DNA of 64,000 nt, from the NCBI GenBank assembly GCA_030390025.1, contig CM059431.1:120902001-120966000 (forward strand). The letters are read 5' to 3'. Of this stretch, positions 1 through 64,000 are shown in pieces. A program made the position numbers and the translations under genes. The DNA is from Squalus acanthias (lineage: Eukaryota). The notes below the pieces were generated by a model that was not told the DNA's origin, searched no databases, and saw nothing but the letters and a program-made list of their open reading frames with translations. How positions within the stretch are numbered: position 1 is the first letter of the stretch; each line of letters starts with the position of its first letter.

Positions 1-225
1 GTGACTTGTTGCTCAATGCTTCTTACCCAACAACTTCAATAAAACTGACAGATTTTGCTTTGAAGTGTTTACTTAACTACAGTAGCCTGCAGCTCACAGA
101 GTATGATAGCTTTGTCCAGATAATAGTCTTGGCACTTGTTCCAATATCTATTACTATGGCTGCATGTTAGAGAATGTTCTTCTTGTTTAAACATCCTTGC
201 TGTTTCTAACTCCCCCCAAAAATGA

Positions 226-469
226 AAGACTTGCATTTATATAGCGCCTTCCATGACCTCAGGACCTTGAACATCCACCCGAGAGGGCAAACAGGGCCTT
301 GGTTTAACGTCTCAAACAAAAGACGGCACCTCCGACAGTGCAGCACTCCCTCAGCACTGCACTGGGAGTGTCAGTCTAGATTTTTGTGCTCAAGTCTCTG
401 GACTGGGACTTGAACCCACAACCTTCAGACTCAAAGGCAAGAGTGGGACCAACTGAACCACGGCTGACA
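226..469 (-). mobile_element. tRNA-headed Deu-domain SINE (SacSINE1-like), internally deleted
   Basis: tRNA-like head (tggttcagttggt...ggttcaagtccc), Deu-like core (gagacgttaaacc) and L2-type tail gcgctatataaatgcaagtcttt. Confidence 0.75.
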
Positions 470-1643
470 AAAATGACGAGTGCTAAACTGTTAATGGCTG
501 AGAATTTGGTTAGACTCTGGCAATCTTTTGAGGGTGAAATTCGTCTTGGGTGGAAGTCAATGGAAACAAAAATCCGACGGCTGTAAAACAGGCGACTGAT
601 CTATTATTGCCCATTTCACGCTACTGCCCAAGGTGAATTTCACCCTCATTCTGTATAAAAGATTAAATTGTTAAAGTAAGCAATGAATTAAACATCGACA
701 GTTGAAAAGGTTGACAGAGAACATAGATTATCGGATGTTATGGGTGTAAATACTTGGTCAACTACTTTATTTGGTTTTATATATCAGTGTTGTTCAATAC
801 ATTAGCCACTAGACACATGCAGCTAATTGGGAATCCAGATGTGGCTAATTGCATTTATGATTAGTAAATAAAAAATGAGTAATAGACACTGTTTTTGGGC
901 ATGTAATCTCAAAACTCATATTCGTATGGCGTCTGCATGTGTACTTTAGCCTTTTTCTGTATTTGTTGGCAAGATGGCAAGCAGAGAGTACAAGTATGTT
1001 TAAATGTTTACATAGTACTTTACAGTTTAGACAAAATTGACAGAAAAGCTTCATTCAAAAACACAATAACAGGAATAAGGTTTGTGACAGGGATGGGTAA
1101 AAAAATTAGGCCTTGCCAGAGGTGTCCACATCACGGGAACAGACTAAAAAAGGAGGCTCATGCTATATTGAAGACTTTTAACATATATGTATATATATAA
1201 TATATATGTGGGTGCTTTACTTCCTTGGTTACCGAATGGTGGTAGATGTTTGATAAGTAAAAATATATATAGGTGAAGTGCATTTACCTGTACTGTGTGA
1301 ATGTATGTAAAGTGTTTTCTACTAAAATATCTGTGGTTAGTCAGAAATTTCTATTGAACAAAACTGTTATATATAACAGCATTTTAATGAAATAAAATAT
1401 TTCCACCATCAGTCCATATATAAACTAGATAAGGACCTTGAAAGTCAGTTTTTATTGCTGATTTCAAAACCTCAGTTTTTTTTCAGTTTTTATTTTTAGT
1501 TTCAAAAGCCGGTTGAAAACCACGGGAGGAGAAATAGGTCCCCAAACCAGGGTAAATTTGGAGAGAATCAGTAAACAATTATTTTTTATTTAAAATATAC
1601 TAAACCTCAAGAAAACAAGCAAGCGATGAACTTTTAAAGAACA

Positions 1644-1878
1644 GAAAACGCTGGAAAAACTCAGCAGGCGAGGCAGCATCCGTGGAGAGAGAAACAGAGT
1701 TAACGTTTCAGGTCGAAGACCTTTCATCAGAACTGTTCTGAAAAGTTCTGATGAAAGGTCTTCGACCTGAAACGTTAACTCTGTTTCTCTCTCCACGGAT
1801 GCTGCCTCGCCTGCTGAGTTTTTCCAGCGTTTTCTGTTGTTATTTCGGATTTCCAGCATCTGCAGTATTTTGCTATCA
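1644..1878. mobile_element. Palindromic Penelope-type terminal-repeat insertion with two inverted minimal hammerhead motifs
   Basis: Perfect 95-bp inverted arms at 1640-1734 and 1744-1838. 15-bp flanking direct repeat AACTTTTAAAGAACA. The same sequence ends the GIY-YIG fragments elsewhere in the window. Confidence 0.8.
1744..1780 (+). ncRNA. Minimal type I hammerhead ribozyme motif (mirror copy at 1698-1734 on minus)
   Basis: agtt-CTGATGA-a-aggtc-ttc-gacct-GAAA-CG-TT-aact. Confidence 0.75.
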
Positions 1879-1894
1879 AACTTTTAAAGAACAT

Positions 1895-2420
1895 GGCCTA
1901 GAAATTAGTTCACACCCAACTTTGGGCATGAGCCCAGTGGCAAGCATGAATCGCCGGGCAAGAGATCCAGGCGGAATTGGCTGCCTTGGGTCACCAGACC
2001 TGCATGCTGGGGACAACGGTAGTGCGACAGTTGCAACGAAGGTGAAGATTGGCCGGCAGGGACACCAGCACGGGACTTACCGTGAGTCCAGGGGGAGAAG
2101 GAGATCGGGAGGGGAGCAAGCAGTGGCCAGCAGTGGCCCACAGTTTTAATGTGGAGTCAGGAAAAGCAATACGCCAGTTCTGTACACCAGGAGGAACACC
2201 TAAACCACATTCACAATGGACGAGATAGAGAGTATTAAGCTTCGCCTGCAGGCTTCCCCAGGGCACAAGGTGCCACAGACTACACCCACATTGCCTTGCA
2301 TGCATCACCAGCCTGGCATCTTTCTCAATATAAAGGGATCCCACTTGCTGAATGTCCAGCTTGTTTGCGACCACATGCAGTGCATCAAGCAGATCTGTGA
2401 CTAGCTTCCTGGCCACAGAG
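1895..2420 (+). mobile_element. PIF/Harbinger element fragment with decayed DDE transposase
   Basis: GGCCTAGAAATT terminus. Peptide PGIFLNIKGSHLLNVQLVCDH resembles the HARBI1 NRKG.HS.NVQ motif. Confidence 0.7.
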
Positions 2421-2444
2421 CCTGCCTACAATGAGACACAGGAG

Positions 2445-3825
2445 CTGTAGAGGAACAAGGGGATTTAGGTGTCCGTGTACACAAATCACTAAAAGCTAGT
2501 GCACAGGTTCAAAAAGCAATCAAAAAGACTAATAGAATTTTGGCCTTTTTATAAAGTGCTTGGAATACAAAGATGCTCCAGAGCCTTGGTCAGATCCCAT
2601 CTGGCATACTGCATTTAGTGTCAGACATAGAACCCCAGGAAAGATATATTGCTCTTGGAGGGGATGAAGGGCACATTCACCAGAATGATACCAGGACTTA
2701 AAGGGATAAATTGAGGATAGATTGCGTAAAATTGTTTGTATTCACTTGAGTTTAGAAGGTTGAGGGGTGATCTAGAAAAGTCATTACAATGATAATGGAA
2801 TTTGATCGGGTTGATACAGAGAAACTCTTTCCTCTGGTGAGGGAATCCAGAACAAGTGGGCATCATCTTAAAATTAGAACTGGGCCATTTAGGAGTGAAA
2901 TCAGGAAGCACTTTTTCTCACCAAGGATAATGGAAATCTAGGCCAAGAGTTCCTGCTTTGGGCGCAATCGGCAATCCGGGCGCAAATTGCGCTCAAATTT
3001 GTGCTAGTTTTCAGAGTGTTTATTTTTGTTCCAGCTTTCGCTCAAAGTCATTTGCATATCACTGAACTTAAAATGTTCCATGAACTAGCGCAATTGAAAA
3101 AATATTCCTTGATATATTTAAGAGTGGTAATCTGGTGCAGTTTTATTAATACAGCTGAAAATGGGTTTAATCACAAAAAATAAGTATTTTTAGAGTGTCT
3201 TGTCCACCACCTGTGAGTAACCCGATTTTAAACAACTGAAAATGATTTACTAGTTACATTGGTGTACAGTGTACAGTAGTCAGTTTCTTAGTAAATTAAA
3301 AAATATATATATTTAAAAGCTTTTAAAATTTGCCTATTAGTGTACTTGCAACTGAACAAAAAACCTTCATTTTAAGAGCCTCCTCGAAGGCCCACAAACG
3401 AGTGCAATTAGTGGAAACTCGCAACGGTGATTAATTCGATCGAGGGCGTGGCCAGTTTTGTGGGCAGGGCCGGCTTTTAGCACGATGTTTTGTAAACTAG
3501 CGCAAAAGAGTGTGGAAACTCGATTTGCACTGGGCATAATTTGCAATTGCAATTCCGTGATCTTTTGCGCTGGTTTGGACGATTTTGGGTGAATTACGCT
3601 GAAGAAACCAACACAACTCCAGGCCCTGGAATTCTCTCCCACAGAAGGCTGTGGATGCTGGATCAATTGAAATTTTCAAGACTGAGTGGTAGATTTTTCT
3701 CATGCAAGGGTATCAAGTGATACGGAGCAAAGGTGGGTAAATGGAGTTGAGGTAGAGATCAGCCATGATCTAGCTGAATGGCGGAACAGGCTTGAAGGGC
3801 TGAATGGCCTAGTCCTGGTCCTGTA
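2445..3825 (+). mobile_element. CR1 LINE 3' fragment interrupted by a MITE (~2941-3625)
   Basis: Decayed RT C-terminal sequence and CR1 3' UTR (gatcagccatgatc...gaatggcct). GGCC-terminated inverted-repeat insert in the middle. Confidence 0.75.
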
Positions 3826-4024
3826 TGCTGGGTTCGACCTAATCTAGGATTTCCTGCTTGACTTTGTAAGGGGCCTCTGCCTGCCCCTTAAATAGAGAAG
3901 GTGAGGCCAGAGATAGGAACTCCCTACACTCCCTATAGAGTCCCTACTTTCCTAGCCTATATGGGACCTGGCACATGTAACTAAGAATTAAGCAAAGGAA
4001 ACCCAAATTCATGAATAGACAAAT

Positions 4025-4323
4025 AGAAAGAAAGACTTGCATTTATATAGCGCCTTTCACAACCTCAGGACGTCCCAAAGCACTTTACAGCCAATGAAAT
4101 GTAGTCACTGTTGTAATGTAGGTAATGTGCCAGCAAGCTCCCACAGGAAGCAATGTGATAATGACCAGATAATCTGTTTTTAGTGATGCTAATTGAGGGT
4201 TAAATACTGGCCAGGACACGGGGGGTTAAGTCCCCAGCTCTTTGTCGAAGTAGCGTCATGGGATCACTTACCTCCACCTGAGAGAGCAGATAGGGCTTTG
4301 GGTTAACGTCTCATCCGAAAGAC
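4025..4323 (-). mobile_element. Deu-domain SINE 3' part
   Basis: Same tail and core as 226-469 and 62668-62998. Confidence 0.7.
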
Positions 4324-5089
4324 ATTAAAGGGATACGGAGCAAAGACAAAATTTCAACTTCAATAGTACCGTGCACCTTTAATACAACCAAGGGCCTGAA
4401 ATTCCTGATCCTGGGAGGGCACCACAGGGGTAAGGACTATGTGGTGGAGTATGTGCAGTTTGTGGTTGATACAGTTTCACCAGGTCTCTGCCCCTTCTCT
4501 GAACTTGGAAAATTCCATCGGAAGTGGGAGCAGGAGTTTCATGCATCTAAACATTCTTTTGTGCTGATGTCAGAAGAAGTGACTGGACTGGCAGGATGAT
4601 GCCACCCAACATAAAATCGTTCAGTTCAGCTTCCTTAGTCCCCAGTACAAAGTACACCTCTATCGTGCAAAGTACAGCTGTGCTTGCATGCTGGGATAAG
4701 GTCCTTGCAGAAGCGAGGCCCACAATGCTGATTCCCGAACAGCTACTGTCAATTCACCATTTATTCTTGTGGAAGTCTCCAATCTAAAGGTGGCATGGTC
4801 CCCTTCCCCAACGCAGCTGGAATTCCTGCCCTGCCACTCCTCCAGGGGCAGAGCAAGGCTCTAGGGACACTGCGCCTCAAATCCCAAAGGACAGAGCATG
4901 TTTTTTCTCCAGCACCCACCTGGACCTGGAAGAGGATATTGGAGGCCAGTATGCCCAGTGAGGTGAGACATGCCAGCATCCACAATGGCGCATATGGGCC
5001 GGCCTGCCCCATGCTAATGAGGTGTCCCTTTGGTGGAGTCAGTGCTGGAGCCAACCGCTAGGTGCAATCTCGTCGGGTGAGTGCGGAGC

Positions 5090-8000
5090 ACCACGGAAGC
5101 GGCCCCAAGCATTTAAACAGCAGCGCGGCAGCGCAGCAGCAGAGAGGGGAAAACAAATACTGATTAAATGTGCAAAAATTTCGTCACAGTCGATGGAGTG
5201 GAGGAGCCTGTGAAAGCCAAGTGATGTCACGGCGAGCACGGAGGAGGAGCTCTGAAGGTGAGTAAATCGGGAGAGTAAAAAGTAAGTAATTTGTTTCTTT
5301 TTAAATAAAAGCAATCTACTTAATTTTAATTCAGGCTATTAATAAACAAATAAATAAAAAAGACTAGAAATGGCAGGGCAGGCTATGTGTTGGGACTGTA
5401 GTATGTGGGAGTTTGTGGACAGCAAGACTGTCCCGGATTCCCACATCTGCAGGAAATGTCTCTGCCTTCAGTCACTCCAACTCAGAGTTGTTGAGCTGGA
5501 GTGCGAGATAGAGACACTCTGACACATAAGGGAGGGGGAAGAATTTCTGGATAGTTATATCCGGAACACAGTCACATGCTAGAGGAAAGCACAGGTTCAG
5601 GAAGAGCAGGGTGTGACTGTGAGGGAGCCAGATGGTGGGGACTTAGGAGAGGTTGGGGAGGAGGTCCTGTCCAACAGGTATGATGTACTCGCTAACTGTG
5701 AGGACAAGGAGAAAGACTGCGGGGAGGACAGCCATAATGCAGTCCAAGGCACTGTGGCTCAGAAGGCTGTCCAAGGGCTGGGGGGTGGGGGAGGGGGGCA
5801 AGAGCAGAATAGAAATGTGGCAGTGATAGGGGATTCTATATTTAGGGGGTTAGATATCATCCTCTGCAGACACGAATGAGAGTCCCGAAAGGTGCATTGC
5901 CTATAGGGTGCCAGGGTAAGGGATATCTCGAGGCGGCTGGAAAGGAATTTGGAAAGCGAGTGGGAAAATCCAGTTGTCCATGTCAGAACAAACAACATAA
6001 TTATGAACAAAGAGGATGTCCTACCAAGGGAGTATCAGGAGTTAGGAGCTAAATTAAAAAACAGGACCTCGAGAGTAATAATCTCTGGATTATTGCTCGA
6101 GACACGTGCAAAAATGACACAGAAACAGACAGATCAGAAGAATTAACCTGTGGCTAAAGGGCTGGCGTGGGAAAGAGGGGTTTCTTTCCATGGGACACTG
6201 GCACCAGTACTGGGACAGGAAGGAGCTGTATCGATGGGTTGGGCTCCGCCTGAACTGGAATAGGACCAGTGTCCTAGTGGAAAGGGTAAATAGGGAGGTG
6301 GCAAAGGCTTTAAACAAGCAAGATGGGAGGAGGGATCTACAAGAAATGAAACAAGCCTAAATATAAACAAAACAGGAAAGGAGAGCATACGACATACTAA
6401 AGGAGGACATACATGGCCAGGGAATAAATAGAGTGAAAGAACAGGAGTGTAAAAAGATGGTTAAAAATAAAGTGAGAGGAACTGCTATTAAAAATGAAGT
6501 GAAACTGTCTGTACAGCAATGCGCACAGTGTCGATAATAAAACAGGGAAACTGGAGACAATAATATGTTGTGAGGAACCAGATATAATAGGGATTACTAA
6601 GCCATGGCTACAGAAAATTCAAGACTGGGAATTAAACATTGCAGGGTGTAACATGTTTAGGAAAGATAGAGAGGGAAAAAGGGGAGGTAGAGTAGCTGTA
6701 CTTATTAGAGATAACATAATGGCAGTAGAAAAAAATGAAGCAGCTATTAGTGAGACAGAAATAGAATTCATCTGGATAGCGATAAAAGATAATAAAGGAT
6801 CAATCACACTAATAAGGGTAGTCTACAGACCATCTAATAGTGGAAGGGAGGTGGAGGAAGAAATATGCAAACAAATTAAGGATATGAGTAAAAACATAGA
6901 ATAATAATCATGGGAGATTTCAACTACCCTGAAATTAATTGGCCAGAAGAGGTAGGTAAAGGGAGTTCCTACAATGTGTACAGGATACTTTTCTAACCTA
7001 GTATGTAAGAAGGCTGCCAAGAGAGGATTCGCTACTGGGGCTAGTAATGGAGAATGAACCAGAGCAGATAAGAGAAGTAAAAGTAAGGGAACATCTCGGC
7101 AATAGTGACCATAATATAATACACTTTAAGATAATAATTGAGAAGGACATAAGTATGGAGAACACCATACATTGGAGAAAAGTCGATTTTGAGGGGCAGA
7201 GAATAGAACTTGCAAAAATAAAATGTACAACAATATTGGCAAACAATAATGTAGAGCAGCAATGGAAAACATTTAAAAAAGTGTTCAACAGAGTTCAGGA
7301 AAAATACATTCCGTTAAAAAGCAAGAACAAATTAAACACGAATGAGACCTCATGGATGAACATAGACATTAGGGAAAAATTGAGGGTAAGGAAAGAGGCA
7401 TTCACTAAGGACATGAACAGCAGGGGAGAGCATGAAAAGGGAGAATACGAAGAGATTAGGAGAGAAGTCAAAAAAACAATTAGGAAGGCAAAGAGGAAGT
7501 GTGAAATTAAATTATTAAGGAACATAAAACAAAATAGGAAAATATTCTCCAGGCACATAAATAAAAGAAAGGAAAGTCAGGATGGAAATAGAGCCACTAA
7601 GGGATGGACAGGATAAAATCACAGGCAGAGATAGTGAAATGCCAGAAATATTACATAATTACTTTGCTTCAGTATTAACATCAGAAGATGAGATTAGAAA
7701 TGATATAACCACATTTAAAGTAAAAAGAGGTAAAATATTAAATAAACTAATCAAACTCAAAGAGAATAAAAGCCCCTGGTCTGGATGGATTATATCGGTG
7801 CATTGTAAAAGAATCTAGGGAGGGATAGCAGAGGCACTATTACACATATTTAATAATTCATTAGAAGAATGTGTAGTTGCTTGATCAACCTCACTGAATT
7901 CTTTGGAGAGGTAACAGAGAGGGTAATGCAGTGGAAGTAATTTATCTAGATTTCCAAAAGGCCTTTGATAAGGTGCTATATAATAGATTAAAGAATAAGG

Positions 8001-8715
8001 TCAGAGCATGCGGAATCAGGGGACTATGGATAACTAGCTGGCTGAAAGACAGACAGCAGAGAGTGGGGTGAAGGGTAGCTATTCAGAGTGGCAGAAGGTG
8101 GGGTCCTACAAGGATCAGTGCTGGGACCACAGTTGTTCAAAATTTATATTAACAATTTAGACTTTGGAACAAAAATACAATTGCAAATTTGTGGATGACA
8201 CCAAATTGAGGGGGGGGGGATAGTCAATACTGAGGAGGATGGCAATAAATTACTCAAAAACATGAATAAACTTGCAGAATGGGCATATAATTAGCAAATG
8301 AATTTCAATACAGATAAGTGTGAGGTATTACATTTTGGTAAGAAAAATAATGAGGTCACATGTTACTTGCAAAATAAGAATCTCAAAAGGGTAGAGGAAC
8401 AAAGGGATCTCAAAGTACAAATACACAATTCACTAAAAGTAGCGACGCAGGTTAATAAGGCCATAAAAAATGCAAACCAAGCACTACAGGTTATTTCTAG
8501 AGGGATAGAATTGAAAAGTAAAGAAGTTATGTTAAACTAGTATCGAACCCTGATTAGACCACACTAGGACCATTTTTGGACTCTAGGTGAATCAAGGGAT
8601 ATGGGGATCGGGCAGGAAAGTGGAGTTGAGGTTGAAGATCAGCCATGATCTTATTGAATGGCGGAGCAGGCTCAGAGGGCCGTATGGCCTACTCCTGCTC
8701 CTAATTCTTATGTTC
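5090..8715 (+). mobile_element. Decayed near full-length CR1 LINE (ORF1 zinc finger/SGNH esterase; ORF2 APE endonuclease and RT) with deletions
   Basis: VAVIGDSIFRG and VVHVRTNN (esterase); RKDREGKRGGRVAVLI, VYRP and HLGNSDHN (APE); MNFNTDKCEVLHFG (RT); CR1 3' tail. Confidence 0.9.
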
Positions 8716-9045
8716 TTAGAAAGTTCCAAAGATTCACAACCCTTTGAGTGAAGACACTTCTCATCTCAGGCCTAAATGGGCGACCCTTTATTCTGAGACT
8801 GTGACCCCTGGTTCTAGACTCCCCAGCCAGGGGAAACATCCTCCCAGCATTTACCCTGTCAAGCCCTTTAAGAATATTATGTTTCAATGAGATCACCTCT
8901 CATTCTTCTAAACTCCAGGGAATATAGGCCTAGTCTACTCAATCTCTCCTCATAGGACAATCACCTTACCCCAGGAATCAGTCCAGTGAATCTTTGTTGC
9001 TCTCCCTCTAAGGCAAGTTTGTCCTTCCCTTGGTACGGAGACCAA

Positions 9046-9729
9046 GGGCAGAATTTTCATTGACCCGTGGAGGTGGGTTTGGAGTCGTGTGGGGGGTTAA
9101 AATTGTGAAAACTGGTGGGCGGGCACAAGCCCGCCTCCATCCCACCTCCACGCAATTTTCATTAAATCGTGTCTGCTGGTCCCAACTCTGTCCTGCCTCT
9201 AAGAGGCGGGATAGGCTGTTAAGGCCCTTAACAAGCACTAAATTGCCTCTATAATGCCATTTTGAAAGGCCTTTGTGATTTTAACCCTTTTTCTATGTAA
9301 AGCACGCCTGTTCTGAACCATGAAAGTGAAACCTGGCGGTAGCACATTTCGAAAGCTGACTATCAGCTGCAGGTCCACTATTACAACGATGATGATGGAT
9401 GATGATGATGATGAGGAGGAGTAGTAGTAGTGGTACAAAAATATCTGGGAGCAGACTTATGGCTGCTGCTGCTCATTTTGCATCCAGGTCCTCTCACAGC
9501 AAAGGCCAGGCAGTCTTTGCAGACCTTCAGTGCAGCAGCAATGATGACATCATCAGAGGCGACTTTTAGACTGAAAACACTAATTGGGTCATGGGTTCCC
9601 ACATGCTGGAACTCAATTGCCCAATTAGGTGAAAGTCGCATCAATCTCCCACATCCAATTGCAGTCGGGTGGATAACACAAAAAGTGGATGACACGACCC
9701 CAACCCGCCCCTGTATCAAAATGCAGCCC
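9046..9729. mobile_element. Harbinger-type MITE copy 1
   Basis: TIRs GGGCAGAATTTT...AAAATGCAGCCC; 3-bp TSD CAA. Confidence 0.75.
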
Positions 9730-10038
9730 CAAATCTGTACACAATACTCCAGATGTGGTCTCACCAGGGCCCTATATTATTGTAGTAAGACTTCTTTACT
9801 CTTATACTCCAATCCCTTTGTAATAAAGGCTATTATACCATTTGCTTTCCTAATTGCTTGCTATACCTGCATGTTAAATTTGTGCACAAGGACACCCAGG
9901 TCCCTCTGAGCACCAACATTTCCCAGTCTCTCACCATTTAAAAAATACTTTGCTTTTCTATTTTTCATACCAAAGTGGATAACTTAGCACTTCTCCACAT
10001 TATATTCCATCTGCCATGTTCTTGCCCACTCACTTAAT

Positions 10039-10743
10039 GGGCTGGATTTTCATTGACCCGTGGAGGTGGGTTTGGAGTCATGTGGGGGGTTAAAATTGCG
10101 AAAACTGGTGGGCGGGCACAAGCCCGCCTCCATCCCGCCTCCACGCAATTTTCATTCAATCGTGTATGCTGGTCCCGACTCCGTCCCGCCTCTAAGAGGT
10201 GGGATAGGCTGTTAAGGCCCTTAACAAGCATTAAATTGCCTCTATAATGCCATTTTGAAAGGCCTTTGTGATTTTAACCCCTTTTCTATGTGAAGCACGC
10301 CTGTTCTGAACCACGAATGTGAAACCTGGAAGGAGCACATTTGGCTGGCTGGCTGGCTGACTGATCTGGGAGTGGTGGTGGATGGGAGGATGGATGGATG
10401 ACATATCTGGGAGTGGTGGTGGATGGGAGACATATCTGGGAGTGGTGGTGCAAAAATATCTGGGAGCAGACTTAGGGCTGCTGCTGCTCATTTTGCATCC
10501 AGGTCCTCTCACAGCAAAGGCCAGGCAGTCTTTGCAGACCTTCAATGCAGCAGCAATGATGACATCATCAGAGGCGACTTTCAGACTGAAAACACTAATT
10601 GGTTTATGGGTTCCCACATGCTGGAACTCAATTGCCCAATTAGGTGAAAGTCGCATCAATCTCCCACATCCAATTGCAGTCAGGTGGATAACCCGAAAAG
10701 TGGATGACACGATCCCAACCCGCCCCGTATCAAAATCCAGCCC
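10039..10743. mobile_element. Harbinger-type MITE copy 2 (same family and orientation)
   Basis: TIRs GGGCTGGATTTT...AAAATCCAGCCC; highly similar to 9046-9729. Confidence 0.78.
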
Positions 10744-11242
10744 AACTTGTCTATATTCCTTTGCAGCCTCTTTGCATCCTGCTCACAGCTTACTTTCCCA
10801 CCTAACTTTGTATCATCAGCAAACCTGGATACATTACACTCGGTCCCCTCATCTAAGTCATTGATATAGATTGTAAATAGCTGAGGCTCAAATACTGACC
10901 CTTGCGGTACCCCACTAGTTACAGCCTGCCAATCCGAATCTCTGTTTTCTGTCCATTAAGCAATTCTTAATCCATGCTAACATATTACCCCAAATCCCAT
11001 GAGCCCTAATTTTGTGTCATAACCTCTTGTGTGGCACCTTATCGAATGCTTTTTGAAAATCCAAATACACTACATCCATTGGTTCCCCCTTATCCAACCT
11101 GCTCGTTGCAACCTCAAAAAACTCCAACAGACTTGTCAAACATGACTTCTCTTTCATGTATCTGTTGGTGCAAACTGGTTTAGCTTTGCACTTATGCTGC
11201 TCTTACTGTGTAAATGCAGCCTGAATTGAATGTCAGGACCCA

Positions 11243-11679
11243 ACATAGAAACATAGAAACATAGAATCTAGGAGCAGGAGTAGGCCATTCGGCCCGTCGA
11301 GCCTGCTCCACCATTCAATACGATCATGGCTGATCATCCAAATCCAGTACCCTGTCCCTGCTTTAATCCCCACAGTACACATATCCCACCCTACCCCCGT
11401 AACCCCACGTATTTAATTCCCCCTAACATATCCCATCCTATCCCCATAACCCTACATATTTAATCCCCCCTAACACTAAGGGTCAATTTATCATAGCCAA
11501 ATCAACCTAACCCGCACATTTTTGGACTGTGGGAGGAAACCGGAGCACCCGGAGGAAACCCACGCAGACACGGGGAGAATGTGCAAACTCCACACAGACA
11601 GTCACCCGAGGTCAGATTCGAACCCGGGTCTCTGGCGCTGTGAGGCACCAGTGCTAACCACTATGCCACCGTGTTGCCC
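11243..11679 (-). mobile_element. HE1-like V-SINE with CR1-derived tail
   Basis: tRNA head, V-domain (gtgtggagtttgcacattctccccgtgtctgcgtgggtttcctccggg), CR1 3' tail and (TTTCTATG)n end. Confidence 0.85.
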
Positions 11680-14600
11680 TTGACACCAGACAAAACAGAA
11701 TATGACTCTCAAGAGCAGGAAATCTTTCTCTGTTTCACCTCAGAGTTTGTTGAGTCCTAATATACACTGCAAATTTAGAACTGATGTGATTTCAGCATCT
11801 TGCCCATGCTAAACATATGGGGGTAGATCTTGACTTTTCTGTGATAGTGTAAAACGGTTCATACCGAGTCAGTAGCCCATTTTACATCTCTCCCGATTAT
11901 TATTTCCATTGACTTCAGGAGATCAGGAGTGTGAGGGAAACGATCGGGAGGGAGAGGGGCATTCGGGAGAGGGAGGGGAAGCGATCGGAAGAGGGAAAAG
12001 TGGCGACTGGCAACAGTCTTCAGCACTGCATTGAGCCAAGAGGAGCACTCCTGCCCCTCCCGGCTCTACATTCAAGTGAGTCATTTTTAACAAACTTGCC
12101 ATTTGGTAGTGGCCTCCAGTGGTCCATTTAAGGACATCTAGACGTGGTTTTTCTGTCGGCTGCGTCCAGGGCAGCCCAATTTTACAAAGGGGCATCAACA
12201 AGTATTAGGACCATTACTTGCATATGCAAAGGTCCTCCACCCTGTTTCAGGCACGGCCTTGGACGCCTATTGTTTTGCCGATAACAATATGGCAAGCGGC
12301 GCACATCTGGCTTCTAATGAGCGTGTGCTCCCTGCCCGCCATATTGGAGGCTTTGCCACCTGTTTATTGCTTGAAAAAAGAGTTTTGTGCCTGTTGGCAT
12401 ATGGACCCCGGTTAATTCAGCTTCTGAAAGGGGTTCATGTTTAATTCATTCGATAGAGGGAAAAATGTGGTTCGTATCATTAGAGAGAAAGAAAGAGAGA
12501 CAGATTTCACTTAGCAACAGCTGCTGTTTTGCGACCAACCATCCTTCAATATTCATAATAGAATGTTTAGGTTACAAATATTATGTTAGGATAAAGAAAG
12601 TCCAGAACTAGTGGTTTATGCTCACCATAGCAAGGCCATGATTTTTTTCTGTGTGTTGTTGATGTAGATGTGTGTCTCTGGACTATGCAGTAGCCAGAGA
12701 CGACCATATTAGATCATAGCTGCTCCAGGTTGATAAGAAAACAGTGTATAAATGTCAGCTTTTTCCTTTGTTCGATAGCACGGAGATACCCATGCCTAGG
12801 TACACGTGCTCTATCTGTGACTATACTCCGCTTGTAAATTACTTTTTATGCTGAAGTTAAAGAATAAGTTGATTATAACCAGAAGACTGAATTCATTACT
12901 ACTCAAGTGAACAAACAGAAGTTTGTTTTAAGACAACAGTGTTGAGGCTGCCGCGAAACACGAATGGAGGCTGAATCCATGTGTGGAAAACAAGAAACTT
13001 TTATTCACTGCATGCTATAACAAAATGGCCGCGAGAGCTGCTCCCAGAATTCTCTGGGTAAAACCTGAGGCCCCGCCCCCTTCTGCCTTAAAGGTAATGT
13101 GCCTTAAAGGGGAGGGGCTGGAAATTTGTCCACAGACGGAAGAGTGGATTATGCCCGTTTTGGGTGGCGATCCGCCACAACAGTGTCATTGAATTTCTAG
13201 GCCACTATGACTGAGAGTAGAGAGAAACAGACAAAGATAGAGAAAGCGAGAGATTGGATGTGGAGATCTGTAGGAAATAGATCTTGTAAATTTTTGTCAG
13301 ATTAATTAAGGCCAGGATTGGATTCAGTTGTGATGGTTTCTATGGTTGAATAGCTTGCCAGCACTCACTGCCTAGGCCCACACACAAATGAAGGGCACTT
13401 GGACAAGGTATGGAGGGACAACCAGCACCTGTGGAACAATGCTTCATGAGTCAGGATATTCTGGTAGGAGAGTAGAAAATTGAAGTTAAGCTAAAAAAAA
13501 TCTTTTCTTCTGATTTTTTTCTCCGAACAAAGCTGTCTATAAGAAACAAAATCAGATTCTTGGAAAGTTTTGAAAAATAAAGAAAAAATCAATGAAAATG
13601 ACAGAGTAACATAATTGGTCAGTCAGCACTTCAAGAGTAAAAAGGAACAACAAGAAATTTCAATCTGTCACACATCTCTAGTAATAGATTGAAATATGAA
13701 TCGTCTTCAAAGTGAGACAGTGTGCTGTCCAAAAAATGACAACACAGCTCTATAGTGGCTTATCACCCTGTGATATAGGTATTGCCCGAGACAAAGGCCA
13801 CGTCTGTTGTTTAGACCTTATCAAAGTGTAATTGTACCTCAACATAGCTCTTACATTGCACCCAAATGTACGACATTCGACTTATCCTTCTGGTGTGATC
13901 TGATTAAAAAAGCCTCTTAAAACCATCAAAAAGACTCAGTGACAGATCAAGCCAGCTGTTTCATTTTTCTTTTCTTTTCTGTAAACAAATCTTTTTTTTA
14001 ATCATCGACAACAGATTAAATTCACAGCTCAGTTTCACACTTCAAAAAGTCTCAAGTTTCTGCCATTGTGCAGTACCACTGTCGTGGAGCCGACACAATT
14101 TCACTGTTTCATCTGAGAGTTACAAAGCCACCTGTGATGCAGGACATGTAGATTGATACAATGAAGGGGGTGCAAAAAAAAATAGTCCTACAATTAATCA
14201 ACACAGTCAGTGTACACGACTGCATAGATAAGAGATATATGTATATGGGTACATTTTTTCTGTACTATAATAGCTTATGAAGTAATAAAAACAGAAAATA
14301 AGATTACCTTCACTTTTTCAAAGGATCTTTGTGAGTTCTATCTGCTGTTTAACTCTAAATCTGCTTTTCCCCATCTTTTTTTCTTGGTGAGCATCCAGCT
14401 ACCTGTGTTCACCGTTCCAGATGCTTTGCTCGTAACTGTTCCGAGCTTCCTGGGAGACGGTGCTCGGAAGAAGGTGAGCAAGTTTTTCAAAGCAACATCT
14501 TTGAAGTATAGAGTAAAATGTAGCAGCAGAAACATAGTGGTGCAGATAGGTTTGTGTGGCTTCCAGATGGCCCATCTGTTGCATAAAGCTGGGGAACACT

Positions 14601-14971
14601 GTAATTAAGTGGTAAAGTGGCCTGTAATTACTCTCAGCCATAAAGTGTGATTATTTTAAAACACAACAAAAGGCCGCATTGTGAAACATTTATGGGCTTG
14701 AAAATATTTAGTTTCACCACATTGTGAGCAATTCTTTGAGCCATAAACATAAATACAGATGGTGGTATAATCCACACAAATTAAAGAAAAAAGCCTTCTG
14801 TTATGAAAAATTCAGATCTTGAGAAGCTTTTCATTGCACCTATCAATCTGCCCGGTGTAGTCTCGCTCCCTTCAATGCAAGCACAAGCGATGCAATGAGG
14901 GCTGTCGCTATCACCTTGTTTATATTATCGTAATGAGTTGATACACTACACCATCTGGATCTAAACATCCT

Positions 14972-15922
14972 GGGGCCAACAATTTGCACTGTTGTTGGCA
15001 AAATAGGAGTTTCGCGCAAGCAGACCTCAATTTTGGATTTTATGGTAGGTCCCATTTCCGATAGTTTTACGCCACCTATTCAGGCTTGTCTGAGAAGGCC
15101 CAATTCTTCTGCCAGCCCCTTCATCACCACACAAATGCCAATGAGATGGTGTGGTGTAAGTGGACAGAATTCTCATTGGCCCAAAAATTAGTCTTGCTAC
15201 GCGAGAGTACGCACTGCGTACTCTCGCGTATTCTGTCTCCAATTGCCGGTTTTCTGCATGCACCGCGCATGCGCTGAAAACCGGCACTTGGTGAATGGAA
15301 AAGGGGGCGGGTCCTAGGTGAACCGCGTGCGCGCTACAGGCTGCGCGCACGCTGTGCACTTAGTGGTTTCAACGCGCAGGTAAGTACGGAAGATTCTACA
15401 CATAAAAAAAGGAGGAGTAAGACCCACTTTTAACAAGGTAAGTAGTGAATTAAGTATTATTTTGAATTTTTTTTAAACAGGTATATCTTTTTTAGAGACT
15501 TTAAAGACAGGTAGGTTTATTTTTATAACTTTTTAAAAGATTTTAAATTTTTTCAAAAATTTAATTTTTTATTTAAAATGGTTAATTTATTTAACTATAC
15601 TTATTTTATTAATGTGATGGTTTTTAAAAAAAATTTAATTGAGGTTTAGCAGTTCTTTTGGGGGGCTATAGTATTCATAACTTTCACAGCACTTATGTGA
15701 AAGTTATGAATGGAAGATGGTGTGCTGCCATTGGCTCCAACTGAGTCACGTGATCCCACAGCTCGCACGAATTAACTACGCCGGTGGGATACGCAAGCCC
15801 AGCACAGCAGCTGTCCAGAACATCAAGTTCGTGCGAGCTGGAACTGAAAAAGCCAACGCGGAGTGAGAGATCGCGGGGAGGCCTTACCCTCGCACGAAGG
15901 CTTCCTCACGAATTTTTGGGCC
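14972..15922. mobile_element. Harbinger-type MITE (related to 33661-34427)
   Basis: GGGCC-type TIRs. Shares an internal AT-rich block and a tgcgc/gcgca-rich segment with 33661-34427. Confidence 0.6.
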
Positions 15923-17593
15923 ATTATCTCTAGCCCCACTAGATATGATTTCCATTGATGTAACTTACTAACAGATAGTGAGTGTAACCTTGTCAGAATC
16001 AAATCCGCCCAGTGGAAGTGACCTATTTAAAGGGGTTGACAACCCATACAAGTTTTGTCTGTATCTCAGGTTTGCCCGCATATTTTAGGATTTATTTTCT
16101 TGCTTTGGGAGCTACAGAGCAATATTAACACAAGGTTAACACAAGCATTTCAAGGATATCTCTCCCAGGTGGTACCTGAGAGCGGGTGGAGCAGGAAGAC
16201 AAGTTCCAAAAGGATCCACTAACATGGGAGGATGGAGTAGTAAGGGGCTGCTTACAAGAAGGGCTTGTCAGGGGAGTTCCAAACACAAGTTCCAGGTAGA
16301 AGTGTTCGAGGGGGCCTTTGAACCACGGTGCACTGCAAATGAAGACTTGTCAATCCATTTAAGAACTGAGCGTAATAAAAACAGAAAAAGCTGAAAATAC
16401 TCAGCAGGTCAGGCAGCATCTTATAGAGAGAGAAACAGAGTTAATGGGCTGGATATTTACTGGGGCGGGTTGTGTAGGCGGGGGCGCGGGGTGGTGGGGG
16501 TGGGTGGGGGGGGCAGAGTTCCGAATGGGAAACCCGGAAGTCTGGGTTTCCCCACATGCTGTGGAGTTTTAACTCCACAGCGTGCAATTTTTAGCCCTGA
16601 CAGGTTCCCCGTCCAGAAGCCAGCCTGATTGACAGGCTTGGCTTCCAGTCGGGCGGGGAGCACTCCGAAGGAGGTCGCAGGACCAGGTAGGTCCGATTCC
16701 CAACCCCAGTGGGGGGGTCCAATCCCCAACCGCAGGAGGGGGCAATCTGGGGGTGGGGGGGGAGGGGGATTTGTATGGTGGGGGAGTTTGGGGGGCCGGG
16801 AAGAAGCACTCCTGCTCCTCCTACCCACAAGGAGTGCTCCCTGAGGCTGTCCTTGCCTCACTGCAGCTCAGCTCAGTAAAATCTGCAAAGCAGGTTAAAT
16901 CTGAAGCTTCCAGCCTCATTAACATACTTAAAATGCCAACCCGCCTCTTTGGGCTCACAAACTGCACTGGCATTTCCATCCTCACACTGGTGGGCTCCCT
17001 CTTAATGGTGGGAGTCTTGCCAACAACCCGCTGTGTATATGGAATGAGCAACGACCCAGGAAGATGGATCGCAGCTATGCAGATATGGTGGGGTGGGTGG
17101 ATTTCCCACACTGCTGGAACTCTGACGCAAAGAGAAGAATTCCTCCTGTAATATCACAAATAATGGCCCCAGATTTCCACAGGCCTTCCGGTGCACTTCT
17201 GCTGTTTTCCCAATATGAGTGTGACATATGTTTGCCAACCATCCAGGATTGCCCAAGAGTCTCCAGGAATTACAAGTTATTCCCAAGGGCACTGCTACGA
17301 GTAATCCAGGAAAAAACATCACAGGGAAAATAATTTTTTTTAAACATTTTCTTTGAACACTTTTGTTCATTAGTTATGAAAATATCGGCCATGGGGAAAC
17401 AAGACTGTTGACTGACGATGAAGAACCATTCAATCGGGTAATGAAGAGTCTATTCACTTTCCAATTGGCATTGGAAGGTGGTGCCCCGCGAGGATTGACC
17501 TGTCAGCCAACCAATGGCGGGAGTGTGGGGGGCAGGGTAGTTGGAGGCATGAGGTCATGTGATGAAACCTCCAGGAATATGTCCAACCAGAGT

Positions 17594-18050
17594 TAGAAAC
17601 ATAGAAACATAGAAACTAGGAGCAGGAGTAGGCCATTCGGCCCGTCGAGCCTGCTCCACCATTCAATACGATCATGGCTGATCATCCAAATCCAGTACCC
17701 TGTCCCTGCTTTCTCACACAGAATCCCCACAGTACAGATAGAGGCCATCTCGGCCTGCACCTATCCCACCCTATCGCCGTAACCCCACGTATTTAATTCC
17801 CCCTAACATATCCCCGTAACCCCGCATATTTAATCCCCCCCTAACACTAAGGGTCAATTTATCATAGCCAAATCAACCTCACCCGCACATTTTTGGACTG
17901 TGGGAGGAAACCGGAGCACCCGGAGGAAACCCACGCAGACACGGGGAGAATGTGCAAACTCCACACAGACAGTCACCCGGGACCAGATTCGAACCCGGGT
18001 CCCTGGCACTGTGAGGCACCAGTGCTAACCACTATGCCACCGTGTTGCCC
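17594..18050 (-). mobile_element. HE1-like V-SINE, second copy
   Basis: Near-identical to 11243-11679. Confidence 0.85.
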
Positions 18051-19951
18051 TAGTTGGTAACCCTAGTGTGGTGGCACATCCGGGATTTAGGCTGGAGCCA
18101 ACGCCCACTCCAAACAAGGTCACCTGCATCAGAGGGAGTGCAGCCAGGGAGAGGGAGTGCAGCCAGGGAGAGGGGGACTTCCCAGGCAGGGTGGGGATCT
18201 CCCTGACTGGAAAATTCCTCGCCCCAGCCCGGGAGCCACCAGCATCCTGGTATGCTCATTGAGAAGAGCCATATGGTCCTGATGGCTGGTGGAAGTGGGG
18301 AGTCTGACGGTCCCACGCAGCCTGGGACCGGCTTTTCCAATGCAAAATTTTGCTCATGCGCGAAACTTCGAATGGGCCGCGCAGCCTGTTAAAGGGACCG
18401 CGCACCCAAATTTAAAATTAGGGAGAACATTGATGCGAACTACCTGAGGGTTGCTCAGATTGGACCCAAGGCATTTTTATTGGCCTACTAGCCAAAGTGA
18501 CCAAAGTGCAGTCACTCTGACCACTGACACCTGCTGGACACCCAGCGGAGGTCACAAAAGTTCATGAACAAACTTCTTTTTTGGGACCAGCAGAGCAGGA
18601 ATGGCTCTCCAGGCTCTGGAGGGAAAGTTTGGGCCATTGGCACACGGGCTCCACCCCCCCTACCCCCACCCTTCGCACCTGCAGAACTCTGCTGAATCCC
18701 CTTCCCCCCACCCCCCAATCGTGGCTGACTTGAGTGCTGGCGGGTGGTCTCTGGGTCGCCCAATCTTTCCTTGCCAGCAGCAGATCATCTACCTCTTTGT
18801 GCCTGCTACCAGCCCCAATCATTAATTTCAGCTGGACTGCTGCCCATTACGAAGCTCTTCAATTAGTTGCATGGTTGTTCCCCTTACTCTCTTTAAAATT
18901 TGTATTGTAAGTCTCATTTTACATGTCCTCTTTTTCAGTGCCTTTTATTCTACTGAAGTCTTGTAAAGGCTTCAATTACAGTCAGCTTTCTGATAAATTA
19001 GCGGACAATATGTAGCTATTTTAGCTGCCATATGAACACTGTGTAACGTGCGGAGAAAGGGTAACAATCCTCCAAACTTTAAAAATAATGATAACCTTTC
19101 AATAAAATGAAAGCTCTTAATACAATTCAGTGCTGAAAATATATATACGACTGGAAAATAACAACAACAAAATAAGGTTAAAGAGCCTCAGATCCCTCAG
19201 AACTCCTTCGTTCTTGGAAATTGCCTTAGGCCCAATCCAACTGGGCATTGGGAGGATCAGCCCAAGTTTATACTAAATGGATAGAAATTTGTACTCGGCT
19301 TCATTTCAATGGATTTCAGTATTTAACTGAATTCATGGATGCTTATCGGAGAGACAATTTCAAACCAGTCTAAAAGACTTGCCAGAAAGCTACGTTTAGC
19401 GCTAAAGTATGCAGATCCGGCTATGTGGGAGATTTCTCCAGTACTGCAGGTCCTGTACCAATGGCCTTCGTGTCCAGAAAATACACCCTGTTTAATACCG
19501 TAGTAAAGATATGATCCTAATAAACTGCCTTGCAAAGCTAATTAGTCACACATCCTGACCAGGCCTCAGGATGTAAAATGTTAGTTTTGCTGATTACACA
19601 AATGACCACAAAAATAATCCAGTTAACCATCCGACCCTGTCAAACCCACAATCAATGCAAATCACTGCAGCGCCTATGATGTTATGCAAGCAGTTGTAAA
19701 AATATCCTTTTGATTTTATTTTTTGTGAAAGAAAACAGACAATTCTGGAGATGCTAGTTCATAGTAAAGGAGATGTCCCTCTTGAACAGGGCTTTCTCAT
19801 CACTGAAATGACATGCATATGTTCAGCTTATGTCGTAGACGACGTTAGATTTTCTCTCATTGATTTCCTGTTCCATTTCCTATCAGAAATGTTGATTGTG
19901 AGTGTATAATATCATGATAAATCAGTGAATTTTCTGACCAGACTGATACTA

Positions 19952-20392
19952 TGGCCCCGATATTAACTCGGAGACGCGTTGGGAGAGGAAAGGGAGCGGG
20001 TCCGACATCGTGTGGGAAACCCGGAAAAAAGTTCAGCGCGCACATCAGTGGCTTTTTAACTCAGCCAGTTCATTATTACTCATGGGTTTGGCATCCAATG
20101 TGCAGCAGCAGGTGTGATGTGGACACGTATAAAGCGATCTCAACTCCAGTATTTAAAGGGCCAAACCAAAGATGGAATTTGGAGGAGTTTGGAGTTGTAA
20201 ACAGCAGAAGAGGAAGTTCCCAACAGGCAAAGGCATTGCCCGCTTCAGTGATGTCTCTCTTGATGTGCTGCTGGGGGCTGTAAAGAGCTGCGAAAGAGAT
20301 ACTCTTCCCAGTCATGGGAGGAAGAAACTTGCTGCTGACACCAAGAAAGCATGGCTGGAGGTGGCCGAGGGGGTGAGCAGCAAGAGCATGTG
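19952..20392 (+). mobile_element. Harbinger element 5' part with Myb/SANT-like ORF remnant
   Basis: Peptide RFSDVSLDVLLGAV...TKKAWLEVAEGVS. Confidence 0.65.
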
Positions 20393-21714
20393 ATGCATTT
20401 TGGCAGAAGGCATTTTGGCAGAAGGAACAGGGAGAGGCAATATACACTTAATGGCACAGTTTTAAAGAGTGTGCAGAGACAGAGGAACCTGGGAGTTAAT
20501 GTGCATAGTTCCCTGAAGGTGGCAGGACATATTGAGAGAGTGGTTAACAAAGCATATGGGATCTTGGGCTTCATAAATAGAGGTATTGAGTACAAAGGTA
20601 GAGAAGTTATGTTGAACCTTGATAAAGCGCTGAAATAAAAACAGAAAGTGCTGGAAATACTCAGCAGGTCAGACAGCATCTGTAGAGAGAGAAACAGAGT
20701 TAACGTTTCAGGTCGATGACCCTTCGTCAGAACTGGAAAAAGTTGGAGATGTAACAGATTTTTAAGCAAGTGTAGGGGCAGGGAAAGGGGGGAGGGGAGG
20801 AAAGAACAAAAGGGAAGATCTGAGATAGGATGGAAGGCAGGAGAGATTAAGAGACAAAAGGGATGATGGTGCGAGGCAAAAGGAGATGGTAATGGGACAA
20901 GTTAAGAAACAAAAGATGACTCTAGATGAAGTGTAAATGGCAATGGCAGAATAATCAACAGCTGCCATGTGAGAGAAAAAAAAATGATAGGGGCAGAGGT
21001 TATTGTCTGAAATTGTTGAACTCGATGTTGAGTCCAGAAGTCTGTAAAGTGCCTAATCGAAAGATGAGGTGCTGTTGCTCGAGCTTACGTTGAGCTTCAT
21101 TGGAACAGTGTAAGAGGCCGAGGACGGAGAGGTCAGAGTGGGAGTGTAGCGGAGAATTAAAGTGACAGGCGACTGGAAGCTCAGGGTCACCCTTACGGAC
21201 TGAACGGGGGTGTTCCGCAAAGCAATCATCCAATCTGCGTTTGGTCTCCCCAATGTAGAGGAGACCGCATCGTGAGCAGCGAATACTGTATACTAAATAA
21301 CACTTTATAAAGCACTGGTTAGGCCACAACTGGAGTATTGCGTCAAGTTCTGGTCACCACACTTTAGGAAGGATGTTAAGGCCCTTGAGAGGGTGCAAAG
21401 GAGCTTTACCAGAATGGTTCTGGGGATGGGGTATCTTAGCTACAAGGACAGGTTCGAGAAGCTAGATTTGTTTTCATTAGAGCAAAGGAGGTTGAGGGGT
21501 GATTTGATAGAGGTGTACAAGATTATGACGGGTTTGGATAGGCTAGACGGGGAAAGGCTGTTCCCACTAGTTGATGGTACAAGGACTAGGGGACATAGAT
21601 TTAAGGTTTTGGGCAAGAGATACAGGGGGGATGCGAGGTAAAACTTCTTTACATAGCGAGTGGTGATGACCTGGAACTCACTGCCGACGGAAGTGGTGGA
21701 AGTGGAGACACTCA
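20393..21714 (+). mobile_element. CR1 RT 3' fragment, split by a Penelope insertion
   Basis: HFGRRN, LGVNVHSSLKVA and LFSLEQRRLRGDLIEVYKI peptides. Confidence 0.85.
20633..21298 (-). mobile_element. Penelope-like element 3' fragment: GIY-YIG endonuclease plus terminal repeat with hammerhead (20698-20734)
   Basis: LVYSIRCSRCGLLYIGETKRRL...GLNIEF peptide; CTGACGA...GAAACGTT motif. Confidence 0.88.
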
Positions 21715-21716
21715 AT

Positions 21717-22561
21717 GGGCTGGATTTTTTCAATGGAGACATGTTGGAGGCGGGACTGCTGCTTGCCGGGTCTCAGTCCCGCCTCTATCAGCTTCTGGCC
21801 AACCAGCGGGATTTTCCCCTGATTGACCTTGTTAAGCCCACCCAGCGGGCTCAGCAGGCCAATTAGGGGGATGTCACTGACAGAGCACATCAACGTCTGA
21901 CGTGCCATCTGTCAAGATTTCTTGAAAGAAGAAATGTCAGTGTTTGACAGCTCTGTGAAGCAGTCAAACACTGACATTCTGTGTAGTTTGATGAGTCATT
22001 GTGTTCAGGACTCATCAAACCTTTCAACTTTGCAGAAATCACCTGGCTGTTGGTTCGGAGGAGCCAACAACCTGTCTGTGAAATCTACAATGAAGATGTC
22101 GGGACTCCGGATCCACAGCGGCTGAAGACTATAGGCAGAAACAAAGGTAAGTGAACATTTTATAACACTTTACACTCACCTCACATACTTACCACTCCAC
22201 ACTTGCACCCATCACTCACCTCTACATTGCACTTTCAGACCCCTCCGACCCCCGCAGACCTCCTTCTCATCTCCTACACCCTGTCGGGGTTCTCCGAGGT
22301 CGGGAAGCCTGGACTTGGAAAGGTAAAATGGGACTAATCCTTTTTTCTGCCTGTTAACTACCTGTTAACAGGCAGTTAATAGGATTTGATCCCTTTCCCG
22401 CCTCGAGGAGACGGGACCCAGGGCAGGACGGCTTCCCGCCTCCTGGCAAAAGGGCACAGAGGCGGGATGGGGGCGGATTTGCCAGCCGCCCCCACATTCT
22501 GTAAGTTTACCGGCAGTTCCGCCTCCATACCCGCCTCCTCGGGGCTGGCAAAATCCAGCCC
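21717..22561. mobile_element. Harbinger-type MITE
   Basis: TIRs GGGCTGGATTTT...AAAATCCAGCCC. Confidence 0.7.
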
Positions 22562-24112
22562 TATGACTATGACTCTATGACGAGTTTCAGGAAGCCTGGT
22601 AAACCCGTGGATGCACTGATAAATTTAAAAGTGTGTTAATATTGAGTGATTTGCATATGTTAATAGGCAACTCATCTCTCCTGAGGGGTTGCATACAAGC
22701 AGCCTAATGCACTCCAGTTAAACGGGGAAGTCAACGGGTTGTTACCTTCTTCATGACGCGCTGACATTTTTGCTGGTTTTAACCCCCCACTCGCAGCTAG
22801 TCACACGCGCTCCTCCAGGTCAAAATTCCCCCATCTATCTGAAACAACAGATGTGCCTGTTTTAGTGTCTGTAGTCTTCTGCAAAGGGGACAAGTACAAA
22901 AAGCATATTCTTCGCAATACAAGTTAGAATGTCATCATCAAAACCAGAGTAAGAAAGGGTTTGTGTTTCTTGTTCGCATAGTTGAGATACATTTCATAAA
23001 CAGAAGTTTTGTTCACAATATAACTATTTAACAAGACGCACTGCTTTGAAATCTAAATTGTTCTATCTAGAGAATAAAACAATCTGCACAGCAATGGTAC
23101 ACTCATGGCAATGTAGAAAACTAGCTTACGCTGACCAACTATTTCAAAAAAGCTGAGGCAACACCCAAAAAAATGTCAAAAACAGTCCTGAATATAGCCT
23201 GTGACATGTCAAAGCAATGAGTTACATTGAAAGTGCAATGGGACATGACGGTTTTTATAACTTAAGCTACAGGTATATCCAACTTTCATTTTGGGAAAAA
23301 CACTTTAATTGTCCACAACAGTGCAGTTGAAAGTAGAGGTGAATTTAGAAACTATTCGGGTGGAATGTGAGTGCTGAATTTATAAGATTTATTCCCTCAT
23401 AGGAGTTGGGAAAATGTTACCTCCCCTCTCCATGCAAAATAAAATTGATTATTGACACTTTATCTAGTGTATTTTCCAGCATTTGGAACCTACTGTAAAT
23501 CTGACTTTCAAGCCAAAACATAATTTCTCCTGAAAAGTTACAGATATTTTACATATGAAAATGCAAGTAGTTATAAGGTCTTCATTATAATTGTACGCAG
23601 TCCAGTTCCTTTATTTGGGAATCTAACCTCAGATACATCAGCCCCGATTTTATGTGGCTCCGAAGGTAATTTGCAATTTCATGTACCAAATCCATATGGT
23701 GCTGAATTTTAAGATCTGTGAATTTGCTGGGTGAGATTATTCTGCACATCAGGCAAGTGAATATGTTATTTAAGTGAAATAGTCAATTCACTGAGGTCCC
23801 TTGTCGAATTTTATCATTTCTGGCCAGCTTCCAGCCTCAGCAAGATACATGTAATTGGCAGTGAGGATTTATTTGCATTTGCATTATTCCTGTGCACTTC
23901 TGAATATTTGAAAATGCTCGCATCGTCAGGCAAGATTTTCCTCCAAGTGTTTTGATTCTTGCTAACTTACGAGGTGTAGCGAACAAAGTTGTGAGGGTGG
24001 GTATTCTTTTGGATGTGAAAAACTGAAGTGTATCGGAATTGCTAGAATTGAAAAGACCAAGGTCCATCTAGCTCACCTTCTACCATCCTGGTAGTCACAC
24101 GATACAATATTG

Positions 24113-24856
24113 GCACAGAATTTGCAGTTGTAATCATGGTGAAACGGTCAGTATTTGTCGTCATTACTGTGTAAAACTGAAAGCAAGTTCTGGCACCACA
24201 CATGCGCAGTTAAACGTGGAAATCCGGAAGCTGCTGTCACTGATTCCCTGCTCCTCCATGGGATGCACTCATGCAGTCATCGCAGATGGAATCAGTTAGA
24301 AATCACTGATTTGGCGTGAACTTCAACTTTTTACGCACCATTCTCACTGTAAAAGCCATTGAAAATGTTAAGCCTTTTTGAATGAGGTGTAACTGAGTTT
24401 TTAATGGCATACTAAATCATAATTACTGTTGAACAACCTTTCTGGCCCTGAAAAAATGAATTTTATACTGTGGAGTGCCATTTCCTCCATTTCATGATAA
24501 AAATTCCACAGAGTCCACATTTGTTTATGATATTTCAGCTTTTACCTTAATCCCATGTGTATGTCCTAACTTTTATTTTGTTTTCTGCAAAATTATTAAC
24601 AAGTGTATGATAAAACCTGCTTTTTGCTTCCGGGTTTGCTGTCTGTGACAATCCTTCAATGTGATTGCCTGCTTAGCCTGCTTGATGATAAACCTGTTAA
24701 TGGATGCCACAGATCCCCTATAGATGGCACCAGATGGAAAGTCATGCTGGGAAAGGGGATATAAATGCAACAGAGCCCAGAAAAACTTTGTGGGCAGTTT
24801 TCATTGAGGTCAGCAGTGAGCGCCATCACTTTGCCACTGACCACAAAATCCCGGCC
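24113..24856. mobile_element. Older Harbinger-type MITE
   Basis: Imperfect TIRs GGCACAGAATTTG...CAAAATCCCGGCC. Confidence 0.5.
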
Positions 24857-24937
24857 AATTATAATGGAGTTGTTGACTAATCATAGCAATTAATCTCTAT
24901 CAATCAGTCTACAACAGACTCAGACTTAGTCTACAAC

Positions 24938-26779
24938 CAATGGATCAGATCAAAGCTCTACAGTCCTGCCTCATCCAGTCATGAATGGTGGTGGACAATT
25001 AAACAACTAACGAGAGAAGGATATTCCATGCACATCCCCATCCTAAATGATGGCAGAGCCCAGCACTTGCATTCAAAAGAAAAGGCTGAAGCGTTTGCAA
25101 CCATCTTTAGCCAGAAGTGCCGAGTGGATGATCCATCTTGGCCTCTTCCTGACGTCCCCACCATCACAGAAGCCAGTCTTCAGCCAATTCGATTCACTCC
25201 ACGTGAGATCAAGAAACGGCTGAATACACTAGATACAGCAAAGCTATGGGCCACAACAACATCCTGGCTGTTGTGCTGAAGACTTATGCTCCAGAACTAG
25301 CCGCACCTCTAGCCAAGCTGTTCCACTACAGCTACAGCACTGGCATCTGCCTGACAATGTGAAAAATTGCCCTGGTATGTCCTGTCCACAAAAAGCAGGA
25401 CAAATCCAATCCAACCAATTACCGCCCCAACAGTCTACTCTCAATCATCAGCAATGTGATAGAAGGTGTCATCGACAGTGCTATCAAGCAGCACTCACTC
25501 ACCAATAACCTGCTCACCGATGCTCAGTTTGGATTCTGTCAGGCCCACTCAGCTCCAGACCTCATTACAGCCTTGGTCCATACATGGACAAAAGAGCTGA
25601 ATTCTAGAGGTGAGGTGAGACTGACTGCCCTTGGCATCAAGGCAGCATTTGACTGAGTGTGGCATCAAGGAGCCCTAGTAAAATTGAAGTCAAAGGGCAT
25701 CAGGGGGAAAACTCTCCAATGGCTGGAGAATAGCACAAAGGAAGATTGTTGTGGTTGTTGGAGGCCGATCATCTCAGTCCCAGGACATTGCTGCAGCAGT
25801 TCCTCAGGGCAGTGTCCTCGGCCCAAACATCTTCAGCTGCTTCATCAATGACCTTCCCTCCAACATAAGGTAAGAAGTGGGATGTTCGCCGATGATTGTA
25901 CTGTGGTCAGTTCCATTCGCAAATCCTCAGATAATGAAGCAGTCCGTGCCCGCATGCAGCAAGACCTGGAAAACATTCAGGCTTGGGCTAATAAGTGGCA
26001 AGTAACATTCAGGCCACACAAGTGCCAGGCGATGACGATCTCCAACAAGCGAGCGTCTAACCACCGCCCCTTGACATTCAACAGCATTACCATTGTCGAA
26101 TACCCCACCACCATCCTGGGGGTCATCATTGACCAGAAATTTAACTGGACCAGCCACATAAATACTGTGGCTACAAGAGCCAGTCAGAGGCTGGGTATTC
26201 TGTGGTGAGTGTCTCACCTCCTGGCTCCCCAAAGCCTTTCCAGCATCTACAAGGCACAAGTCAGGAGTGTGATGTAATACTCTCCACTTGCCTGGATGAG
26301 CGCAGCTCCAACAACACTCAAGGAGCTCAACACCATCCAGGACAAAGCAGCCTGCTTGATTGGCACCCATCCACCACCTTAAACGTTCAATCCCACCGCC
26401 ACTGGCGCACCTTGTCTGCAGTGTGTACCATCTACAAGATGCACTGCAGCATCTTGCCAAGGCTTCTTCGACAGCATCTCCCAAACACGCGACCTCTACC
26501 TCCTAGAAGGACAAGGGCAGCAGTCCCATGGGAACACCTCCAAGTTCCCCTCCAGGTCACACACCATCCTGACTTGGAAATATCTCGCGTTTCTTCATCA
26601 TCGCTGGGTCAAAATTCTGGAACTCGCTATCTAACAGGACCATGGGTGTATGTTCACCACACAGACTACAACGGACCTAGAAGGCGGCTCACCACCACCT
26701 TCTCAAAGAGCAATTAGGGATGGGCAAGAAATGCTGGCCTTGCCAGCAATGCCCACATCCCATAAATGAATTTAAAAAA
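24938..26779 (+). mobile_element. 5'-truncated CR1/L2-group LINE (second family), decayed RT
   Basis: YRP.SLLS, QFGF, IKAAFD and MFADD motifs with stops. 3' end ...gcccacatcccataaatgaatttaaaaaa. Confidence 0.85.
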
Positions 26780-26789
26780 GACATGACAT

Positions 26790-27570
26790 GAGGAAACGCC
26801 TCCCCACCCCAACCAATGGTGGGAACCTTACGGAACCACAGGTCCAAAGCCACCGGTGCCTCTCAAGCATGCTACATTCACCACATGTCATGTCTCAAAT
26901 TACTTATATACTGTATCCCAAAATGTTATCTTCTCAAAGAAATGTATCTCATTTGCTTTTGAATGAATCAATATTAACTCCTTCTACCATCTCCCAAGGG
27001 AGGCTGTTCCATAGGTTGATCATTCATTTACTTAAATATTGGTTCCATAGATTAGATTTAAATTTACCCCCCTTTAAGTGCAGGCCGTGTCCTCTGGTTC
27101 TATTGTTCTGGACAAGGTGAAATAGTTTGTCTTGGTCTACATTATCTAGTCTCTTTAGAATCCTAAAAGCAGCAACCATATTATCTCTCAACCTTCTCTT
27201 TTCTATTGAGAGCCTGCCCAATTTACGTAATCACTGCTCAAAATCCAATCGCTCCATTCCCTCAATCATTCTGGTTGCTCTCTTCTCCATCCTTTCAATA
27301 GCTGCAATATCCTTATGCAGTGGAGAACCAGCACAGTGCATAGTACTATAAGTGCGGTCACACCAATGATTGATAACGTGGCAGGATTACCTCACTATTT
27401 CTGCTCAATATTGTCCTTTTAATACATCCCAACATCTGATTTGCTTTACTCACTGCCATCGAGCATTGTTATGATAGCTTCAATTTATTGTCAATCAGGC
27501 CCTCAGATCGCTTTCATTTTCCACGCACATTATTTTCTTTCCATTTAAGTAATCGTCCCTTCCTGGAGTT
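26790..27570 (-). mobile_element. Old CR1 3' RT fragment
   Basis: Peptide SIEKRRLRDNMVAAFRILK...TRGHGLHL. Confidence 0.7.
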
Positions 27571-29554
27571 TTGTCCCCTTGTGTATGAAAATGTGATTTG
27601 CAGGCACAGGCAAGGGAAGCTGAATCTTGTGCTCTCAGGTGGGTCTCACTGATTGGCTCCGGTCTGGGGTTTCCAATCTGTTACACTTATTATTAGTGTC
27701 ACTCTTCACATTTCTAGAATGTTGACAGAAGGTATGGGCTCTTTTCCTGGTTACTGAAAGGTCCTGCACCACAGCTGCACAAGCAAACTGGAAACAGATT
27801 TCAGCATTACAGAACATAACCTTGCATTACACTCACACATTAAAAGGTCAATGGGCGGCATCAAATATCAAAACAAAAATCCTAAATATGTAATCTGCTA
27901 AGTAAACTCATTTGCATTTTAACCCATTCCAATTTTATTTCTAAATGTTAGCAATTCAGCAAGTGCAATGTTAGGAATGCGCAAATAAAGCATTTAATGC
28001 ACTCACACCACACCCTGTACATTTCAAAAAAAGTGGTTGCATTTGGTATTGAAGAAAATAAATCGCCACGCAAGACAACAACTGAGAGCATACCATAGAG
28101 TTCCTTTGAGGAAACTTTAGGCTGTGAAATTCGATGATGTAGCGCTGGCCGTTATGACCGGTTTTGTTGAAAAAATGGCAGCCATCTCACCTCCGCCTGC
28201 TTCCGATGTGGGACACAGCGGCCGCCATTTTGGAGAGGTCGGCAGCACTGTAGTTGCCTGCGCTCACCTCTCCCATGTAAATATGCAGATCGTGACGTTA
28301 ATCGGCCTGCAACACCGGAATTGACGCACGATAGTGATTTTAGATGTCGCCGCACTCCATACCGCCCTCTCCGAACCACGCGTGGAGTAACGTGTGTGCA
28401 GCAGTTGTACAGACATGCTGTGAGCAATTCTTACACGGACACAAAAATCTTTCAAGTATGTTTCTATTTCAGTTTTTGGAGTTTTTTAAAATACTTTATT
28501 AGCGTCGTGGCTTGGTACAATACATTTGAAAAGTTATTAAAGTATGCAGGGAGTGCAGGGAATGCTGCTGGATGCTTGCAAGGCTTTGGCTCTTAAAGAA
28601 AGCCTCTGAGAAGACCACTTGCTAACAGTCCTGGGGGCTCTAGTTGCAGTCCCCCTTGGGCTGCAACATCACATGGAGCTGAAGCAGAAGCAGCAAAGGG
28701 GACAAGCTGCTCGCAGAGGGAGGAGGAAGAAGCAGAAGGAAGGATGCAACCCAGACAGTCCCTTTCTGGCCAGGATATCCGGGATTGAATCATCCGCCTG
28801 CAATACCATTGACCACAACCACAACCACAAATCCCCTTTCAACATTTGTCCCACAACTTACTATCCCTCTGTTACTGACCATCACAGCATCCTCTAGGCC
28901 ACAATGTTTAAATAAATGCCACCACAAAGCAAAGTTTCTAATCCAACTTTATCCATATATGCATCCACTATTATATCAAAAAAACAACAATACACCCTTT
29001 TGCATGCCCTTAGTGACTGTCTTGTGTGTTCCTTTGCCTATCCTACTGATGTCACGCAGTGCTACCCCCAGTGGCTGCGGAATTGCTGGTGGAAGGCTGC
29101 TGACTTTCAGTGGGGGACACTGCAGATAGCCTTGCTGGTCGACCACGAGGTGCTGGTGGCTGTGAGTGTGAAATCGAGTGACAGTGTTTCTTCTTCTTCT
29201 TCTTCTTCTTCTTCTTCTTCACTCTCCTCTCCCTCTTCTTGGTCAACCATTGGCTGGGAAGGCTGGATTTCTTAGGTGTCTGAAATGAGGAAGGCACAAG
29301 GGTAGGGTAGTGGTGAGGGGAGGGTGGAAAAAAGAGTGCATGCTTACACCATGTGCAGCTTGTACATCAGAAGATATTGTGGGGTGAGGGGGAAGTGGGA
29401 TGTGAGAAAGAGGATAACATATGAGGATACAGGCATCTTGTATTCTTTCAGCCCCGCTGCTAGCCAAGGACTCAGCCATGCCCCTGCCAAGAATGGGCAG
29501 CACTGTCTCCTCCAAAGGGGTGAGGTGAAGCTAGGAATGTGAGGTGTACCTCGT

Positions 29555-30260
29555 GTTTGGTAGAGATCCAGGTGAAACAGCGATTAACTTGTACTTCGTG
29601 CAATTTAGTATACTGTATTCACTGCTCGCGATGTGGTCTCCTCTACACTGGGGAGACCAAACACAGATTGGGTGACCGCTTTGTGGAACACCTCCGTTCA
29701 GTCCATAAGCGTGACCTCGAGCTTCCGGTCGCCTGTCACTTTAATTCTCCGCTGCAATCCCACTCTGATCGCTCCGTCCTCGGCCTCTTACTCTGTTCCA
29801 ACGAAGCTCAATGTAAACTTGAGGAACAACACCTCATCTTTCGATTAGGAACTTTACAGCCTTCTGGACTCAACATCGAGTTCAACAATTTCAGACAATA
29901 ATCTCAGCTGCATTTTTTTTTCTCTCACATGGCAGCTGTTGATGATTCTGCCATTCCCATTTACACCTCATCTAGACTCATCTTTTGTTTCTTAACTTGT
30001 CCAATTATCATCTCCTTTTGCCTTTTAATCTCTCCTGCCTTCCACCCTATCACAGACCTTCCCTATTGTTCCATCCTCCCCTCCCTCCTTTCCCAGCCCC
30101 ACACTTGCTTAAAAATCTGTTACTTCTCTAACTTTTTCTAGTTCTGACAAAGGGTCATCGACCTGAAACGTTAACTGTTTATCTCTCCACAGAGGCTGAG
30201 TATTTCCAGCATTTTCTGTTTTTATTTCAGATTTCCAGCATCTGCAGTGTTTCGCTTTTG
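29555..30260 (+). mobile_element. Penelope-like GIY-YIG fragment plus terminal repeat (hammerhead core mutated)
   Basis: LTCTSCNLVYCIHCSRCGLLYTGETKHRLGDRFVEH; CTGACAA variant at 30140-30176. Confidence 0.88.
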
Positions 30261-30973
30261 TATTTGGAAGATTATAGTTAGGGCATATGCAATGTGCTCA
30301 CTTACTTCCTTTAAACCCTGGGATAGAAACTATCTGGTCCTCGGAATTTATCACTCTTTAGTGCCATTATTTTCTTCATTATTGTTATTTTGCTTACATT
30401 AATTTTATTGAGTCCCTGTCCCTGATTTAGTTTCCGTGGAATTTCTGGCATGCTATCCTCTTCCTCTACTAGAAATACTGAAGCAAAGTATTAAACATGT
30501 CCACCATTTCCTTATTATCATTGATAATATCACTGCTTTCAGTTTTTAAGAGGACTACCTTCTTTTTCCTAATGTAATTGCAAAAAAATGTTGTGTTGAT
30601 ATGGATACCCCTTGTAAGTTTCCTTTCATACTCCTTTTTTGTAGCTCTTACTATATGTTTTGTGACCCTTTGCTGTTCTTTGTTTCTTTCCCATTCACCA
30701 GGATCTGTGCTATTTTTTGCATTTTTGTATGCTTTTTCTTTTAGTTTTATGCTGTCCCTTACCTCTTTAGTCGACCATGGCTGTTTTTTTTTGGCAAGTA
30801 GAGCACTTGCCCCTCAGGGTTATAAATTGGTTCTGTAACATCTTAATTTCTTTTTTGAACAACTCCCACTGATCTACTGTCATTTTACCCATTAACAGAT
30901 TTGCCCAGTTTACTGTGGACAGTCTCCGTCTCATCCCTTTAAAAAAAGAGCCTAACTCAAATCTAGACTCTGA

Positions 30974-32501
30974 GGCCGCGATTTTCTCAGCGGTGTTGGG
31001 ATGGAGGCGGGTCTGCTGGTTTCCAGGTTCCAGTCCCGCCCCCAGCTGCCTCCGCTCTGCAGATGTGATTTTCCCTTGATTTTCCTTGTTAAGCCCATCC
31101 TGCGGGCTCACTGATCAATTAACAGGAAGCGGGTCTGATGATGTAATTTGATGACGCATCAGCTGCTGATTTCCTTAAAGGGACCATGCACAATTTTCTT
31201 TTGACAGCATTGAGGTGCTGAAAACACTGACAATCACGGCACAAAGGTGAACTGCACTGCACCCAGACTCTCCAATGTGCTTATGGGAGGGAGTTACAGT
31301 ACTCAGGGAGGTTCTCTTCCCTTCCAAGGGGGGAAGAGACCTCCCCAAGACACCAACTTACCTTGCACCTCCACCCAATTCTCTCTATCTACTTTATCAC
31401 TTCCCCATCTCATTAGCCACCCCTCACACTCACCCTCATTCTACTGCAAGCATACCAACTAGCAACACACAAGGGTGGCCAATTGAGAGGTTTAGCCAAT
31501 GTCCATGTGAAGTTTCTGGTAATGTGTTGTTATACAGTGAAATCTCTTTTTCAAAAAGTGCCCCTTATTGGACAGATCTGAGCGCACATTGAGAAGTGTC
31601 TTACTGAGTTCCAGTGATTGTTCAGTCATAACTTCCCCCCCCCCCCCCACCCCGCTACAGTGATGTGTGTGCATGGAATGGCTTGGACATTAAAGGGATG
31701 CTTCACGGTGCTGGTGTGGGATGGTGTCAACCTGGCGCATCATGTGGAGCCAGGGTTTACAGCATCAATTGAAGAAAGTCTGGCCATGGTGATGCCATCG
31801 TTGGCCTCCCGGCCAGCAATTTTATCAGGGGCTGATGCCCTGTGTCCAGTGCAGCATCAGGTGATGGTGGCAAAGGTTGGTGATGAGGTTGGTGATGTAG
31901 GTTTTAGGGATGATTGTGGAAGGATTCGGAGGACCAAGGTCTGATTGTTTCATTGGCTCCAATGTTGCTGGAATAGATGGCAGCTGCAGGTGAGATGACA
32001 GAAGCGATCTGTCACTGGTGAGAGAGGTTGTTCCAATGAGGTGACACTGGACATACAGTTGGATTTAAGAACTTGTAAGCTAAAGAAATCTGTATATGTA
32101 TTAAAATGCAGTAACCAACCTTTTCTTTGCTCTGAAACTCCCCATTTGCAACATGGCATCCTTGACACCACTTCTGCAGCTGTCATCTTTTCGCAAACAT
32201 CAGACCAGACTCACAACATGCCACACTTACCTGGCGTGTTGTCCGGGCATTGTAAAACCTGACCCAGAAGCTGGAAAATCGAAAAAGACCCTGAAAATTG
32301 CTCACAAGTACCTGTTCATAGGCAGTTAATTGCCTTTAATCCATTTCCCGCCGCTAGGTGTCGGGTCCATTCGCAAATCGGTGACCCGACACTTGGGAAG
32401 GTTGTGTGGAGGTGGGATAATGGTGGGTTCGTAACCCGCCGCCAATCAAACCTCTGACCCGCCTCCAAACCCGCCCACTGAGCGCTGGCAAAATCGCGGC
32501 C
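30974..32501. mobile_element. Harbinger-derived non-autonomous element
   Basis: TIRs GGCCGCGATTTT...AAAATCGCGGCC inserted in CR1. Confidence 0.75.
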
Positions 32502-32639
32502 TTAGTAGCTGTTTCGCATTTCTCCCTTTCAAACGTTACATTGAACTCGATCATGTTATGATCACTATTGGATAAATGTTCAAACACAGTTAGGCTGTTA
32601 ACTAAATCTGGCTCATTACTCATTACTAAATATATATTA

Positions 32640-33617
32640 ATGATCTAGACAAGGGAACTAGATGTAATATCTCCAAGTTTGCAGACGACACAAAACTGGG
32701 TGGGCGTGTGTGCTGCGAGGAGGATGCCGAGAAACTTCAGGATGATTTGGACAGGTTGGGTGATTGGGCAGAAGCGTGGCAGATGCAATATAACGTGGAT
32801 AAATGCGAGGTTATCCACTTTGGTGTCAAAAACAGAAAGGCAGATTATTATCTGAATGGCAATAGTTTGGGACAAGGGGAAGTGAAACGAGACCTGGGTG
32901 TCCTTGTGCACCAGTCGCTGAAGGTAAGCATGCAGGTGCAGCAGGCGGTTAAGAAGGCAAATGGTATGTTGGCCTTCATAGCGAGAGGGTTTGAGTATAG
33001 GAACAAGGATGTCTTGCTGCAGTTGTACAGGGCCTTGGTGAGACCACACCTTGAGTACTGTGTGCAGTTTTGGTCGCCTTATCTGAGGAAGGATGTTCTT
33101 GCCATGGAAGGAGTTCAGCGAAGATTCACAAGGCTGATACCTGGTATGGCAGGAATGACATATGAAGAGAGATTGGGTCGATTGGGCTTATACTCGCTGG
33201 AGTTTAGAAGAATGAGAGGGGATCTGATTGAAACTTATAAAATTCTGACAGGACAGGATAAACTAGATGCAGGAAGGATGTTCCCGATGGTCGGGGAGTC
33301 CAGAACCAGGGGTCACAGTCTAAGGATAAGGGGTAAGCCATTTAGGACAGAAATGAGGAGGAATTTCTTCACCCAGAGAGTGGTGAACCTGTGGAATTCT
33401 CTGCCACAGAAGGCAGTAGAGGCCAATTCATTAAATAGATTCAAGAAGGAGTTGGATATATTTCTTAAGGCTAAAGGGATCAAGGGATATGGGGAGAAAG
33501 CAGGGACAGGGTACTGAATTTGAATGATCAGCCATGATCGCATCGAATAGCGGAGCAGGCTCGAGGGGCCGAATGGCCTACTCCTGCTCCTATCTTCTAT
33601 GATTCTATGATTCTATG
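32640..33617 (+). mobile_element. Young 5'-truncated CR1 with open RT C-terminus and intact 3' tail
   Basis: SKFADDTKL followed by an uninterrupted 269-aa frame; ends in (ATTCTATG)n. Confidence 0.92.
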
Positions 33618-33660
33618 AAATCTAATATGGCATGCCCCCATGTTGCCTCTAAGATGTAAT

Positions 33661-34427
33661 GGGCCAGAAATTCGGCTCTTGTCGGGTGAGTACGCGCTGT
33701 GTACTCACCCATAAGGCCATCTGAAGTGTCGGTTTTCTGCATGCACTGCGCGTGCGCGGGAAACCGGAACTTCCGTTCCCCTGAAGGGAGGGGTTCAGAA
33801 GTCGTAAGCGTGCGTGGGAGAGGCTGTGCGCACGCAGCGAACTTCGATTTTTTTTTCAGGTTTCTCCGGGAAGTTAATTATGAAGAAGCTGCGCTTTTAA
33901 AAAGGAGGCGCAAGGCCTGTTTTTAACAAGGTAAGTGGTTAATTAATTACAATTTAAAGATTTTTTCAACAGGTTTATCTTTTTTAGATACTTTAAAGAA
34001 AGGTAAGTTTATTTTTAGCACCGTTACAAAGTATAATTAATTTTTTCAAAAATTTAAATTTTTGTTTAAAGTAGTTAATTTATTTAACTTATAGTTATTT
34101 TAAAAATGTGATGTTTTTAAAAAAAAATATTTGAAGTTTAAGTGTGGTTTTTGGGCCGATCTCTATTCATAGATTTGACAGGTCTTCCTGTCAAATCTAT
34201 GAATGAAAATGCCCTGCTAGCATTGGCTCTCCATGGCCCACGTGATCCCAGGGGACACTTCGAACATAACTGCGCCCCTGGGATACACAAGCACTGCGCG
34301 CCGGCAGCTGGAGGAGGCCCAGGACCCGAAGTCCTCGTGGGCCCAAAGCACAACTGCAGGCGCGGTAGGCAAGTACGCGCGCGATGCTTGCACCCGCAGG
34401 AAGCCTGAAAGCCGAAGTTCTGGCCCA
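33661..34427. mobile_element. Harbinger-type MITE
   Basis: TIRs GGGCCAGAAATTCGGC...GCCGAAGTTCTGGCCC. Confidence 0.75.
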
Positions 34428-36439
34428 ACGTTGTAGAAAACTATCCTGGACACACTCAAGAAATTCACTATCTTTCTGACAAGTGCTAGTCTGCTTATCC
34501 TAATCTATATGAAAGTTAAAATCCCCCATTAAAACCACTCTGCCTTTACTACATGCTTGTCTAATCTCTGCATTTATACAATCTACCACTTTATAGCTGC
34601 TACCAGGGGGCCTATACACAACTCCCACTACAGACTTAAATCCTTCCCTATTTTTTAATTCTACCCATAAAGTCTCCACTGCCTGCTTACCTCTCGTTAT
34701 ATCCTCTCTTATCATTGAAGTGATTTCATCCTTAATCACTAAGGCTACTCCTCCCCCTTTGCCATTTTCCCTATCTTTCCTGTAGACGTTATAACTTGAT
34801 ATATTTAGTTCCCATCTTGCAAACCATGTCTCAGTAATAGCTACCATGGCATACCCTTCAATTTGAATTTGCACCTGTAGTTCATTCAATTTATTCCTTA
34901 TACTCCGTGCATTTGTATAAAGAATGATTATTTGGGCCATACACCCCTAGCCTGTCCTTCAGCTCTAATGTTTTTCTCACTTGTTTCTTATTTCTCTCAC
35001 CTAATTTAATCACATTAAATCTTTTAATTTTCCCTCTACATGTAGTACCTAAAGCACAATTTCTGACTGTTACTCTATTCTCTTCCGTTGCGTTTGTTTT
35101 TGAATTATTATTTTTACTACAATTTCCACCTGAGCCCTCCCCCCCCCCCCAACATTTACTAGTTTAAAGTCATTGTGATCGCCCTATTTATCCTTTCCAT
35201 CCCAACTGTACAGTTCCTTCCTGTCCCAATACTGGTACCAGTGCCCCATGAAATTGAACCCCTCTTTCCCACACCACTCCTTTAGCCACATGTTTGCTTC
35301 CCTAATCAGCTTATCCCTATGCCAATTTGCATGTGGCTCAGGTAATAATCCAGAGATTACAACACTTGAGGTCCTGTTCTTTAATTTAGCTCCTAGTTCC
35401 TAGTACTCCCCAAACAGGACCCCTTGCCTACTCTTCCCTATTTTTCTTGGTCCCAACATGGACCACAACAACTGGATCCTCCCCCACCCTCTCCAGTATC
35501 CTTTCAAGCCGGTTTGCGATGTCCCTCACCCTGGCACCAGGTAGGCAACTTATCAGGAGGGACTCTCGATCCTGCTTACAAAAGATGCTATCTGTGCCCC
35601 TAATTATAGAATCCCCATACAACTACCACATCACGCTTCCTCTGCTCGTCCTCCTCCCCCCTTAGGACAGCCTCCTGCTCCAAAGTGCCATGGCCCACAT
35701 TCTGGCTGTCCTTCCGACAGTCTTTATCCTTATCCTCACAGGTAGCAAGTACATTGTGCCTGTTGGATAGGATCAGTTTCTGTGGGTGCTCGTTCTCTTT
35801 CTTACCTGGGTTCGCTTTATTCTGCACACTATCGGTCACACCAACACCGTTCTGATCCTGCATCTCTCTACGAGATGTGACCGAGGTCTGGAGCAAACTG
35901 TCCATTTACTCTTTCCCTGCCGTTATGTGTCGGAGTGTCTCCAACTCACATTCCAGCTCAGTGACTCTGAGCCAGAGAGATTTGAGACGGAGACATCTAC
36001 TGCAGATGTGTTCGCTCGGGACAGTCTTGCTGTACACAAACTCCCACATACTGCAGTCCAGACCCACAACCTGCTCTGCCATGCCTTAGTGAAACATTCT
36101 TTTATTTATTTAATTAGTTAAAAATCTTTATTCAATGATTATATATAGTAATATTAATTTGTTATCTAGTTAAGTGTTCAATAAAGTACGTCATAGTTTC
36201 CCACTCTTAGTTTAAATCACTGCCTAGCTTAGAGAGAAAAAACGTTAATACTCACCAATCACATACCTGATGTCCTGTCACGTCACTGCTTGTTATTTTT
36301 GTTGTCTTAGAATTCGCCGGAGATATACAGTCTCCTCAGGTCCCGACTCCTCGCAGGTCCGCGCTGCCTCTCCTCCCAGTGTAGTTATGGTCAGCCTCCT
36401 CAGGTCCCGACTCCTCACAGGTAAGTTTGAATTTAAGGG

Positions 36440-38210
36440 TTTGGACTGTTTTTTTTAATTTTATTGAAATGGTGGCTTGCTGCAATAGATGTGAAACGTT
36501 TTTTAAGTGTGTAGGGAGTGCTGCTGGATGCTTGCAAGGACTCGGATGGTAAATGAAGGCTTTTGAGAAGACAGAACATGCTGCGAATACTCAGCAGGTC
36601 ACGCAGCATCCGTGGAGAGAGAAACAGAGTACACATCTCAGGTCAACATGCTGCCTGACCAACTGAGTATTTCCAGCATTTTATGCTGTCAATTCACATT
36701 GACAGCATCTGTTTGCAGAGGGAAGAGGAAGACACAGAAGAGGAGGAAGCCGAAGAGGAATCAGACGGAAGAATGCATCCCAGACAGCCCCCTTGTGGCT
36801 GGGTTATCCGGGATGGAATCACCTGCCTGCGGTCCCACTGGCTGGGCAGGCTGCCTCTTCTTGTTGACCCACTGGCTGGGCAGGCTGCATTTCTTGGGTG
36901 TGTGAATGAGAAAGGCACAAGGGTGGAGTTGGGCTGACAGGAGGGCAGGAAAGCAAGAGGTGCATGCCAGAAGGGGGATAACGTACGAGGATACCCGCAT
37001 CTTGTATCCTTTCAGCCCCGCCGCTGGCCAAGGGCTCAACCATGCCCCTGCCAAGAATGGCCTGCATCGTCTCCTCCAAGGGGGTGAGGTGAGGCTAGGA
37101 ATGGGAGATGTGCCTTGTGATTGGTGTAGATTGTTGGTAGGTTAGTGATTGGGGGTTGTGCATTGAGCAGTGTGTGAGGCTCGTGTTGCAGTTGGTAAGA
37201 GACGGCTTTTGAAGATGCATTCACTGACCTTGACCAGTGGTCTGAGGTCAAGAAGCTTCTTTGGGCACTGGAGACAGGTGGTGGGGCAACACTACTGGCA
37301 GTGACAGCCTTGGTGATCTGGTCCCACATCATTCTTTCTGGAGAGCCTCCTGGCCCCTGTGGGTAGAGGGCCGCTCTTGCAGTGTTGACCTCTGCACAAA
37401 GCTGGAGTGCTGCATGTGAGACCTTCGGTGCCCCTTCCCTGGCTTGCTGAGGCATTTGTGTTAGTGCTGAGGCAGTTTTCCCATTTGTTGAGGTTGGGAA
37501 GTTTTTGGATGGGAAACCCAGAAGTAAGGGTTTCCTGGCTGTTCTGCAGAATTTAACTGCAGGGCGTCTTTTACATTTTTTCAGTAGGTGTCCTGGCTGT
37601 CTGTTGGGCGGGAAAGCAGCCGGGGAGTGACTGGCAGGCAAGTAGGAGATCCCGGGGGGGCTGGGGGGGATTGGGGGGAGGTGAGGAGTGTCGGAGATCG
37701 TGGGGGTGGGGGTAGTCAGAGATCGCAGGGGGTCAGAGATCGGGGGCTTCGGGGAGACAGAGAACAGGTTGGGGAGTCGGAGATCGAGTGTGGGGCGGGA
37801 GTCGGAGATCGAGGGGTGGTGGTGGAGGGGGAGTTGGAGATCGTGCAGGGAGAGTCGTAAATCTGGGGTTGTGTAAAGAGGTTAACTCATTGGACCGAGT
37901 GGAAACACTCCTGCTCCTCCTGGCCCACAAGCAGTGCTGTAAATGCACTTACCTCATGGATCTGGCCCTTCGCGCATCCTTTTACCACCCTGGTTTCCCA
38001 ATAAAAAAGCCTGTTAAAATAGAGGCACACAGCTTCCACTGACTGACTCGCATCCTGAGAGCGGATTGGTGGCCTACCCCCTGGCCCACCTTCCTTAAAA
38101 CTGGAAATGAGTGAGATTGAGGCGAGTTGGGGTCGTGTTTGAGATTTTTAAAAATTTACTTCCCTCCCACCCACAACCCACCCATCCTTGGTGTTAAACC
38201 TACCCACATG
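36440..38210 (-). mobile_element. Harbinger element remnant with Myb/SANT-like ORF and short GGAGATCG repeat
   Basis: Peptide APKVSHAALQL...MMWDQITKAVTASS; similar to 28480-29530. Confidence 0.6.
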
Positions 38211-38363
38211 GATTAAGTAAAGTCATCAATATTTGATAATAAACTGACGATAGTAACTGCACCTCGTTGTGTTATGGAATTTTCAACCCACACCACTACC
38301 TCTTCATCTCCCTCTATTCCTTCAAGATCCTCCTTAAAGCCCAACTCTTTGACCAAGCCCCTT

Positions 38364-40011
38364 TGTAAGGGATTCTGACCCTGCGTGTCTCGCAGCCTGT
38401 GAGATTCACGCGGCTCTGTGCAGCCTGTATGTCAGTGCGGGTCTAGGCCTTGTTGCCTGTTCTGGTCTCCAGCCAGTCTGGGAACACTAGACACACCTGT
38501 GAGTGGTTCGAATCACTCGCCCTTACGGTTCTAGACACTGGACTTAGATGCGAGAGCAGTAATGGAGATGAAACTCATGTAGACTCGGTTGAATGGTACG
38601 AAATGGAAAATCTTTATTGCATGATACTTAAGATTATGAAATACATGTCATAAGCACAGATTAATGACAGTACAATCTTACAAGCAGTTATATAGTCGAT
38701 CTTAGGGAAACGAGGAACGAACGGCACATAGTAAATAGGGGCACACATTACAAATATCCTTAATCCTTAAACCCTCCCCTATCAATATCTATCCTAAACT
38801 AGATTCGTAGGATTTCGAGACTCATGCTCACCACTCGTGATAACTCGGAGAAATTCCGAATAGCTGATCGGATGTTTTTCACCGCAGCACCCACGTGTCG
38901 GTCAGGAGATCTCCTGGTCCCACTTGTTTACTTGCTTCTGCTGCTCCGGCTAGCAGGCTGGAACGTCTGCTGTGATGAAGACCTGTGTTGGTTGGTTTAA
39001 CAGGTACTTTTCGAGCACAGTTGTCAATATCCTCGATACGATATGTTTCCTTGCAAGTTCGAAGAAGTCTTCCTGGCAAGGAAAACTTGGCTAATTCGAC
39101 CTACAGGCGCGGTCGGGATTTACTGACCGTGGCGATGGATATGGTCTTCCTCTCTTCTCATCTCATCTCATCTCATCTCATCTCATCTCGGGCCTTTGGT
39201 TCCGCTGCCAGTTACCAACATAGGTCTTCGTTACGCGACACGAGGTAGATCCGAACGGATCAGAAAGTTCAACAGTCCTTTTCAAAGAGGCAACAGGCAA
39301 GCAGGAGCCCAACTACGAGTACACAGGAGCAGCCACGAGGTTACGAATAAGAGCACAGGAGCAGCCACGATGATAAGAAAAAGATGGACGGTTTGGAGCC
39401 TGCAATTATAGTGCAAAATCTTCCGTTTCCCGCCCAACTATAATGTCCATTCTTTTGTTTAGGGTCTGGCGCTCAAATGTCTTGTATGGGTGATCTCCGT
39501 TCTTAATGGGTTTCGGGGCTACTCGTAAATGTCTGAGTACCTGTTAATATTTCTCCCATTGTTAAATCGGTCGGTGTTCTCCCTGGAGGGGTTGTGGGGC
39601 TTCCAAGTGTTTTGTATAACTACCTGCTAACGGCTCTCTCATCGTAGAGTCGTTGGGATTTTACATATTAATGTCTTTTGGATGGGCCCTTGATTACTCG
39701 GTACAATAGCTTTCATTTGTACCTGGGAGACCGATTTCAGTATTTATGTGTATACTGCAAACCCATAATGTCTCGTGTATTATCTTCACTGTGCTGAATC
39801 TTAATCGATCTTGCACAAATGTTTATTGGAACGCCATCTTGTCTGCCTGTTGAAAAGTCTAGAATGTTCTGTCACGAGGTGCGGCGGCCATTTTACAGGC
39901 TGCTTGTGTCCACTTTAAACCTGGCAGCATTCTGCTGAAATAAAAGCTGTTTGAACGAAACTCTGTGTTTTCTCCTTATTAATAAAATCGCGATATATTG
40001 CGAATTCTACA
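38364..40011 (-). repeat. 3' LTR (1648 bp)
   Basis: Differs from the other LTR at only 2 positions I could see (38753 A / 46485 G; 39097 C / 46829 T). Preceded on minus by a purine tract. Confidence 0.97.
38613..38618 (-). terminator. Candidate polyadenylation signal AATAAA in 3' LTR
   Basis: Plus strand tttatt, about 250 nt from the LTR end. Confidence 0.5.
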
Positions 40012-40022
40012 GTCCCTCCTGT
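40012..40022 (-). promoter_or_regulatory. Polypurine tract (plus-strand primer)
   Basis: Minus strand ACAGGAGGGAC lies immediately before the TGT of the 3' LTR. Confidence 0.7.
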
Positions 40023-40464
40023 TGATGCGAATAACTCCGCTTATCGTATCAAAAATCATAGTGGTGAGCAATATTATCTCGATTTCTCTCCGAATCCAGC
40101 AAATTAATCCCATAAATTTTAACCTAGCTAGGGTCTCTGTGTCGTCCTTATTTCCCAAGAAAATTACATTTTATATCACCGTAGGCATTATTTGCCCTTA
40201 AACTTACACCACTTGTTTTCCTTCCCGGCGTAACCAGGCCGATGTCTCTCGTATCACCTGTATATTCATCTTTTATTCAGGGAAAGGAAAAACAAAACTC
40301 AAAACCAAAACAATCAATTCTAACTGTAACACCATCACCAAAATAATCAACACCAACTCTTAAAACATGTCGAGTTCCCAACGTATTTACAATCTCTGAA
40401 AAATCATGATCGAGTACAAACTTCCGCGACGCACGTGGCGAGCGGGAGTGACGCCATTTTCCGA

Positions 40465-42816
40465 TTACACGGTGCTTTCATCGTGCACGCGCACGTAACG
40501 TTCTCGCCACTCTCCCGTGTTTTCATGCTTGGTGAGGCGCTTGTCTCTTTTACAATGTACGACCAATAGGTACACTACAATAAAAACTTGGCATACGACT
40601 AAAATGTGGGAGGCTATTCTGATCCATGAAGGCACTTCAATATTAGTGAACAGATTCCACCACGGTGGAACTACTATATCCAAAATGTCTGTTCCTATTT
40701 CGACAGTTTTCTGCTCTAATGTGTAAAAATGTTTCTGTGACACCGCGACGGCTTTCAGAAGCTTGGTGAGGTGTACAGGGAGAGGGGGAATGAGGTATCC
40801 GAAATGCGCGACGAATCGCTGCAAGTCGGTGAAATTCTCTTTTACTGTGAGATGAACAGTGGATGGTTCAGGGATTGGGATAATTCGCTGTTGTGCTACT
40901 TGAACTTCCGCCCTGGGTTTGAAACAGAAACTGCTGTCACTCACCGGACACCAGCTACGGTTTCCATGCTGGTAGTGTTGTGCTGCAGTGGTAACACAAT
41001 ATGTTCCACCCCCGATGTATGCTACCTGCGGAGGCACATGATCTTGTGCCATTGCCTCCATGGTGCAATTCATGGACTTGGCGCCAGCCGTTCTGAACCC
41101 GCACTGTGGTGTTAAAAAGGCATTCAAGTGCTGGGGACACAGTATTATGTGTGCTGCCCTGCCACGACAACCAGAGAGATCTGTACCTGTCATCGTTTGC
41201 TCCCAGCGGATGACGTAAGGTGGAACCGCTGCATAACGAATGTGGGCTCCCCCCTGAATGACACCAATGTTCTCTACCCGATACACCGGGGCGGGCTTTG
41301 CTGTGTCGCCCAAAACCGGCATGCGTAATACTATTCCCATAATAGTATGGTTTGAACGTCCGCAGTCCACGGGGACTGGGTAAGCTTCTGAAGCTAGCCT
41401 GAGCTGGCACGGACTTAATGCGTTCTGAAAAGGGTGGAGCGCCCGCAGGTGTTTGTTATTTATCCAGGACGGAACCAAACCTTGTTTTAAATCCTCCAAA
41501 TTACTGCGGCCCTCGCCCAGTAACCACGCCCCGTAAAGCACGCACACCTCGTTCTGCGCAGCTTGATCGGATGCATTCCGATCTTCCCTAATCAGGGCAT
41601 TTACCGTCTTTGCATGTTTCTCCAACTCTGCTATAATTTCCTTTAAATGGAGAGTCATGGCTTGGTCCTCGTGTAAACCCGACCCTACCACTTTATTCTC
41701 ATCTGTTAGAATGTCTTTTAATTGTGTCTTTAAACCATTAATCTGGGTCTGCAGCTCCACACTGTCTAGAGCGTTGACCACAGATGTACCCGTGTTAAAA
41801 GCGGTGAACGCATCGTTCACCAAACCCCTTCTTTGCCTCCCTGCTTGATTCAAAACTTCCTGTGGTGCGGTGTACAAACTTGTTTTATCAATTTCCGCGA
41901 AATCGAATTCGTAAAATTGTCTGAACATCTTGGTCAACAGGACCTGGTACAACTGTTCCGTCTTTTTGGGGCACCACTCTGGTAACCGCACCTCGGTGAG
42001 ATTTAAAATCACCGAGGCCACCGCGTAATGTACCCCCTGAAATAGTATCTGGTCTGTGGGGACCAGTACCAAACCATTCCCGGGTCCCTTACTAGTTTTA
42101 GGGCACCCTTCTTCCTCAGCTAGAACCACCGGAATCGTGGGCGGGGCTTTGCGTGGGCGCGTAATGAGCTCAGTGGCATTTACTGGGATCGGGGAGAATG
42201 GGGCTCCGCACCCCCTGGTGCTCGCATCCCACCTCATCCCCTGTCCGTTATCCTGCCATTGATTAATGAAAAATATGGAGATGCCTTTGGGGCAAACGTA
42301 CTTTGACCCCCACATACATACATAAATTCCCTCATCCGGTTCCCACCATTTGTCCCAACAGACTTTCACTTGTCCGTTTGTCCCCGTAATTGTCCGATGG
42401 GTATTATTACCCAGTCGTTCCCACTCGACCGAAGAGTTCCTCATAGTTTTGCTCAGCTTTCGCAGCCACCACCATCGGCTCAATGGGACCTTCCCACTAC
42501 AAGTCAAACAAATCCGTTTGCCGACGGTGACGCTGATCCTGGGTGCGATGATCCTTACTTTGGGGCACAGTAAAGAAGTCTCTTTGTAGGCAAACCCCGA
42601 TGTGCTAGAATACTCCGTTGAGTTCGTTCCCAGCCATCCTGGCCACCTTCCCTTGTGGAAATAGGTGCTGGTCTCCTCTGCCTCCCGTCTTCCGGTCCCA
42701 TCCACCGCGATGGGGGCCGTGTCCCCGGAACATCCAAACACCACGACATCCTTGGTGCGGCCTCGATAGGCCAATCCACATCCGATTGCCACGAGCAATA
42801 CTAGAATTCGTTCCAT
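40465..42816 (-). CDS. env: Envelope glycoprotein (783 aa from likely start MERILVLL): signal peptide, Ig-like domain, furin site RQRR, fusion peptide and heptad repeat, Cys-rich region, TM anchor
   Basis: Hydrophobic signal MERILVLLVAIGCGLA. RQRR|GLVND at 41827-41838. About 10 N-x-S/T sequons. TM IASHILVVCQVFIVVYLLVV and a YVRV tail motif. The frame is open further upstream to 42999. Confidence 0.9.
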   Translation of the reverse strand: MERILVLLVAIGCGLAYRGRTKDVVVFGCSGDTAPIAVDGTGRREAEETSTYFHKGRWPGWLGTNSTEYSSTSGFAYKETSLLCPKVRIIAPRISVTVGKRICLTCSGKVPLSRWWWLRKLSKTMRNSSVEWERLGNNTHRTITGTNGQVKVCWDKWWEPDEGIYVCMWGSKYVCPKGISIFFINQWQDNGQGMRWDASTRGCGAPFSPIPVNATELITRPRKAPPTIPVVLAEEEGCPKTSKGPGNGLVLVPTDQILFQGVHYAVASVILNLTEVRLPEWCPKKTEQLYQVLLTKMFRQFYEFDFAEIDKTSLYTAPQEVLNQAGRQRRGLVNDAFTAFNTGTSVVNALDSVELQTQINGLKTQLKDILTDENKVVGSGLHEDQAMTLHLKEIIAELEKHAKTVNALIREDRNASDQAAQNEVCVLYGAWLLGEGRSNLEDLKQGLVPSWINNKHLRALHPFQNALSPCQLRLASEAYPVPVDCGRSNHTIMGIVLRMPVLGDTAKPAPVYRVENIGVIQGGAHIRYAAVPPYVIRWEQTMTGTDLSGCRGRAAHIILCPQHLNAFLTPQCGFRTAGAKSMNCTMEAMAQDHVPPQVAYIGGGTYCVTTAAQHYQHGNRSWCPVSDSSFCFKPRAEVQVAQQRIIPIPEPSTVHLTVKENFTDLQRFVAHFGYLIPPLPVHLTKLLKAVAVSQKHFYTLEQKTVEIGTDILDIVVPPWWNLFTNIEVPSWIRIASHILVVCQVFIVVYLLVVHCKRDKRLTKHENTGEWRERYVRVHDESTV

Positions 42817-42828
42817 CCTTCCTTGGTT

Positions 42829-42856
42829 CCTGTGATCAGATAGAATGAGGTAGCCA
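42829..42856 (-). promoter_or_regulatory. Candidate splice acceptor for env mRNA
   Basis: Minus strand ctacctcattctatctgatcacag|gaacc ends 13 nt before the env signal-peptide ATG. Confidence 0.5.
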
Positions 42857-43105
42857 GCCTCGCAAGAGTCTCTGGCTTTTGTGAAGGGTGAGCGGGTCCC
42901 CTGACCTCGCCTCACGTAAACTTCCACGTTCGCTGTATAAACTTTAACTAAACCTAAATTTACAGCTCCCATCATTTTATCGTTTTCTGTTAAAAACACT
43001 ACAAACTTAACCTTATTAAAAAACTATAAACTTAACCTTGAACTATTAACTTAAAACTTAAAAACTAATAACTTTACAGTGCCGCCCGTTCTCAGGGCGG
43101 CCCCT

Positions 43106-44266
43106 TTAAATTCTGAGAAGGCTGCTGCGAGCTCTTCCCGACGGTGGGAGGGCACTGACCCTTCCCTCTGATCTGCCGCAGCCTGTTGCTGCACTGACCC
43201 TTCCCTCTGATCTGCCGCAGCCTGTTGCTGCTGCGATGTGGCCGGCCTGTATCTGGGTTATCTTAACCTTAACTCTACGCCTTGGGGCAGTCTGGGGACA
43301 TGACCACATCCTCCTGGGCTGGGGTTCTCTACTTGACCTACGGGGAGTTGCTATGGGCGGGGGTTCCGTGACGGACGGACCGGGTTCCGAGACTTCCATC
43401 GGGATGACCTGGGGTTCCACCACAGTCGCTGGCTCCGCCTCCGCTGACTCCGCCTCCCTAACCTCGGGGCTTGCAGTTTGTGGCTCCGCCCTGCTCGGCC
43501 CAGCAGGCGGCCCTTCACTCGTGATCTCTGCCTCCCCCAAGGACGGGACGTTCAAAGCGGGCGGCCACATCTCTGGGAGCCACACCGGTACTCTCTGTGC
43601 TCCCATAGCGGCTGGCCCTGCCTCCCCTAGCTCCTCCCTCCTGTCTTCGGGACCTGCAGCTCGTGTGTCCACCCTGTGTGGATCTCTACCTGCAGCCCCC
43701 GTCCCCTCCATATCGTAAAAGGGACCGTTCCTCCGAAACCACCCGTCGTCATCACTATCCTCATCTGCACTATCCTCATCTGACCCGGGTACCCTGAATT
43801 CTTCCTCATCTAACCCCCAATTCCAGAAAAACGCTGCATGATCGTCCGGGATGTCCCTTCCCCTGATGCAAGCTGCTATGCCTGCCTGTGTGCCTTGTGG
43901 TCCTACCTGGGGCTGTGCTTTCCCACTGGCGGGATTTACCCCTGTAGTTTTCCCTTGCGCACCTGGCTGGTACAGTTTGCATTGGTTTACATCCTCATAC
44001 TCCCGGCTTTTGGCTACCCTGTAGACTGCTTTTATCTCACTAAGCTGCGCTTCTAGCCTGAGCACGTCTAACTTTCCCATTGATCGGGCGTTCTCCTCCC
44101 GCAGGGCCTGCTCTCTAAGCTGCCCTTCCAGCCCATCTATTTTCCCTATTAAGCGGGCGTTCTCCTCCCGCAAGGCCTGCTCTTTTAACCTGGCCTCCTC
44201 ACCGCAGACCCCCTCCTGTGCGTGTCTTTTAAAAGGACACAGGTAGGCAGGCTGCGTGGGCTCTAG
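43106..44266 (-). CDS. ORF X: unknown ~386-codon frame in phase with the NC ORF after its TGA (coiled coil, acidic tract, Pro/Glu-rich tail)
   Basis: The 31 sense codons between the TGA at 44267-44269 and the listed ORF start at 44173 are open and in frame. No ATG near its 5' end. No DTG/DSG, YxDD or HHCC motifs. Confidence 0.65.
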   Translation of the reverse strand, partial: LEPTQPAYLCPFKRHAQEGVCGEEARLKEQALREENARLIGKIDGLEGQLREQALREENARSMGKLDVLRLEAQLSEIKAVYRVAKSREYEDVNQCKLYQPGAQGKTTGVNPASGKAQPQVGPQGTQAGIAACIRGRDIPDDHAAFFWNWGLDEEEFRVPGSDEDSADEDSDDDGWFRRNGPFYDMEGTGAAGRDPHRVDTRAAGPEDRREELGEAGPAAMGAQRVPVWLPEMWPPALNVPSLGEAEITSEGPPAGPSRAEPQTASPEVREAESAEAEPATVVEPQVIPMEVSEPGPSVTEPPPIATPRRSSREPQPRRMWSCPQTAPRRRVKVKITQIQAGHIAAATGCGRSEGRVSAATGCGRSEGRVSALPPSGRARSSLLRI

Positions 44267-44626
44267 TCATTGGGTACTATTAGACGGTCCTGCGGCACCT
44301 ACGGGGCCGGTTGCGACCGCCACCTGTCCACGTGCACTCAAGATTAGATTGCGCATGGCTCCTAACACTACTTCGACGTCGTCGGGAGGGGTGGGTGCCT
44401 TAGCTTCCTTAGCCGGGACAGGCGCCTGGGCTCGGACCGCGGGATTTTTATCCTTGGAATCCTTCCAAGGGTTCCTGCAATGCTTGCGCCAGTGCCCTGT
44501 CTTCCCACACCCGTAACAAGCATTACCTGCCTGTGGGGCGCGATTACCCTCCTGATGCCACTCTCTTTGATACGGGGCTGCGGGTCGTACCTCATGTACT
44601 CTTCCCTTAAGGGGACGTGTTGCCAT
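44267..44626 (-). CDS. gag: Gag C-terminal nucleocapsid portion with CCHC zinc knuckle, in +1 frame relative to upstream gag
   Basis: CYGCGKTGHWRKHC (C-X2-C-X4-H-X4-C) at 44477-44518. Overlaps the end of the gag ORF by 20 nt. Confidence 0.88.
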   Translation of the reverse strand: MATRPLKGRVHEVRPAAPYQREWHQEGNRAPQAGNACYGCGKTGHWRKHCRNPWKDSKDKNPAVRAQAPVPAKEAKAPTPPDDVEVVLGAMRNLILSARGQVAVATGPVGAAGPSNSTQ

Positions 44627-46091
44627 ACCCCTTATATTGCGATATCCTAACGTGAGTCAAGACCGACTCTTCCGTAATGTTGGGGTCATTGGGAATGTTG
44701 GGGTCATTGGGATCAAACCATGCTTTTGCCTGCTCTCTGACGGCTGGTAAACTGTTGGCTATTATGCACCTAAGCCAATGAGTTAAAGCTAAGCCTTCCA
44801 CATCTTCGCGCTCGGGCGCACCTGGACAGCTGCGCTCATATACTGGCCACAGCCTGTCGGCAAAAACCTTCGGGGGTTCTCCCTCCATCTGCACTGTCTG
44901 TCCCACTCTAGCAAACGGACCTTCATCGTTCGCCCCCAACACTTCCAGGACCTCATTCTTTAATTCCTCATAACTCTTGGTTCCCCTCTTGCTCTCGCCT
45001 GAGAGACACTGAAGGACCGAGCTGTCTAATGAGAACAGCAGCATTTTTGCTGTTTCCCCATCATCGCAGCCGTTAATGGCTGCGGCTTGCTCAACTTCTC
45101 TGAAATGTACGGAAGGGTCGTCTGACTCGGTCAGCTTCCGTACGTGATTTATCATAGCTCTCAGCTGATGTGAACTGTGAGGCAGCACCAGCTGTCCGAG
45201 GAGATCCCCCGGCTCTTCCCCACCGTTTCTGCTTGGACCCCTTTTAATACCCGTTACTGGATACAACGGTCCCTTTCCTACTTCTTTTTCAATGGGCTCT
45301 TTCGTTTCTTCCATTGCTTCCTCCCTTACCCAGGTTTCCGAATAGCTGGGTGGCGCGGAGGGCGCAGTGGCTACTACTTCTTCTGCTTTACTTGGTGGGG
45401 ATTTTTTAAACTTCTCACTTGCTAGCGGCTGGTGTGCTGACGGACTGATCAGGCACACCATGCCGTTCGCTTTGTTTACGGCCTTCTTGAGGTGCTCTAT
45501 CTCCCTTTGGCAGGCGCTATGGTCGGCTCCCTCAAACTTATCCTCAAGGGCCAACTTATATGCCGCCCTAACCCCCGTTAAGCTCTCTTCTTGAGTTCTT
45601 ATCTGGGCAGCTTGGCGGTTACATCTTTCCTTTAATCTGCTCTCATTCAACTTCGCCTCAGTGACCTGGCACTCGAGATAATCTATCCTTGTTTTAAGGT
45701 GACTGGAGACTGCCTGGCTTTCTTGGTGCAACTCATTTAAATTCTTAATGAGCACCTCCCCTCCAGAAACCTTCTCATCCATTTCTCCCTCTAAATGACT
45801 GATTCGAGCTACTAGCGCTGTAATGGTCTGGTTTGAAATCTGAACCTGCCTTTTGTAACACATAAGCCAGACTGCTTTCTCAAGTGTCTTTCTATGTTCT
45901 TTACTATCTGTCCACCTTTCGGCTGCCTCTAGCGGGCTTTTATCCGCTAACAATTCACTTATCCACTTCTTAGTTAGATTAACCTTTCCGAACACATAAT
46001 CTGCTATCTTTTCCTGCATAACATTTCGTACAGTCATTCCAAAGTCTAACACACTACCCTCTCGCTGCCAGTGTCCTGCCGCGGTCGCCAT
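44607..46091 (-). CDS. gag: Gag (494 aa; N-terminal domain, long coiled coil, PSAPPSY late-domain motif, capsid-like helical region)
   Basis: First ORF after the PBS, with its ATG overlapping the PBS. Heptad-rich segment; APSAPPSY at 45342-45362; a CCHC knuckle follows in the adjacent frame. Confidence 0.85.
   Translation of the reverse strand: MATAAGHWQREGSVLDFGMTVRNVMQEKIADYVFGKVNLTKKWISELLADKSPLEAAERWTDSKEHRKTLEKAVWLMCYKRQVQISNQTITALVARISHLEGEMDEKVSGGEVLIKNLNELHQESQAVSSHLKTRIDYLECQVTEAKLNESRLKERCNRQAAQIRTQEESLTGVRAAYKLALEDKFEGADHSACQREIEHLKKAVNKANGMVCLISPSAHQPLASEKFKKSPPSKAEEVVATAPSAPPSYSETWVREEAMEETKEPIEKEVGKGPLYPVTGIKRGPSRNGGEEPGDLLGQLVLPHSSHQLRAMINHVRKLTESDDPSVHFREVEQAAAINGCDDGETAKMLLFSLDSSVLQCLSGESKRGTKSYEELKNEVLEVLGANDEGPFARVGQTVQMEGEPPKVFADRLWPVYERSCPGAPEREDVEGLALTHWLRCIIANSLPAVREQAKAWFDPNDPNIPNDPNITEESVLTHVRISQYKGYGNTSP
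46073..46090 (-). promoter_or_regulatory. Primer-binding site complementary to tRNA-Arg(TCG) 3' end
   Basis: Minus strand TGGCGACCGCGGCAGGAC lies 5 nt after the 5' LTR. It is the complement of ...GTCCTGCCGCGGTCG-CCA, which I recall as the 3' end of vertebrate tRNA-Arg-TCG. Confidence 0.88.
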
Positions 46092-46095
46092 TTTC

Positions 46096-47743
46096 TGTAA
46101 GGGATTCTGACCCTGCGTGTCTCGCAGCCTGTGAGATTCACGCGGCTCTGTGCAGCCTGTATGTCAGTGCGGGTCTAGGCCTTGTTGCCTGTTCTGGTCT
46201 CCAGCCAGTCTGGGAACACTAGACACACCTGTGAGTGGTTCGAATCACTCGCCCTTACGGTTCTAGACACTGGACTTAGATGCGAGAGCAGTAATGGAGA
46301 TGAAACTCATGTAGACTCGGTTGAATGGTACGAAATGGAAAATCTTTATTGCATGATACTTAAGATTATGAAATACATGTCATAAGCACAGATTAATGAC
46401 AGTACAATCTTACAAGCAGTTATATAGTCGATCTTAGGGAAACGAGGAACGAACGGCACATAGTAAATAGGGGCACACATTACAGATATCCTTAATCCTT
46501 AAACCCTCCCCTATCAATATCTATCCTAAACTAGATTCGTAGGATTTCGAGACTCATGCTCACCACTCGTGATAACTCGGAGAAATTCCGAATAGCTGAT
46601 CGGATGTTTTTCACCGCAGCACCCACGTGTCGGTCAGGAGATCTCCTGGTCCCACTTGTTTACTTGCTTCTGCTGCTCCGGCTAGCAGGCTGGAACGTCT
46701 GCTGTGATGAAGACCTGTGTTGGTTGGTTTAACAGGTACTTTTCGAGCACAGTTGTCAATATCCTCGATACGATATGTTTCCTTGCAAGTTCGAAGAAGT
46801 CTTCCTGGCAAGGAAAACTTGGCTAATTTGACCTACAGGCGCGGTCGGGATTTACTGACCGTGGCGATGGATATGGTCTTCCTCTCTTCTCATCTCATCT
46901 CATCTCATCTCATCTCATCTCGGGCCTTTGGTTCCGCTGCCAGTTACCAACATAGGTCTTCGTTACGCGACACGAGGTAGATCCGAACGGATCAGAAAGT
47001 TCAACAGTCCTTTTCAAAGAGGCAACAGGCAAGCAGGAGCCCAACTACGAGTACACAGGAGCAGCCACGAGGTTACGAATAAGAGCACAGGAGCAGCCAC
47101 GATGATAAGAAAAAGATGGACGGTTTGGAGCCTGCAATTATAGTGCAAAATCTTCCGTTTCCCGCCCAACTATAATGTCCATTCTTTTGTTTAGGGTCTG
47201 GCGCTCAAATGTCTTGTATGGGTGATCTCCGTTCTTAATGGGTTTCGGGGCTACTCGTAAATGTCTGAGTACCTGTTAATATTTCTCCCATTGTTAAATC
47301 GGTCGGTGTTCTCCCTGGAGGGGTTGTGGGGCTTCCAAGTGTTTTGTATAACTACCTGCTAACGGCTCTCTCATCGTAGAGTCGTTGGGATTTTACATAT
47401 TAATGTCTTTTGGATGGGCCCTTGATTACTCGGTACAATAGCTTTCATTTGTACCTGGGAGACCGATTTCAGTATTTATGTGTATACTGCAAACCCATAA
47501 TGTCTCGTGTATTATCTTCACTGTGCTGAATCTTAATCGATCTTGCACAAATGTTTATTGGAACGCCATCTTGTCTGCCTGTTGAAAAGTCTAGAATGTT
47601 CTGTCACGAGGTGCGGCGGCCATTTTACAGGCTGCTTGTGTCCACTTTAAACCTGGCAGCATTCTGCTGAAATAAAAGCTGTTTGAACGAAACTCTGTGT
47701 TTTCTCCTTATTAATAAAATCGCGATATATTGCGAATTCTACA
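46096..47743 (-). repeat. 5' LTR (1648 bp)
   Basis: Direct repeat of 38364-40011 at offset 7732. On minus it reads TGTAGAA...CTTACA and is followed by GAAAA and the PBS. Confidence 0.97.
47130..47170 (-). promoter_or_regulatory. Candidate LTR promoter (GC/E2F-like box TGGGCGGGAAA plus TATAAT)
   Basis: Minus strand gttgggcgggaaacgg...gcactataattgca, followed about 25 nt later by a pyrimidine-rich start-like sequence. A second TATA candidate, TATATAA, lies near 46420. Confidence 0.4.
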
Positions 47744-48470
47744 CCTTCTAATATCTTCTTTGGTTGGTCACCAATTTTGTTATGGTTACGCCTTTGCAAA
47801 GCACATTGGGCCATTTTTCTATCTTAACGGCGCTATATAAATGCGAGGTGTTCTTGCTCTGGCGTGGTGGGAGGCTGGTTTGAGTACATAATTCACCACA
47901 TGGTAAACGAATGATTTCAGCTGTACTGCTGCAGAAGTATGCACATATCCAGAGAAGAGCACAATCTATCAATTGTTAAAAATCCAGGGACTTGTACATG
48001 GCTGGAGTCAAGAGTTCAACCATTTGTGCCAGCTGTGAAAATACTAATTCATGCTGCAATTAAGATAAATTGAGAGAAGTACTGAGAATTAAGACAGCAT
48101 AGAAAATTGGCACTTGAAAATACTTCCCAGTGATCTCTTGAACAAGGCCAACTGCAGCAAGCTGACCATCTGCTCCCATCAGTGGAATTGCTGCTGTGGA
48201 AGTTAAATTCTAATGGGGCACGAAGAGAAGGCTGTTCTCATCCTATCTGTAACTATCTCTTGTGAAAAATTAACCTCCCGCCCCCATGCCTTGAAATAGT
48301 GATTCCAGCAGAATGGCCCTAATATTTACTCAGGACGTGAAGAGAGCAGGCGGGGTGGGGCTGGGGGAAGATTTCCAGACAGGAAACCCAGAAGTAAAGA
48401 GTTTCACGGACATCCTGCTGAACTTTTTCAGAGATCAGGGTGGTGTGGGAGCTGGCAAACAGTGATAGAT

Positions 48471-51400
48471 GGAGTCGGAGATCGGGGGTGGAGGGGGAGA
48501 TCGGGGGTGAGTCGGAGATGGAGGGGGGATTCGGAGATCGAGGGGGGATTCGGAGACCGAGGGGGGAGTCGGAGATCGCGGGGGAGTCGGAGATCGGGGG
48601 GGAGTCGGAGATCGAGGGTGGCAGTCGGAGATCGAGGGTGGAGTCGGAGATCGAGGGTGGAGTCGGAGATCGAGGGTGGTGTCGGAGATCGAGGGTGGAG
48701 TCGGAGATCGATGGTGGAGTCGGAGATCGAGGGGGTGTCGGAGATCGGGGGGGTGTCAGAGAACGGGTAGGAGGGGGAGATCGGGGGTGGAGGGTGAGAT
48801 CGAGGGGCAGTCGGAGATCGGGGACAGTTGGAGATCGAGGGGCAGTCGGAGATCGGGGGAGGGGAGATCGAGGGGGGAGTCGGAGATCGAGGGGGGAGTC
48901 AGAGATCGGGGTGGAGGGGAGATCGAGGGGGGAGTCGGAGATCGAGGGGGGAGTCGGAGATCGAGGGGAGGAGTCGGAGATCGAGGCGGGAGTCGGAGAT
49001 CAGGGGGGAGTCGGAGATCGAGGGGGGAGATCGAGGGGGGTGTCGGAGATCGAGGGTGTAGTCGGAGATCGATGGTGGAGTCGAAGATCGAGGGGGGTGT
49101 CGGAGATCGGGGGGGTGTCAGAGATCGGGTAGGAGGGGGAGATCGAGGGTGAGATCGAGGGGCAGTCGGAGATCGAGGGGCAGTCGGAGATCGGGGACAG
49201 TTGGAGATCGAGGGGCAGTCGGAGATCGGGGGGAGGGGAGATCGCGGGGGGAGTCGGAGATCGAGGGTGGAGGGGGTGATCGAGGGTGGAGGGGGTGATC
49301 GAGGGGGGAGGGGGAGATCGAGGGGGGAGGGGGAGATCGTGGGGGGAGTCGGAGATCGGGGGGCTGTCGGAGATCGAGGGGAGGAGTCGGAGATCGAGTG
49401 GGAGAGTCGGAGATTGAGGGAGGAGTCGGAGATCGAGGGTGGAGTCGGAGATCGGGGGGGAGGGAGAGATCGGGTGGCTGTCGGATATCGAGGGTGGAAT
49501 CGGAGATCGAGGGGGGAGTTGGAGATCGAGGGGGGAGAGGGAGATCGGGGAGATTCGGAGATCGAGGGGAGAGGGGGAGATCGAGGGTGGAGTCGGAGAT
49601 CGGGGGGGGAGGGAGAGATCGGGTGGCTGTCGGATATCGAGGGTGGAATCGGAGATCGAGGGGGGAGTTGGAGATCGAGGGGGGAGAGGGAGATCGGGGA
49701 GATTCGGAGATCGAGGGGAGATCGGGGGGAGTCGGAGATCAAGGGGGGAGTCGGAGATCGAGGGGGGAGGGGGAGATCAAGGGGGGAAGGGGAGATCGGG
49801 GGGAAGTCGGAGATCGAGGGGAGATCGGGGGAAGTCGGAGATCAAGGGGGGAGTCGGAGATCGAGGGGGGAGGGGGAGATCGAGGGGGGAGTCGGAGATC
49901 GAGGGGGGAGGGGGAGATTGAGGGGGGAGGGGGAGATCGAGGGGGGAGTCGGAGACCGAGCGGGGAATCGGAGATCGAGGGGGGAGGGGGAGATCGAGGG
50001 GGAGGGGCAGATCGAGGGGGGAGTCGGAGATCGAGGGGGGAGTCGGAGATCGAGGGGGGAGTCGGAAAACGAGGGGTGAGGGGGAGATCGGGGGCGAGTT
50101 GGAGATTGAGGGGCGAGTCGGAGATTGAGGGGCGAGTCGGAGATCGAGGGGGGAGTCGGAGATCGAGGGTGGAGTCGGAGATTGAGGGGGGGAGTCGGAG
50201 ATCGAGGGTGGAGTCAGAGATCGAGGGGGGGAGTCGGAGATCGGGGGGGAATCGGAGATCGAGGGGGGGAGTCGGAGATCGGGGGGGAGGGAGAAATCGG
50301 GTGGCTGTCGGAGATTGAGGGTGGAATCGGAGATCGAGGGGGGTGTTGGAGATCGAGGGGGGAGGGGGAGATCGGGGGGCATCGGAGATCAAGGGGGGAG
50401 GGGGAGATCGAGGGTGGAGTCGGAGATCAGGGAGGAGGGGGAGATCGGGGGCTGTCGGAGATCGAGGGTGGAATCGGAGATCGAGGGGGGAGTTGGAGAT
50501 CGAGGGGGGAGAGGGAGATCGGGGGGATTCGGAGATCGAGGGGGGAGGGGGAGATCGGGGGGAGGGGAGATCGGGGGGAGTCGGAGATCGAGGGGGGAGG
50601 GGGAGATTGCGGGGGGTGAATCGGAGATCGAGGGGGGAAGGGGAGATAGAGGGGGGAGTCGGAGATTGAGGGGGGAGTCGGAGATCGAGGGGAGGAGTTG
50701 GAGATCGAGGGGGGAGGGGGAGATCGAGGATGGAGTCGGAGATCGAGGGGGGAGGGGGAGATCGAGGATGGAGTCGGAGATCGAGGGGGAAGGGGAGATC
50801 GAGGGGGGAGTCGGAGATCGAGGGGGGAGTCGGAGATCGAAGGGAGGAGTCGGAGATCGAGGGGGGGAGTCGGAGATTGAGGTGGGAGGCTGAGATCAAG
50901 GGGGGAGTCAGAGATTGGGGGCGAGTCGGAGATCGGGGGTGAGGGGGAGATCGAGGGGGGAGGGGTAGATTGGGGGGGAGTCGGAAATCGAGGGGGGAGG
51001 GGGAAATCGGGGGGGAGTCGGAGATCAAAGGGGGAGTCGGAGATCGAGGGGGGAGGGGGAGATCGAGGGAAGTCGGAGATCGGGGGGGAGTCAGAGATCT
51101 GGGGGGAGTCGGAGATCGAGGGGGGGAGTCGGAGATCGAGGGGGGGAGTCGGAGATCGAGGGGCGAGTCGGAGATCGAGGGGGGGAGTCGGAGATCGAGG
51201 GTGGAGGGGGAGATCGAGGGGAGTCGGAGATCGAGGGGTGATGGGGAGATCGAGGGCGGAGTTGGAGATCGGGGGGGAGTCGGAGATCGAGGGGGAAGTC
51301 GAAGATCGAGGGGGGAGGGGGAGATCGAGGGGGGAGGGGGAGATCGAGGGGGGAAGGGGAGATCGAGGGGGGAGTCGGAGGTCGAGGGGGCAGTCGGAGA

Positions 51401-52186
51401 TCGAGTGGGGAGTCGGAGATCGGGCGGGGGAGTCGGAGATTGGGGGGGCAGTCGGAGATCGGGGGGGAGTCGGAGATCGGGGGGAGAGGGGGAGATCAAG
51501 GGGGAGTCGGAGATTGAGGGGGAGTCGGAGATTGAGGGGGAGTCGGAGATCGAGGGGGAGTCGGAGATCGGGGGGAGTCGGAGATCGGGGGGGGAGTTGG
51601 AGATCGGGGACGGAGTCGGAGATCGAGGGGGGAGTCGGAGATCGGGGTTTGTCGGAGATCGAGGGGGTGTCGGAGATTTGTGGGCTGTCGGAGATCGGGG
51701 GGGAGTCGGAGATCGGGGGTGGAGGGGGAGTCGGAGATCGAGGGGGGAGTCGGAGATTTAGGGGGTTTGTCGGAGATCGAGGGGGGAGTCGGAGATCGAG
51801 GGGGGAGTCAGAGATCGAGGGGGGAGTCGGAGATAGTGGGGGGGAGTCGGAGATCGAGGGGGGAGTCGGAGATCGGGGTTTGTCGGAGATCGAGGGGGTG
51901 TCGGAGATTTGTGGGGTGTCGGAGATCGGGGGGGAGTCGGAGATCGTGGGTGGAGGGGGAGTCGGAGATCGAGGGGGGAGTCGGAGATTTAGGGGGTTTG
52001 TCGGAGATCGAGGTGGGAGTCGGAGATCGAGGGGGGAGTCAGAGATCGAGGGGGGAGTCGGAGATAGTGGGGGGGAGTCGGAGATCGAGGGGGGAGTCGG
52101 AGATAGTGGGGGGAGTCGGAGATCGAGGGGGGAGTCGGAGATTGGAGGGAAGTCGGAGATTGTGGGCGGAGTCGGAGATCGGGGGG
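48471..52186 (+). repeat. G-rich minisatellite, unit ~GGAGTCGGAGATCGAGGGG (variable G runs)
   Basis: Roughly 200 copies of the GAGATCG core; strongly strand-asymmetric. Confidence 0.97.
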
Positions 52187-52432
52187 TAGACAGTGTTCAG
52201 AGGTGGTTGGAAGAGTCGGAGATTGTGGACGGTAGGTGGAGTTCAGCTGGTTGTGCGAGGTGGGGGTGGGTCAACCAAACACAGGATGTGTTAAGAGGTT
52301 GGCTTTTTGAGCTTCAGGAAACACTCCCGCTCCTCCTGCCCCATAAGCTACTTAACTCATCGAGCTGGGCTTTCTTCTTTTACCTGCTGTGCTTCCCAAG
52401 CCCCGGGAAACCCGGCCTCCTTGGGTTAAAAA

Positions 52433-52906
52433 TTAAAACCTTTTAAAATGCACATTGAGGGAGTGAAAACCCTTGCGGTTCACAAACACACCTGGGTGAT
52501 GTGGGGGTACTTTGATGGCCACATGTGTGCACTTGATGAAGCCCTGCTCCTGTGGGAAGACAGACAGAGCTGCAAAGCCGTGCACCCGCTCAGTAACACT
52601 GGCTTCATCAGTGGCAAAGTTGACATAATTGGCTGACTTGTGAAACATGGCATTGGTCACCTGGGTAATGCATTTGTGGGCAGCCCATTGCGAGATCCTG
52701 CAAATGTCTGCTGGAAATCCCTGGAAGGAGCCTGAGGCGAAAAAGTGGAGGGCGCTGGTGACTTTGACAGCCACTGGTAATGTGTGTCCACCTGCTCCTC
52801 TGGGCAGCAGGTCTTGTTCCAGCAAGTTACAAATATGTGTGATGACCTGGCGCAATAGCCTGAGCCTCCTTCGGCACTGCTGCTCAGTCATGTTGAGGAA
52901 GCTCAT
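52433..52906 (-). pseudogene. Harbinger (HARBI1-like) transposase fragment
   Basis: [27 protein letters not shown] and [12 protein letters not shown]; truncated at the satellite side. Confidence 0.85.
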
Positions 52907-54037
52907 CCTCTGCCTGTGTTGGGGGTATCACCTCCGGTGCGGTGCACCCCTGTGCTCACCCCTTCTCTCCTGTGGAGCATCAGGTCGGCGAGGAGAAGGC
53001 TGCTGCTGTTGTTGCTGCTGCTGCTGCTGGTGTGGCTGGTGTTGTTGGTGCTGGGGCTCATTTTGGTCCGACTCTTAGGTCCAAGGTGAGACAGCATAAG
53101 TGACACCCATGCTGATCTGATAGATGCCAGGTAAAGTAGAGATCAGAGGCCCAATCTTCCAATGTAGTGAGAGTGACTATCAGTGTAGTGAGATTGGTTT
53201 CCGAGGCTGCAGAAATCACCTGCAAACTCCTGCCAGCTAAATCTCTGCACAAAATGGTGTCAGCAAGAGCCTTTCCCTTAGGCAAGGAAGCAGGTGTAAG
53301 GTGTGAGTATTTATGTGCTTTTTCCAGCTGTCACTTAATGAACTCACAGAATGGCCACTGAGCTTCTGCCTCCCCTTCACTGGTGGGGTTCCCGAGGTGC
53401 GTGAATCCCGTGAGCAACCAGTTAAAGTTCAAACCTGACATTAAAAAGGCAGTTAAGGGTCTGTAAACGAGCAATTAACAACCTCAGTGAGGTCGCCCGC
53501 CTCTCCCGAGCGGGTCCGTGGCGCACCTCGATACTCGCCCCAGTGAAAGGCGGAAGTCAGCAGGATGATGGTGGGTTCCCCACGCGCTGTCAATTTCAGC
53601 GCTTTTAATCGCCGATCTGCTCCCAAACATGCACGCTCTCCAATGTGAAAATTATGGCCACTGCTTCTGTCTACATGACTTTAATTTGTCTGCTCCCACA
53701 TGGTTTTCTGTTTACATTAGATCTCCAAAATGTCTATTGTCATACTCCATACTACAGTGCAGAATGCAACAGGTAACAAAGGATTTCTCAAAGGATATGC
53801 TTTAACGTATCACCTGTGAAGATCCTTTCGCTTAGGTTTGTGGATTTAGTATTGAAGTTATGGTCAATTGCTTTGAACAGTAGTTTCTGATTGACTGTGA
53901 CTATAGGCCACCTTGAGATACAGAATGGTATACACACTTCCCATAAGAAAACACAGATGGTTAGTCAGTTACCAATTGTTTCTCTTTCTTGATATAGGTA
54001 AATGTGAGAAGTCGCACAACACCAGGTTATAGTCCAA

Positions 54038-54931
54038 GGGGTAGAAATTAGGTCGCGCCCCATTTGGGGCGCAAATATCGTCTGGACGCAAATATTAGCG
54101 CCTGGCGCTAATTATCGGCACTGACTGGAAACTTCACTTTTACCGCCCCGGGAGGTGAGTGGAGCGCTAAAGCAGGCGCTGCACACCTGTCTTAAGGTGC
54201 AAAGGCCGAGCAGTGAGGCGCTAACTCAGAGCGCTGGCGAAGCTCATGTAATGTCAGTCAGCAATGGAACACACACACAATGGCACAGGCCAGTTCTTAA
54301 AGGGGATGGTTAATCTTGCTTTCCATCCACATCCTGTTCATTGCAGCCTTGAATCTCGGCCTGGAGAGACTTGCACATCAAATGTGCTGGAAAGAACAAT
54401 GGAGAGTACCAGGCAAAGAGCTCAGAGTGCAGCTCCCACAGTCTCTGCTAAATCGATACAAGGAATGGAAAATCAAAATGAACCTGCAAAGTGCTGCTCA
54501 GTACCCAAAACTCCTTCACACAACGTTGAATCTCTCCAGAAGTCTCTCCCTCTCTCTCTCAGAATGCGTAGTTCAAAAATGCCACCAACAATAAAAGACA
54601 GGAAGAGGCCCCCTTTAAATAGCGCCCCCCCCCAGCCCCACAGCGATTGATAGCGTTCCAGTCTTCTGGTCGTTGGAAGCGCCAGGCGGTAAGGCAGGGG
54701 GCGCCACTCAATTTCCGCTCCGGGGCGCCACAAGGGTATTGCACCATGGAATGACGTCACAATCTGCGCGCGCAGGTGGTCGCAGCGGTAAGTTTTAGCG
54801 CCGCCGCACAATGTCAAGTTAAGTTCCCGAGCGGCGCAAACATCGCTGCGCCCGGGCGTTAGCGGCTTTGCGCCCCATTAGCGCCCTCTTAAGGCGCTAA
54901 CGGGAGGCGCAACCAACTGAATTTTTACCCC
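54038..54931. mobile_element. Harbinger-type MITE rich in GGCGC motifs
   Basis: TIRs GGGGTAGAAATT...AATTTTTACCCC; CAA/TAA flanks. Confidence 0.75.
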
Positions 54932-55503
54932 TAACAGTTTTATTTGAAATCACAAGCTTTCGGAGCGCTGCTCCTTCATCAGGTGAAGTGAAGAGATGTA
55001 TATAGGCACAGCATATATAGTCAGAGAACACTGCCAGACGATCTTCAGGTAAGCGTTCTCCAAGGCGGCCTTCGAGACACACGACAACGCAAAATCGTCG
55101 AGCAAAAACTGATAGCCAAGTTCCGCACCAATGAGGACAGCCTCAACCGGGATCTTGGGTTCATGTCACGCTACATGTAACCCCACCTGACGTAGAGTCA
55201 TCCAGACTCGAGTCGTCGTTGGCTTGTTCTCTCTACACAGATGCGACCGGACCTGCTGTGATTTCCAGCAAAAAAAGTATTTTGTTTTCCATACAGACCC
55301 CAGCATCTGACCCCTTGTGACCCCACCTCATTATCTTTGATGTAATGTCTTCCTGACTGACCTGGTTGGACACCATCCACACCTTTGATTGCCGTGATTA
55401 TCTCTCTGCCGAGGTGTGATAAAGGGCAGTTAGAAAGATTAACTGTAATCATCTGGCAGTGTTCTCTGACTATGTATGCTGTGCCTATATGCATCTCTTC
55501 ACT

Positions 55504-55540
55504 TCACCTGACGAAGGAGCAGTGCTCCGAAAGCTTGTGA
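55504..55540 (+). ncRNA. Minimal hammerhead ribozyme motif (mirror copy at 54950-54986 on minus)
   Basis: tcac-CTGACGA-a-ggagc-agt-gctcc-GAAA-GC-TT-gtga. Confidence 0.78.
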
Positions 55541-57959
55541 TTTCAAAGAAAACTGTTGGACTATAACCTGGTGTTGTGCGACTTCTCACTTTTGTCCACC
55601 CCAGTCCAACACCGGCATCTCCACATCATTGATATAGGTAGGGGGATGATGGTTAGTGAACCTAAGTATCACAGCAATACAAGGGAAATCACTTTGTGTC
55701 TCACAGTCTGACTCCCAGTTTTTCCAATTCAGATCTGAAAGGTATAAGCACAGCATGAGGTTACAACAGCAATTTGTTTCTATACAACACTTGCAAATCC
55801 ACTTCTGACCCCTTACACTGGCATTGGACATACAGCTTCTGAAACCAATGTAGGTCAAAACAATGAAACTGTCAATCCTGAAGGGTCCTGGACTTTTAAT
55901 GGTGTGATCATGATATCGCCATTAATCAGCATTGTTACTTTATACATTGCCTTTGTATAAGAGAATTACTTTGGTTTATGACATTTACCTGTAATATAAA
56001 CATGGACAGGGAAATTGAATGAGTATCATTTTTGAATTATTTAACAGCATGTTAGCATAGAACATACCAACAGGCCTCCTTTGCATAAGACACCCACAGA
56101 ATGGACCAGCTGTAGAAGGCAGAGCAGCACAAACTATGACATGGAAAACAATTTCTGCCAAAGCACGATAGAAGAAGTAAAATATGTGGTCACAAAATGG
56201 TACAGAGTTTAATCGCACAGCTTCACGGTGGAGAACTGTTCAAAACAAACTTGAAATGTTCAAGTTATAAGAAATCAGGGCCTAGCATAGTATCTTGTTA
56301 CGTCAGTGGTTGCTGTATGCTGTTACTGCCACACCCTGTCTTGTTTGAAGTGTAGATATCAGCTGTAACGATACAACAAATGAACAATCAGTGAATGAAG
56401 TGAATAAGCTTGTAATGTGATGCACTTAGTTAAATTTTAAGCTGGAAGTCTAAATGGCTCAGTAAGTAAAAGATCAAAGTACCAGATATGAAATTTCCCT
56501 CGTTCCACTGTCCCTTAAGGGACGTTAGCTTCTTTAATCAGCTACATGTGAAAATAGTTTTGAACCCTGAAGTGATTATGCTTTAAGAAAAAATACGTGG
56601 AAAGTGTTCTCAGTGACATCTGTGTAACATTTTTCATACTATAGCATATATCCACCCAGCAATCATGAGCTTCAGAGGGAGACATTAATCTCCTCACAGA
56701 CTGTGTGATCTATCGCACATCCCACAAAGATGTACCTTTTACTTCTCGATACCTTTCATTGCGATTCAGAAAAGCAGGCTTTAGGGAATATTAACAAAGG
56801 TAGAGGGACAGGTAAAATACACACAGGGAGAACATGTGATCCTACACAAGGGAATTCATGTATTAGATATAGAAACTCCTTCAGGCAAAATGCAGGGAAA
56901 GTGGCCACTGATGTTTCAGGGTCACAGAGGGTTAACAGATTATTGCATTTATCAATAATCAGAAATATGACTCAGCCAAAATGAATATCCTGTGAACGGA
57001 CCATCTTGTTTCTTTTAGTTAAATGTATGTGTTTTTGATAATATGCTACACTGAACTTGGATACAAATGTCATGTCCTGGTTTCACTTTGATCAAGGCAC
57101 ATATATTGTTCGGCACTGAGATATGATACTGAAAGCCCTGCAAAAACTTCCATCAGTAAAGCAAGCTTCATGGGACTTTGTCAAATGAATAACAGAAGGC
57201 TTTTTGTGTGAGACCACATACGCATCAAAATGGCAGATGCCCTTATTTTCAATGGTTAAACTGATCTCTCTGTAAGTGCACTGGGCATCTGCTGTTGCCA
57301 AACAATGCTAAATTCTATATGTTACAATGAAGTACCTTTGGCATGCCTTGATAACACTGATGTAGTGAGCAGAGCAGACTTGTCTCATTGCAAGTTAATA
57401 ATTAGCTGTCTGACTTCTGATGTTGTGCCATATTAAGGCATCATTGCATTTCTCTCCCATCAATGGATTGAGTGAATCTTACTTTTATTCATCTTGCTTG
57501 ATATTTTCTGTGAAGGCGATGTGAAGCATAAGCTGTGCTCACAGAAATGCAATGATATCATATGTAGCACAATCTTTATAGCCAAAACGTTAAACACTTA
57601 TGAATCTTCCTTTGTTTATCAGAGGTTAGTTTTGTTCACATAACAGAATGGGTGCTTTGTGAGATGAACATTTTTTAGAGGAACAGCAATAATGATGTAG
57701 TCTACATAAGCTCGTCGCTGGTCTACAAAGCTGATATGAAGTGAAATTTAGTCCGCATTTACAAATAGCGCATAAGTGAGTGCTGAATGACTTGTCTAGA
57801 TTAGGACCTGAACATTCAAACATATAGTAGCTACTTCCATTAAAACAAAATTGAAATAATTGGGAACAACTGCCATTCTTTATAAATCCTTGAATAAAAT
57901 AGGGAAAGTAGCTATCACAGTGAATTCACTTATAATCACTGGAGGGTCTCGATCTGATC

Positions 57960-59580
57960 ATAATGCAACAGCTTCATGGCTGCCTTTCCAATACATCATA
58001 CAATCGCATGTGTGTGGCAAGCAGCTTTCTTTTCAAGGCTGGGCCCCTGAAGTTAACATCTCTGTCCTTCTCAGCAGAGCTTGGAGCTGAGTTTTCCCTC
58101 TGGCGAGCCAACCCCTGGGTTCTCCTTTCCATTACTCCTTGATTATCCTCACTCATGCTGAGTGCTTCACCAAGTGCAAAGCCCTCTAACTCACCCATTG
58201 GCACCCGGCATGCCAATTTCTGTGCTGGTTCCTGGGAGGGATGTGGAGCAAGTGACGATGTTTCTTCTGGAGGATTGTCCTCCTACAATTCCTCTTCCAC
58301 TGGTTCCAGATGTTTGGAAGGACCCAAAAAAGGGGAAAGGGTACAAGTATTAGCATGGCACTGAATGGCTAGTGAGTAGCAGATGATCGGCATCACTATG
58401 GAACACAAAGTTGCCAAGCTGCGTGAATGAGTGATTTCTTGAGATCAATGAAAGGGTGCAAGAAATCGGCAGACACCCTGCTCAGTGTAACCTCCAGCCT
58501 AGCCATCGCTGATGCACTTAACTCTGGATTGCCTGACTATATCAATGGCTGGCAGCTCCATTTGAGTGAGAGCCTGGATGTTTGCTGGTCCTACCCAGTT
58601 TTGCTCCTTTCCCTTGCATTGTGCAACATTTTCTCCTGCAGAAAGAGAGCGAGAGAGTTAGAGAGTGGTTGTTGAAAACATACGTGGGGCTCCTTCAGAT
58701 AGTGTGCATGCTGTGAGTGAGAAGCAGCAAGTTGCGAGCAGCATGAGGTGGTCATTTGAAAGAAAGTGTCAGGAATGTGAAATGAGAAAGCACTCAGCAG
58801 AGGAGAGCAATGATTAGCAGTTGCTACCAGGTTAAAACAGAATTTTGTTAGTGCCTGCTGTGAAGGCAACGTGCAAAAGGTGAGTGTGTGATTAGAATGA
58901 GAAAAAGAGTTGGTGTAGTATTCCACCCCCTCCCCCCGCCCCCATCCCCTCATGATTGATGGAGCAGAATGTGCTGCAGGGAAGGGAAGTGTACAGGCCG
59001 TTTGACAAGGGGCAGGCAATGCTTTGGCCAGGTGTAATGCAGAAAAATAGAGACAGAATGACCAGTACTCAGTGTGATTGCTCTGATCAGGTTATTGGAC
59101 CATTTCCTGCACTGAATCCAGGTCCTGGGGTGATTCTCTGGAAGTTCAGTATCTCCGCCACCTCTATCCAAGCCTGCTGCAGATTTTGTTTTGGCACCTT
59201 CCTGCCATCAGCTGGGAAGAACACCTCCCTCCGTGTCCTCATCTCCTCAACCAGCACCTTCACAGCAGAGTCTAAGGAGCTAGGTGCTCCAGTATGACTT
59301 ACTTTGCAGTTGTCCAACCTTTGCACAAGCCAGCCTGACATGTTAGTGACTTGAATGAAACCTCCCTTTAAGAGATGCATTCACGCTTTAAATAGTGAGC
59401 GGGCAACCCACAGGAAATCCTGCCCTCCATGTGGGCGAACTGCCCGTCACTGACGCGATCGTGTGAGCACCTTGCCAGTCATTCTAAAATGAGGCCCGGC
59501 AGTTAAAGTGTCCAGGCCTCGCACTGATAATGTCGGGCAGGCAGTGCCACCTGTCCAAAAAACACTGCCAGTTAATTCCC
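57960..59580 (-). mobile_element. Harbinger remnant with Myb/SANT-like ORF
   Basis: Peptide DSAVKVLVEEMRTRREVFFPADGRK...QAWIEVAE (59087-59380). Confidence 0.6.
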
Positions 59581-59931
59581 CCACCCTCAGATTTTGTGGT
59601 GAAATTTAAAAAAAAAGTCTCACATTGAACATTCTCTATATCCGTTGTTATTGCTATGATCAAGTTGATATAAAGTTCTAAGGATTCTGGAATTCTTTCA
59701 CACTTGCTTATGTTATGTCACCCTACCTAAGTCTTTTAACTGTAAAACATGAAATGTTGACTTTGTTTAATGGATAGCACTCATAATTACGTAAATGCTT
59801 AACCAAAGATTGATAGACAGGTTATGGCAAAACTGAATCAAATGTTGCAGTCCTTTTATCCCTATGTTATATAAATATTGTGAAGAACCACTTTTTGTAT
59901 TTCATGTTACTGTTTGCATTCAGCTTAAGTA

Positions 59932-60297
59932 TTTTTTTTAATGCGTTTAGGGGATGTGGGCGTCGCTGGCAAGGCCAGCATTTATTGCCCATCCCTAGTT
60001 GCCCTTGAGAAGGTGGTGGTGAGCAGCCTTCTTGAACCGCTGCAGTCTATGTGGTGAAGGTACTCCCACAGTGCTGTTATGTAGGGAGTTCCAGGATTTT
60101 GACCCAGCGACGATGAAGGATCAGCGATATACTTCTAAGTCAGGATGGTGTGTGACTTGCAGGGGAACTTGGAGGTGGTGGTGTTCCCATGCGCCTGCTG
60201 CCCTTGTCCTTCTAGGTGGAAGAGGTCGCGGGTTAGGAGGTGCTGCCGAAGAAGCCTTGGCGAGTTGCTGCAGTGCATCTGATAGATGGTACACACT
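59932..60297 (-). mobile_element. 3' end of the same LINE family as 24938-26779
   Basis: Reverse complement of ~26420-26779. Confidence 0.8.
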
Positions 60298-62659
60298 TGA
60301 GAGATACAGAATTATATTTTATCAGTTAAAGGCCTGAATTACCAAAAAGAACACAAGAGAGGTACAATCACACTTAGGTTTATTTTTGGCAGCAATCCAC
60401 AAACTTGCTTTTCTGTAGGAACTCTGTGATTCAATTGAATGTACAATGATAGGAATGTCCAATTGCATGCTATTCATTCAATTCCCACTGCCAGCAGGGA
60501 ATACATAATTGGTCAGGAAATTGCAGAAGTCACAACTTATTAGCATGGAATTTTCTGTTCATTTTGAAAGTTACTTTGCCTCTTTTAAGTCTCTCTATTG
60601 ACAGTGCAATTTCTTGTTTGAGAATCTGAACAAATAACCTACCCTCAGGGCTCTGTCATTGTGGCCCAAGTTACTTAGCCTCAGATTTGCTCCATGATGC
60701 CTGTGATGGTTTGGTGCAATTCTTCCACAGCTTATCAGTCCAACATATGTGAGCCTTTGTGGCGTGTTCTTTGCTCTATTCCTTTGATAGTTATATTGAG
60801 TAGGTAAGAACCAGTTACTGTAAAAAAAAACTTGTTTCAGCTAATGCTTTAGTCTAAACCTGATGTGTTCTACAATATTTTTTTCAGTCCAACCCATGGT
60901 TTCATGGTCATGAAAGTATAACTTCTGTTCTTGTCAATGTATATTGAGAATTCCACAAAACAAATAGGCCCCCCAAAAATCCGCCAGGATTCTGATGGTC
61001 TCACCATAATGCCAATGGGAGACCAGTGGAAACCACTGGAGAACAGCAGGGTCTCTGCTGTTTCTTTGATATTTTATGGCTTGACTTGTAAGGGACTGAG
61101 CCTTCGCTTACCCCATACAAGGCAAATGGCACCAGGGCTCAGAGTCAGAGGTGGGACTCCCTATGCTGGGAGTTCTCACTTTACTGGCTCATTTAGGACC
61201 CAGTGTAGTACTGGAGGCCGGTACACCAAGTGAGAGGAAGTGTTGTGGCCTCCTGGTGTGGGGAAGTGGGTCCTACTCGTGGGCCAGGCAAGTGAAGTGG
61301 ACCTTTGAAGAAATATATGATTTTTTAATGAGAACGTGACTGGGTCCTTCAGCCTACGCAACTGCCCGCCCCCCTCACAATGGTACACAGGTGACAGATT
61401 TCCTGGCTACGTGGGACAAGTGGGAGCAAGAGATGCACTTGCAAAGGTGCTTCTGCCCGCCTGCCCCATGCAAATGATGTGCCGACCGACTGAACCTGCA
61501 AATGCTGGAGGGCAGCGGAGGGCGTGATCCTGGCGTAACCGATGGGATCGTGTCCCGGGAATATTGCGGCCATAGAGTTCAAGATGTGACCAAAGTAATT
61601 ATTGAAAACAAAGATAGTGATGCACTGAAACTAAAACAAATGAATATTTATTTAAAAAAAACTTCTTTTAATGTAATTTAAAAAATTATCAGTTGTGAAC
61701 TTGCAAAAAAAACACCAGCAATGTAGACAAGTTTGAAATTGTGACATAACTACTGCTTGAAGTTGATCCCGTATCTTTATGTGATGTTTGAATAAACAAT
61801 GTAAGTGAAGTTAGATCAAGTATGATTCAGAGCAATGATGCCATTACTAGCCTTACCAACTGAACCTGAAGAACAAAATGTCCCTGTTACTCAAAACCGT
61901 ACAGCGATTTAATAATTCAGTATTTCAATAGTGCAGTAAGATTTTTTTTTAAGTTTCAGAACAAATTTTTTTAGCTAACTAGTTACATATTGTTCATTTG
62001 TTGGTAAGGCTCCATCTATTTTCTGCACAGTTCTTTCATTTCCCCCACCCTGGCCAAACCAACTGCGGCCAAGGCAGCGGGCAGGCAAATTTCATCCCAA
62101 CATTTTCCCAACCTTTGCCCAATCTTTTGCCAATGCCTCTCTGGACCAACTGCTTGAATGTACGGGGTCTCTCACATCAGGTTTGGAAATGTCCAACCTT
62201 TTGTCACACTAACAGGGTTACAATTAGGAACTCGATAACATGAGGGAAGGTTGGCAGAAGCTCATTTCCCACAATTTTCTGAGACCGCAGTTGCATTCTA
62301 GTACATGAAACCACAGTTCTGTCTTTCATCTCATTTAAATCAAAAGGGAAAAAACATGGCCCAAAATTTGCAGGCGGCAGCATAGCTATGGATCACATCA
62401 CCGACCTCTGAAAAGAATACGAACTGACCTTGTGCGAGGCCCCAGACGTAGACTTCTTGTTCGGCGCTGCAGAGTTGTGCGCAGCGTATTACATCAGGGA
62501 GGCCAGGAGCGCAGCGTACAGCCTATGTGTAAGTGAAGGCACGCCCACATAATCTGTCAAAACTAAGCCATGCCCACAGAAACTTCTTTCAGTCTCTTGC
62601 ATTGAAATTACATTTTAAAAACTTTAAATTAAACTGGTACTTGGACTTATTTCAAATAA

Positions 62660-62998
62660 AGAAAGAAAAGAAAGAAAGACTTGCATTTATATAGCGCCTT
62701 TCACGACCACCGGACGTCTCAAAGCGCTTTATAGTCAATGAAGTACTTTTGAAGTGTAGTCACTGTTGTAATGTAGGAAATGCGGCAGCCAATTTGCGCT
62801 CAGCAAGCTCCCACAAACAGCAATGTGATAATGACCATATCATTTGTTTTTGCTATGTTGGTTGAAGGATAAATATTGGCCAGGACACCGGGGAGAACTC
62901 CCCTACTCTTCTTTGAAATCGTGCCATGAGATCTTTTACGTCCACCTGAGAGAGCAGACAGGGCCTCGGTTTAACGTCTCATCCGAAAGACGGCACTC
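62660..62998 (-). mobile_element. Deu-domain SINE 3' part with (TTTC)n tail
   Basis: gccgtctttcggatgagacgttaaaccgaggccc core and gcgctatataaatgcaagtc tail. Confidence 0.8.
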
Positions 62999-64000
62999 AG
63001 AGTTCTGTTAAAATTATGTAACAAAATACCAGCATGTTGATTTTTGAAATGCAGTATCTGTATAAGGTCATAGCTAAAAAATTCCTGCTAGGTTTTCAGA
63101 AACAAAACATGCTTCGGTGAGAGTGGGTGCAGAAAAGGGGATTATGTATTGTAACATTTGCCAACTACACCAAAAAATAATTGTGTTTTACCACCTACTC
63201 CGTATGAAATTCACGTGCAGCTATGTATAATGAACTTGTCACAATGTCTGCTTTCTCGCACATAGATATTTATATATAGTTCTATAAAATGTGTGGATAT
63301 TTGGTATATGTGCAATAAACGTAATTAAACAGTTCATGTGTACGTTAAAGCGCCCAGTCTGCCACGGCTCCGTATCATTTACAAACAGTATGTGAGATGC
63401 TTGAATATGATAAGGCTTGTTGGTGCAGAATACTAATAAAAGCTGTATGTGTTCAGCACAAGTAGTTTGTTTCTGTGGGTGAGTTTCTGGTAACAGTGTA
63501 ATTTCAATTTTATTTAAACTTACTGAACAATTTGCAGATTTTGCATGTTTTAGGGTAAAAGTAGTATTGCTTACAACTATATCCACTGCTTGCTCTCAAT
63601 GTTCAGTACAAATGAGTTCCTTTAGCAATGAAACAGGCTCCTGCTCCTGCTTTCACTAACCGTAAAATTTTCGCACATAATTGCTGGGCAGTTGGTGGGC
63701 CATTAGCCCAACTCTGTGCCAGCAATGAATAGTTCCTCGTCCATGTGGATCATCTGTCCAGGCGTACCTTGACAGATTGCAAGTTCGGGATTTAGCGCAT
63801 GCGGAAAACCCAAACTTGCGGTCAATTTCAAAGGCGGTATGAGTACGCCGTCATACCCACCGCAAAATCTGCCACCATATTTTTCACCATCGAATTCTGC
63901 ATTTGGAGACAAAGATGTTGGGGCAGGTATTAACAGCCAATTGATGCCCACTCGAAGTTTTTAAGCTGTTCAACTTCGAATATCTCATATATTATGACAA

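Follow-up and report, generated by a model that had tools for sequence, protein, structure and literature searches.

A pol-deleted endogenous retrovirus subfamily with gag and env in Squalus acanthias and its full-length siblings

Several internally deleted endogenous retroviruses (ERVs) of mammals, namely IAP I-delta-1, ETn/MusD, deleted HERV-H and VL30, are mobilised in trans and have lost env. The deletion in I-delta-1 creates a new fusion frame, and ETn and VL30 are devoid of all genes. To our knowledge, the well-studied helper-dependent deletion derivatives of ERVs have shed env, and large ERV expansions are reportedly linked to env loss in general. Among exogenous retroviruses, a pol-less, replication-defective genome is found in the Friend SFFV/F-MuLV complex. 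It carries gag- and env-derived genes, depends on the enzymes of its helper for packaging and reverse transcription, and recombines with it. Friend-type complexes, known from the laboratory or the field, are somatic and pathogenic and involve an altered env or captured oncogenes. Foamy viruses (spumaviruses) have a Gag without a Cys-His knuckle and a Pol that is not fused to Gag but made from its own mRNA.

In the main texts of two reports, lokiretroviruses are described with the genome order LTR-gag-pol-env, a tether plus RNase H, and an Env related to paramyxovirus and pneumovirus F (PMC7947760, PMC9040795); these main texts do not mention cartilaginous fishes. The supplement of the former lists X. 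tropicalis and Latimeria as positive (PMC7947760). For the foamy-virus Env gp130 (PDB 8RM0/8RM1), domains I-III are described as resembling paramyxovirus F, while its N-terminal subunit has additional parts for receptor binding (PMC11468914).

The element characterized here is located in a stretch of 64,000 nt from the S. acanthias contig CM059431.1, which is referred to as the window. It very probably represents one recent insertion of a high-copy, pol-deleted ERV subfamily, an explanation that includes mobilisation by a helper.

Provirus structure, Gag and Env

The provirus is oriented along the minus strand of the window. Its 5' LTR (46096..47743, minus strand) and 3' LTR (38364..40011, minus strand) comprise 1648 bp each and have TG...CA ends. 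In a pairwise comparison they differ by 2 mismatches (LTR positions 390 and 734) and 0 gaps, and the identity ends exactly at the LTR borders, extending by 0 bases beyond them in both directions. The 4-bp target site duplication (TSD) CCTT is found at 47744..47747 on the upstream side, in the sense of the element, and at 38360..38363 on the downstream side. The primer binding site (PBS) TGGCGACCGCGGCAGGAC (46073..46090, minus strand) is complementary at 18 of 18 positions to the 3' end of tRNA-Arg(TCG) plus CCA. A genome-wide count of this tRNA-Arg 3' pattern gave 435 occurrences, compared to 0 for the reversed control, and ARAGORN called tRNA-Arg(tcg) in both loci that were scanned. The polypurine tract (PPT) AACAGGAGGGAC (40012..40023, minus strand) directly adjoins the 3' LTR, and the interior between the LTRs measures 6084 bp. 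The first-pass annotation of the sequence had proposed this LTR pair, TSD, PBS and PPT, all of which were confirmed; its claim of a recent insertion is borne out by the few LTR mismatches and the TSD. Full-length genomic matches of the LTR are 98-100% identical (40 candidates scored, giving 42 matches; 3613 first-look candidates). The left flank of the provirus is a high-copy repeat. In contigs from sequencing runs, joints of the window flanks (38352 to 47824 and 38358 to 47814) skip about 9.46 kb, with a short side of 21-29 letters; the exact empty site was unmatched.

The gag frame (44607..46091, minus strand) encodes a coiled coil at the N-terminus as well as a capsid-like part made up of helices, and its ORF ends prematurely due to a 5-bp deletion. 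The nucleocapsid part with one CCHC zinc knuckle follows in another frame (44267..44626, minus strand) and terminates with TGA (44267-44269), after which CTAG is found. What had been annotated as gag and a separate 'NC' ORF is therefore one gene that is split in this copy; intact gag in sibling copies comprises 604 codons. The 5-bp deletion is present in 2 of 21 copies and a nearby 18-bp insertion in 1 of 21. Since the listed ATG overlaps the PBS, a later ATG is probably the true gag start. The frameshift leaves the window copy unable to provide complete Gag itself. The knuckle gives the sole Pfam match in the interior, a sub-threshold one (zf-CCHC, E 0.014, 15.9 bits vs a cut-off of 20.8), and PF00098 is present in the skate Gag homologue. 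An AlphaFold model of Gag, built from 3 sequences, has a mean pLDDT of 40.

The env gene (40465..42975, minus strand) is open over 836 codons, as initially annotated. No env splice joint was found in the contigs of four sequencing runs. The env product has an N-terminal hydrophobic anchor, a cleavage site RQRR (residues 380-383, about 41827-41838), a long heptad helix and a membrane anchor at about residues 785-809; a CX6CC motif is absent. The structure model (mean pLDDT 55, residues 290-360 and 470-700 mostly >70) predicts a beta-rich, F-like core at about residues 296-708. A structure search with this model retrieved hPIV3 F (1ztm, E 1.4e-11, TM(target) 0.53), and fold comparison gave Z 12.2 for NDV F (328 residues aligned, rmsd 18.0) and Z 9.3 for hMPV F (280 aligned, rmsd 5.9). 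Of the 13 top fold matches, 12 are F proteins of paramyxo- or pneumoviruses or foamy Env. By its predicted fold, Env is an F-type class I fusion protein, which agrees with the initial assignment. At the sequence level, PF00523 did not match Env at E up to 1 or any of 13 homologues at E up to 0.01, and searches of Env against the PDB with phmmer and with a 22-sequence profile returned nothing below E 0.05. The closest named relatives of Env and Gag are from skate and sharks.

Pol remnant and full-length siblings

No Pfam match to protease, RT, RNase H or integrase was obtained in any of the four interior ORFs, and about 3620 bp of pol are absent in comparison to sibling copies, which confirms the annotated pol-less interior. 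The ORF of 386 codons that had been named 'ORF X' (43106..44266, minus strand) lies in frame directly behind the gag TGA and forms a Gag-deltaPol readthrough frame. It is not an extra gene but consists of the first 12 Pol codons, a foreign insert of 247 bp and the C-terminal tail of Pol. The insert (43989..44235, minus strand) encodes a coiled-coil-like repeat, is specific to the pol-less form and takes the place of the missing pol segment. The tail remnant (43106..43988, minus strand), derived from downstream of the integrase, is rich in Ala, Pro, Gly, Arg and Glu; a tandem duplication of 39 bp within it preserves the frame and varies between copies. The C-terminal three quarters of 'ORF X' share 98-99% DNA identity with the Pol tail of the siblings. 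An alignment of 'ORF X' to decayed pol had been named as evidence against helper dependence; such an alignment exists for the Pol tail, and the expectation is thereby half borne out, but helper dependence is not refuted.

Genomic matches of the 247-bp insert are highly uniform: all 40 that were scored are 99.6-100% identical (1293 first-look candidates), and they are distributed over at least 26 contigs. Regarding its origin, a full-length sibling gave no match in either blastn (word size 7) or tblastx, blastn against the whole window returned nothing except the insert and a 77% repeat inside it, the ESM Atlas contained nothing at ≥0.9, and Pfam nothing in 'ORF X'. In the 129 bp preceding the junction, identity to the long copies that were sampled drops to 93.8%. 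A splice-derived provirus was considered and rejected, as the junction carries a foreign insert and no clean exon join. An assembly artefact was likewise rejected, given that the junction is present on at least 26 contigs and in sequencing runs of other organisms; in the run of another organism, a contig spans the left junction and shows 0 differences to it.

A pol-bearing relative of the element was found in the same genome. Positions 1-3509 and 3755-9380 of the window element align at 97-99% identity to all six long copies analysed, and each of these has about 3620 bp in place of the insert. In the long form, gag (604 codons) is followed by a TGA and a 1511-codon pol in the same frame, so that the suspected readthrough stop is recovered as an in-frame stop between the two genes of the siblings. 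The long-form Pol contains RVP, RVT_1, RT_RNaseH_2, RNase_H, Integrase_H2C2 and rve domains, and two of the six copies have open frames for gag, pol and env alike. Siblings and pol-less copies have the LTR ends, PBS and PPT in common, and either form is flanked by TSDs of 4 bp.

Copy numbers were estimated as counts of 24-nt patterns. The left junction of the pol-bearing form was found at 2190 genomic places and that of the pol-less form at 1107 (reversed controls, 0 each), while the right junction of the pol-less form was found at 411 (controls, 1+1). The disagreement between the two pol-less counts indicates that structural sub-variants exist, an example being a 58-nt skip beside the insert in contigs of three of four sequencing runs. 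The locus is thus no rare candidate but belongs to a set of about 1100 copies. All 16 sampled short copies or partial stretches contain both junction patterns with at most 2 mismatches, in a sample biased towards the window locus (4 picked for a similar LTR and 10 for a similar insert). The same junctions had been seen in all four short copies first found via their LTRs. Twelve of 15 pol-less copies have their own perfect 4-bp TSD and differing flanks. Two of the other three are located in tandem arrays (L014, L043), indicating that part of the amplification is DNA-level duplication, and one is truncated. The pol-less architecture is thus that of a transposed family.

LTR pairs differ by 1-11 mismatches per ~1640 positions in short copies and by 0-6 in long copies. 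For the 12 TSD-bearing short copies the range is 1-9, with 7 to 18 differences in L015, L016 and L037 if gaps are counted. The PBS is identical in 12 of 14 other short copies (several differences in L015, one in L037), and the PPT in all 14 that have a 3' LTR, which L045 does not. All three frames are open in 4 of 15 short copies, and env is open in 11 of 15.

Selection, recombination and mode of spread

Selection across copies was assessed as pN/pS. Both gag (0.25, 105 short-short pairs) and env (0.14, 91 pairs) are under purifying selection, although selection in the short copies is not cleanly separable from selection inside full-length genomes because the two forms recombine. The Pol C-terminal tail evolves neutrally (0.85-1.2). 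Fixed differences between short and long copies number 0 in the tail and env and 8 in the last ~100 bp before the junction. Short copies with a near-identical insert have LTRs that are only 90-97% identical to the window LTR. A second LTR type flanks pairs of 7.7 kb (n=3) as well as pairs of 11.07 kb (n=2), and both forms are present in two LTR sublineages. Identical junctions are also found on backbones that diverge by up to 10%. These observations suggest that co-packaged genomes have recombined.

The pol-less form most likely spread by trans-mobilisation, borrowing enzymes from about two thousand complete siblings, as far as can be judged from the genomic copies. We infer that, in cells expressing full-length siblings as well, its transcripts would be incorporated into the particles formed there, in which the siblings' Gag-Pol would contribute protease, RT and integrase. 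From there, the short genome could be reverse-transcribed from the shared PBS and PPT and integrate with the usual 4-bp duplication. Template switching of RT between co-packaged short and long RNAs may have placed the pol-less junction on several LTR, gag and env backbones. The purifying selection on env suggests that the spread proceeded at least partly by Env-mediated re-infection of germline cells.

Other explanations were weighed against trans-mobilisation by the siblings. Taken alone, the window locus would be compatible with a loss of pol after integration by a private deletion, and 'ORF X' does hold the 3' tail of pol; the recurrence of the same two junctions and insert in every sampled copy and at 1107 places, with separate TSDs in 12 of 15 full-length stretches, makes the chance of this practically negligible. 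An amplification of the pol-less form chiefly at the DNA level, through segmental or tandem duplications or unequal LTR recombination, would fit the two head-to-tail arrays with shared LTRs and several insert matches about 7.7 kb apart. It is very unlikely in view of the unique flanks and perfect duplications of 12 of the 15 copies, the distribution over at least 26 contigs, and LTR pairs that differ by 1-9 mismatches within a copy vs up to 10% between copies.

RT and integrase could also have been supplied by an unrelated element family. The 93.8% identity ahead of the junction and the foreign insert indeed suggest that another lineage contributed sequence, but the siblings match the pol-less form at 97-99% in LTR ends, PBS, PPT, leader, gag and env, both forms occur within each of the two LTR sublineages, as expected if they recombined repeatedly with these siblings, and both produce TSDs of 4 bp, so that such a helper is very improbable. 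Low pN/pS of gag and env and the open env in most short copies are also expected if the host had co-opted these genes as restriction factors or fusogens, with selection reflecting a host function. Co-option, however, acts on one or few loci and not on some 1100 insertions that are young and retain their LTRs and TSDs, all three frames are open in no more than 4 of 15 copies, and gag is broken in the window copy; we regard this explanation as extremely unlikely.

Beyond trans-mobilisation as such, it is conceivable but doubtful that the pol-less form is a long-lived 'satellite retrovirus' rather than a deletion mutant at a dead end. Such an element would co-circulate with several helper sublineages, repeatedly swap LTR, gag and env with them by co-packaging, maintain its own coat and entry genes under selection and express a new Gag-readthrough protein, made of the coiled-coil insert and the Pol tail, that tunes or competes for helper particles. 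The system as a whole might still be active in living elasmobranchs and would show an env-bearing family at thousands of copies.

Comparison with known systems

The family with the F-like Env comprises about 3300 young proviruses with env under purifying selection, and one third of the copies are without every replication enzyme yet keep gag and env. It offers a natural system for the persistence of defective genomes beside their helpers in the germline, for the recombination rate of co-packaged retroviral genomes and for the role of a paramyxovirus-F-type Env in a retrovirus whose host is an early-branching vertebrate. In addition, a retroviral lineage common to elasmobranchs and amphibians, of which little has been described, is now available with its complete gag-pol-env context.

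In a tree built without lokiretrovirus, spumavirus and class II references, the sibling Pol falls together with sequences from anurans, a turtle and the coelacanth (SH-aLRT 93-96) and is placed outside a gamma-type clade. Its PDB scores are about equal for Ty3 (245 bits), XMRV/MLV RT (236) and foamy PR-RT (218). A dual RNase H, i.e. a tether plus RNase H, is formed by RT_RNaseH_2/RT_RNaseH at residues 469-601 and RNase_H at 649-792. PF18697, the MLV-type integrase C-terminal domain, was not found in the sibling Pol, whereas class I matches have it. Gamma-type (class I) retroviruses share the in-frame stop between gag and pol but differ by PF18697 and the CX6CC motif. Spumaretrovirus-like ERVs differ from the present family in that a CCHC knuckle is found here and pol lies in frame behind the gag stop. 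The core fold of foamy Env gp130 is similar (VIA Z 8.1-8.4, 257-275 residues aligned), with higher values for paramyxovirus F (Z up to 12.2). Lokiretroviruses, as far as described in the sources above, have the genome plan and the tether plus RNase H in common with the family, and their host groups, including anurans, turtle and coelacanth, match its closest named Pol relatives; Env is likewise F-related, here by fold, but differs in giving no PF00523 sequence match.

Among defective elements, the deleted mammalian ERVs are similar in sharing LTR, PBS and PPT with an autonomous relative, in their high copy number and in their normal target duplications, and as in I-delta-1, the deletion creates a new fusion frame. 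In contrast to them, gag and env are kept and constrained here, a foreign coding insert of 247 bp bridges the deletion, and the helper family itself has env at about 2200 copies. The Friend SFFV/F-MuLV complex resembles the present pair of forms in the loss of pol and in recombination with the helper. Unlike that complex, the pol-less form of S. acanthias resides in the germline as a family with about a thousand members, in which no captured host gene was recognised.

The provirus at the locus

The provirus at window positions 38364..47743 has all its genes on the minus strand. Its LTRs (38364-40011 and 46096-47743, minus-strand element, 1648 bp each) start with TG, end with CA and differ at 2 positions without gaps. 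CCTT is found on both flanks, and LTR identity ends exactly at the LTR boundaries with no extra bases. The primer-binding site (PBS) TGGCGACCGCGGCAGGAC lies 5 bases past the 5' LTR and is complementary to the final 15 nt of a tRNA gene with CCA added. The matching tRNA 3' pattern occurs at 435 genomic places versus 0 for the reversed control, and ARAGORN called tRNA-Arg(TCG) at both loci scanned. The polypurine tract (PPT) AACAGGAGGGAC adjoins the 3' LTR. No protease, RT, RNase H or integrase was detected by Pfam in the four ORFs of this copy, where a sub-threshold CCHC knuckle is the sole match. LTR comparison, tRNA match and Pfam search bear out the first-pass annotation of a young, pol-less provirus with LTRs, 4-bp target-site duplication (TSD), PBS and PPT. 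Given the LTR-pair divergence (2/1648), this copy would be about 0.3 million years old, or older if elasmobranch rates are slower; the rate comes from a table of the lokiretrovirus paper, in which a distance of 0.003 corresponds to 0.68 My (PMC7947760).

The same annotation described gag and env as retained. This holds for env, which is open, as is ORF X, the frame that follows the gag TGA (43106..44266, minus strand), but not for gag, which is severed from NC by a 5-bp deletion present in 2 of 21 copies. An 18-bp insertion is private to this copy.

On contig C26 (~38.99-41.88 Mb), the tRNA-Arg(TCG) gene matching the PBS is arranged in tandem arrays of very large size (period ~1623 bp), with tRNA-Ser(GCT) in the same repeat unit. 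Just downstream of the provirus lies a tandem array with a 19-bp period (48485-49988; 30 copies of a 124-nt register) that gives rise to stop-free stretches in several frames, and long multi-frame ORFs extend to ~52400. The left flank of the insertion (37900-38243) is itself a repeat of very high copy number (contig depths sum to ~36000 in sequencing run X2); the right flank (47876-48200) is single-copy, with a depth of 4.

Two forms of the family and the origin of ORF X

In the 3.7-Gb host assembly, an LTR search yielded 3613 first-look candidates. Each of the 40 candidates scored gave a match (42 rows in total), with 98-100% identity where the match is full-length. Among the matches listed are 12 LTR pairs, 5 of which, including this locus, are spaced 7.64-7.73 kb and 7 are spaced 11.03-11.18 kb. 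Besides this copy, the first comparison set comprised 4 short (pol-less) and 6 long (pol-bearing) copies. Every long copy matches positions 1-3509 and 3755-9380 of this element with 97-99% identity and carries ~3620 bp in place of its 247 bp, and all four further short copies are colinear with it over both junctions. In a long copy, gag-NC is a single 604-codon gene ending in TGA. It is followed in the same frame by a 1511-codon pol that encodes retroviral protease, RVT_1, tether (RT_RNaseH_2), RNase_H, integrase zinc and integrase core domains, with ~290 more codons beyond integrase. Common to both forms is the stop context TGA-CTAG, which may promote readthrough. The family seems to have a close relative beyond this assembly, as indicated by a Pol (P0052) that matches the whole query at 88% identity and lies on a 5-kb contig from a public run.

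ORF X, listed next to gag, NC and env in the first-pass annotation, is a pol remnant. It starts in the gag frame, immediately past the TGA, and consists of the first 12 pol codons, 82 codons of the 247-bp insert and the C-terminal Pol tail. The insert codes for a coiled-coil-like repeat and contains an internal duplication (77%). Neither the long form nor the rest of the window gave a match to it, and neither Pfam nor ESM Atlas gave a lead for the insert or ORF X. In the 129 bp upstream of the junction, short and long forms are just 93.8% identical, and all 8 fixed short-versus-long differences in gag fall within this interval, so a more distant relative probably contributed the central segment. 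Runs X7, X10 and X15 each have one contig that skips 58 nt just after the insert (43928-43985), which would put insert and Pol tail in different frames.

Copy number, recombination and selection

Junctions were counted with 24-nt patterns spanning them (up to 2 mismatches). Approximate counts are 1107 places for the pol-less left junction and 2190 for the pol-bearing left junction (reversed control 0 for each), and 411 for the pol-less right junction (reversed control 1+1). The right-junction pattern contains polymorphic sites, common variants reach the 2-mismatch limit, and the 58-nt skip variant beside it occurs in contigs of three of four runs; sub-variants therefore exist and the counts are approximate. 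Fifteen pol-less copies were read, a sample biased to relatives of this locus because 4 were picked by LTR likeness and 10 by insert likeness. Twelve have unrelated flanks and a perfect 4-bp TSD of their own, two sit in head-to-tail arrays with common LTRs and one is truncated. A 4-bp TSD is present in all six long copies. LTR pairs of short copies differ at 1-11 of ~1640 positions, those of long copies at 0-6. Runs of four organisms from 7 studies contain near-identical words of this stretch; none of these runs is catalogued as RNA. A contig of organism B spans the pol-less left junction with 0 differences in 207 bases.

Pol-less arrays with the order LTR-interior-LTR-interior are located at L014 (C5:146.88 Mb) and L043 (C16:85.78 Mb), and insert matches show a ~7.7-kb spacing at several further loci. 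Both LTRs of the pol-less copy L041 (C11:41.48 Mb) are only ~1379 bp long and 2 mismatches apart, so an LTR-internal deletion preceded its integration.

Tail and env contain no fixed short-versus-long differences, nearest neighbours cross the two forms, and one of 5 short copies and three of 6 long ones carry a 39-bp in-frame tail duplication. Short copies picked for a near-identical insert have LTRs just 90-97% identical to those of this copy and tails with identities down to 77-88%; yet the first 92 codons of ORF X differ at only 0.2% of synonymous sites. A second LTR type, from one such copy, flanks both spacings: its best 40 matches include 3 pairs at ~7.7 kb, 2 at ~11.07 kb and 4 spaced otherwise. 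The presence of one junction on several backbones would be expected if templates were switched between short and long RNAs packaged together, and it is the chief, though indirect, argument for a helper relationship.

All three frames are open in 4 of the 15 short copies (gag-NC in 9, ORF X in 13, env in 11), and gag, pol and env together in 2 of the 6 long copies (gag-NC in 4, pol in 2, env in 4). From pooled Nei-Gojobori proportions, pN/pS is 0.25 for gag (105 short-short pairs; 0.14 in 15 long-long pairs) and 0.14 for env (91 short-short pairs; 0.17 in 15 long-long pairs), although this selection is not assignable to the short lineage alone, since the two forms recombine. A rougher tally of variants, shared and singleton, gives the same picture. 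Between-copy synonymous differences (4-9%) far exceed LTR-pair divergence, so most arose during replication under selection. Protein-level constraint is absent from the Pol tail (pN/pS 0.85-1.21 in all comparisons), which may be retained for RNA signals ahead of env. The pol-less provirus that the first-pass annotation put forward is real, and on the main point the case is stronger than proposed, with a large, young, transposed pol-less subfamily and a coding-competent putative helper. The case is weaker in two details, the nature of ORF X as a pol remnant and the broken gag of this copy.

A 166-codon stop-free alternative frame inside env (40955-41455, minus strand) stays open in each of the 12 copies for which it is listed among the ORFs, which may reflect mere youth and base composition.

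Env, lineage and comparison with known elements

Env has an N-terminal hydrophobic anchor, and its RQRR (residues 380-383) precedes a hydrophobic stretch and a long helix. It also has a beta core rich in Cys, another helix and, at ~785-809, a membrane anchor; it contains no CX6CC motif. The Env model (22 sequences, mean pLDDT 55) is confident in residues 290-360 and 470-700. Foldseek against the PDB ranked paramyxo-/pneumovirus F on top (hPIV3 F, E 1.4e-11, TM(target) 0.53). A Foldseek-independent search gave NDV F (Z 12.2), PIV5 F (9.7), hMPV and RSV F (9.2-9.3, rmsd 5.6-5.9 over 280 residues) and foamy-virus Env (8.1-8.4). Sequence methods detected neither likeness. Env relatives are found in the skate Rhinoraja (76% identity), the sawshark Pristiophorus (59%), the sharks Mustelus (32%), Heterodontus (31%), Chiloscyllium (28%) and Scyliorhinus (24%), and the anurans Pelodytes, Xenopus and Mantella (19-21%).

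The Env surface subunit shows weak immunoglobulin-like signals at ~42300-42560 (residues ~140-225; Pfam Ig_3 E 0.42, PDB JAM and antibody VL E 1.3), where the model has a low-confidence run of beta-strands. One shark Env homologue is named 'Ig-like domain-containing protein'.

The sole relative found for Gag is from skate (51%). Pol scores roughly equally against Ty3 (245 bits), XMRV/MLV RT (236) and foamy PR-RT (218), and its integrase best matches PFV integrase. The closest named Pols come from anurans, Xenopus tropicalis, turtle and coelacanth (37-44% identity), and gamma-type Pols reach ~31% at most. In a quick ML tree, built without lokiretrovirus, spumavirus or class II references, Pol falls outside the gamma-type clade and groups with the sequences from anurans, turtle and coelacanth (SH-aLRT 93-96). 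Amphibians, turtles and lobe-finned fishes are among the hosts of lokiretroviruses, which are described as having an F-like Env and tether plus RNase H (PMC7947760); the main text of that paper and of PMC9040795 makes no mention of cartilaginous fishes. A lokiretrovirus-like placement would be the most likely one, somewhat more probable than not.

As a non-autonomous ERV, the subfamily is of a known kind. Unusual for such an element are the retention of constrained env and gag in a subfamily on the scale of a thousand copies, the F-type Env, and a junction that is found on several different backbones.

Follow-up and report, generated by a model that had tools for sequence, protein, structure and literature searches.

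An F-type envelope protein with a probable immunoglobulin-like domain near its N-terminus, encoded by a young endogenous retrovirus of Squalus acanthias

A reading frame of 844 codons in a 64,000-nucleotide stretch of the Squalus acanthias genome (the window; assembly GCA_030390025.1, contig CM059431.1, positions 120,902,001 to 120,966,000) raises the question of whether an immunoglobulin (Ig)-like domain has been placed in front of a viral fusion protein and, if so, where the domain came from and what it would do for the virus. In this cartilaginous-fish genome, the frame constitutes the env gene of an endogenous retrovirus that is very young. The frame lies within an LTR provirus of 9,380 bp (38364-47743, minus strand, as are all coding features below), whose 3' LTR (38364..40011, TG...CA) and 5' LTR (46096..47743), each of 1,648 bp, differ at two positions (38753 and 39097) and whose ends are directly adjoined by the target-site duplication CCTT on the left (38360..38363) and right (47744..47747) flanks. 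Upstream of env are a gag frame of 494 aa from its ATG (44607..46091) and a nucleocapsid part with a CCHC zinc knuckle (44267..44626; zf-CCHC, E = 0.014), which is in a different frame from gag in the window copy and forms one frame with it in another copy of the provirus. The position of pol is taken by a frame of 386 codons (43106..44266) made up of a coiled-coil-like N-terminal part and the tail of the pol frame; seven of nine other copies have integrase sequence upstream of the junction motif NQCKLYQPG (43961-43987), and pol has been lost from the window copy. Sister copies retain pol with RVP, RVT_1, RT_RNaseH_2, RNase_H, Integrase_H2C2 and rve domains, in one of them with gag and pol in one frame and a stop codon between, an arrangement found in epsilon- and gammaretroviruses. 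The pol of a sister copy matches XMRV/MLV RT (2e-68) and foamy virus PR-RT (6e-65) in the PDB about equally well, which does not discriminate between the two. The first-pass annotation, made from the sequence of the window, had called the 844-codon frame a viral envelope protein; the LTRs with their target-site duplication, gag upstream in the window and the full-domain pol of a sister copy are those of a Retroviridae-type provirus and identify it as a retroviral Env. The env frame is open in all 54 scored genome copies, which are 98-100% identical, so that at least 54 intact copies are present in this 3.7-Gb genome. RNA contigs of four runs gave short pieces on the provirus, with no splice joint.

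The env frame extends from stop to stop over 40465..42999 (844 codons plus the stop), with its first ATG at 42975 (codon 9) and its probable start at M62 (42816), the position at which Env of the relatives starts. M62-G80 (42760..42816) is a probable signal peptide, and the relatives have a Met and a hydrophobic stretch at the same position. The annotation had placed the Ig domain after the signal peptide; the signal peptide does lie N-terminal of the domain, but some 65 conserved residues (81-145) separate the two. Further along the chain are a furin-type cleavage motif, RQRR (residues 388-391, 41827..41838), a fusion-peptide-like hydrophobic stretch, GLVNDAFTAFNTGTSVVNALDSV (residues 392-414, 41758..41826), conserved in the relatives, and a transmembrane anchor (residues 792-816, 40552..40626), the Kyte-Doolittle mean exceeding 1.6 in 19-residue windows only across 791-818. 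Most of the relatives covering the cleavage position have an R-x-[KR]-R column there, and one has RKLK.

The larger part of what lies between the extension and the anchor is predicted to adopt the fold of paramyxovirus and pneumovirus F. The AlphaFold model of the Env ectodomain has a pLDDT of 74-98 at model residues 221-290 and 401-630, and Foldseek with this model returned 233 PDB matches at E <= 0.001, the best 50 of which are all paramyxo- or pneumovirus F, with PIV5 F at the top (4.5e-11). The alignment begins at model residue 229, which is residue 306 of the frame, takes in F between the mature N-terminus and the end of its head, and covers residues 306-712 (40864..42084) at a sequence identity of 6-15%. 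RQRR is followed by GLVNDAFTAFNTGTSVVNAL, the model has long helices at 375-428 and 663-696, and the chain has one anchor. The F relation of this Env rests on predicted structure for residues 306-712: by sequence, a PDB search with the full-length Env family profile recovered no F chain, neither PF00523 (Fusion_gly) nor PF12259 (Baculo_F) matches the window Env at E <= 1, and the homologue P0040 alone has a Baculo_F match, a weak one below the cut-off (E = 0.0011). Within these bounds, the F-type fusogen that the annotation had proposed is supported. Since the F alignment covers residues 306-712, residues 80-305 (42085..42762) are an N-terminal addition to the surface (F2-like) subunit with no counterpart in solved F proteins. 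Paramyxovirus F has an Ig-like domain II of its own, and the Ig-like part of Env could have been thought to be that domain; this is ruled out, as the F alignment, including domain II, sits at 306-712. The gammaretroviral receptor-binding domain, too, has an Ig-like core. Thus, the earlier view that Ig domains are foreign to such viral proteins needs qualifying, while an extra N-terminal domain with an IgSF signature is indeed unusual.

F-like retroviral Envs as such have already been described in the lokiretroviruses (Wang and Han 2020, PMC7947760). As far as the available text of that paper goes, their Env is, like the window Env, a vertebrate retroviral protein related to Mononegavirales F, with a signal peptide, an RXKR-type site, a fusion peptide, a coiled coil and a membrane anchor, and the amphibian and coelacanth hosts of distant window-Env homologues are among the groups given for lokiretroviruses, the likeness being one of Env and hosts; the window Env differs in matching PF00523 nowhere at E <= 1, its F relation coming from predicted structure. 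The words 'immunoglobulin', 'shark' and 'cartilaginous' are absent from the same available text. Paramyxo- and pneumovirus F proteins (PIV5, hPIV3, RSV, henipaviruses) share with the window Env the cleavage site before the fusion peptide and the single membrane anchor, but not the N-terminal extension. Among the predicted structures of BFVD, the Envs of two epsilonretroviruses, walleye epidermal hyperplasia virus 1 and walleye dermal sarcoma virus, rank 3 and 12 (E = 8e-14 and 2e-11), a likeness via predicted structures alone and to proteins much longer than the window Env (1,317 and 1,159 aa). A like fold is also seen in the Culex nigripalpus NPV Ld130-like protein, a baculovirus F (E = 5e-12), and in arli- and lispivirus glycoproteins (E = 1e-13 to 7e-15); unlike the window provirus, however, the baculovirus F, arthropod-virus and errantivirus F-type glycoproteins have invertebrate hosts. 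A preprint on F-type Envs (10.1101/2023.10.26.564294), in the portion available, leaves Ig domains unmentioned and reports no vertebrate elements homologous to the invertebrate ones. In the open-access papers searched we found no mention of an Ig-like domain on an F-type Env or of F-type Envs in cartilaginous fishes.

The sequence evidence for the Ig-like domain begins with its motif. The minus strand at 42265-42564 translates to PKVRIIAPRISVTVGKRICLTCSG...RWWWLRK...DEGIYVC, residues 146-245 of the frame, including GKRICLTC. The Ig motif with its Cys pair and Trp is present as had been noted, C167 and C228 being 61 residues apart and W176-178 following C167 by 9-11 residues, and together with D222-x-G-x-Y-x-C228 it outlines a probable V/I-type domain at residues ~150-246 (42262..42552). 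The pattern G..[VIL].[LIVM].C.{8,16}W.{30,70}D.G.Y.C, which was picked after the sequence had been seen, was absent from all 200,000 shuffled versions of Env; a looser Ig pattern turned up in 22 of 200,000 and, when the window is read in six frames, has a single stop-free occurrence, which is this domain. All seven window-type sequences keep the Cys and Trp positions unchanged, but D222 varies among them. Pfam Ig_3 matches all seven window-type domain pieces (E = 0.0015-0.59, all below the cut-off; 15.6-16.1 bits, E = 0.016-0.023 for the window piece), and no Ig-clan model (Ig_3, I-set, V-set) reaches its curated cut-off, the best being Ig_3 at 19.4 bits versus 30. Searched against 177,635 PDB sequences, a profile of the seven domains has the IgV domain of CRTAM as its best match at a marginal E of 0.0085, spanning profile positions 12-103 and chain residues 7-97 (91 of 101 residues), and six of the ten listed matches are IgSF proteins. 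CRTAM/nectin-like IgV domains (PDB 4h5s, 3rbg; E = 0.0085-0.016) come closest to the profile among solved structures, with an alignment over the entire V domain that takes in the L-x-C, W and DEG-x-Y-x-C positions; the Env domain differs from them in three extra cysteines and in being part of a viral fusion protein. The zinc-finger matches obtained when the profile of alignment A1 was searched against the PDB were brought in by a chimeric annotation, P0004. With hhalign, the likeness to a profile of 30 host Ig_3 exons has P = 0.0025, which 0 of 150 column shuffles reached, at a probability of 11.8%, and the nearest ESM Atlas clusters of the Ig-like part (scores 0.88-0.91) are nearly all Ig families. 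Every profile signal is thus directed toward the Ig clan, and every one lies under the curated thresholds.

In both AlphaFold models strands are predicted at 154-157, 162-168, 177-182, 202-207, 210-216, 222-229 and 240-250, which fit strands A, B, C, D-E, F and G of an Ig fold. The first AlphaFold job covered residues 75-300 with an alignment of nine rows and gave a mean pLDDT of 43.7; host Ig sequences were kept out of the alignment, as they would lead the prediction. Over the Ig-like part pLDDT is 28-70, the means of 10-residue blocks being 28-66 for the ectodomain and 31-62 for the N-terminal model, and Foldseek with the latter gave no match at E <= 0.001 (best 0.23), in a PDB that is in any case dominated by antibody chains. 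The structural check suggested with the first-pass annotation thus returned the strands where they were expected, at low confidence, and because of that low confidence the beta-sandwich with a C167-C228 disulfide is not demonstrated. Weighing motif, profiles and strand positions against the sub-threshold scores and low pLDDT, we consider that residues ~150-246 probably form an Ig-like domain, in which C167 and C228 would be joined by a disulfide.

With the entire Env as query, phmmer returned 51 matches (E <= 0.001) among 1.84 billion representatives, and a second, word-indexed search added few fragments. Envs of rays, sawshark and whale shark and of two further Squalus acanthias lineages share the Ig-like domain and its cysteines, and in the coelacanth Env P0045 the F2 core follows the signal peptide immediately, with no extension, so that related Envs both with and without the domain exist, as the annotation had asked. 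The distant Envs, which come from amphibians and coelacanth, among others, align to the window Env only from residue ~282-296 onwards. Some of them, including Envs from sharks, may have Ig-like N-termini of their own, on weaker evidence: the N-terminus of P0034 has a V-set match (E = 0.0015), P0014 carries the UniRef name 'Ig-like domain-containing protein', and the P0014-type profile matches five of five antibody V domains at E = 0.15-1.2, while six of seven P0014-type pieces have no Pfam Ig match. The frog Env N-termini are equivocal as Ig-like domains; neither of two frog pieces has a Pfam Ig match, and the best PDB match of the frog-type profile lies outside the Ig proteins. In P0013-type relatives the N-terminus is rich in Cys and contains ICFTC, with no other Ig feature. 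The N-terminal profiles of the lineages are weakly alike (P = 0.025-0.12), and therefore one shared origin of these modules is not established.

Among ten young copies, pN/pS is 0.15 in the Ig part versus 0.09 over the whole env, values in which pN is biased downwards as the copies were the best protein matches. Between the window Env and two older lineages pN is 0.21-0.24 and pS 0.73-0.78, the amino-acid identity being 56-66% and synonymous sites saturated. The Ig-like domain is under purifying selection.

What, then, would such a domain do? We propose, with a probability of roughly 0.6, that the F-fold Env of this young provirus carries on its ~225-residue N-terminal extension an Ig-like core that is a putative receptor-binding head. 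Env would be a class I fusion glycoprotein of the paramyxovirus/pneumovirus F fold, with RQRR directly before a fusion peptide, then heptad helices and a single membrane anchor, whose surface subunit bears the ~225 extra residues (80-305) absent from paramyxo- and pneumovirus F. The core of the extension would most likely be a V/I-type Ig beta-sandwich, its C167-C228 disulfide packed on W176-178, and this module would bind the receptor and trigger the F-like machinery, perhaps through contact with a host IgSF adhesion molecule resembling that between two V domains of the nectin/CRTAM group. Paramyxo- and pneumovirus F generally needs a second protein for attachment; a retrovirus has a single env gene and no such protein, and we therefore infer that the Ig-like module is the receptor-binding head.

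Three other readings need to be weighed against this one. Residues ~150-246 might be a disulfide-rich beta domain of some other fold, possibly still a receptor binder, in which C...W...DxGxYxC arose by convergence or accident. The Pfam scores under the cut-off, the pLDDT of 28-70 in both models and the lack of any Foldseek match at E <= 0.001 with the N-terminal model would all fit it, as would the cysteines of this region (164, 167, 214, 228 and 236, among others), of which 164, 214 and 236 are extra and, like the W-rich motif DKWW, unusual for IgSF, and the P0013-type N-termini with ICFTC and no further Ig feature. We regard it as unlikely, however, considering that five methods all point toward the Ig clan alone, that the CRTAM alignment runs from strand A' to strand G with two small gaps, and that the predicted strands fall at the expected Ig-strand positions. 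Far less probable is recent capture of a host IgSF exon by the window retroviral lineage, although the best solved relative is a vertebrate IgV domain (CRTAM) and the coelacanth Env without the extension indicates that the module was added at some time. No host IgSF protein is among the 51 matches at E <= 0.001, and with no host donor among 1.84 billion proteins recent capture is not supported; the domain with the same cysteines extends across ray, sawshark, whale shark and the two further lineages of the same genome, the two lineages compared have diverged to 56-66% identity with synonymous saturation, and the likeness to host Ig_3 exons is merely generic (P = 0.0025). Moreover, every phmmer match that covers the Ig-like part also carries the Env-specific segment preceding it. 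The captured host domain envisaged by the annotation thus gives way to an Ig-like module that appears to be old and conserved in this virus group, through what would be an old acquisition.

Alternatively, the Ig-like domain might serve as an immune decoy, shield or mimic of a host ligand, with receptor binding elsewhere in Env, for example in the conserved segment 81-145. Decoys made from captured IgSF proteins are known in large DNA viruses, and among the ten young copies variation is confined to 2 of 110 Ig positions, unlike what a fast-evolving receptor interface would show. Yet a single-chain Env must have some means of attachment, which the F core by itself is not known to provide in any relative, judging from paramyxovirus entry, and the domain lies at the N-terminal end of the surface subunit, the usual place for receptor binding in class I fusion proteins. 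We thus find the decoy reading improbable and hold receptor binding by the putative Ig-like head to be the best inference.

If such a head exists, it would offer a concrete answer to how an F-like Env with no partner attachment protein finds its receptor, and an example of a class I fusion protein assembled from modules, one in which headless relatives can be compared with those that have a Cys-rich or an Ig-like head (both kinds of head as judged from sequence). Still more tentatively, and less probably than not, we may picture a vertebrate retrovirus group of sharks, rays and perhaps frogs that set a nectin/CRTAM-like IgV domain on a paramyxovirus-type F, combining attachment and fusion in a single chain, and that reinfected in an env-dependent manner until very recently, leaving dozens of open env frames, near-identical LTRs and a pN/pS of 0.09. 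The youth and copy number of the family make it a good natural system for studying selection on env in an endogenous retrovirus. Lastly, two N-glycan sequons lie in the C-D region of the Ig-like part.

Sequence profiles leave the Env encoded by the 844-codon minus-strand frame without a family, since the protein has no match to PF00523 or PF12259 in Pfam at E <= 1 and its family profile finds no F chain (the paramyxo-/pneumovirus fusion protein) among PDB sequences; it is the predicted structure that places it. An AlphaFold model of the ectodomain (residues 78-790, 56-row alignment; mean pLDDT 61, with 74-98 over model positions 221-290 and 401-630) gave 233 Foldseek matches in the PDB at E <= 0.001, the best being PIV5 F (4.5e-11), and all 50 of the 233 that were listed are paramyxo- or pneumovirus F. 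The closest viral predicted structures comprise glycoproteins of arthropod viruses, Envs from two epsilonretroviruses of walleye, and the F proteins of baculoviruses and paramyxoviruses. Env carries an RQRR motif directly N-terminal to GLVNDAFTAFNTG..., long predicted helices and a single hydrophobic anchor at residues 791-818, and its fusion part agrees with the description of lokiretrovirus Env in the available portion of PMC7947760. The predicted structures of the walleye epidermal hyperplasia virus 1 and walleye dermal sarcoma virus Envs rank 3rd and 12th among the viral matches, which suggests that an F-like fold may extend to epsilonretrovirus Env as well.

The F alignment leaves residues 80-305, which precede the F-like part, unmatched. 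Distant full-length Envs, from sources including two sharks and two frogs, align with the window Env only from residue ~282-296 on, and in the coelacanth homologue P0045 the signal peptide leads straight to the conserved C-P...G-L-V that opens the F2-like core; the extension thus represents an addition, which varies among Env lineages. A conserved segment (81-145) lies between the probable signal peptide (M62-G80) and the Ig-like part (~150-246), which therefore does not begin right after the signal peptide, as the first-pass annotation had it.

We estimate the probability that the core of this extension has an Ig fold at about 0.75-0.8. The minus-strand stretch 42265-42564, inside the stop-to-stop frame 40465-42999, translates to PKVRIIAPRISVTVGKRICLTCSG...RWWWLRK...DEGIYVC; the Ig-type motif reported earlier is indeed present, with C167 and C228 61 residues apart and W176-178 lying 9-11 residues past C167. 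The pattern, chosen post hoc with the sequence already seen, occurred in its full form in 0 of 200,000 shuffles of the Env protein and in a looser form in 22 of 200,000, and across all six frames of the window the looser form is found at this place only. In Pfam, Ig_3 is the sole family matching the window piece (E 0.016-0.023), and it matches all seven window-type pieces, taken from Envs that carry the same domain (E 0.0015-0.59), with every Ig score under the cut-off (at most 19.4 bits vs 30); the proposed Pfam check named an Ig-clan family at sub-threshold scores, and the domain appears shared by these relatives and is missing, with the whole extension, from the coelacanth protein. When a profile of the seven pieces was compared with 177,635 distinct PDB sequences, the best match was CRTAM IgV (E 0.0085; second entry 0.016), aligned, but for two small gaps, over profile positions 12-103 and chain positions 7-97 of 101, and six of the ten listed matches are IgSF proteins. 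With a profile built from 30 host Ig_3 exons of the same genome, hhalign gave P 0.0025, the observed score being reached by 0/150 column shuffles, and its own probability was 11.8%. Nearly all entries listed by the ESM Atlas were Ig families (scores 0.88-0.91). Both AlphaFold models predict strands at 154-157, 162-168, 177-182, 202-207, 210-216 and 222-229, the N-terminal one also at 240-250, in an order that fits A', B, C, D, E, F, G of an Ig domain. Weighing against the Ig reading in the structural check suggested in the first-pass annotation, pLDDT over the Ig part is 28-66 (10-residue block means), and Foldseek with the low-confidence N-terminal model gave a best E of 0.23.

Sequence comparison indicates that the Ig part is a folded domain under selection. 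Among ten young copies, which are the best protein matches and hence bias pN low, env has a pN/pS of 0.09 and its Ig part 0.15, with only 2 of 110 Ig positions variable. Compared with two older env lineages in this genome, the Ig part is 56-66% identical (pN 0.21-0.24, pS saturated at 0.73-0.78). Its conservation falls below that of the F1-like part where a long stretch is comparable (66% vs 82%, one lineage) and above that of the pre-Ig segment and linker on its flanks (44-56%). The seven window-type sequences all share cysteines 164, 167, 214, 228 and 236 and the tryptophans.

Other Env lineages show Ig-like signals at their N-termini, equivocal in the frog type. That of the homologue P0034 matches V-set (E 0.0015), Ig_3 (0.008) and I-set (0.019) in Pfam, and has 24 weak PDB matches, mostly IgSF V domains as judged by molecule names (TIGIT, CEACAM, CD8 and SLAMF5 among them). 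P0014, from a distant Env group, is an 'Ig-like domain-containing protein' in UniRef; its type aligns with host Ig at P 0.014 (hhalign; 0/150 shuffles reach the score), all five weak PDB matches of its profile are antibody V domains, and one of seven pieces has a Pfam Ig match. The frog type, also distant, gives P 0.003 in the same comparison (1/150 shuffles reaches the score), with no Pfam Ig match and a PDB list not headed by an Ig protein. The lineage profiles resemble one another weakly (P 0.025-0.12).

As to origin, the first-pass annotation proposed a captured host Ig domain. A phmmer search with the whole Env against 1.84 billion representatives returned 51 matches at E <= 0.001, none of them a host IgSF protein; every match over the Ig region includes the Env-specific pre-Ig segment, and some are chimeric gene models in which zinc-finger or other host sequence is joined on. 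Because host IgSF proteins are absent from these matches, there is no support for recent capture from an identifiable donor; an ancient acquisition of the module, from a host or from another virus, is possible.

Taking as established the F fold, the cleavage motif and the add-on with its constraint, we infer that the cleaved surface subunit would bear the Ig-like module at its membrane-distal N-terminus, where it would bind a cell-surface partner and so release F-like refolding. Most paramyxoviruses need an attachment protein; with the module as binder and trigger, a single Env would thus stand in for a separate one. By analogy with the CRTAM/TIGIT-type resemblance, one may speculate about V-to-V binding to an IgSF adhesion molecule. 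F-like retroviral Envs are already known. Searches of open-access text, and passages of PMC7947760, PMC9040795, 10.1101/2023.10.26.564294 and PMC4422223, turned up neither an Ig-like N-terminal module on such Envs nor F-like Envs in cartilaginous fishes, host range being a matter on which the supplements may bear.

The env gene lies between LTRs of 1,648 bp each (38364-40011 and 46096-47743), which differ at 2 positions, start with TG, end with CA and are flanked on either side by CCTT. Their 6,084-bp interior reads, on the minus strand, gag, then a part with a CCHC zinc knuckle in a different frame, a stop, a frame of 386 codons and env, without pol. In seven of nine other copies compared, the C-terminal part of integrase lies upstream of a shared motif, NQCKLYQPG (43961-43987). 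One sister copy, traced further upstream, has gag and zinc knuckle in a single frame, then a stop and pol in the same frame, with RVP, RVT_1, RT_RNaseH_2, RNase_H, Integrase_H2C2 and rve domains; the closest solved structures to this pol are XMRV/MLV RT (2e-68) and foamy PR-RT (6e-65). Given the LTRs, the gag/env order and the sister copies with pol, the window provirus belongs to a true retroviral family and has lost its pol. The other two copies (L004 and L006) are arranged like the window provirus, so the form without pol has in turn been copied, or duplicated. The 386-codon frame (43106-44266) contains a 54-nt direct repeat, 83% alike, at 44061-44183 in its coiled-coil-like first part, which by eye looks like the gag coiled-coil region, a likeness that hints at recombinant origin. 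Just inside the 5' LTR (46072-46095), the gag ATG overlaps a stretch that starts with TGG, TGGCGACCGCGGCAGGAC, where the primer-binding site is expected, and the leader between LTR and gag is almost absent.

In the 3.7-Gb genome 54 env matches were scored, the best of 14,028 first-look candidates; every one has an open frame and shares 98-100% identity with the window env, the 100% entry being the window's own copy. Env relatives with a named source come from skate, sawshark, whale shark and other sharks, which makes the host a cartilaginous fish. Three or more other env lineages of this architecture occur in the genome (loci L011-L022 and L023-L039). In one of them, 150 matches were scored at 53-60% identity to the homologue P0012, many of them with stops; one copy of the L022 type is 73% identical to the window Env, and 39 matches form a P0014-like group. 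Public runs that carry four coded organism labels contain pieces nearly identical to the provirus (40012-47743); their contigs over the Ig-coding part (42272-42729) differ from the window by 1-6 letters. Just outside the provirus, a 281-codon open frame on the minus strand (37036-37881) has no Pfam match at E <= 1. A G-rich satellite of ~19-bp units (GGAGTCGGAGATCGAGGGG-like; GC 0.61-0.66, GC skew 0.6-0.7) occupies 48300-52400 and gives many overlapping spurious ORFs on both strands.

Follow-up and report, generated by a model that had tools for sequence, protein, structure and literature searches.

F-like envelope (Env) proteins are already known from several retroelements, namely lokiretroviruses, foamy viruses and errantiviruses, and the fold alone is therefore not new. 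According to its structural description (PMC11468914), foamy virus Env possesses an F-like core and is classed together with F and spike as fusion protein subclass Ib. For lokiretroviruses, Wang and Han (PMC9040795) preferred an origin of Env independent of that in canonical retroviruses. IgV-like receptor-binding domains (RBDs), on the other hand, are known from gamma-type Env (bioRxiv 2024.03.17.585361). Our literature search found no paper on the shark Env family described below or on an F-like Env of epsilonretroviruses. Here we describe an env gene of the spiny dogfish Squalus acanthias, located in a stretch of 64,000 nucleotides (the window) to which all coordinates below refer; all features lie on its minus strand. 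This unbroken env likely belongs to an endogenous retrovirus (ERV) copy that is very young and has no pol, and it encodes a predicted class Ib fusion protein which probably descends from an old retroviral Env lineage.

The provirus is a very young endogenous retrovirus copy. Its 5' LTR (46096..47743, TG...CA) and 3' LTR (38364..40011) are each 1648 bp long and differ at only two of 1648 positions (99.9% identity), which corresponds to an insertion age of about 0.3-2.8 million years under two rates quoted in PMC4422223. A CCTT target-site duplication is present on both sides, a purine-rich tract precedes the 3' LTR, and a PBS-like stretch (TGG...; 46072..46095) lies just inside the 5' LTR, where it overlaps the initial ATG of gag; with its two TG...CA LTRs, the duplicated target site and both tracts, the element has the features of an endogenous LTR provirus. 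The 5' LTR additionally contains a TATA-like motif near 46425 and an AATAAA motif near 46350. No tRNA genes were found in the 64-kb window. In one sequencing run (X1), a contig of the flank carries 150 unaligned letters at the expected start of the LTR and likely represents the empty allele of the insertion site in another individual. Contig depth in the same run is about 1e5 inside the element versus 12.5 on the flank, values which reflect abundance and are not a copy number: the provirus family is abundant.

Between the LTRs follow a broken gag, a UGA stop with CUAG as its context, a frame of 386 codons that contains no pol domain, and env. The gag portion for an N-terminal coiled coil and a capsid-like part (44610..46091) is interrupted by a frame change ahead of the nucleocapsid part, which is encoded in another frame (44267..44656) and contains one CCHC zinc knuckle (zf-CCHC at E 0.016, a weak match). 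The capsid part has no significant match in Pfam or PDB, the leads to Gag families from a language-model atlas are weak (scores 0.81-0.84, with foamy Gag at 0.81), and no longer Gag relatives (866-2470 aa) are found among 8000 candidates. Contigs of three runs span the break in gag, with gaps when compared with the window, and some copies therefore probably lack the break. The nucleocapsid frame terminates at a UGA in the CUAG readthrough context, and UGACUA is given as a type II readthrough context in PMC13517186. A hairpin downstream of this stop (z -2.3) pairs in part with an inserted stretch of about 245 bp and for this reason was not counted as a readthrough element.

At the position of pol the provirus has an open frame of 386 codons (43106..44266) without reverse transcriptase (RT), RNase H or integrase core. 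This frame is probably composed of a few codons of a protease start, about 245 bp of unrelated sequence with an internal repeat (44234-43990), and a low-complexity part resembling an integrase tail. The unrelated stretch is bracketed by loose contig ends, one at 44235 in run X8 and the other at 43989 in runs X1 and X8, and past these positions the contigs read, by eye, as the start of a protease and the end of an integrase. Such ends lead us to infer that some relatives carry pol and that it has been replaced in the Squalus acanthias provirus. As the replacing stretch has the same depth in run X1 as the rest of the element, and as run X9 crosses the joint exactly, the pol-less layout is a trait of the family. 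Abundant ERV families usually drop env and retain pol. The shark family shows the reverse of this pattern, with env retained and pol dropped.

The env ORF (40465..42816) specifies 783 amino acids from a methionine ahead of a hydrophobic signal and is open upstream to 43023, the stop-to-stop frame (43023-40465) comprising 852 amino acids; the chance of an open frame of 783 codons at the composition of env is about 4e-18. A candidate splice acceptor, a T-rich tract with AG (42985..43060), was recognized from sequence only, and in-frame ATGs at 42975 and 42972 lie 3' of it. No env splice joint occurs among the 15 joints listed of 41 in the contigs of the sequencing runs. Two of these runs, which we guess to be RNA, possibly with DNA, cover 29 of 30 bins of the element and leave the unique flank uncovered.

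The original prediction described a furin-type cleavage motif followed by a heptad repeat and, over about 450 residues to the C-terminus, a Cys-rich region, a second heptad repeat and a transmembrane helix, and we found each of these elements on the minus strand. The motif RQRR occupies Env residues 327-330 (41838-41827) and is followed by GLVNDAF. It closes an F2-like segment (residues 238-330; 41827..42105), which is modelled with a pLDDT of 87-95 over residues 241-300. The predicted fusion peptide (41761..41826) is recognized by its position after the cleavage motif and is conserved in relatives; it has low pLDDT and is weakly hydrophobic (mean 0.68). Heptad repeat A (41542..41769) ends at a conserved cysteine, residue 425, and precedes a Cys-rich beta core (40867..41541; pLDDT mostly 70-96) that corresponds to F domains I-III and has near-invariant cysteines. 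Heptad repeat B (residues 679-720; 40657..40782) emerges from heptad scoring and from the structure model, the hydrophobic fraction at a/d positions in the best register reaching 0.75 there, as compared with 0.57 in residues 350-425. The transmembrane helix (40552..40623; hydropathy peak of 2.55 near residues 732-755) leaves a tail of 28 residues. Consequently all sequence features of class Ib are present: a furin-type site, a fusion peptide, two heptad repeats and a C-terminal transmembrane helix.

The features of a gamma-type (class Ia) Env, by contrast, are missing, as the original prediction had likewise claimed. The part after the cleavage site measures 453 amino acids and contains 12 cysteines, seven of them in residues 550-631. 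CX6CC is absent from Env and from all 17 relatives checked, and the one CXXC in Env (CLTC) is located in an Ig-like part. Pfam returned two non-significant matches for Env (E 0.058 and 0.49), neither of which is a retroviral TM family or an immunosuppressive-domain family, and a single-sequence search of PDB with Env gave nothing significant.

Structural comparison predicts that Env is a class Ib fusion protein of the paramyxovirus-F/foamy type. The AlphaFold model is based on an alignment of 44 rows, many of which are fragments (mean pLDDT 61.9, pTM 0.46), and reaches high confidence in residues 241-300 and in the greater part of residues 421-650. In the Foldseek comparison that had been proposed as a check of the F-protein architecture, all 35 PDB rows listed (ranks 1-50) are paramyxo- or pneumovirus F proteins, with a best E of 1.5e-9. 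VIA superimposed the model from residue 245 onward on postfusion Nipah F (Z 11.9, rmsd 5.5 over 292 residues), and residues 245-671 align to F across both cleavage products, which covers the nested domain I-III core of class Ib with its beta sheet and helical bundle. The F-like fold thus begins at about residue 238-245, which places an F2-like part ahead of the furin site; this segment can be aligned both with the beginning of F proteins and with the N-SU of foamy viruses. A wide search of 48,161 chains placed 14 F proteins and two foamy Env chains in the top 16, followed by unrelated chains at Z of 5.0 or less. The foamy chains (Z 8.2, rmsd 12.7 over 290 residues; Z 7.9, rmsd 5.3 over 271 residues) stand level with hPIV3, hMPV and RSV prefusion F and below NDV postfusion F (10.8). 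Large rmsd values in these matches are attributed to conformation. In BFVD, the top rows are glycoproteins of insect RNA viruses, baculoviruses, a fish filovirus and an abalone herpesvirus, and the 50 rows listed, for the most part RNA-virus and baculovirus glycoproteins, include Env of WDSV (E 4.7e-8), WEHV-1 (7.7e-8) and feline foamy virus (2.7e-4). The language-model atlas ranks Fusion_gly first (0.94), followed by Baculo_F and Gypsy Env clusters. Fusion proteins of gamma-type, HIV or influenza are not among the structure matches listed, a result compatible with remote similarity. Three structure searches and the language-model search therefore agree on the predicted F-protein architecture.

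A different picture emerges for the further claim of the original prediction, that env was acquired independently, which our data do not support. When the profile of the Env family was compared with PDB sequences, foamy Env ranked first (E 4e-4 and 1.3e-3), and no F protein occurred among the 15 rows. Together with the matches to WDSV and WEHV-1 Env models and with the depth of the family, this makes a recent capture from a mononegavirus unlikely, and Env likely descends from an Env lineage that is old among retroviruses. A recent and independent acquisition from a negative-strand RNA virus, such as a paramyxo- or pneumovirus, would account for the top structural scores of paramyxovirus F, for Fusion_gly as best atlas match, and for the lead of RNA-virus glycoproteins in BFVD. 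We nevertheless consider it most improbable, given that identity between Env and F is only 6-17%, that the sequence-profile searches list foamy Env and no F protein, and that the family has deep branches, individual shark genomes containing several lineages and the frog members forming a clade. The original prediction had itself named orthoretroviral or spumaviral Env as the kind of best structural match that would speak against it. The best matches are F proteins, as it expected, but foamy Env reaches the top 16 in the same tier as several of them; foamy Env being itself F-like, this test does not discriminate between the two outcomes. The structural ranking, with F above foamy Env, counts against over-reading the foamy link. 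Since viral F proteins are the best structural matches, above the retroviral Envs, descent could have run in either direction, and class Ib Env may go back to the ancestor of all retroviruses or may have been acquired on several ancient occasions.

The Env family is old, with members in sharks, rays, frogs and the coelacanth. A homologue search with the post-cleavage part yielded 40 representatives, and hosts of 30 looked-up representatives include 18 cartilaginous fish, three frogs and one coelacanth; the named hosts comprise eight shark and ray genera (the skate match counted in), two frog genera and the coelacanth. One of the 40, P0031, is a spurious match to a bacterial repeat. The nearest relatives are a skate protein with about 76% identity over 391 residues, N-terminal extension included, and sawshark proteins with 60-74% identity to Env. 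In a tree of 20 rows (19 of them relatives), several deep lineages occur inside one and the same shark genus, and the frog sequences form a clade; viral and metagenome contigs, when scanned, yielded no relatives of Env. The frog relatives are probably not the published Loki-Xtr Env, as the visible gene start differs in the accessible material, and four short motif probes of these relatives found nothing in the accessible part of the lokiretrovirus paper supplement.

Env of Squalus acanthias contains about 220 residues between the signal peptide and the F core, of which residues 88-167 (42316..42555) are probably an Ig domain of V-set type. Pfam Ig_3 is matched at E 0.086 in Env and at E 0.0027 in the relative P0047, and Ig domains make up seven of eight matches in a profile search with the module (E 0.11-0.91). 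The model of this region is poor (mean pLDDT 37.6), and its match to Ig domains, at Z 3.6-4.7, is no more than a lead; the 50 VIA rows listed are mostly Ig domains with weak Z. By its position and probable fold, the module may serve in receptor binding. If the assignments are true, they describe a retroviral class Ib layout with an N-terminal attachment module, where foamy viruses have an inserted one and the loki Envs seen have none.

Differences between the env copies bear on the question of whether Env is in use. Ten of 15 differences are silent against an expected proportion of about 0.23-0.31 (P 0.0004-0.004), in a rough test in which the differences were tool-selected among 40 of 709 rows listed. 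Elsewhere in the same 40 of 709 rows, four of five differences are silent in gag and none of four in the pol-replacing frame. This suggests that Env was in use during the recent spread of the family, and probable purifying selection on env in turn suggests a spread through enveloped particles. Given the open frame, the conserved cysteines and the silent-biased differences, it is plausible that Env still is a functional fusogen, as the original prediction had supposed. Alternatively, Env might be an idle passenger of a pol-less family that multiplies inside cells, with its frame open merely through youth. An open frame is indeed expected by default in so young a copy, and the joints listed include no env splice joint, nor was an RNA-certified run found; the ten silent differences and the identity to the skate protein, which extends into the N-terminal extension, argue against it. 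We regard the idle passenger as rather unlikely. Far less probable, indeed the least probable reading considered here, is that env has been co-opted by the host as a fusogen or restriction factor at this locus in the manner of a syncytin. An open env beside a broken gag, the silent bias and near-identical sequence in runs labelled as six organisms would fit such a role, but the two LTRs share 99.9% identity, another individual likely has the site empty, and with a family this abundant the conservation is a property of the family instead of the locus.

If Env is used as we propose, a spliced mRNA would give rise to an Env precursor with signal peptide, which would form trimers and be cut by furin at RQRR into an N-terminal product and an F1-like subunit of 453 amino acids. 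The N-terminal product would unite the receptor-binding extension, with its probable Ig domain, and the F2-like piece, and by analogy with F proteins a bond between Cys282 and Cys425 could hold the F2-like product to the F1-like subunit. Once triggered, the protein would extend its heptad repeat A, insert the fusion peptide and fold heptad repeat B back into a six-helix bundle. The copy would be unable to replicate alone, and the family would likely be copied in trans by pol-bearing, probably SnRV-like relatives. In this scheme the ORF, the motifs, the LTRs, the target-site duplication, the lack of pol and the distribution of homologues are observed and the fold is predicted, while splicing, cleavage, fusion, helper dependence and lineage are deduced.

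The backbone of these pol-bearing relatives is probably SnRV-like, as far as sequence motifs can tell. The whale-shark protein P0018, which has no match to PDB at E 0.01, combines a stretch resembling the end of RT with part of a related Env and with an RNase H (E 3.9e-5), and its RT-end motif is, by eye, similar to SnRV and closer to SnRV and gammaretroviruses than to lokiretroviruses. The integrase-tail motif at 43989 resembles, again by eye, the integrase ends of lokiretroviruses and points away from SnRV. The basis of the SnRV-like assignment is short motifs compared by eye and one chimeric gene model. An F-type Env in foamy viruses, walleye epsilonretroviruses and the shark lineage, if true, would favour one ancient class Ib Env. 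A bolder reading, which we hold possible but clearly short of probable, is that retroviruses ancestrally had an F-type (class Ib) envelope, kept in lokiretroviruses, foamy viruses, walleye epsilonretroviruses and, on an SnRV-like orthoretroviral backbone, the shark/frog lineage, and that gamma-type Env is a later replacement; the family would then be a recently active, pol-less satellite with Env under selection, spread in enveloped particles, and N-terminal Ig attachment as in coronavirus spike.

Among the known systems, the paramyxo- and pneumovirus F proteins (hPIV3, NDV, Nipah, RSV, hMPV) share with shark Env the predicted fold over residues 245-715 and the F2/F1 layout. They differ by the low identity (6-17%) and by a separate attachment protein, while shark Env stands in a retroviral context, has a more polar fusion peptide and carries a built-in N-terminal module. 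Baculovirus F and the F-type Env of errantiviruses have the fold class in common with shark Env but invertebrate hosts, and Pfam Baculo_F and Gypsy have no significant match on shark Env, with one weak match in a relative (E 0.0011). WDSV and WEHV-1 resemble the shark element in that their Env models match the fold and that fish orthoretroviruses exhibit stop readthrough after gag; their Env entries, however, comprise 1159-1317 amino acids, and the junction stop, where given, is UAG.

Foamy virus Env gp130 shares the class Ib core and a long TM subunit, according to PDB entries 8RM0, 8RM1 and 8OZH and to PMC11468914. Its RBD separates the F2-like part from the furin site as an insertion, whereas the shark module sits at the N-terminus, as in coronavirus spike; the spumaretroviral insertion is absent from shark Env, in which the F2-like segment reaches RQRR in about 90 residues. 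Foamy viruses are not known to have a CCHC knuckle in Gag or an in-frame stop, whereas the shark gag has an in-frame stop and a CCHC knuckle, the latter weakly matched. The knuckle and the stop also argue against regarding this gene as the missing Env of the foamy-like ERVs of sharks and frogs, as described in PMC5512871.

Lokiretroviruses (lokiorterviruses), as described in PMC7947760 and PMC9040795, are likewise LTR elements with gag and an F-like env, whose product has an R-X-K/R-R site, a fusion peptide, a coiled coil and a transmembrane helix. The PF00523-like Env by which they are characterized is recognized in the shark element by structure and atlas, not by Pfam sequence search. It is conceivable, although rather doubtful in our estimation, that the element is a true lokiretrovirus of cartilaginous fishes that was missed by an RT screen and that has added an N-terminal Env module. 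As judged by eye, the published Env of Loki-Bsp has an equal order of motifs through the core and similar spacing of cysteines; the loki-like integrase-tail motif at 43989 and the N-terminal coiled coil of Gag, found also in the loki-related BHIKHARI, point in the same direction, and pol-less relatives of lokiretroviruses are known. On the other side, the published RT screen was positive in none of six cartilaginous-fish genomes, including Chiloscyllium punctatum and Rhincodon typus, both of which carry relatives of shark Env, and the RT-end motif of P0018 is of SnRV/gammaretrovirus type by eye. Moreover, the four loki Env heads seen begin the F core directly after the signal peptide, while in shark Env roughly 220 additional residues, including a probable Ig domain, lie at the N-terminus before the core; the shark copy further differs by its lack of pol, by the in-frame UGA after gag, and by a PBS-like sequence unlike that visible in Loki-Bsp and Loki-Sri. 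We therefore prefer to file the element neither as a lokiretrovirus nor, given that the foamy RBD insertion is absent, as a foamy virus, its Env design being akin to both.

The AlphaFold model of the F-like (class Ib) Env encoded by the provirus (40465-42816, minus strand) matched, in the BFVD database of predicted viral protein structures, the Env predictions of two walleye viruses (rows 19 and 21): walleye dermal sarcoma virus (E 4.7e-8), with a low TM-score of 0.13, and walleye epidermal hyperplasia virus 1 (E 7.7e-8), with a TM-score of 0.24, likewise low. These matches between predicted structures suggest that epsilonretrovirus Env also belongs to class Ib, a published statement of which was not found in our literature search.

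Among the database relatives of this Env, the N-terminal module varies, being Ig-like, Cys-rich but non-Ig, or lacking (P0007, P0016, P0029, P0009, P0037 and P0034), which suggests that N-terminal modules have been swapped on a common F core across the family. In the provirus, in-frame ATGs are located 53 codons ahead of the Env signal peptide (42975-42816, minus strand) and, judged from the sequence, could provide a foamy-like cytoplasmic leader; a polar leader is also present at the start of some relatives (P0016, P0037). In three shark gene models, pieces of env are joined to host genes (P0002, P0012 and P0026; cadherin-related, Niban-like and fbxo15), fusions that may stem from faulty annotation or from exonisation. 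An env nearly identical to this one, with a fraction of 0.57-0.84 of the words sampled, is present in 20 sequencing runs, which belong to 10 studies and are labelled as 6 organisms; this distribution may reflect either close kin or between-species transfer, both of which fit alike.

The stretch that replaces pol (43990-44234) leaves the frame open and carries an 86-bp internal repeat, the copies of which are 77% identical. No other copy of it was found in the rest of the window, and its upstream joint is bridged with 0 differences by a contig from another organism.

Several AA(A/G)ATGGC motifs, which we take to resemble a YY1 site, occur at 46095, at 40461 and in both LTRs, and one of them overlaps the PBS-like stretch and the gag ATG. 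Outside the provirus, a long G-rich 19-bp tandem array (48300-52500), from which spurious long ORFs arise, has a short, inverted-orientation-neutral copy on the opposite side (37650-37830). Presumably, 32630-33517 is a CR1/L2-type LINE reverse-transcriptase fragment, one among many copies within the window.

The gag frame ends in UGA-CUAG (44267-44260, minus strand). The contexts at the retroviral junctions that PMC13517186 lists differ from this sequence; it corresponds to the type II readthrough context, as in alphaviruses.

Follow-up and report, generated by a model that had tools for sequence, protein, structure and literature searches.

The window, the whole stretch of 64,000 nt of Squalus acanthias DNA that was analysed, contains a minus-strand provirus of 9,380 nt with the order LTR, primer-binding site (PBS), gag, ORF X, env-like ORF, polypurine tract (PPT) and LTR (Table 1). 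The 4-bp target-site duplication CCTT lies on either side of it. With its paired TG...CA LTRs, duplication, PBS and PPT, the element is an endogenous retrovirus (ERV). The provirus is young: its LTRs differ at 2 of 1,648 sites and its siblings are 98-99% identical. Pfam found no protease, reverse transcriptase (RT) or integrase domain in the provirus or in ORF X. Named relatives of the proteins of the provirus come from sharks and skates; Gag has 25 relatives, and the named ones are from sharks and one frog.

The PBS was read directly from the sequence, and we take it to be of the tRNA-Arg type. The Gag relatives P0006, P0009 and P0015 have the same starting residues as the gag whose ATG overlaps the TGG of the PBS. 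In the window, gag is broken by a frameshift between capsid and nucleocapsid (NC) near 44.66 kb. The frameshift is private, being found in none of 29 siblings, and most genomic gag matches form a single frame of 626-627 codons. Because this private frameshift breaks its gag, the window copy cannot make a Gag-X protein, and such a fusion could come only from siblings with an unbroken gag.

Upstream of the env-like ORF there are a U-rich spacer and a candidate splice acceptor. The relatives of this ORF are skate and sawshark records. Its N-terminal part (42975-42200, minus strand) may contain an Ig-like domain (Pfam Ig_3, E = 0.49; weak Ig matches in the PDB), and its single-sequence structure model has a pLDDT of 33. 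A 166-codon frame at 40955-41455 (minus strand) overlaps env in another frame and has no meaningful Pfam match. Outside the provirus, a G-rich minisatellite with a period of about 19 nt occupies 48400-52200, and a short related array is located at 37600-37860 on the other side; the insertion point seems to be near a satellite tract. Further away, at 1637-1841, a near-perfect inverted repeat with two 102-nt arms 1 nt apart is built from a dispersed repeat.

Table 1. Positions of the proviral features in the window.
Feature	Position	Strand	Remarks
5' LTR	46096..47743	-	1,648 nt, TG...CA; 99.88% identity to 3' LTR, 2 mismatches
Primer-binding site	46073..46090	-	starts TGG; overlaps first gag ATG (46091-46089)
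gag, N-terminal coiled coil and capsid part	44607..46091	-	broken from NC near 44.66 kb
Nucleocapsid frame	44270..44656	-	one CCHC knuckle; Pfam zf-CCHC E = 0.016, below curated cut-off
gag stop	44261..44272	-	type II leaky context CAA-TGA-CTA-GAG; TGA at 44269-44267; ancestral gag-pol junction
ORF X codons 1-10	44236..44266	-	first ten Pol codons (protease N-terminal strand); LEPTQPAYLC vs LEPAQPVYLC in pol-bearing family A
Near-palindrome	44222..44240	-	26 nt after stop; spans 5' deletion junction
ORF X codons 11-91	43990..44235	-	246-nt insert, Gag-type coiled coil; internal 20-codon repeat
ORF X codons 92-386	43106..43989	-	integrase C-terminal tail; ends at natural pol stop
env-like ORF	40465..42975	-	RQRR furin-type site, C-terminal hydrophobic stretch
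3' LTR	38364..40011	-	polypurine tract (about 40012-40025) precedes LTR

The gag-pol junction and the make-up of ORF X

The first-pass annotation had described an NC frame ending in CAA-TGA-CTA-GAG that stays open beyond the stop, and this was confirmed on the minus strand, where the same frame is open for 386 codons to 43106. TGACTAG is not a chance context here, because it accounts for 3 of the 2,247 TGA triplets in the window yet is kept in all 30 of the closest copies. The suggestion that the stop is the ancestral gag-pol recoding site was borne out as well: an in-frame TGA precedes the protease in 18 of 18 pol-bearing loci, which were picked by gag similarity (one, L059, was counted as pol-bearing by its translation). 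Among these autonomous relatives, the sequence before the protease is TGACTAG in nine, TGACTGG in eight and TGACTGA in one. With the stop codon left free, TGA was found at the junction in 33 of 34 gag-selected loci from three Gag families, the junction of the remaining locus (L063) not being located, and C follows UGA in all 33. Exact matches in the genome number 237 for the family A pol-type context and 798 for the X-type context; the first 100 matches with a free stop codon were all TGA for the former, and 98 TGA, one TAA and one AGA for the latter. The context UGA-CUA-G occurs in families A, X and Y and in part of family C. CUG is found in part of family C and in family B, where the junction reads TGA-CTG-GAG with a purine-rich upstream context. 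In one pol-less copy (C2 near 83.66 Mb), a single case, a sense codon replaces TGA and gives an open frame of 949 codons.

In the two copies in which Pol was read end to end (L065 and L066), Pfam places PR-RT-tether-RNase H-IN(-SH3) after the TGA in frame, private breaks aside, and the autonomous form has the dual RNase H order of Pol. The sequence at the junction matches a type II readthrough signal, in which UGA is followed by CUA or CGG and the downstream ORF is in frame. The gammaretroviral type III signal (UAG-G with an H-type pseudoknot) was ruled out, UGA being the stop at all 33 located junctions. Because the N-terminal strand of the protease directly follows the stop, Pol is likely to be reached by readthrough, and the junction sequences indicate that the parent family very probably makes Gag-Pol via readthrough of UGA-CUR-G at a level of a few percent. 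According to the accessible part of a recent review, UGACUAG alone gives at least about 1.3% readthrough and structure is not required (PMC13517186). For Pol, the signal employed in this lineage appears to be the UGA-CUA-G of alphaviruses and vertebrate genes. In the same part of that review, UGA-CUA among animal viruses is given for alphaviruses and PSIV only (PMC13517186), and the retroviral readthrough entries in the available review tables include no UGA-CUA (PMC13517186; PMC3542737). Its use for Pol would extend the known range of retroviral recoding signals.

The near-palindrome downstream of the stop had been proposed to form a stimulatory hairpin. Its distance of 26 nt was correct, but a role as the ancestral stimulator was rejected: it lies across the deletion junction, none of 7 pol-bearing family A loci has it, and it barely pairs, folding at -3.5 kcal/mol alone and having a pairing probability of 0.01 within 120 nt of context. 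Among 63,981 windows of 19 nt, 111 have an outer stem of 5 bp that is just as perfect. The 106-nt region after the stop folds at z = -1.31, and for 15 loci, folds of three lengths from 75 to 150 nt past the stop range from z = +1.4 to -2.6, the lowest being X-type at 150 nt. Among these 15 loci, no conserved downstream structure common to the families was found, and the pairing partners differ between families. Several minimum-energy folds contain a helix starting about 17 nt past the stop; we make no claim for it, its partners shifting with folding window and family.

ORF X itself had been taken for a novel protein of unknown origin. Comparison with pol-bearing copies refutes this and resolves it into the start of Pol, a Gag-type coiled coil and the C-terminal tail of integrase. 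Protease-type contigs diverge from the window at 44235, directly after the first ten codons. Against a profile built from 12 Gag coiled-coil segments, with bounds set after the motif had been noticed, the insert that follows reaches 20.9 bits, a score attained by none of 1,000 plain and none of 1,000 heptad-preserving shuffles. Of its three frames, only the one in use is open, the others having 8 and 6 stops, and a helix is predicted for ORF X residues 21-95 (pLDDT 78-96). From 43989 through the same stop into env, the DNA is 90-95% identical to 3 of 3 integrase-bearing family A loci, and the match begins after the SH3 domain of the pol-bearing copies. The tail of ORF X is of low complexity and predicted to be disordered (pLDDT mostly below 50), and it contains the basic motif PRRS-R-PQPR. 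ORF X has its first ATG at codon 63. The two junction patterns are 3,654 nt apart in six of nine pol-bearing places and 3,643-3,655 nt apart in the other three, compared with 276 nt in the X-type form. These comparisons show that about 3.6 kb of pol was replaced by the 246-nt coiled-coil fragment, with Pol codons 1-10 joined in frame to a 295-codon integrase tail.

The origin of ORF X emerged from genome comparison alone. Against Pfam, ORF X gave a single sub-threshold coiled-coil match. Residues 1-200 had no match at E up to 1 among 5.8 billion proteins of 212-676 aa, a range that excludes Pol-length relatives, and the best score for residues 8-100 in the ESM Atlas was 0.86, with no usable lead. 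A donor for the insert was not found by DNA in loci L041-L068, the window gag or the rest of the window. The variant-junction pattern, followed as a donor lead, gave only X-type point variants in the 3 loci read out of 17.

Pol-less families, frame maintenance and tail exchange

The 5'-junction pattern of the X-type form has 1,059 matches in the 3.7-Gb assembly, corresponding to about 1,000 copies of this pol-less form. The 3'-junction pattern has 242 matches, far below that number, and polymorphism of the 3' junction explains part of the gap. The integrase-type junction has 1,577 matches, which is not a count of complete elements. Contigs from three sequencing runs with different organism codes, none recorded as RNA, bridge the X-type 5' junction, and in three of four runs protease-type contigs leave at the same base. 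Copies at a spacing of about 7.7-8 kb were seen at C5 146.88 Mb, C8 77.50 Mb and C1 143.66 Mb and on C3295 and C264, as expected of tandem provirus arrays with common LTRs.

Three Gag families were distinguished, A (that of the window), B and C, the last two being 45% and 38% identical to the A query. The pol-bearing partner has an NC 94-98% identical to that of the window, a protease after the TGA, and the same tail and env. To judge from the sequences, the window element derives from a cartilaginous-fish ERV by deletion of pol; it is young and non-autonomous, with the order gag, leaky UGA, ORF X and env. A second and independent pol-less family, Y, was found at 12 loci (L041-L045, L054-L056, L058, L060, L062 and L064) on B and C gag backgrounds, and X and Y make up the whole sample of pol-less families. 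What remains of Pol in family Y is half a protease (with the DTG motif), the terminal part of RNase H, some pieces of integrase and the tail. This Pol-remnant cassette has diverged much less than the adjoining B- and C-type gags, suggesting that the cassette may move between families. Most family Y copies are already broken by private mutations.

The frame is largely kept in siblings of the window copy: ORF X is full length in 22 of 30, and the other eight are truncated, each at a different place. In a set of 34 X-type copies, ORF X has two shared indels, both of which preserve the frame, and six frameshifts, each of them private; in the spacer behind ORF X, the shared indels are mostly of 1-2 nt. 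The 20-codon repeat of the insert and a variant 69 nt longer (pattern coordinates on C1) are also in frame. None of the deletions in family Y, which measure 18, about 2,082, 9, 831, 141 and another 63 nt, disrupts the frame. Counting the large rearrangements (about 2,082, 831, 141 and 63 nt in Y, and the replacement in X), five of five are frame-keeping, with a probability of 0.004 under a 1-in-3 null; that null would be an underestimate if in-frame microhomologies were favoured during template switching. Among the sampled copies, neither X nor Y showed a shared stop, a weak result with only about 2 expected per family.

In the dN/dS comparison, shared amino-acid variation in ORF X was near neutral. 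Shared dN/dS is 1.25 in ORF X vs 0.16 in gag (29 copies, L022 being left out for its poorly aligned gag; Fisher p = 4e-8), and 0.79 in the Y remnant vs 0.18 in gag. Singleton dN/dS in ORF X is 0.49 in frame vs 1.18 and 1.06 in the two other frames, which would hint at protein-level constraint. Codons 1-122 contain few variants (shared N4, S0) because the 30 copies were picked by similarity to 43900-44500.

The tail has been exchanged with pol-bearing copies. That of L072 is 0.7% from pol-bearing L070, nearer than to any of the 33 other X-type copies, and in 4 of 34 X-type copies the tail is nearer to L070 than to most X-type copies. The tail of pol-bearing L065 (1197-2030, minus strand) contains the INQCKL motif three times, one of them within a Y-type junction; in this case a tail appears to have passed from a pol-less family to a helper. 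Since tails are traded with helpers, the pol-less family cannot by itself be credited with conservation of the tail. Families with tails only 30-40% identical still have short tail motifs in common, and tail length varies.

Affinities with known elements

The best PDB matches of Pol are MLV RT (208 bits), foamy virus (184) and Ty3 (148). In a midpoint-rooted tree of 43 rows of search matches with few named references, the RT falls within the retroviral clade, not Ty3/Gypsy (100/99 for the clade with gamma/epsilon-type proteins). It groups with frog and coelacanth proteins (about 50% identity; support 81/86), outside the gamma/epsilon-type cluster. The top match is a Pyxicephalus protein (52%), and Pyxicephalus carries a relative of XtERV-S. 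A class III, SnRV-related position of the element is plausible. Lokiretrovirus identity was dropped: the element has no paramyxovirus F-like Env (no PF00523 match at E up to 1), and its RT lies apart from a teleost long-ORF clade that is presumably lokiretroviral, in a tree without a named lokiretrovirus reference.

As described in the available text on XtERV-S (PMC8278194), that class III ERV from African frogs has gag and pol in one frame with a TGA between them that is predicted to be suppressed, an env, and coexisting internally deleted copies. It differs by its GQR motif, Ser primer site, 5-bp duplication and predicted dUTPase after integrase (PMC8278194), whereas a CCHC knuckle, a duplication of 4 bp and a disordered tail characterise the shark element. 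With this knuckle and duplication, and no dUTPase match in the Pol C-terminus, it was not placed in the XtERV-S group. MoMLV and WDSV (gamma-/epsilonretroviral), SSSV, ZFERV and RMEV likewise have a stop in frame, after the Gag knuckle and before the protease DTG, through which alone Pol can be reached, according to the accessible parts of two reviews (PMC13517186; PMC3542737). There the stop contexts are given as UAG-G, which is type III and has a pseudoknot in MoMLV, or as UGAAGA, UGACGA and UGAAGU. The shark families instead have UGA-CUA-G or UGA-CUG-G, with no conserved downstream structure found. The in-frame UGA at gag-pol itself is given for SSSV, ZFERV and RMEV (PMC3542737) and for XtERV-S (PMC8278194) in the accessible text of these sources. 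The alphaviruses SINV and ONNV (UGA-CUA) and vertebrate UGA-CUAG genes, as listed in the available part of the review (PMC13517186), have a context identical to that of families A, X, Y and part of C. Compared with alphavirus type II signals, the shark setting is retroviral, no common extended stem-loop, a conditional feature for UGA-CUA, was shown, and family B and part of C have CUG.

Snakehead-related ERVs (clade Huo; CmiERV lineage I of the elephant shark) also occur in cartilaginous fish, include class III ERVs and, in SnRV, have a gag-pol stop, as far as the accessible text goes (PMC6001957; PMC4422223). The SnRV stop context is different, UAGGGC; the position in the RT tree is compatible, the comparison being made without a named SnRV or CmiERV sequence. 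Loss of pol with gag under purifying selection, helper dependence and inter-family recombination are described, in the portions available, for zebrafish Bhikhari Bik-1/2 and chicken ENS-1 (10.1101/2024.03.25.586437) and for Athila (PMC2410132). Bik-2 differs in having neither pol nor env (10.1101/2024.03.25.586437), and the portions available for Bik-1/2, ENS-1 and Athila describe no retained leaky stop with an in-frame Pol remnant. We found no published description of this shark family, or of a leaky stop kept in a pol-less ERV, in the literature outside subscription journals, Repbase and Dfam.

Possible reasons for keeping the frame

Gag-pol readthrough and pol-less ERV derivatives are both already known, and the earlier headline of a novel protein packaged in place of Pol fails. 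We favour, with moderate confidence, the explanation that the stop still leaks and that translation as far as the natural pol stop is the feature retained, plausibly since readthrough blunts nonsense-mediated decay (NMD). Copies with an unbroken gag would still leak because their stop context is unchanged; they probably make a minor Gag-X product and use the enzymes of the parent in trans. In the least certain step, translation through the frame to the natural pol stop would be maintained, not the protein sequence of ORF X. The most likely reason would be that occasional readthrough protects the unspliced RNA from NMD, and recombination with the helper would also keep refreshing the tail. In the accessible parts of earlier studies, less than 1% readthrough can inhibit NMD (PMC9661723) and readthrough in MoMLV prevents it (PMC4917968); the role of NMD on unspliced gag-pol RNA is called unresolved in the available text of a 2026 review (PMC13517186). 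Readthrough to the ORF X stop clears 1.16 kb of the more than 4.2 kb of 3' untranslated RNA, about a quarter, so the protection would be partial. It also counts against frame maintenance that the tail indels may stem from pol-bearing copies. About 1,000 young copies in which readthrough yields no enzyme represent a natural experiment on whether readthrough serves protein or RNA stability.

It is fairly unlikely that the UGA context and the open frame are a neutral vestige, handed down since a recent deletion and renewed through recombination with pol-bearing copies, with no selection on readthrough in the pol-less family. The five frame-keeping rearrangements in two independent families speak against this, as does an insert that is open solely in the used frame and whose repeat and longer variant are in frame. 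The youth of the family, its shared dN/dS near 1 and the exchange of tails with pol-bearing copies are what such a vestige would look like, and the two non-TGA codons among 100 X-type matches fit decay after insertion.

We also regard it as rather doubtful that X is a functional accessory protein, acting as Gag-X or freed by the helper protease at the natural NC/PR boundary, and giving an edge over the helper. One may speculate that the coiled coil anchors X in the particle and that the basic motif serves nuclear import or chromatin tethering. The insert is confidently predicted as a Gag-type helix in frame, but family Y succeeds without a coiled coil. Short motifs in the tail persist across families and the whole tail is retained in both pol-less families; it is mostly disordered and variable in length, however, and since the env splice acceptor follows closely downstream, RNA signals may be the reason for its retention. 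The in-frame singleton dN/dS of 0.49 argues for a protein function and the shared value of 1.25 against it. The excess of exact X-type over family A pol-type stop contexts (798 vs 237) is consistent with an edge over the helper, and in the frog ERV XtERV-S the post-integrase slot holds a predicted dUTPase, according to the available text (PMC8278194). A related proposal, that pol-less satellites were selected to keep the leaky UGA and so deliver the integrase tail into particles without enzymes, with X rebuilt as a chimera, is unlikely. If it were true, the tail would represent an accessory module that evolves fast, has gone unrecognised and passes between helpers and satellites by recombination.

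Finally, it is very improbable that splicing, as for foamy-virus pol, or internal initiation reaches the downstream frame in place of readthrough: an AG lies within four bases of the stop and a Met occurs about 24 codons past it in most pol-bearing shark copies, but this Met, which from retropepsin anatomy we take to sit inside the protease fold, after the conserved N-terminal strand, is absent in the coelacanth relative P0034 and lost in ORF X, and the purine-rich family B context and the constant UGA-C argue for readthrough.
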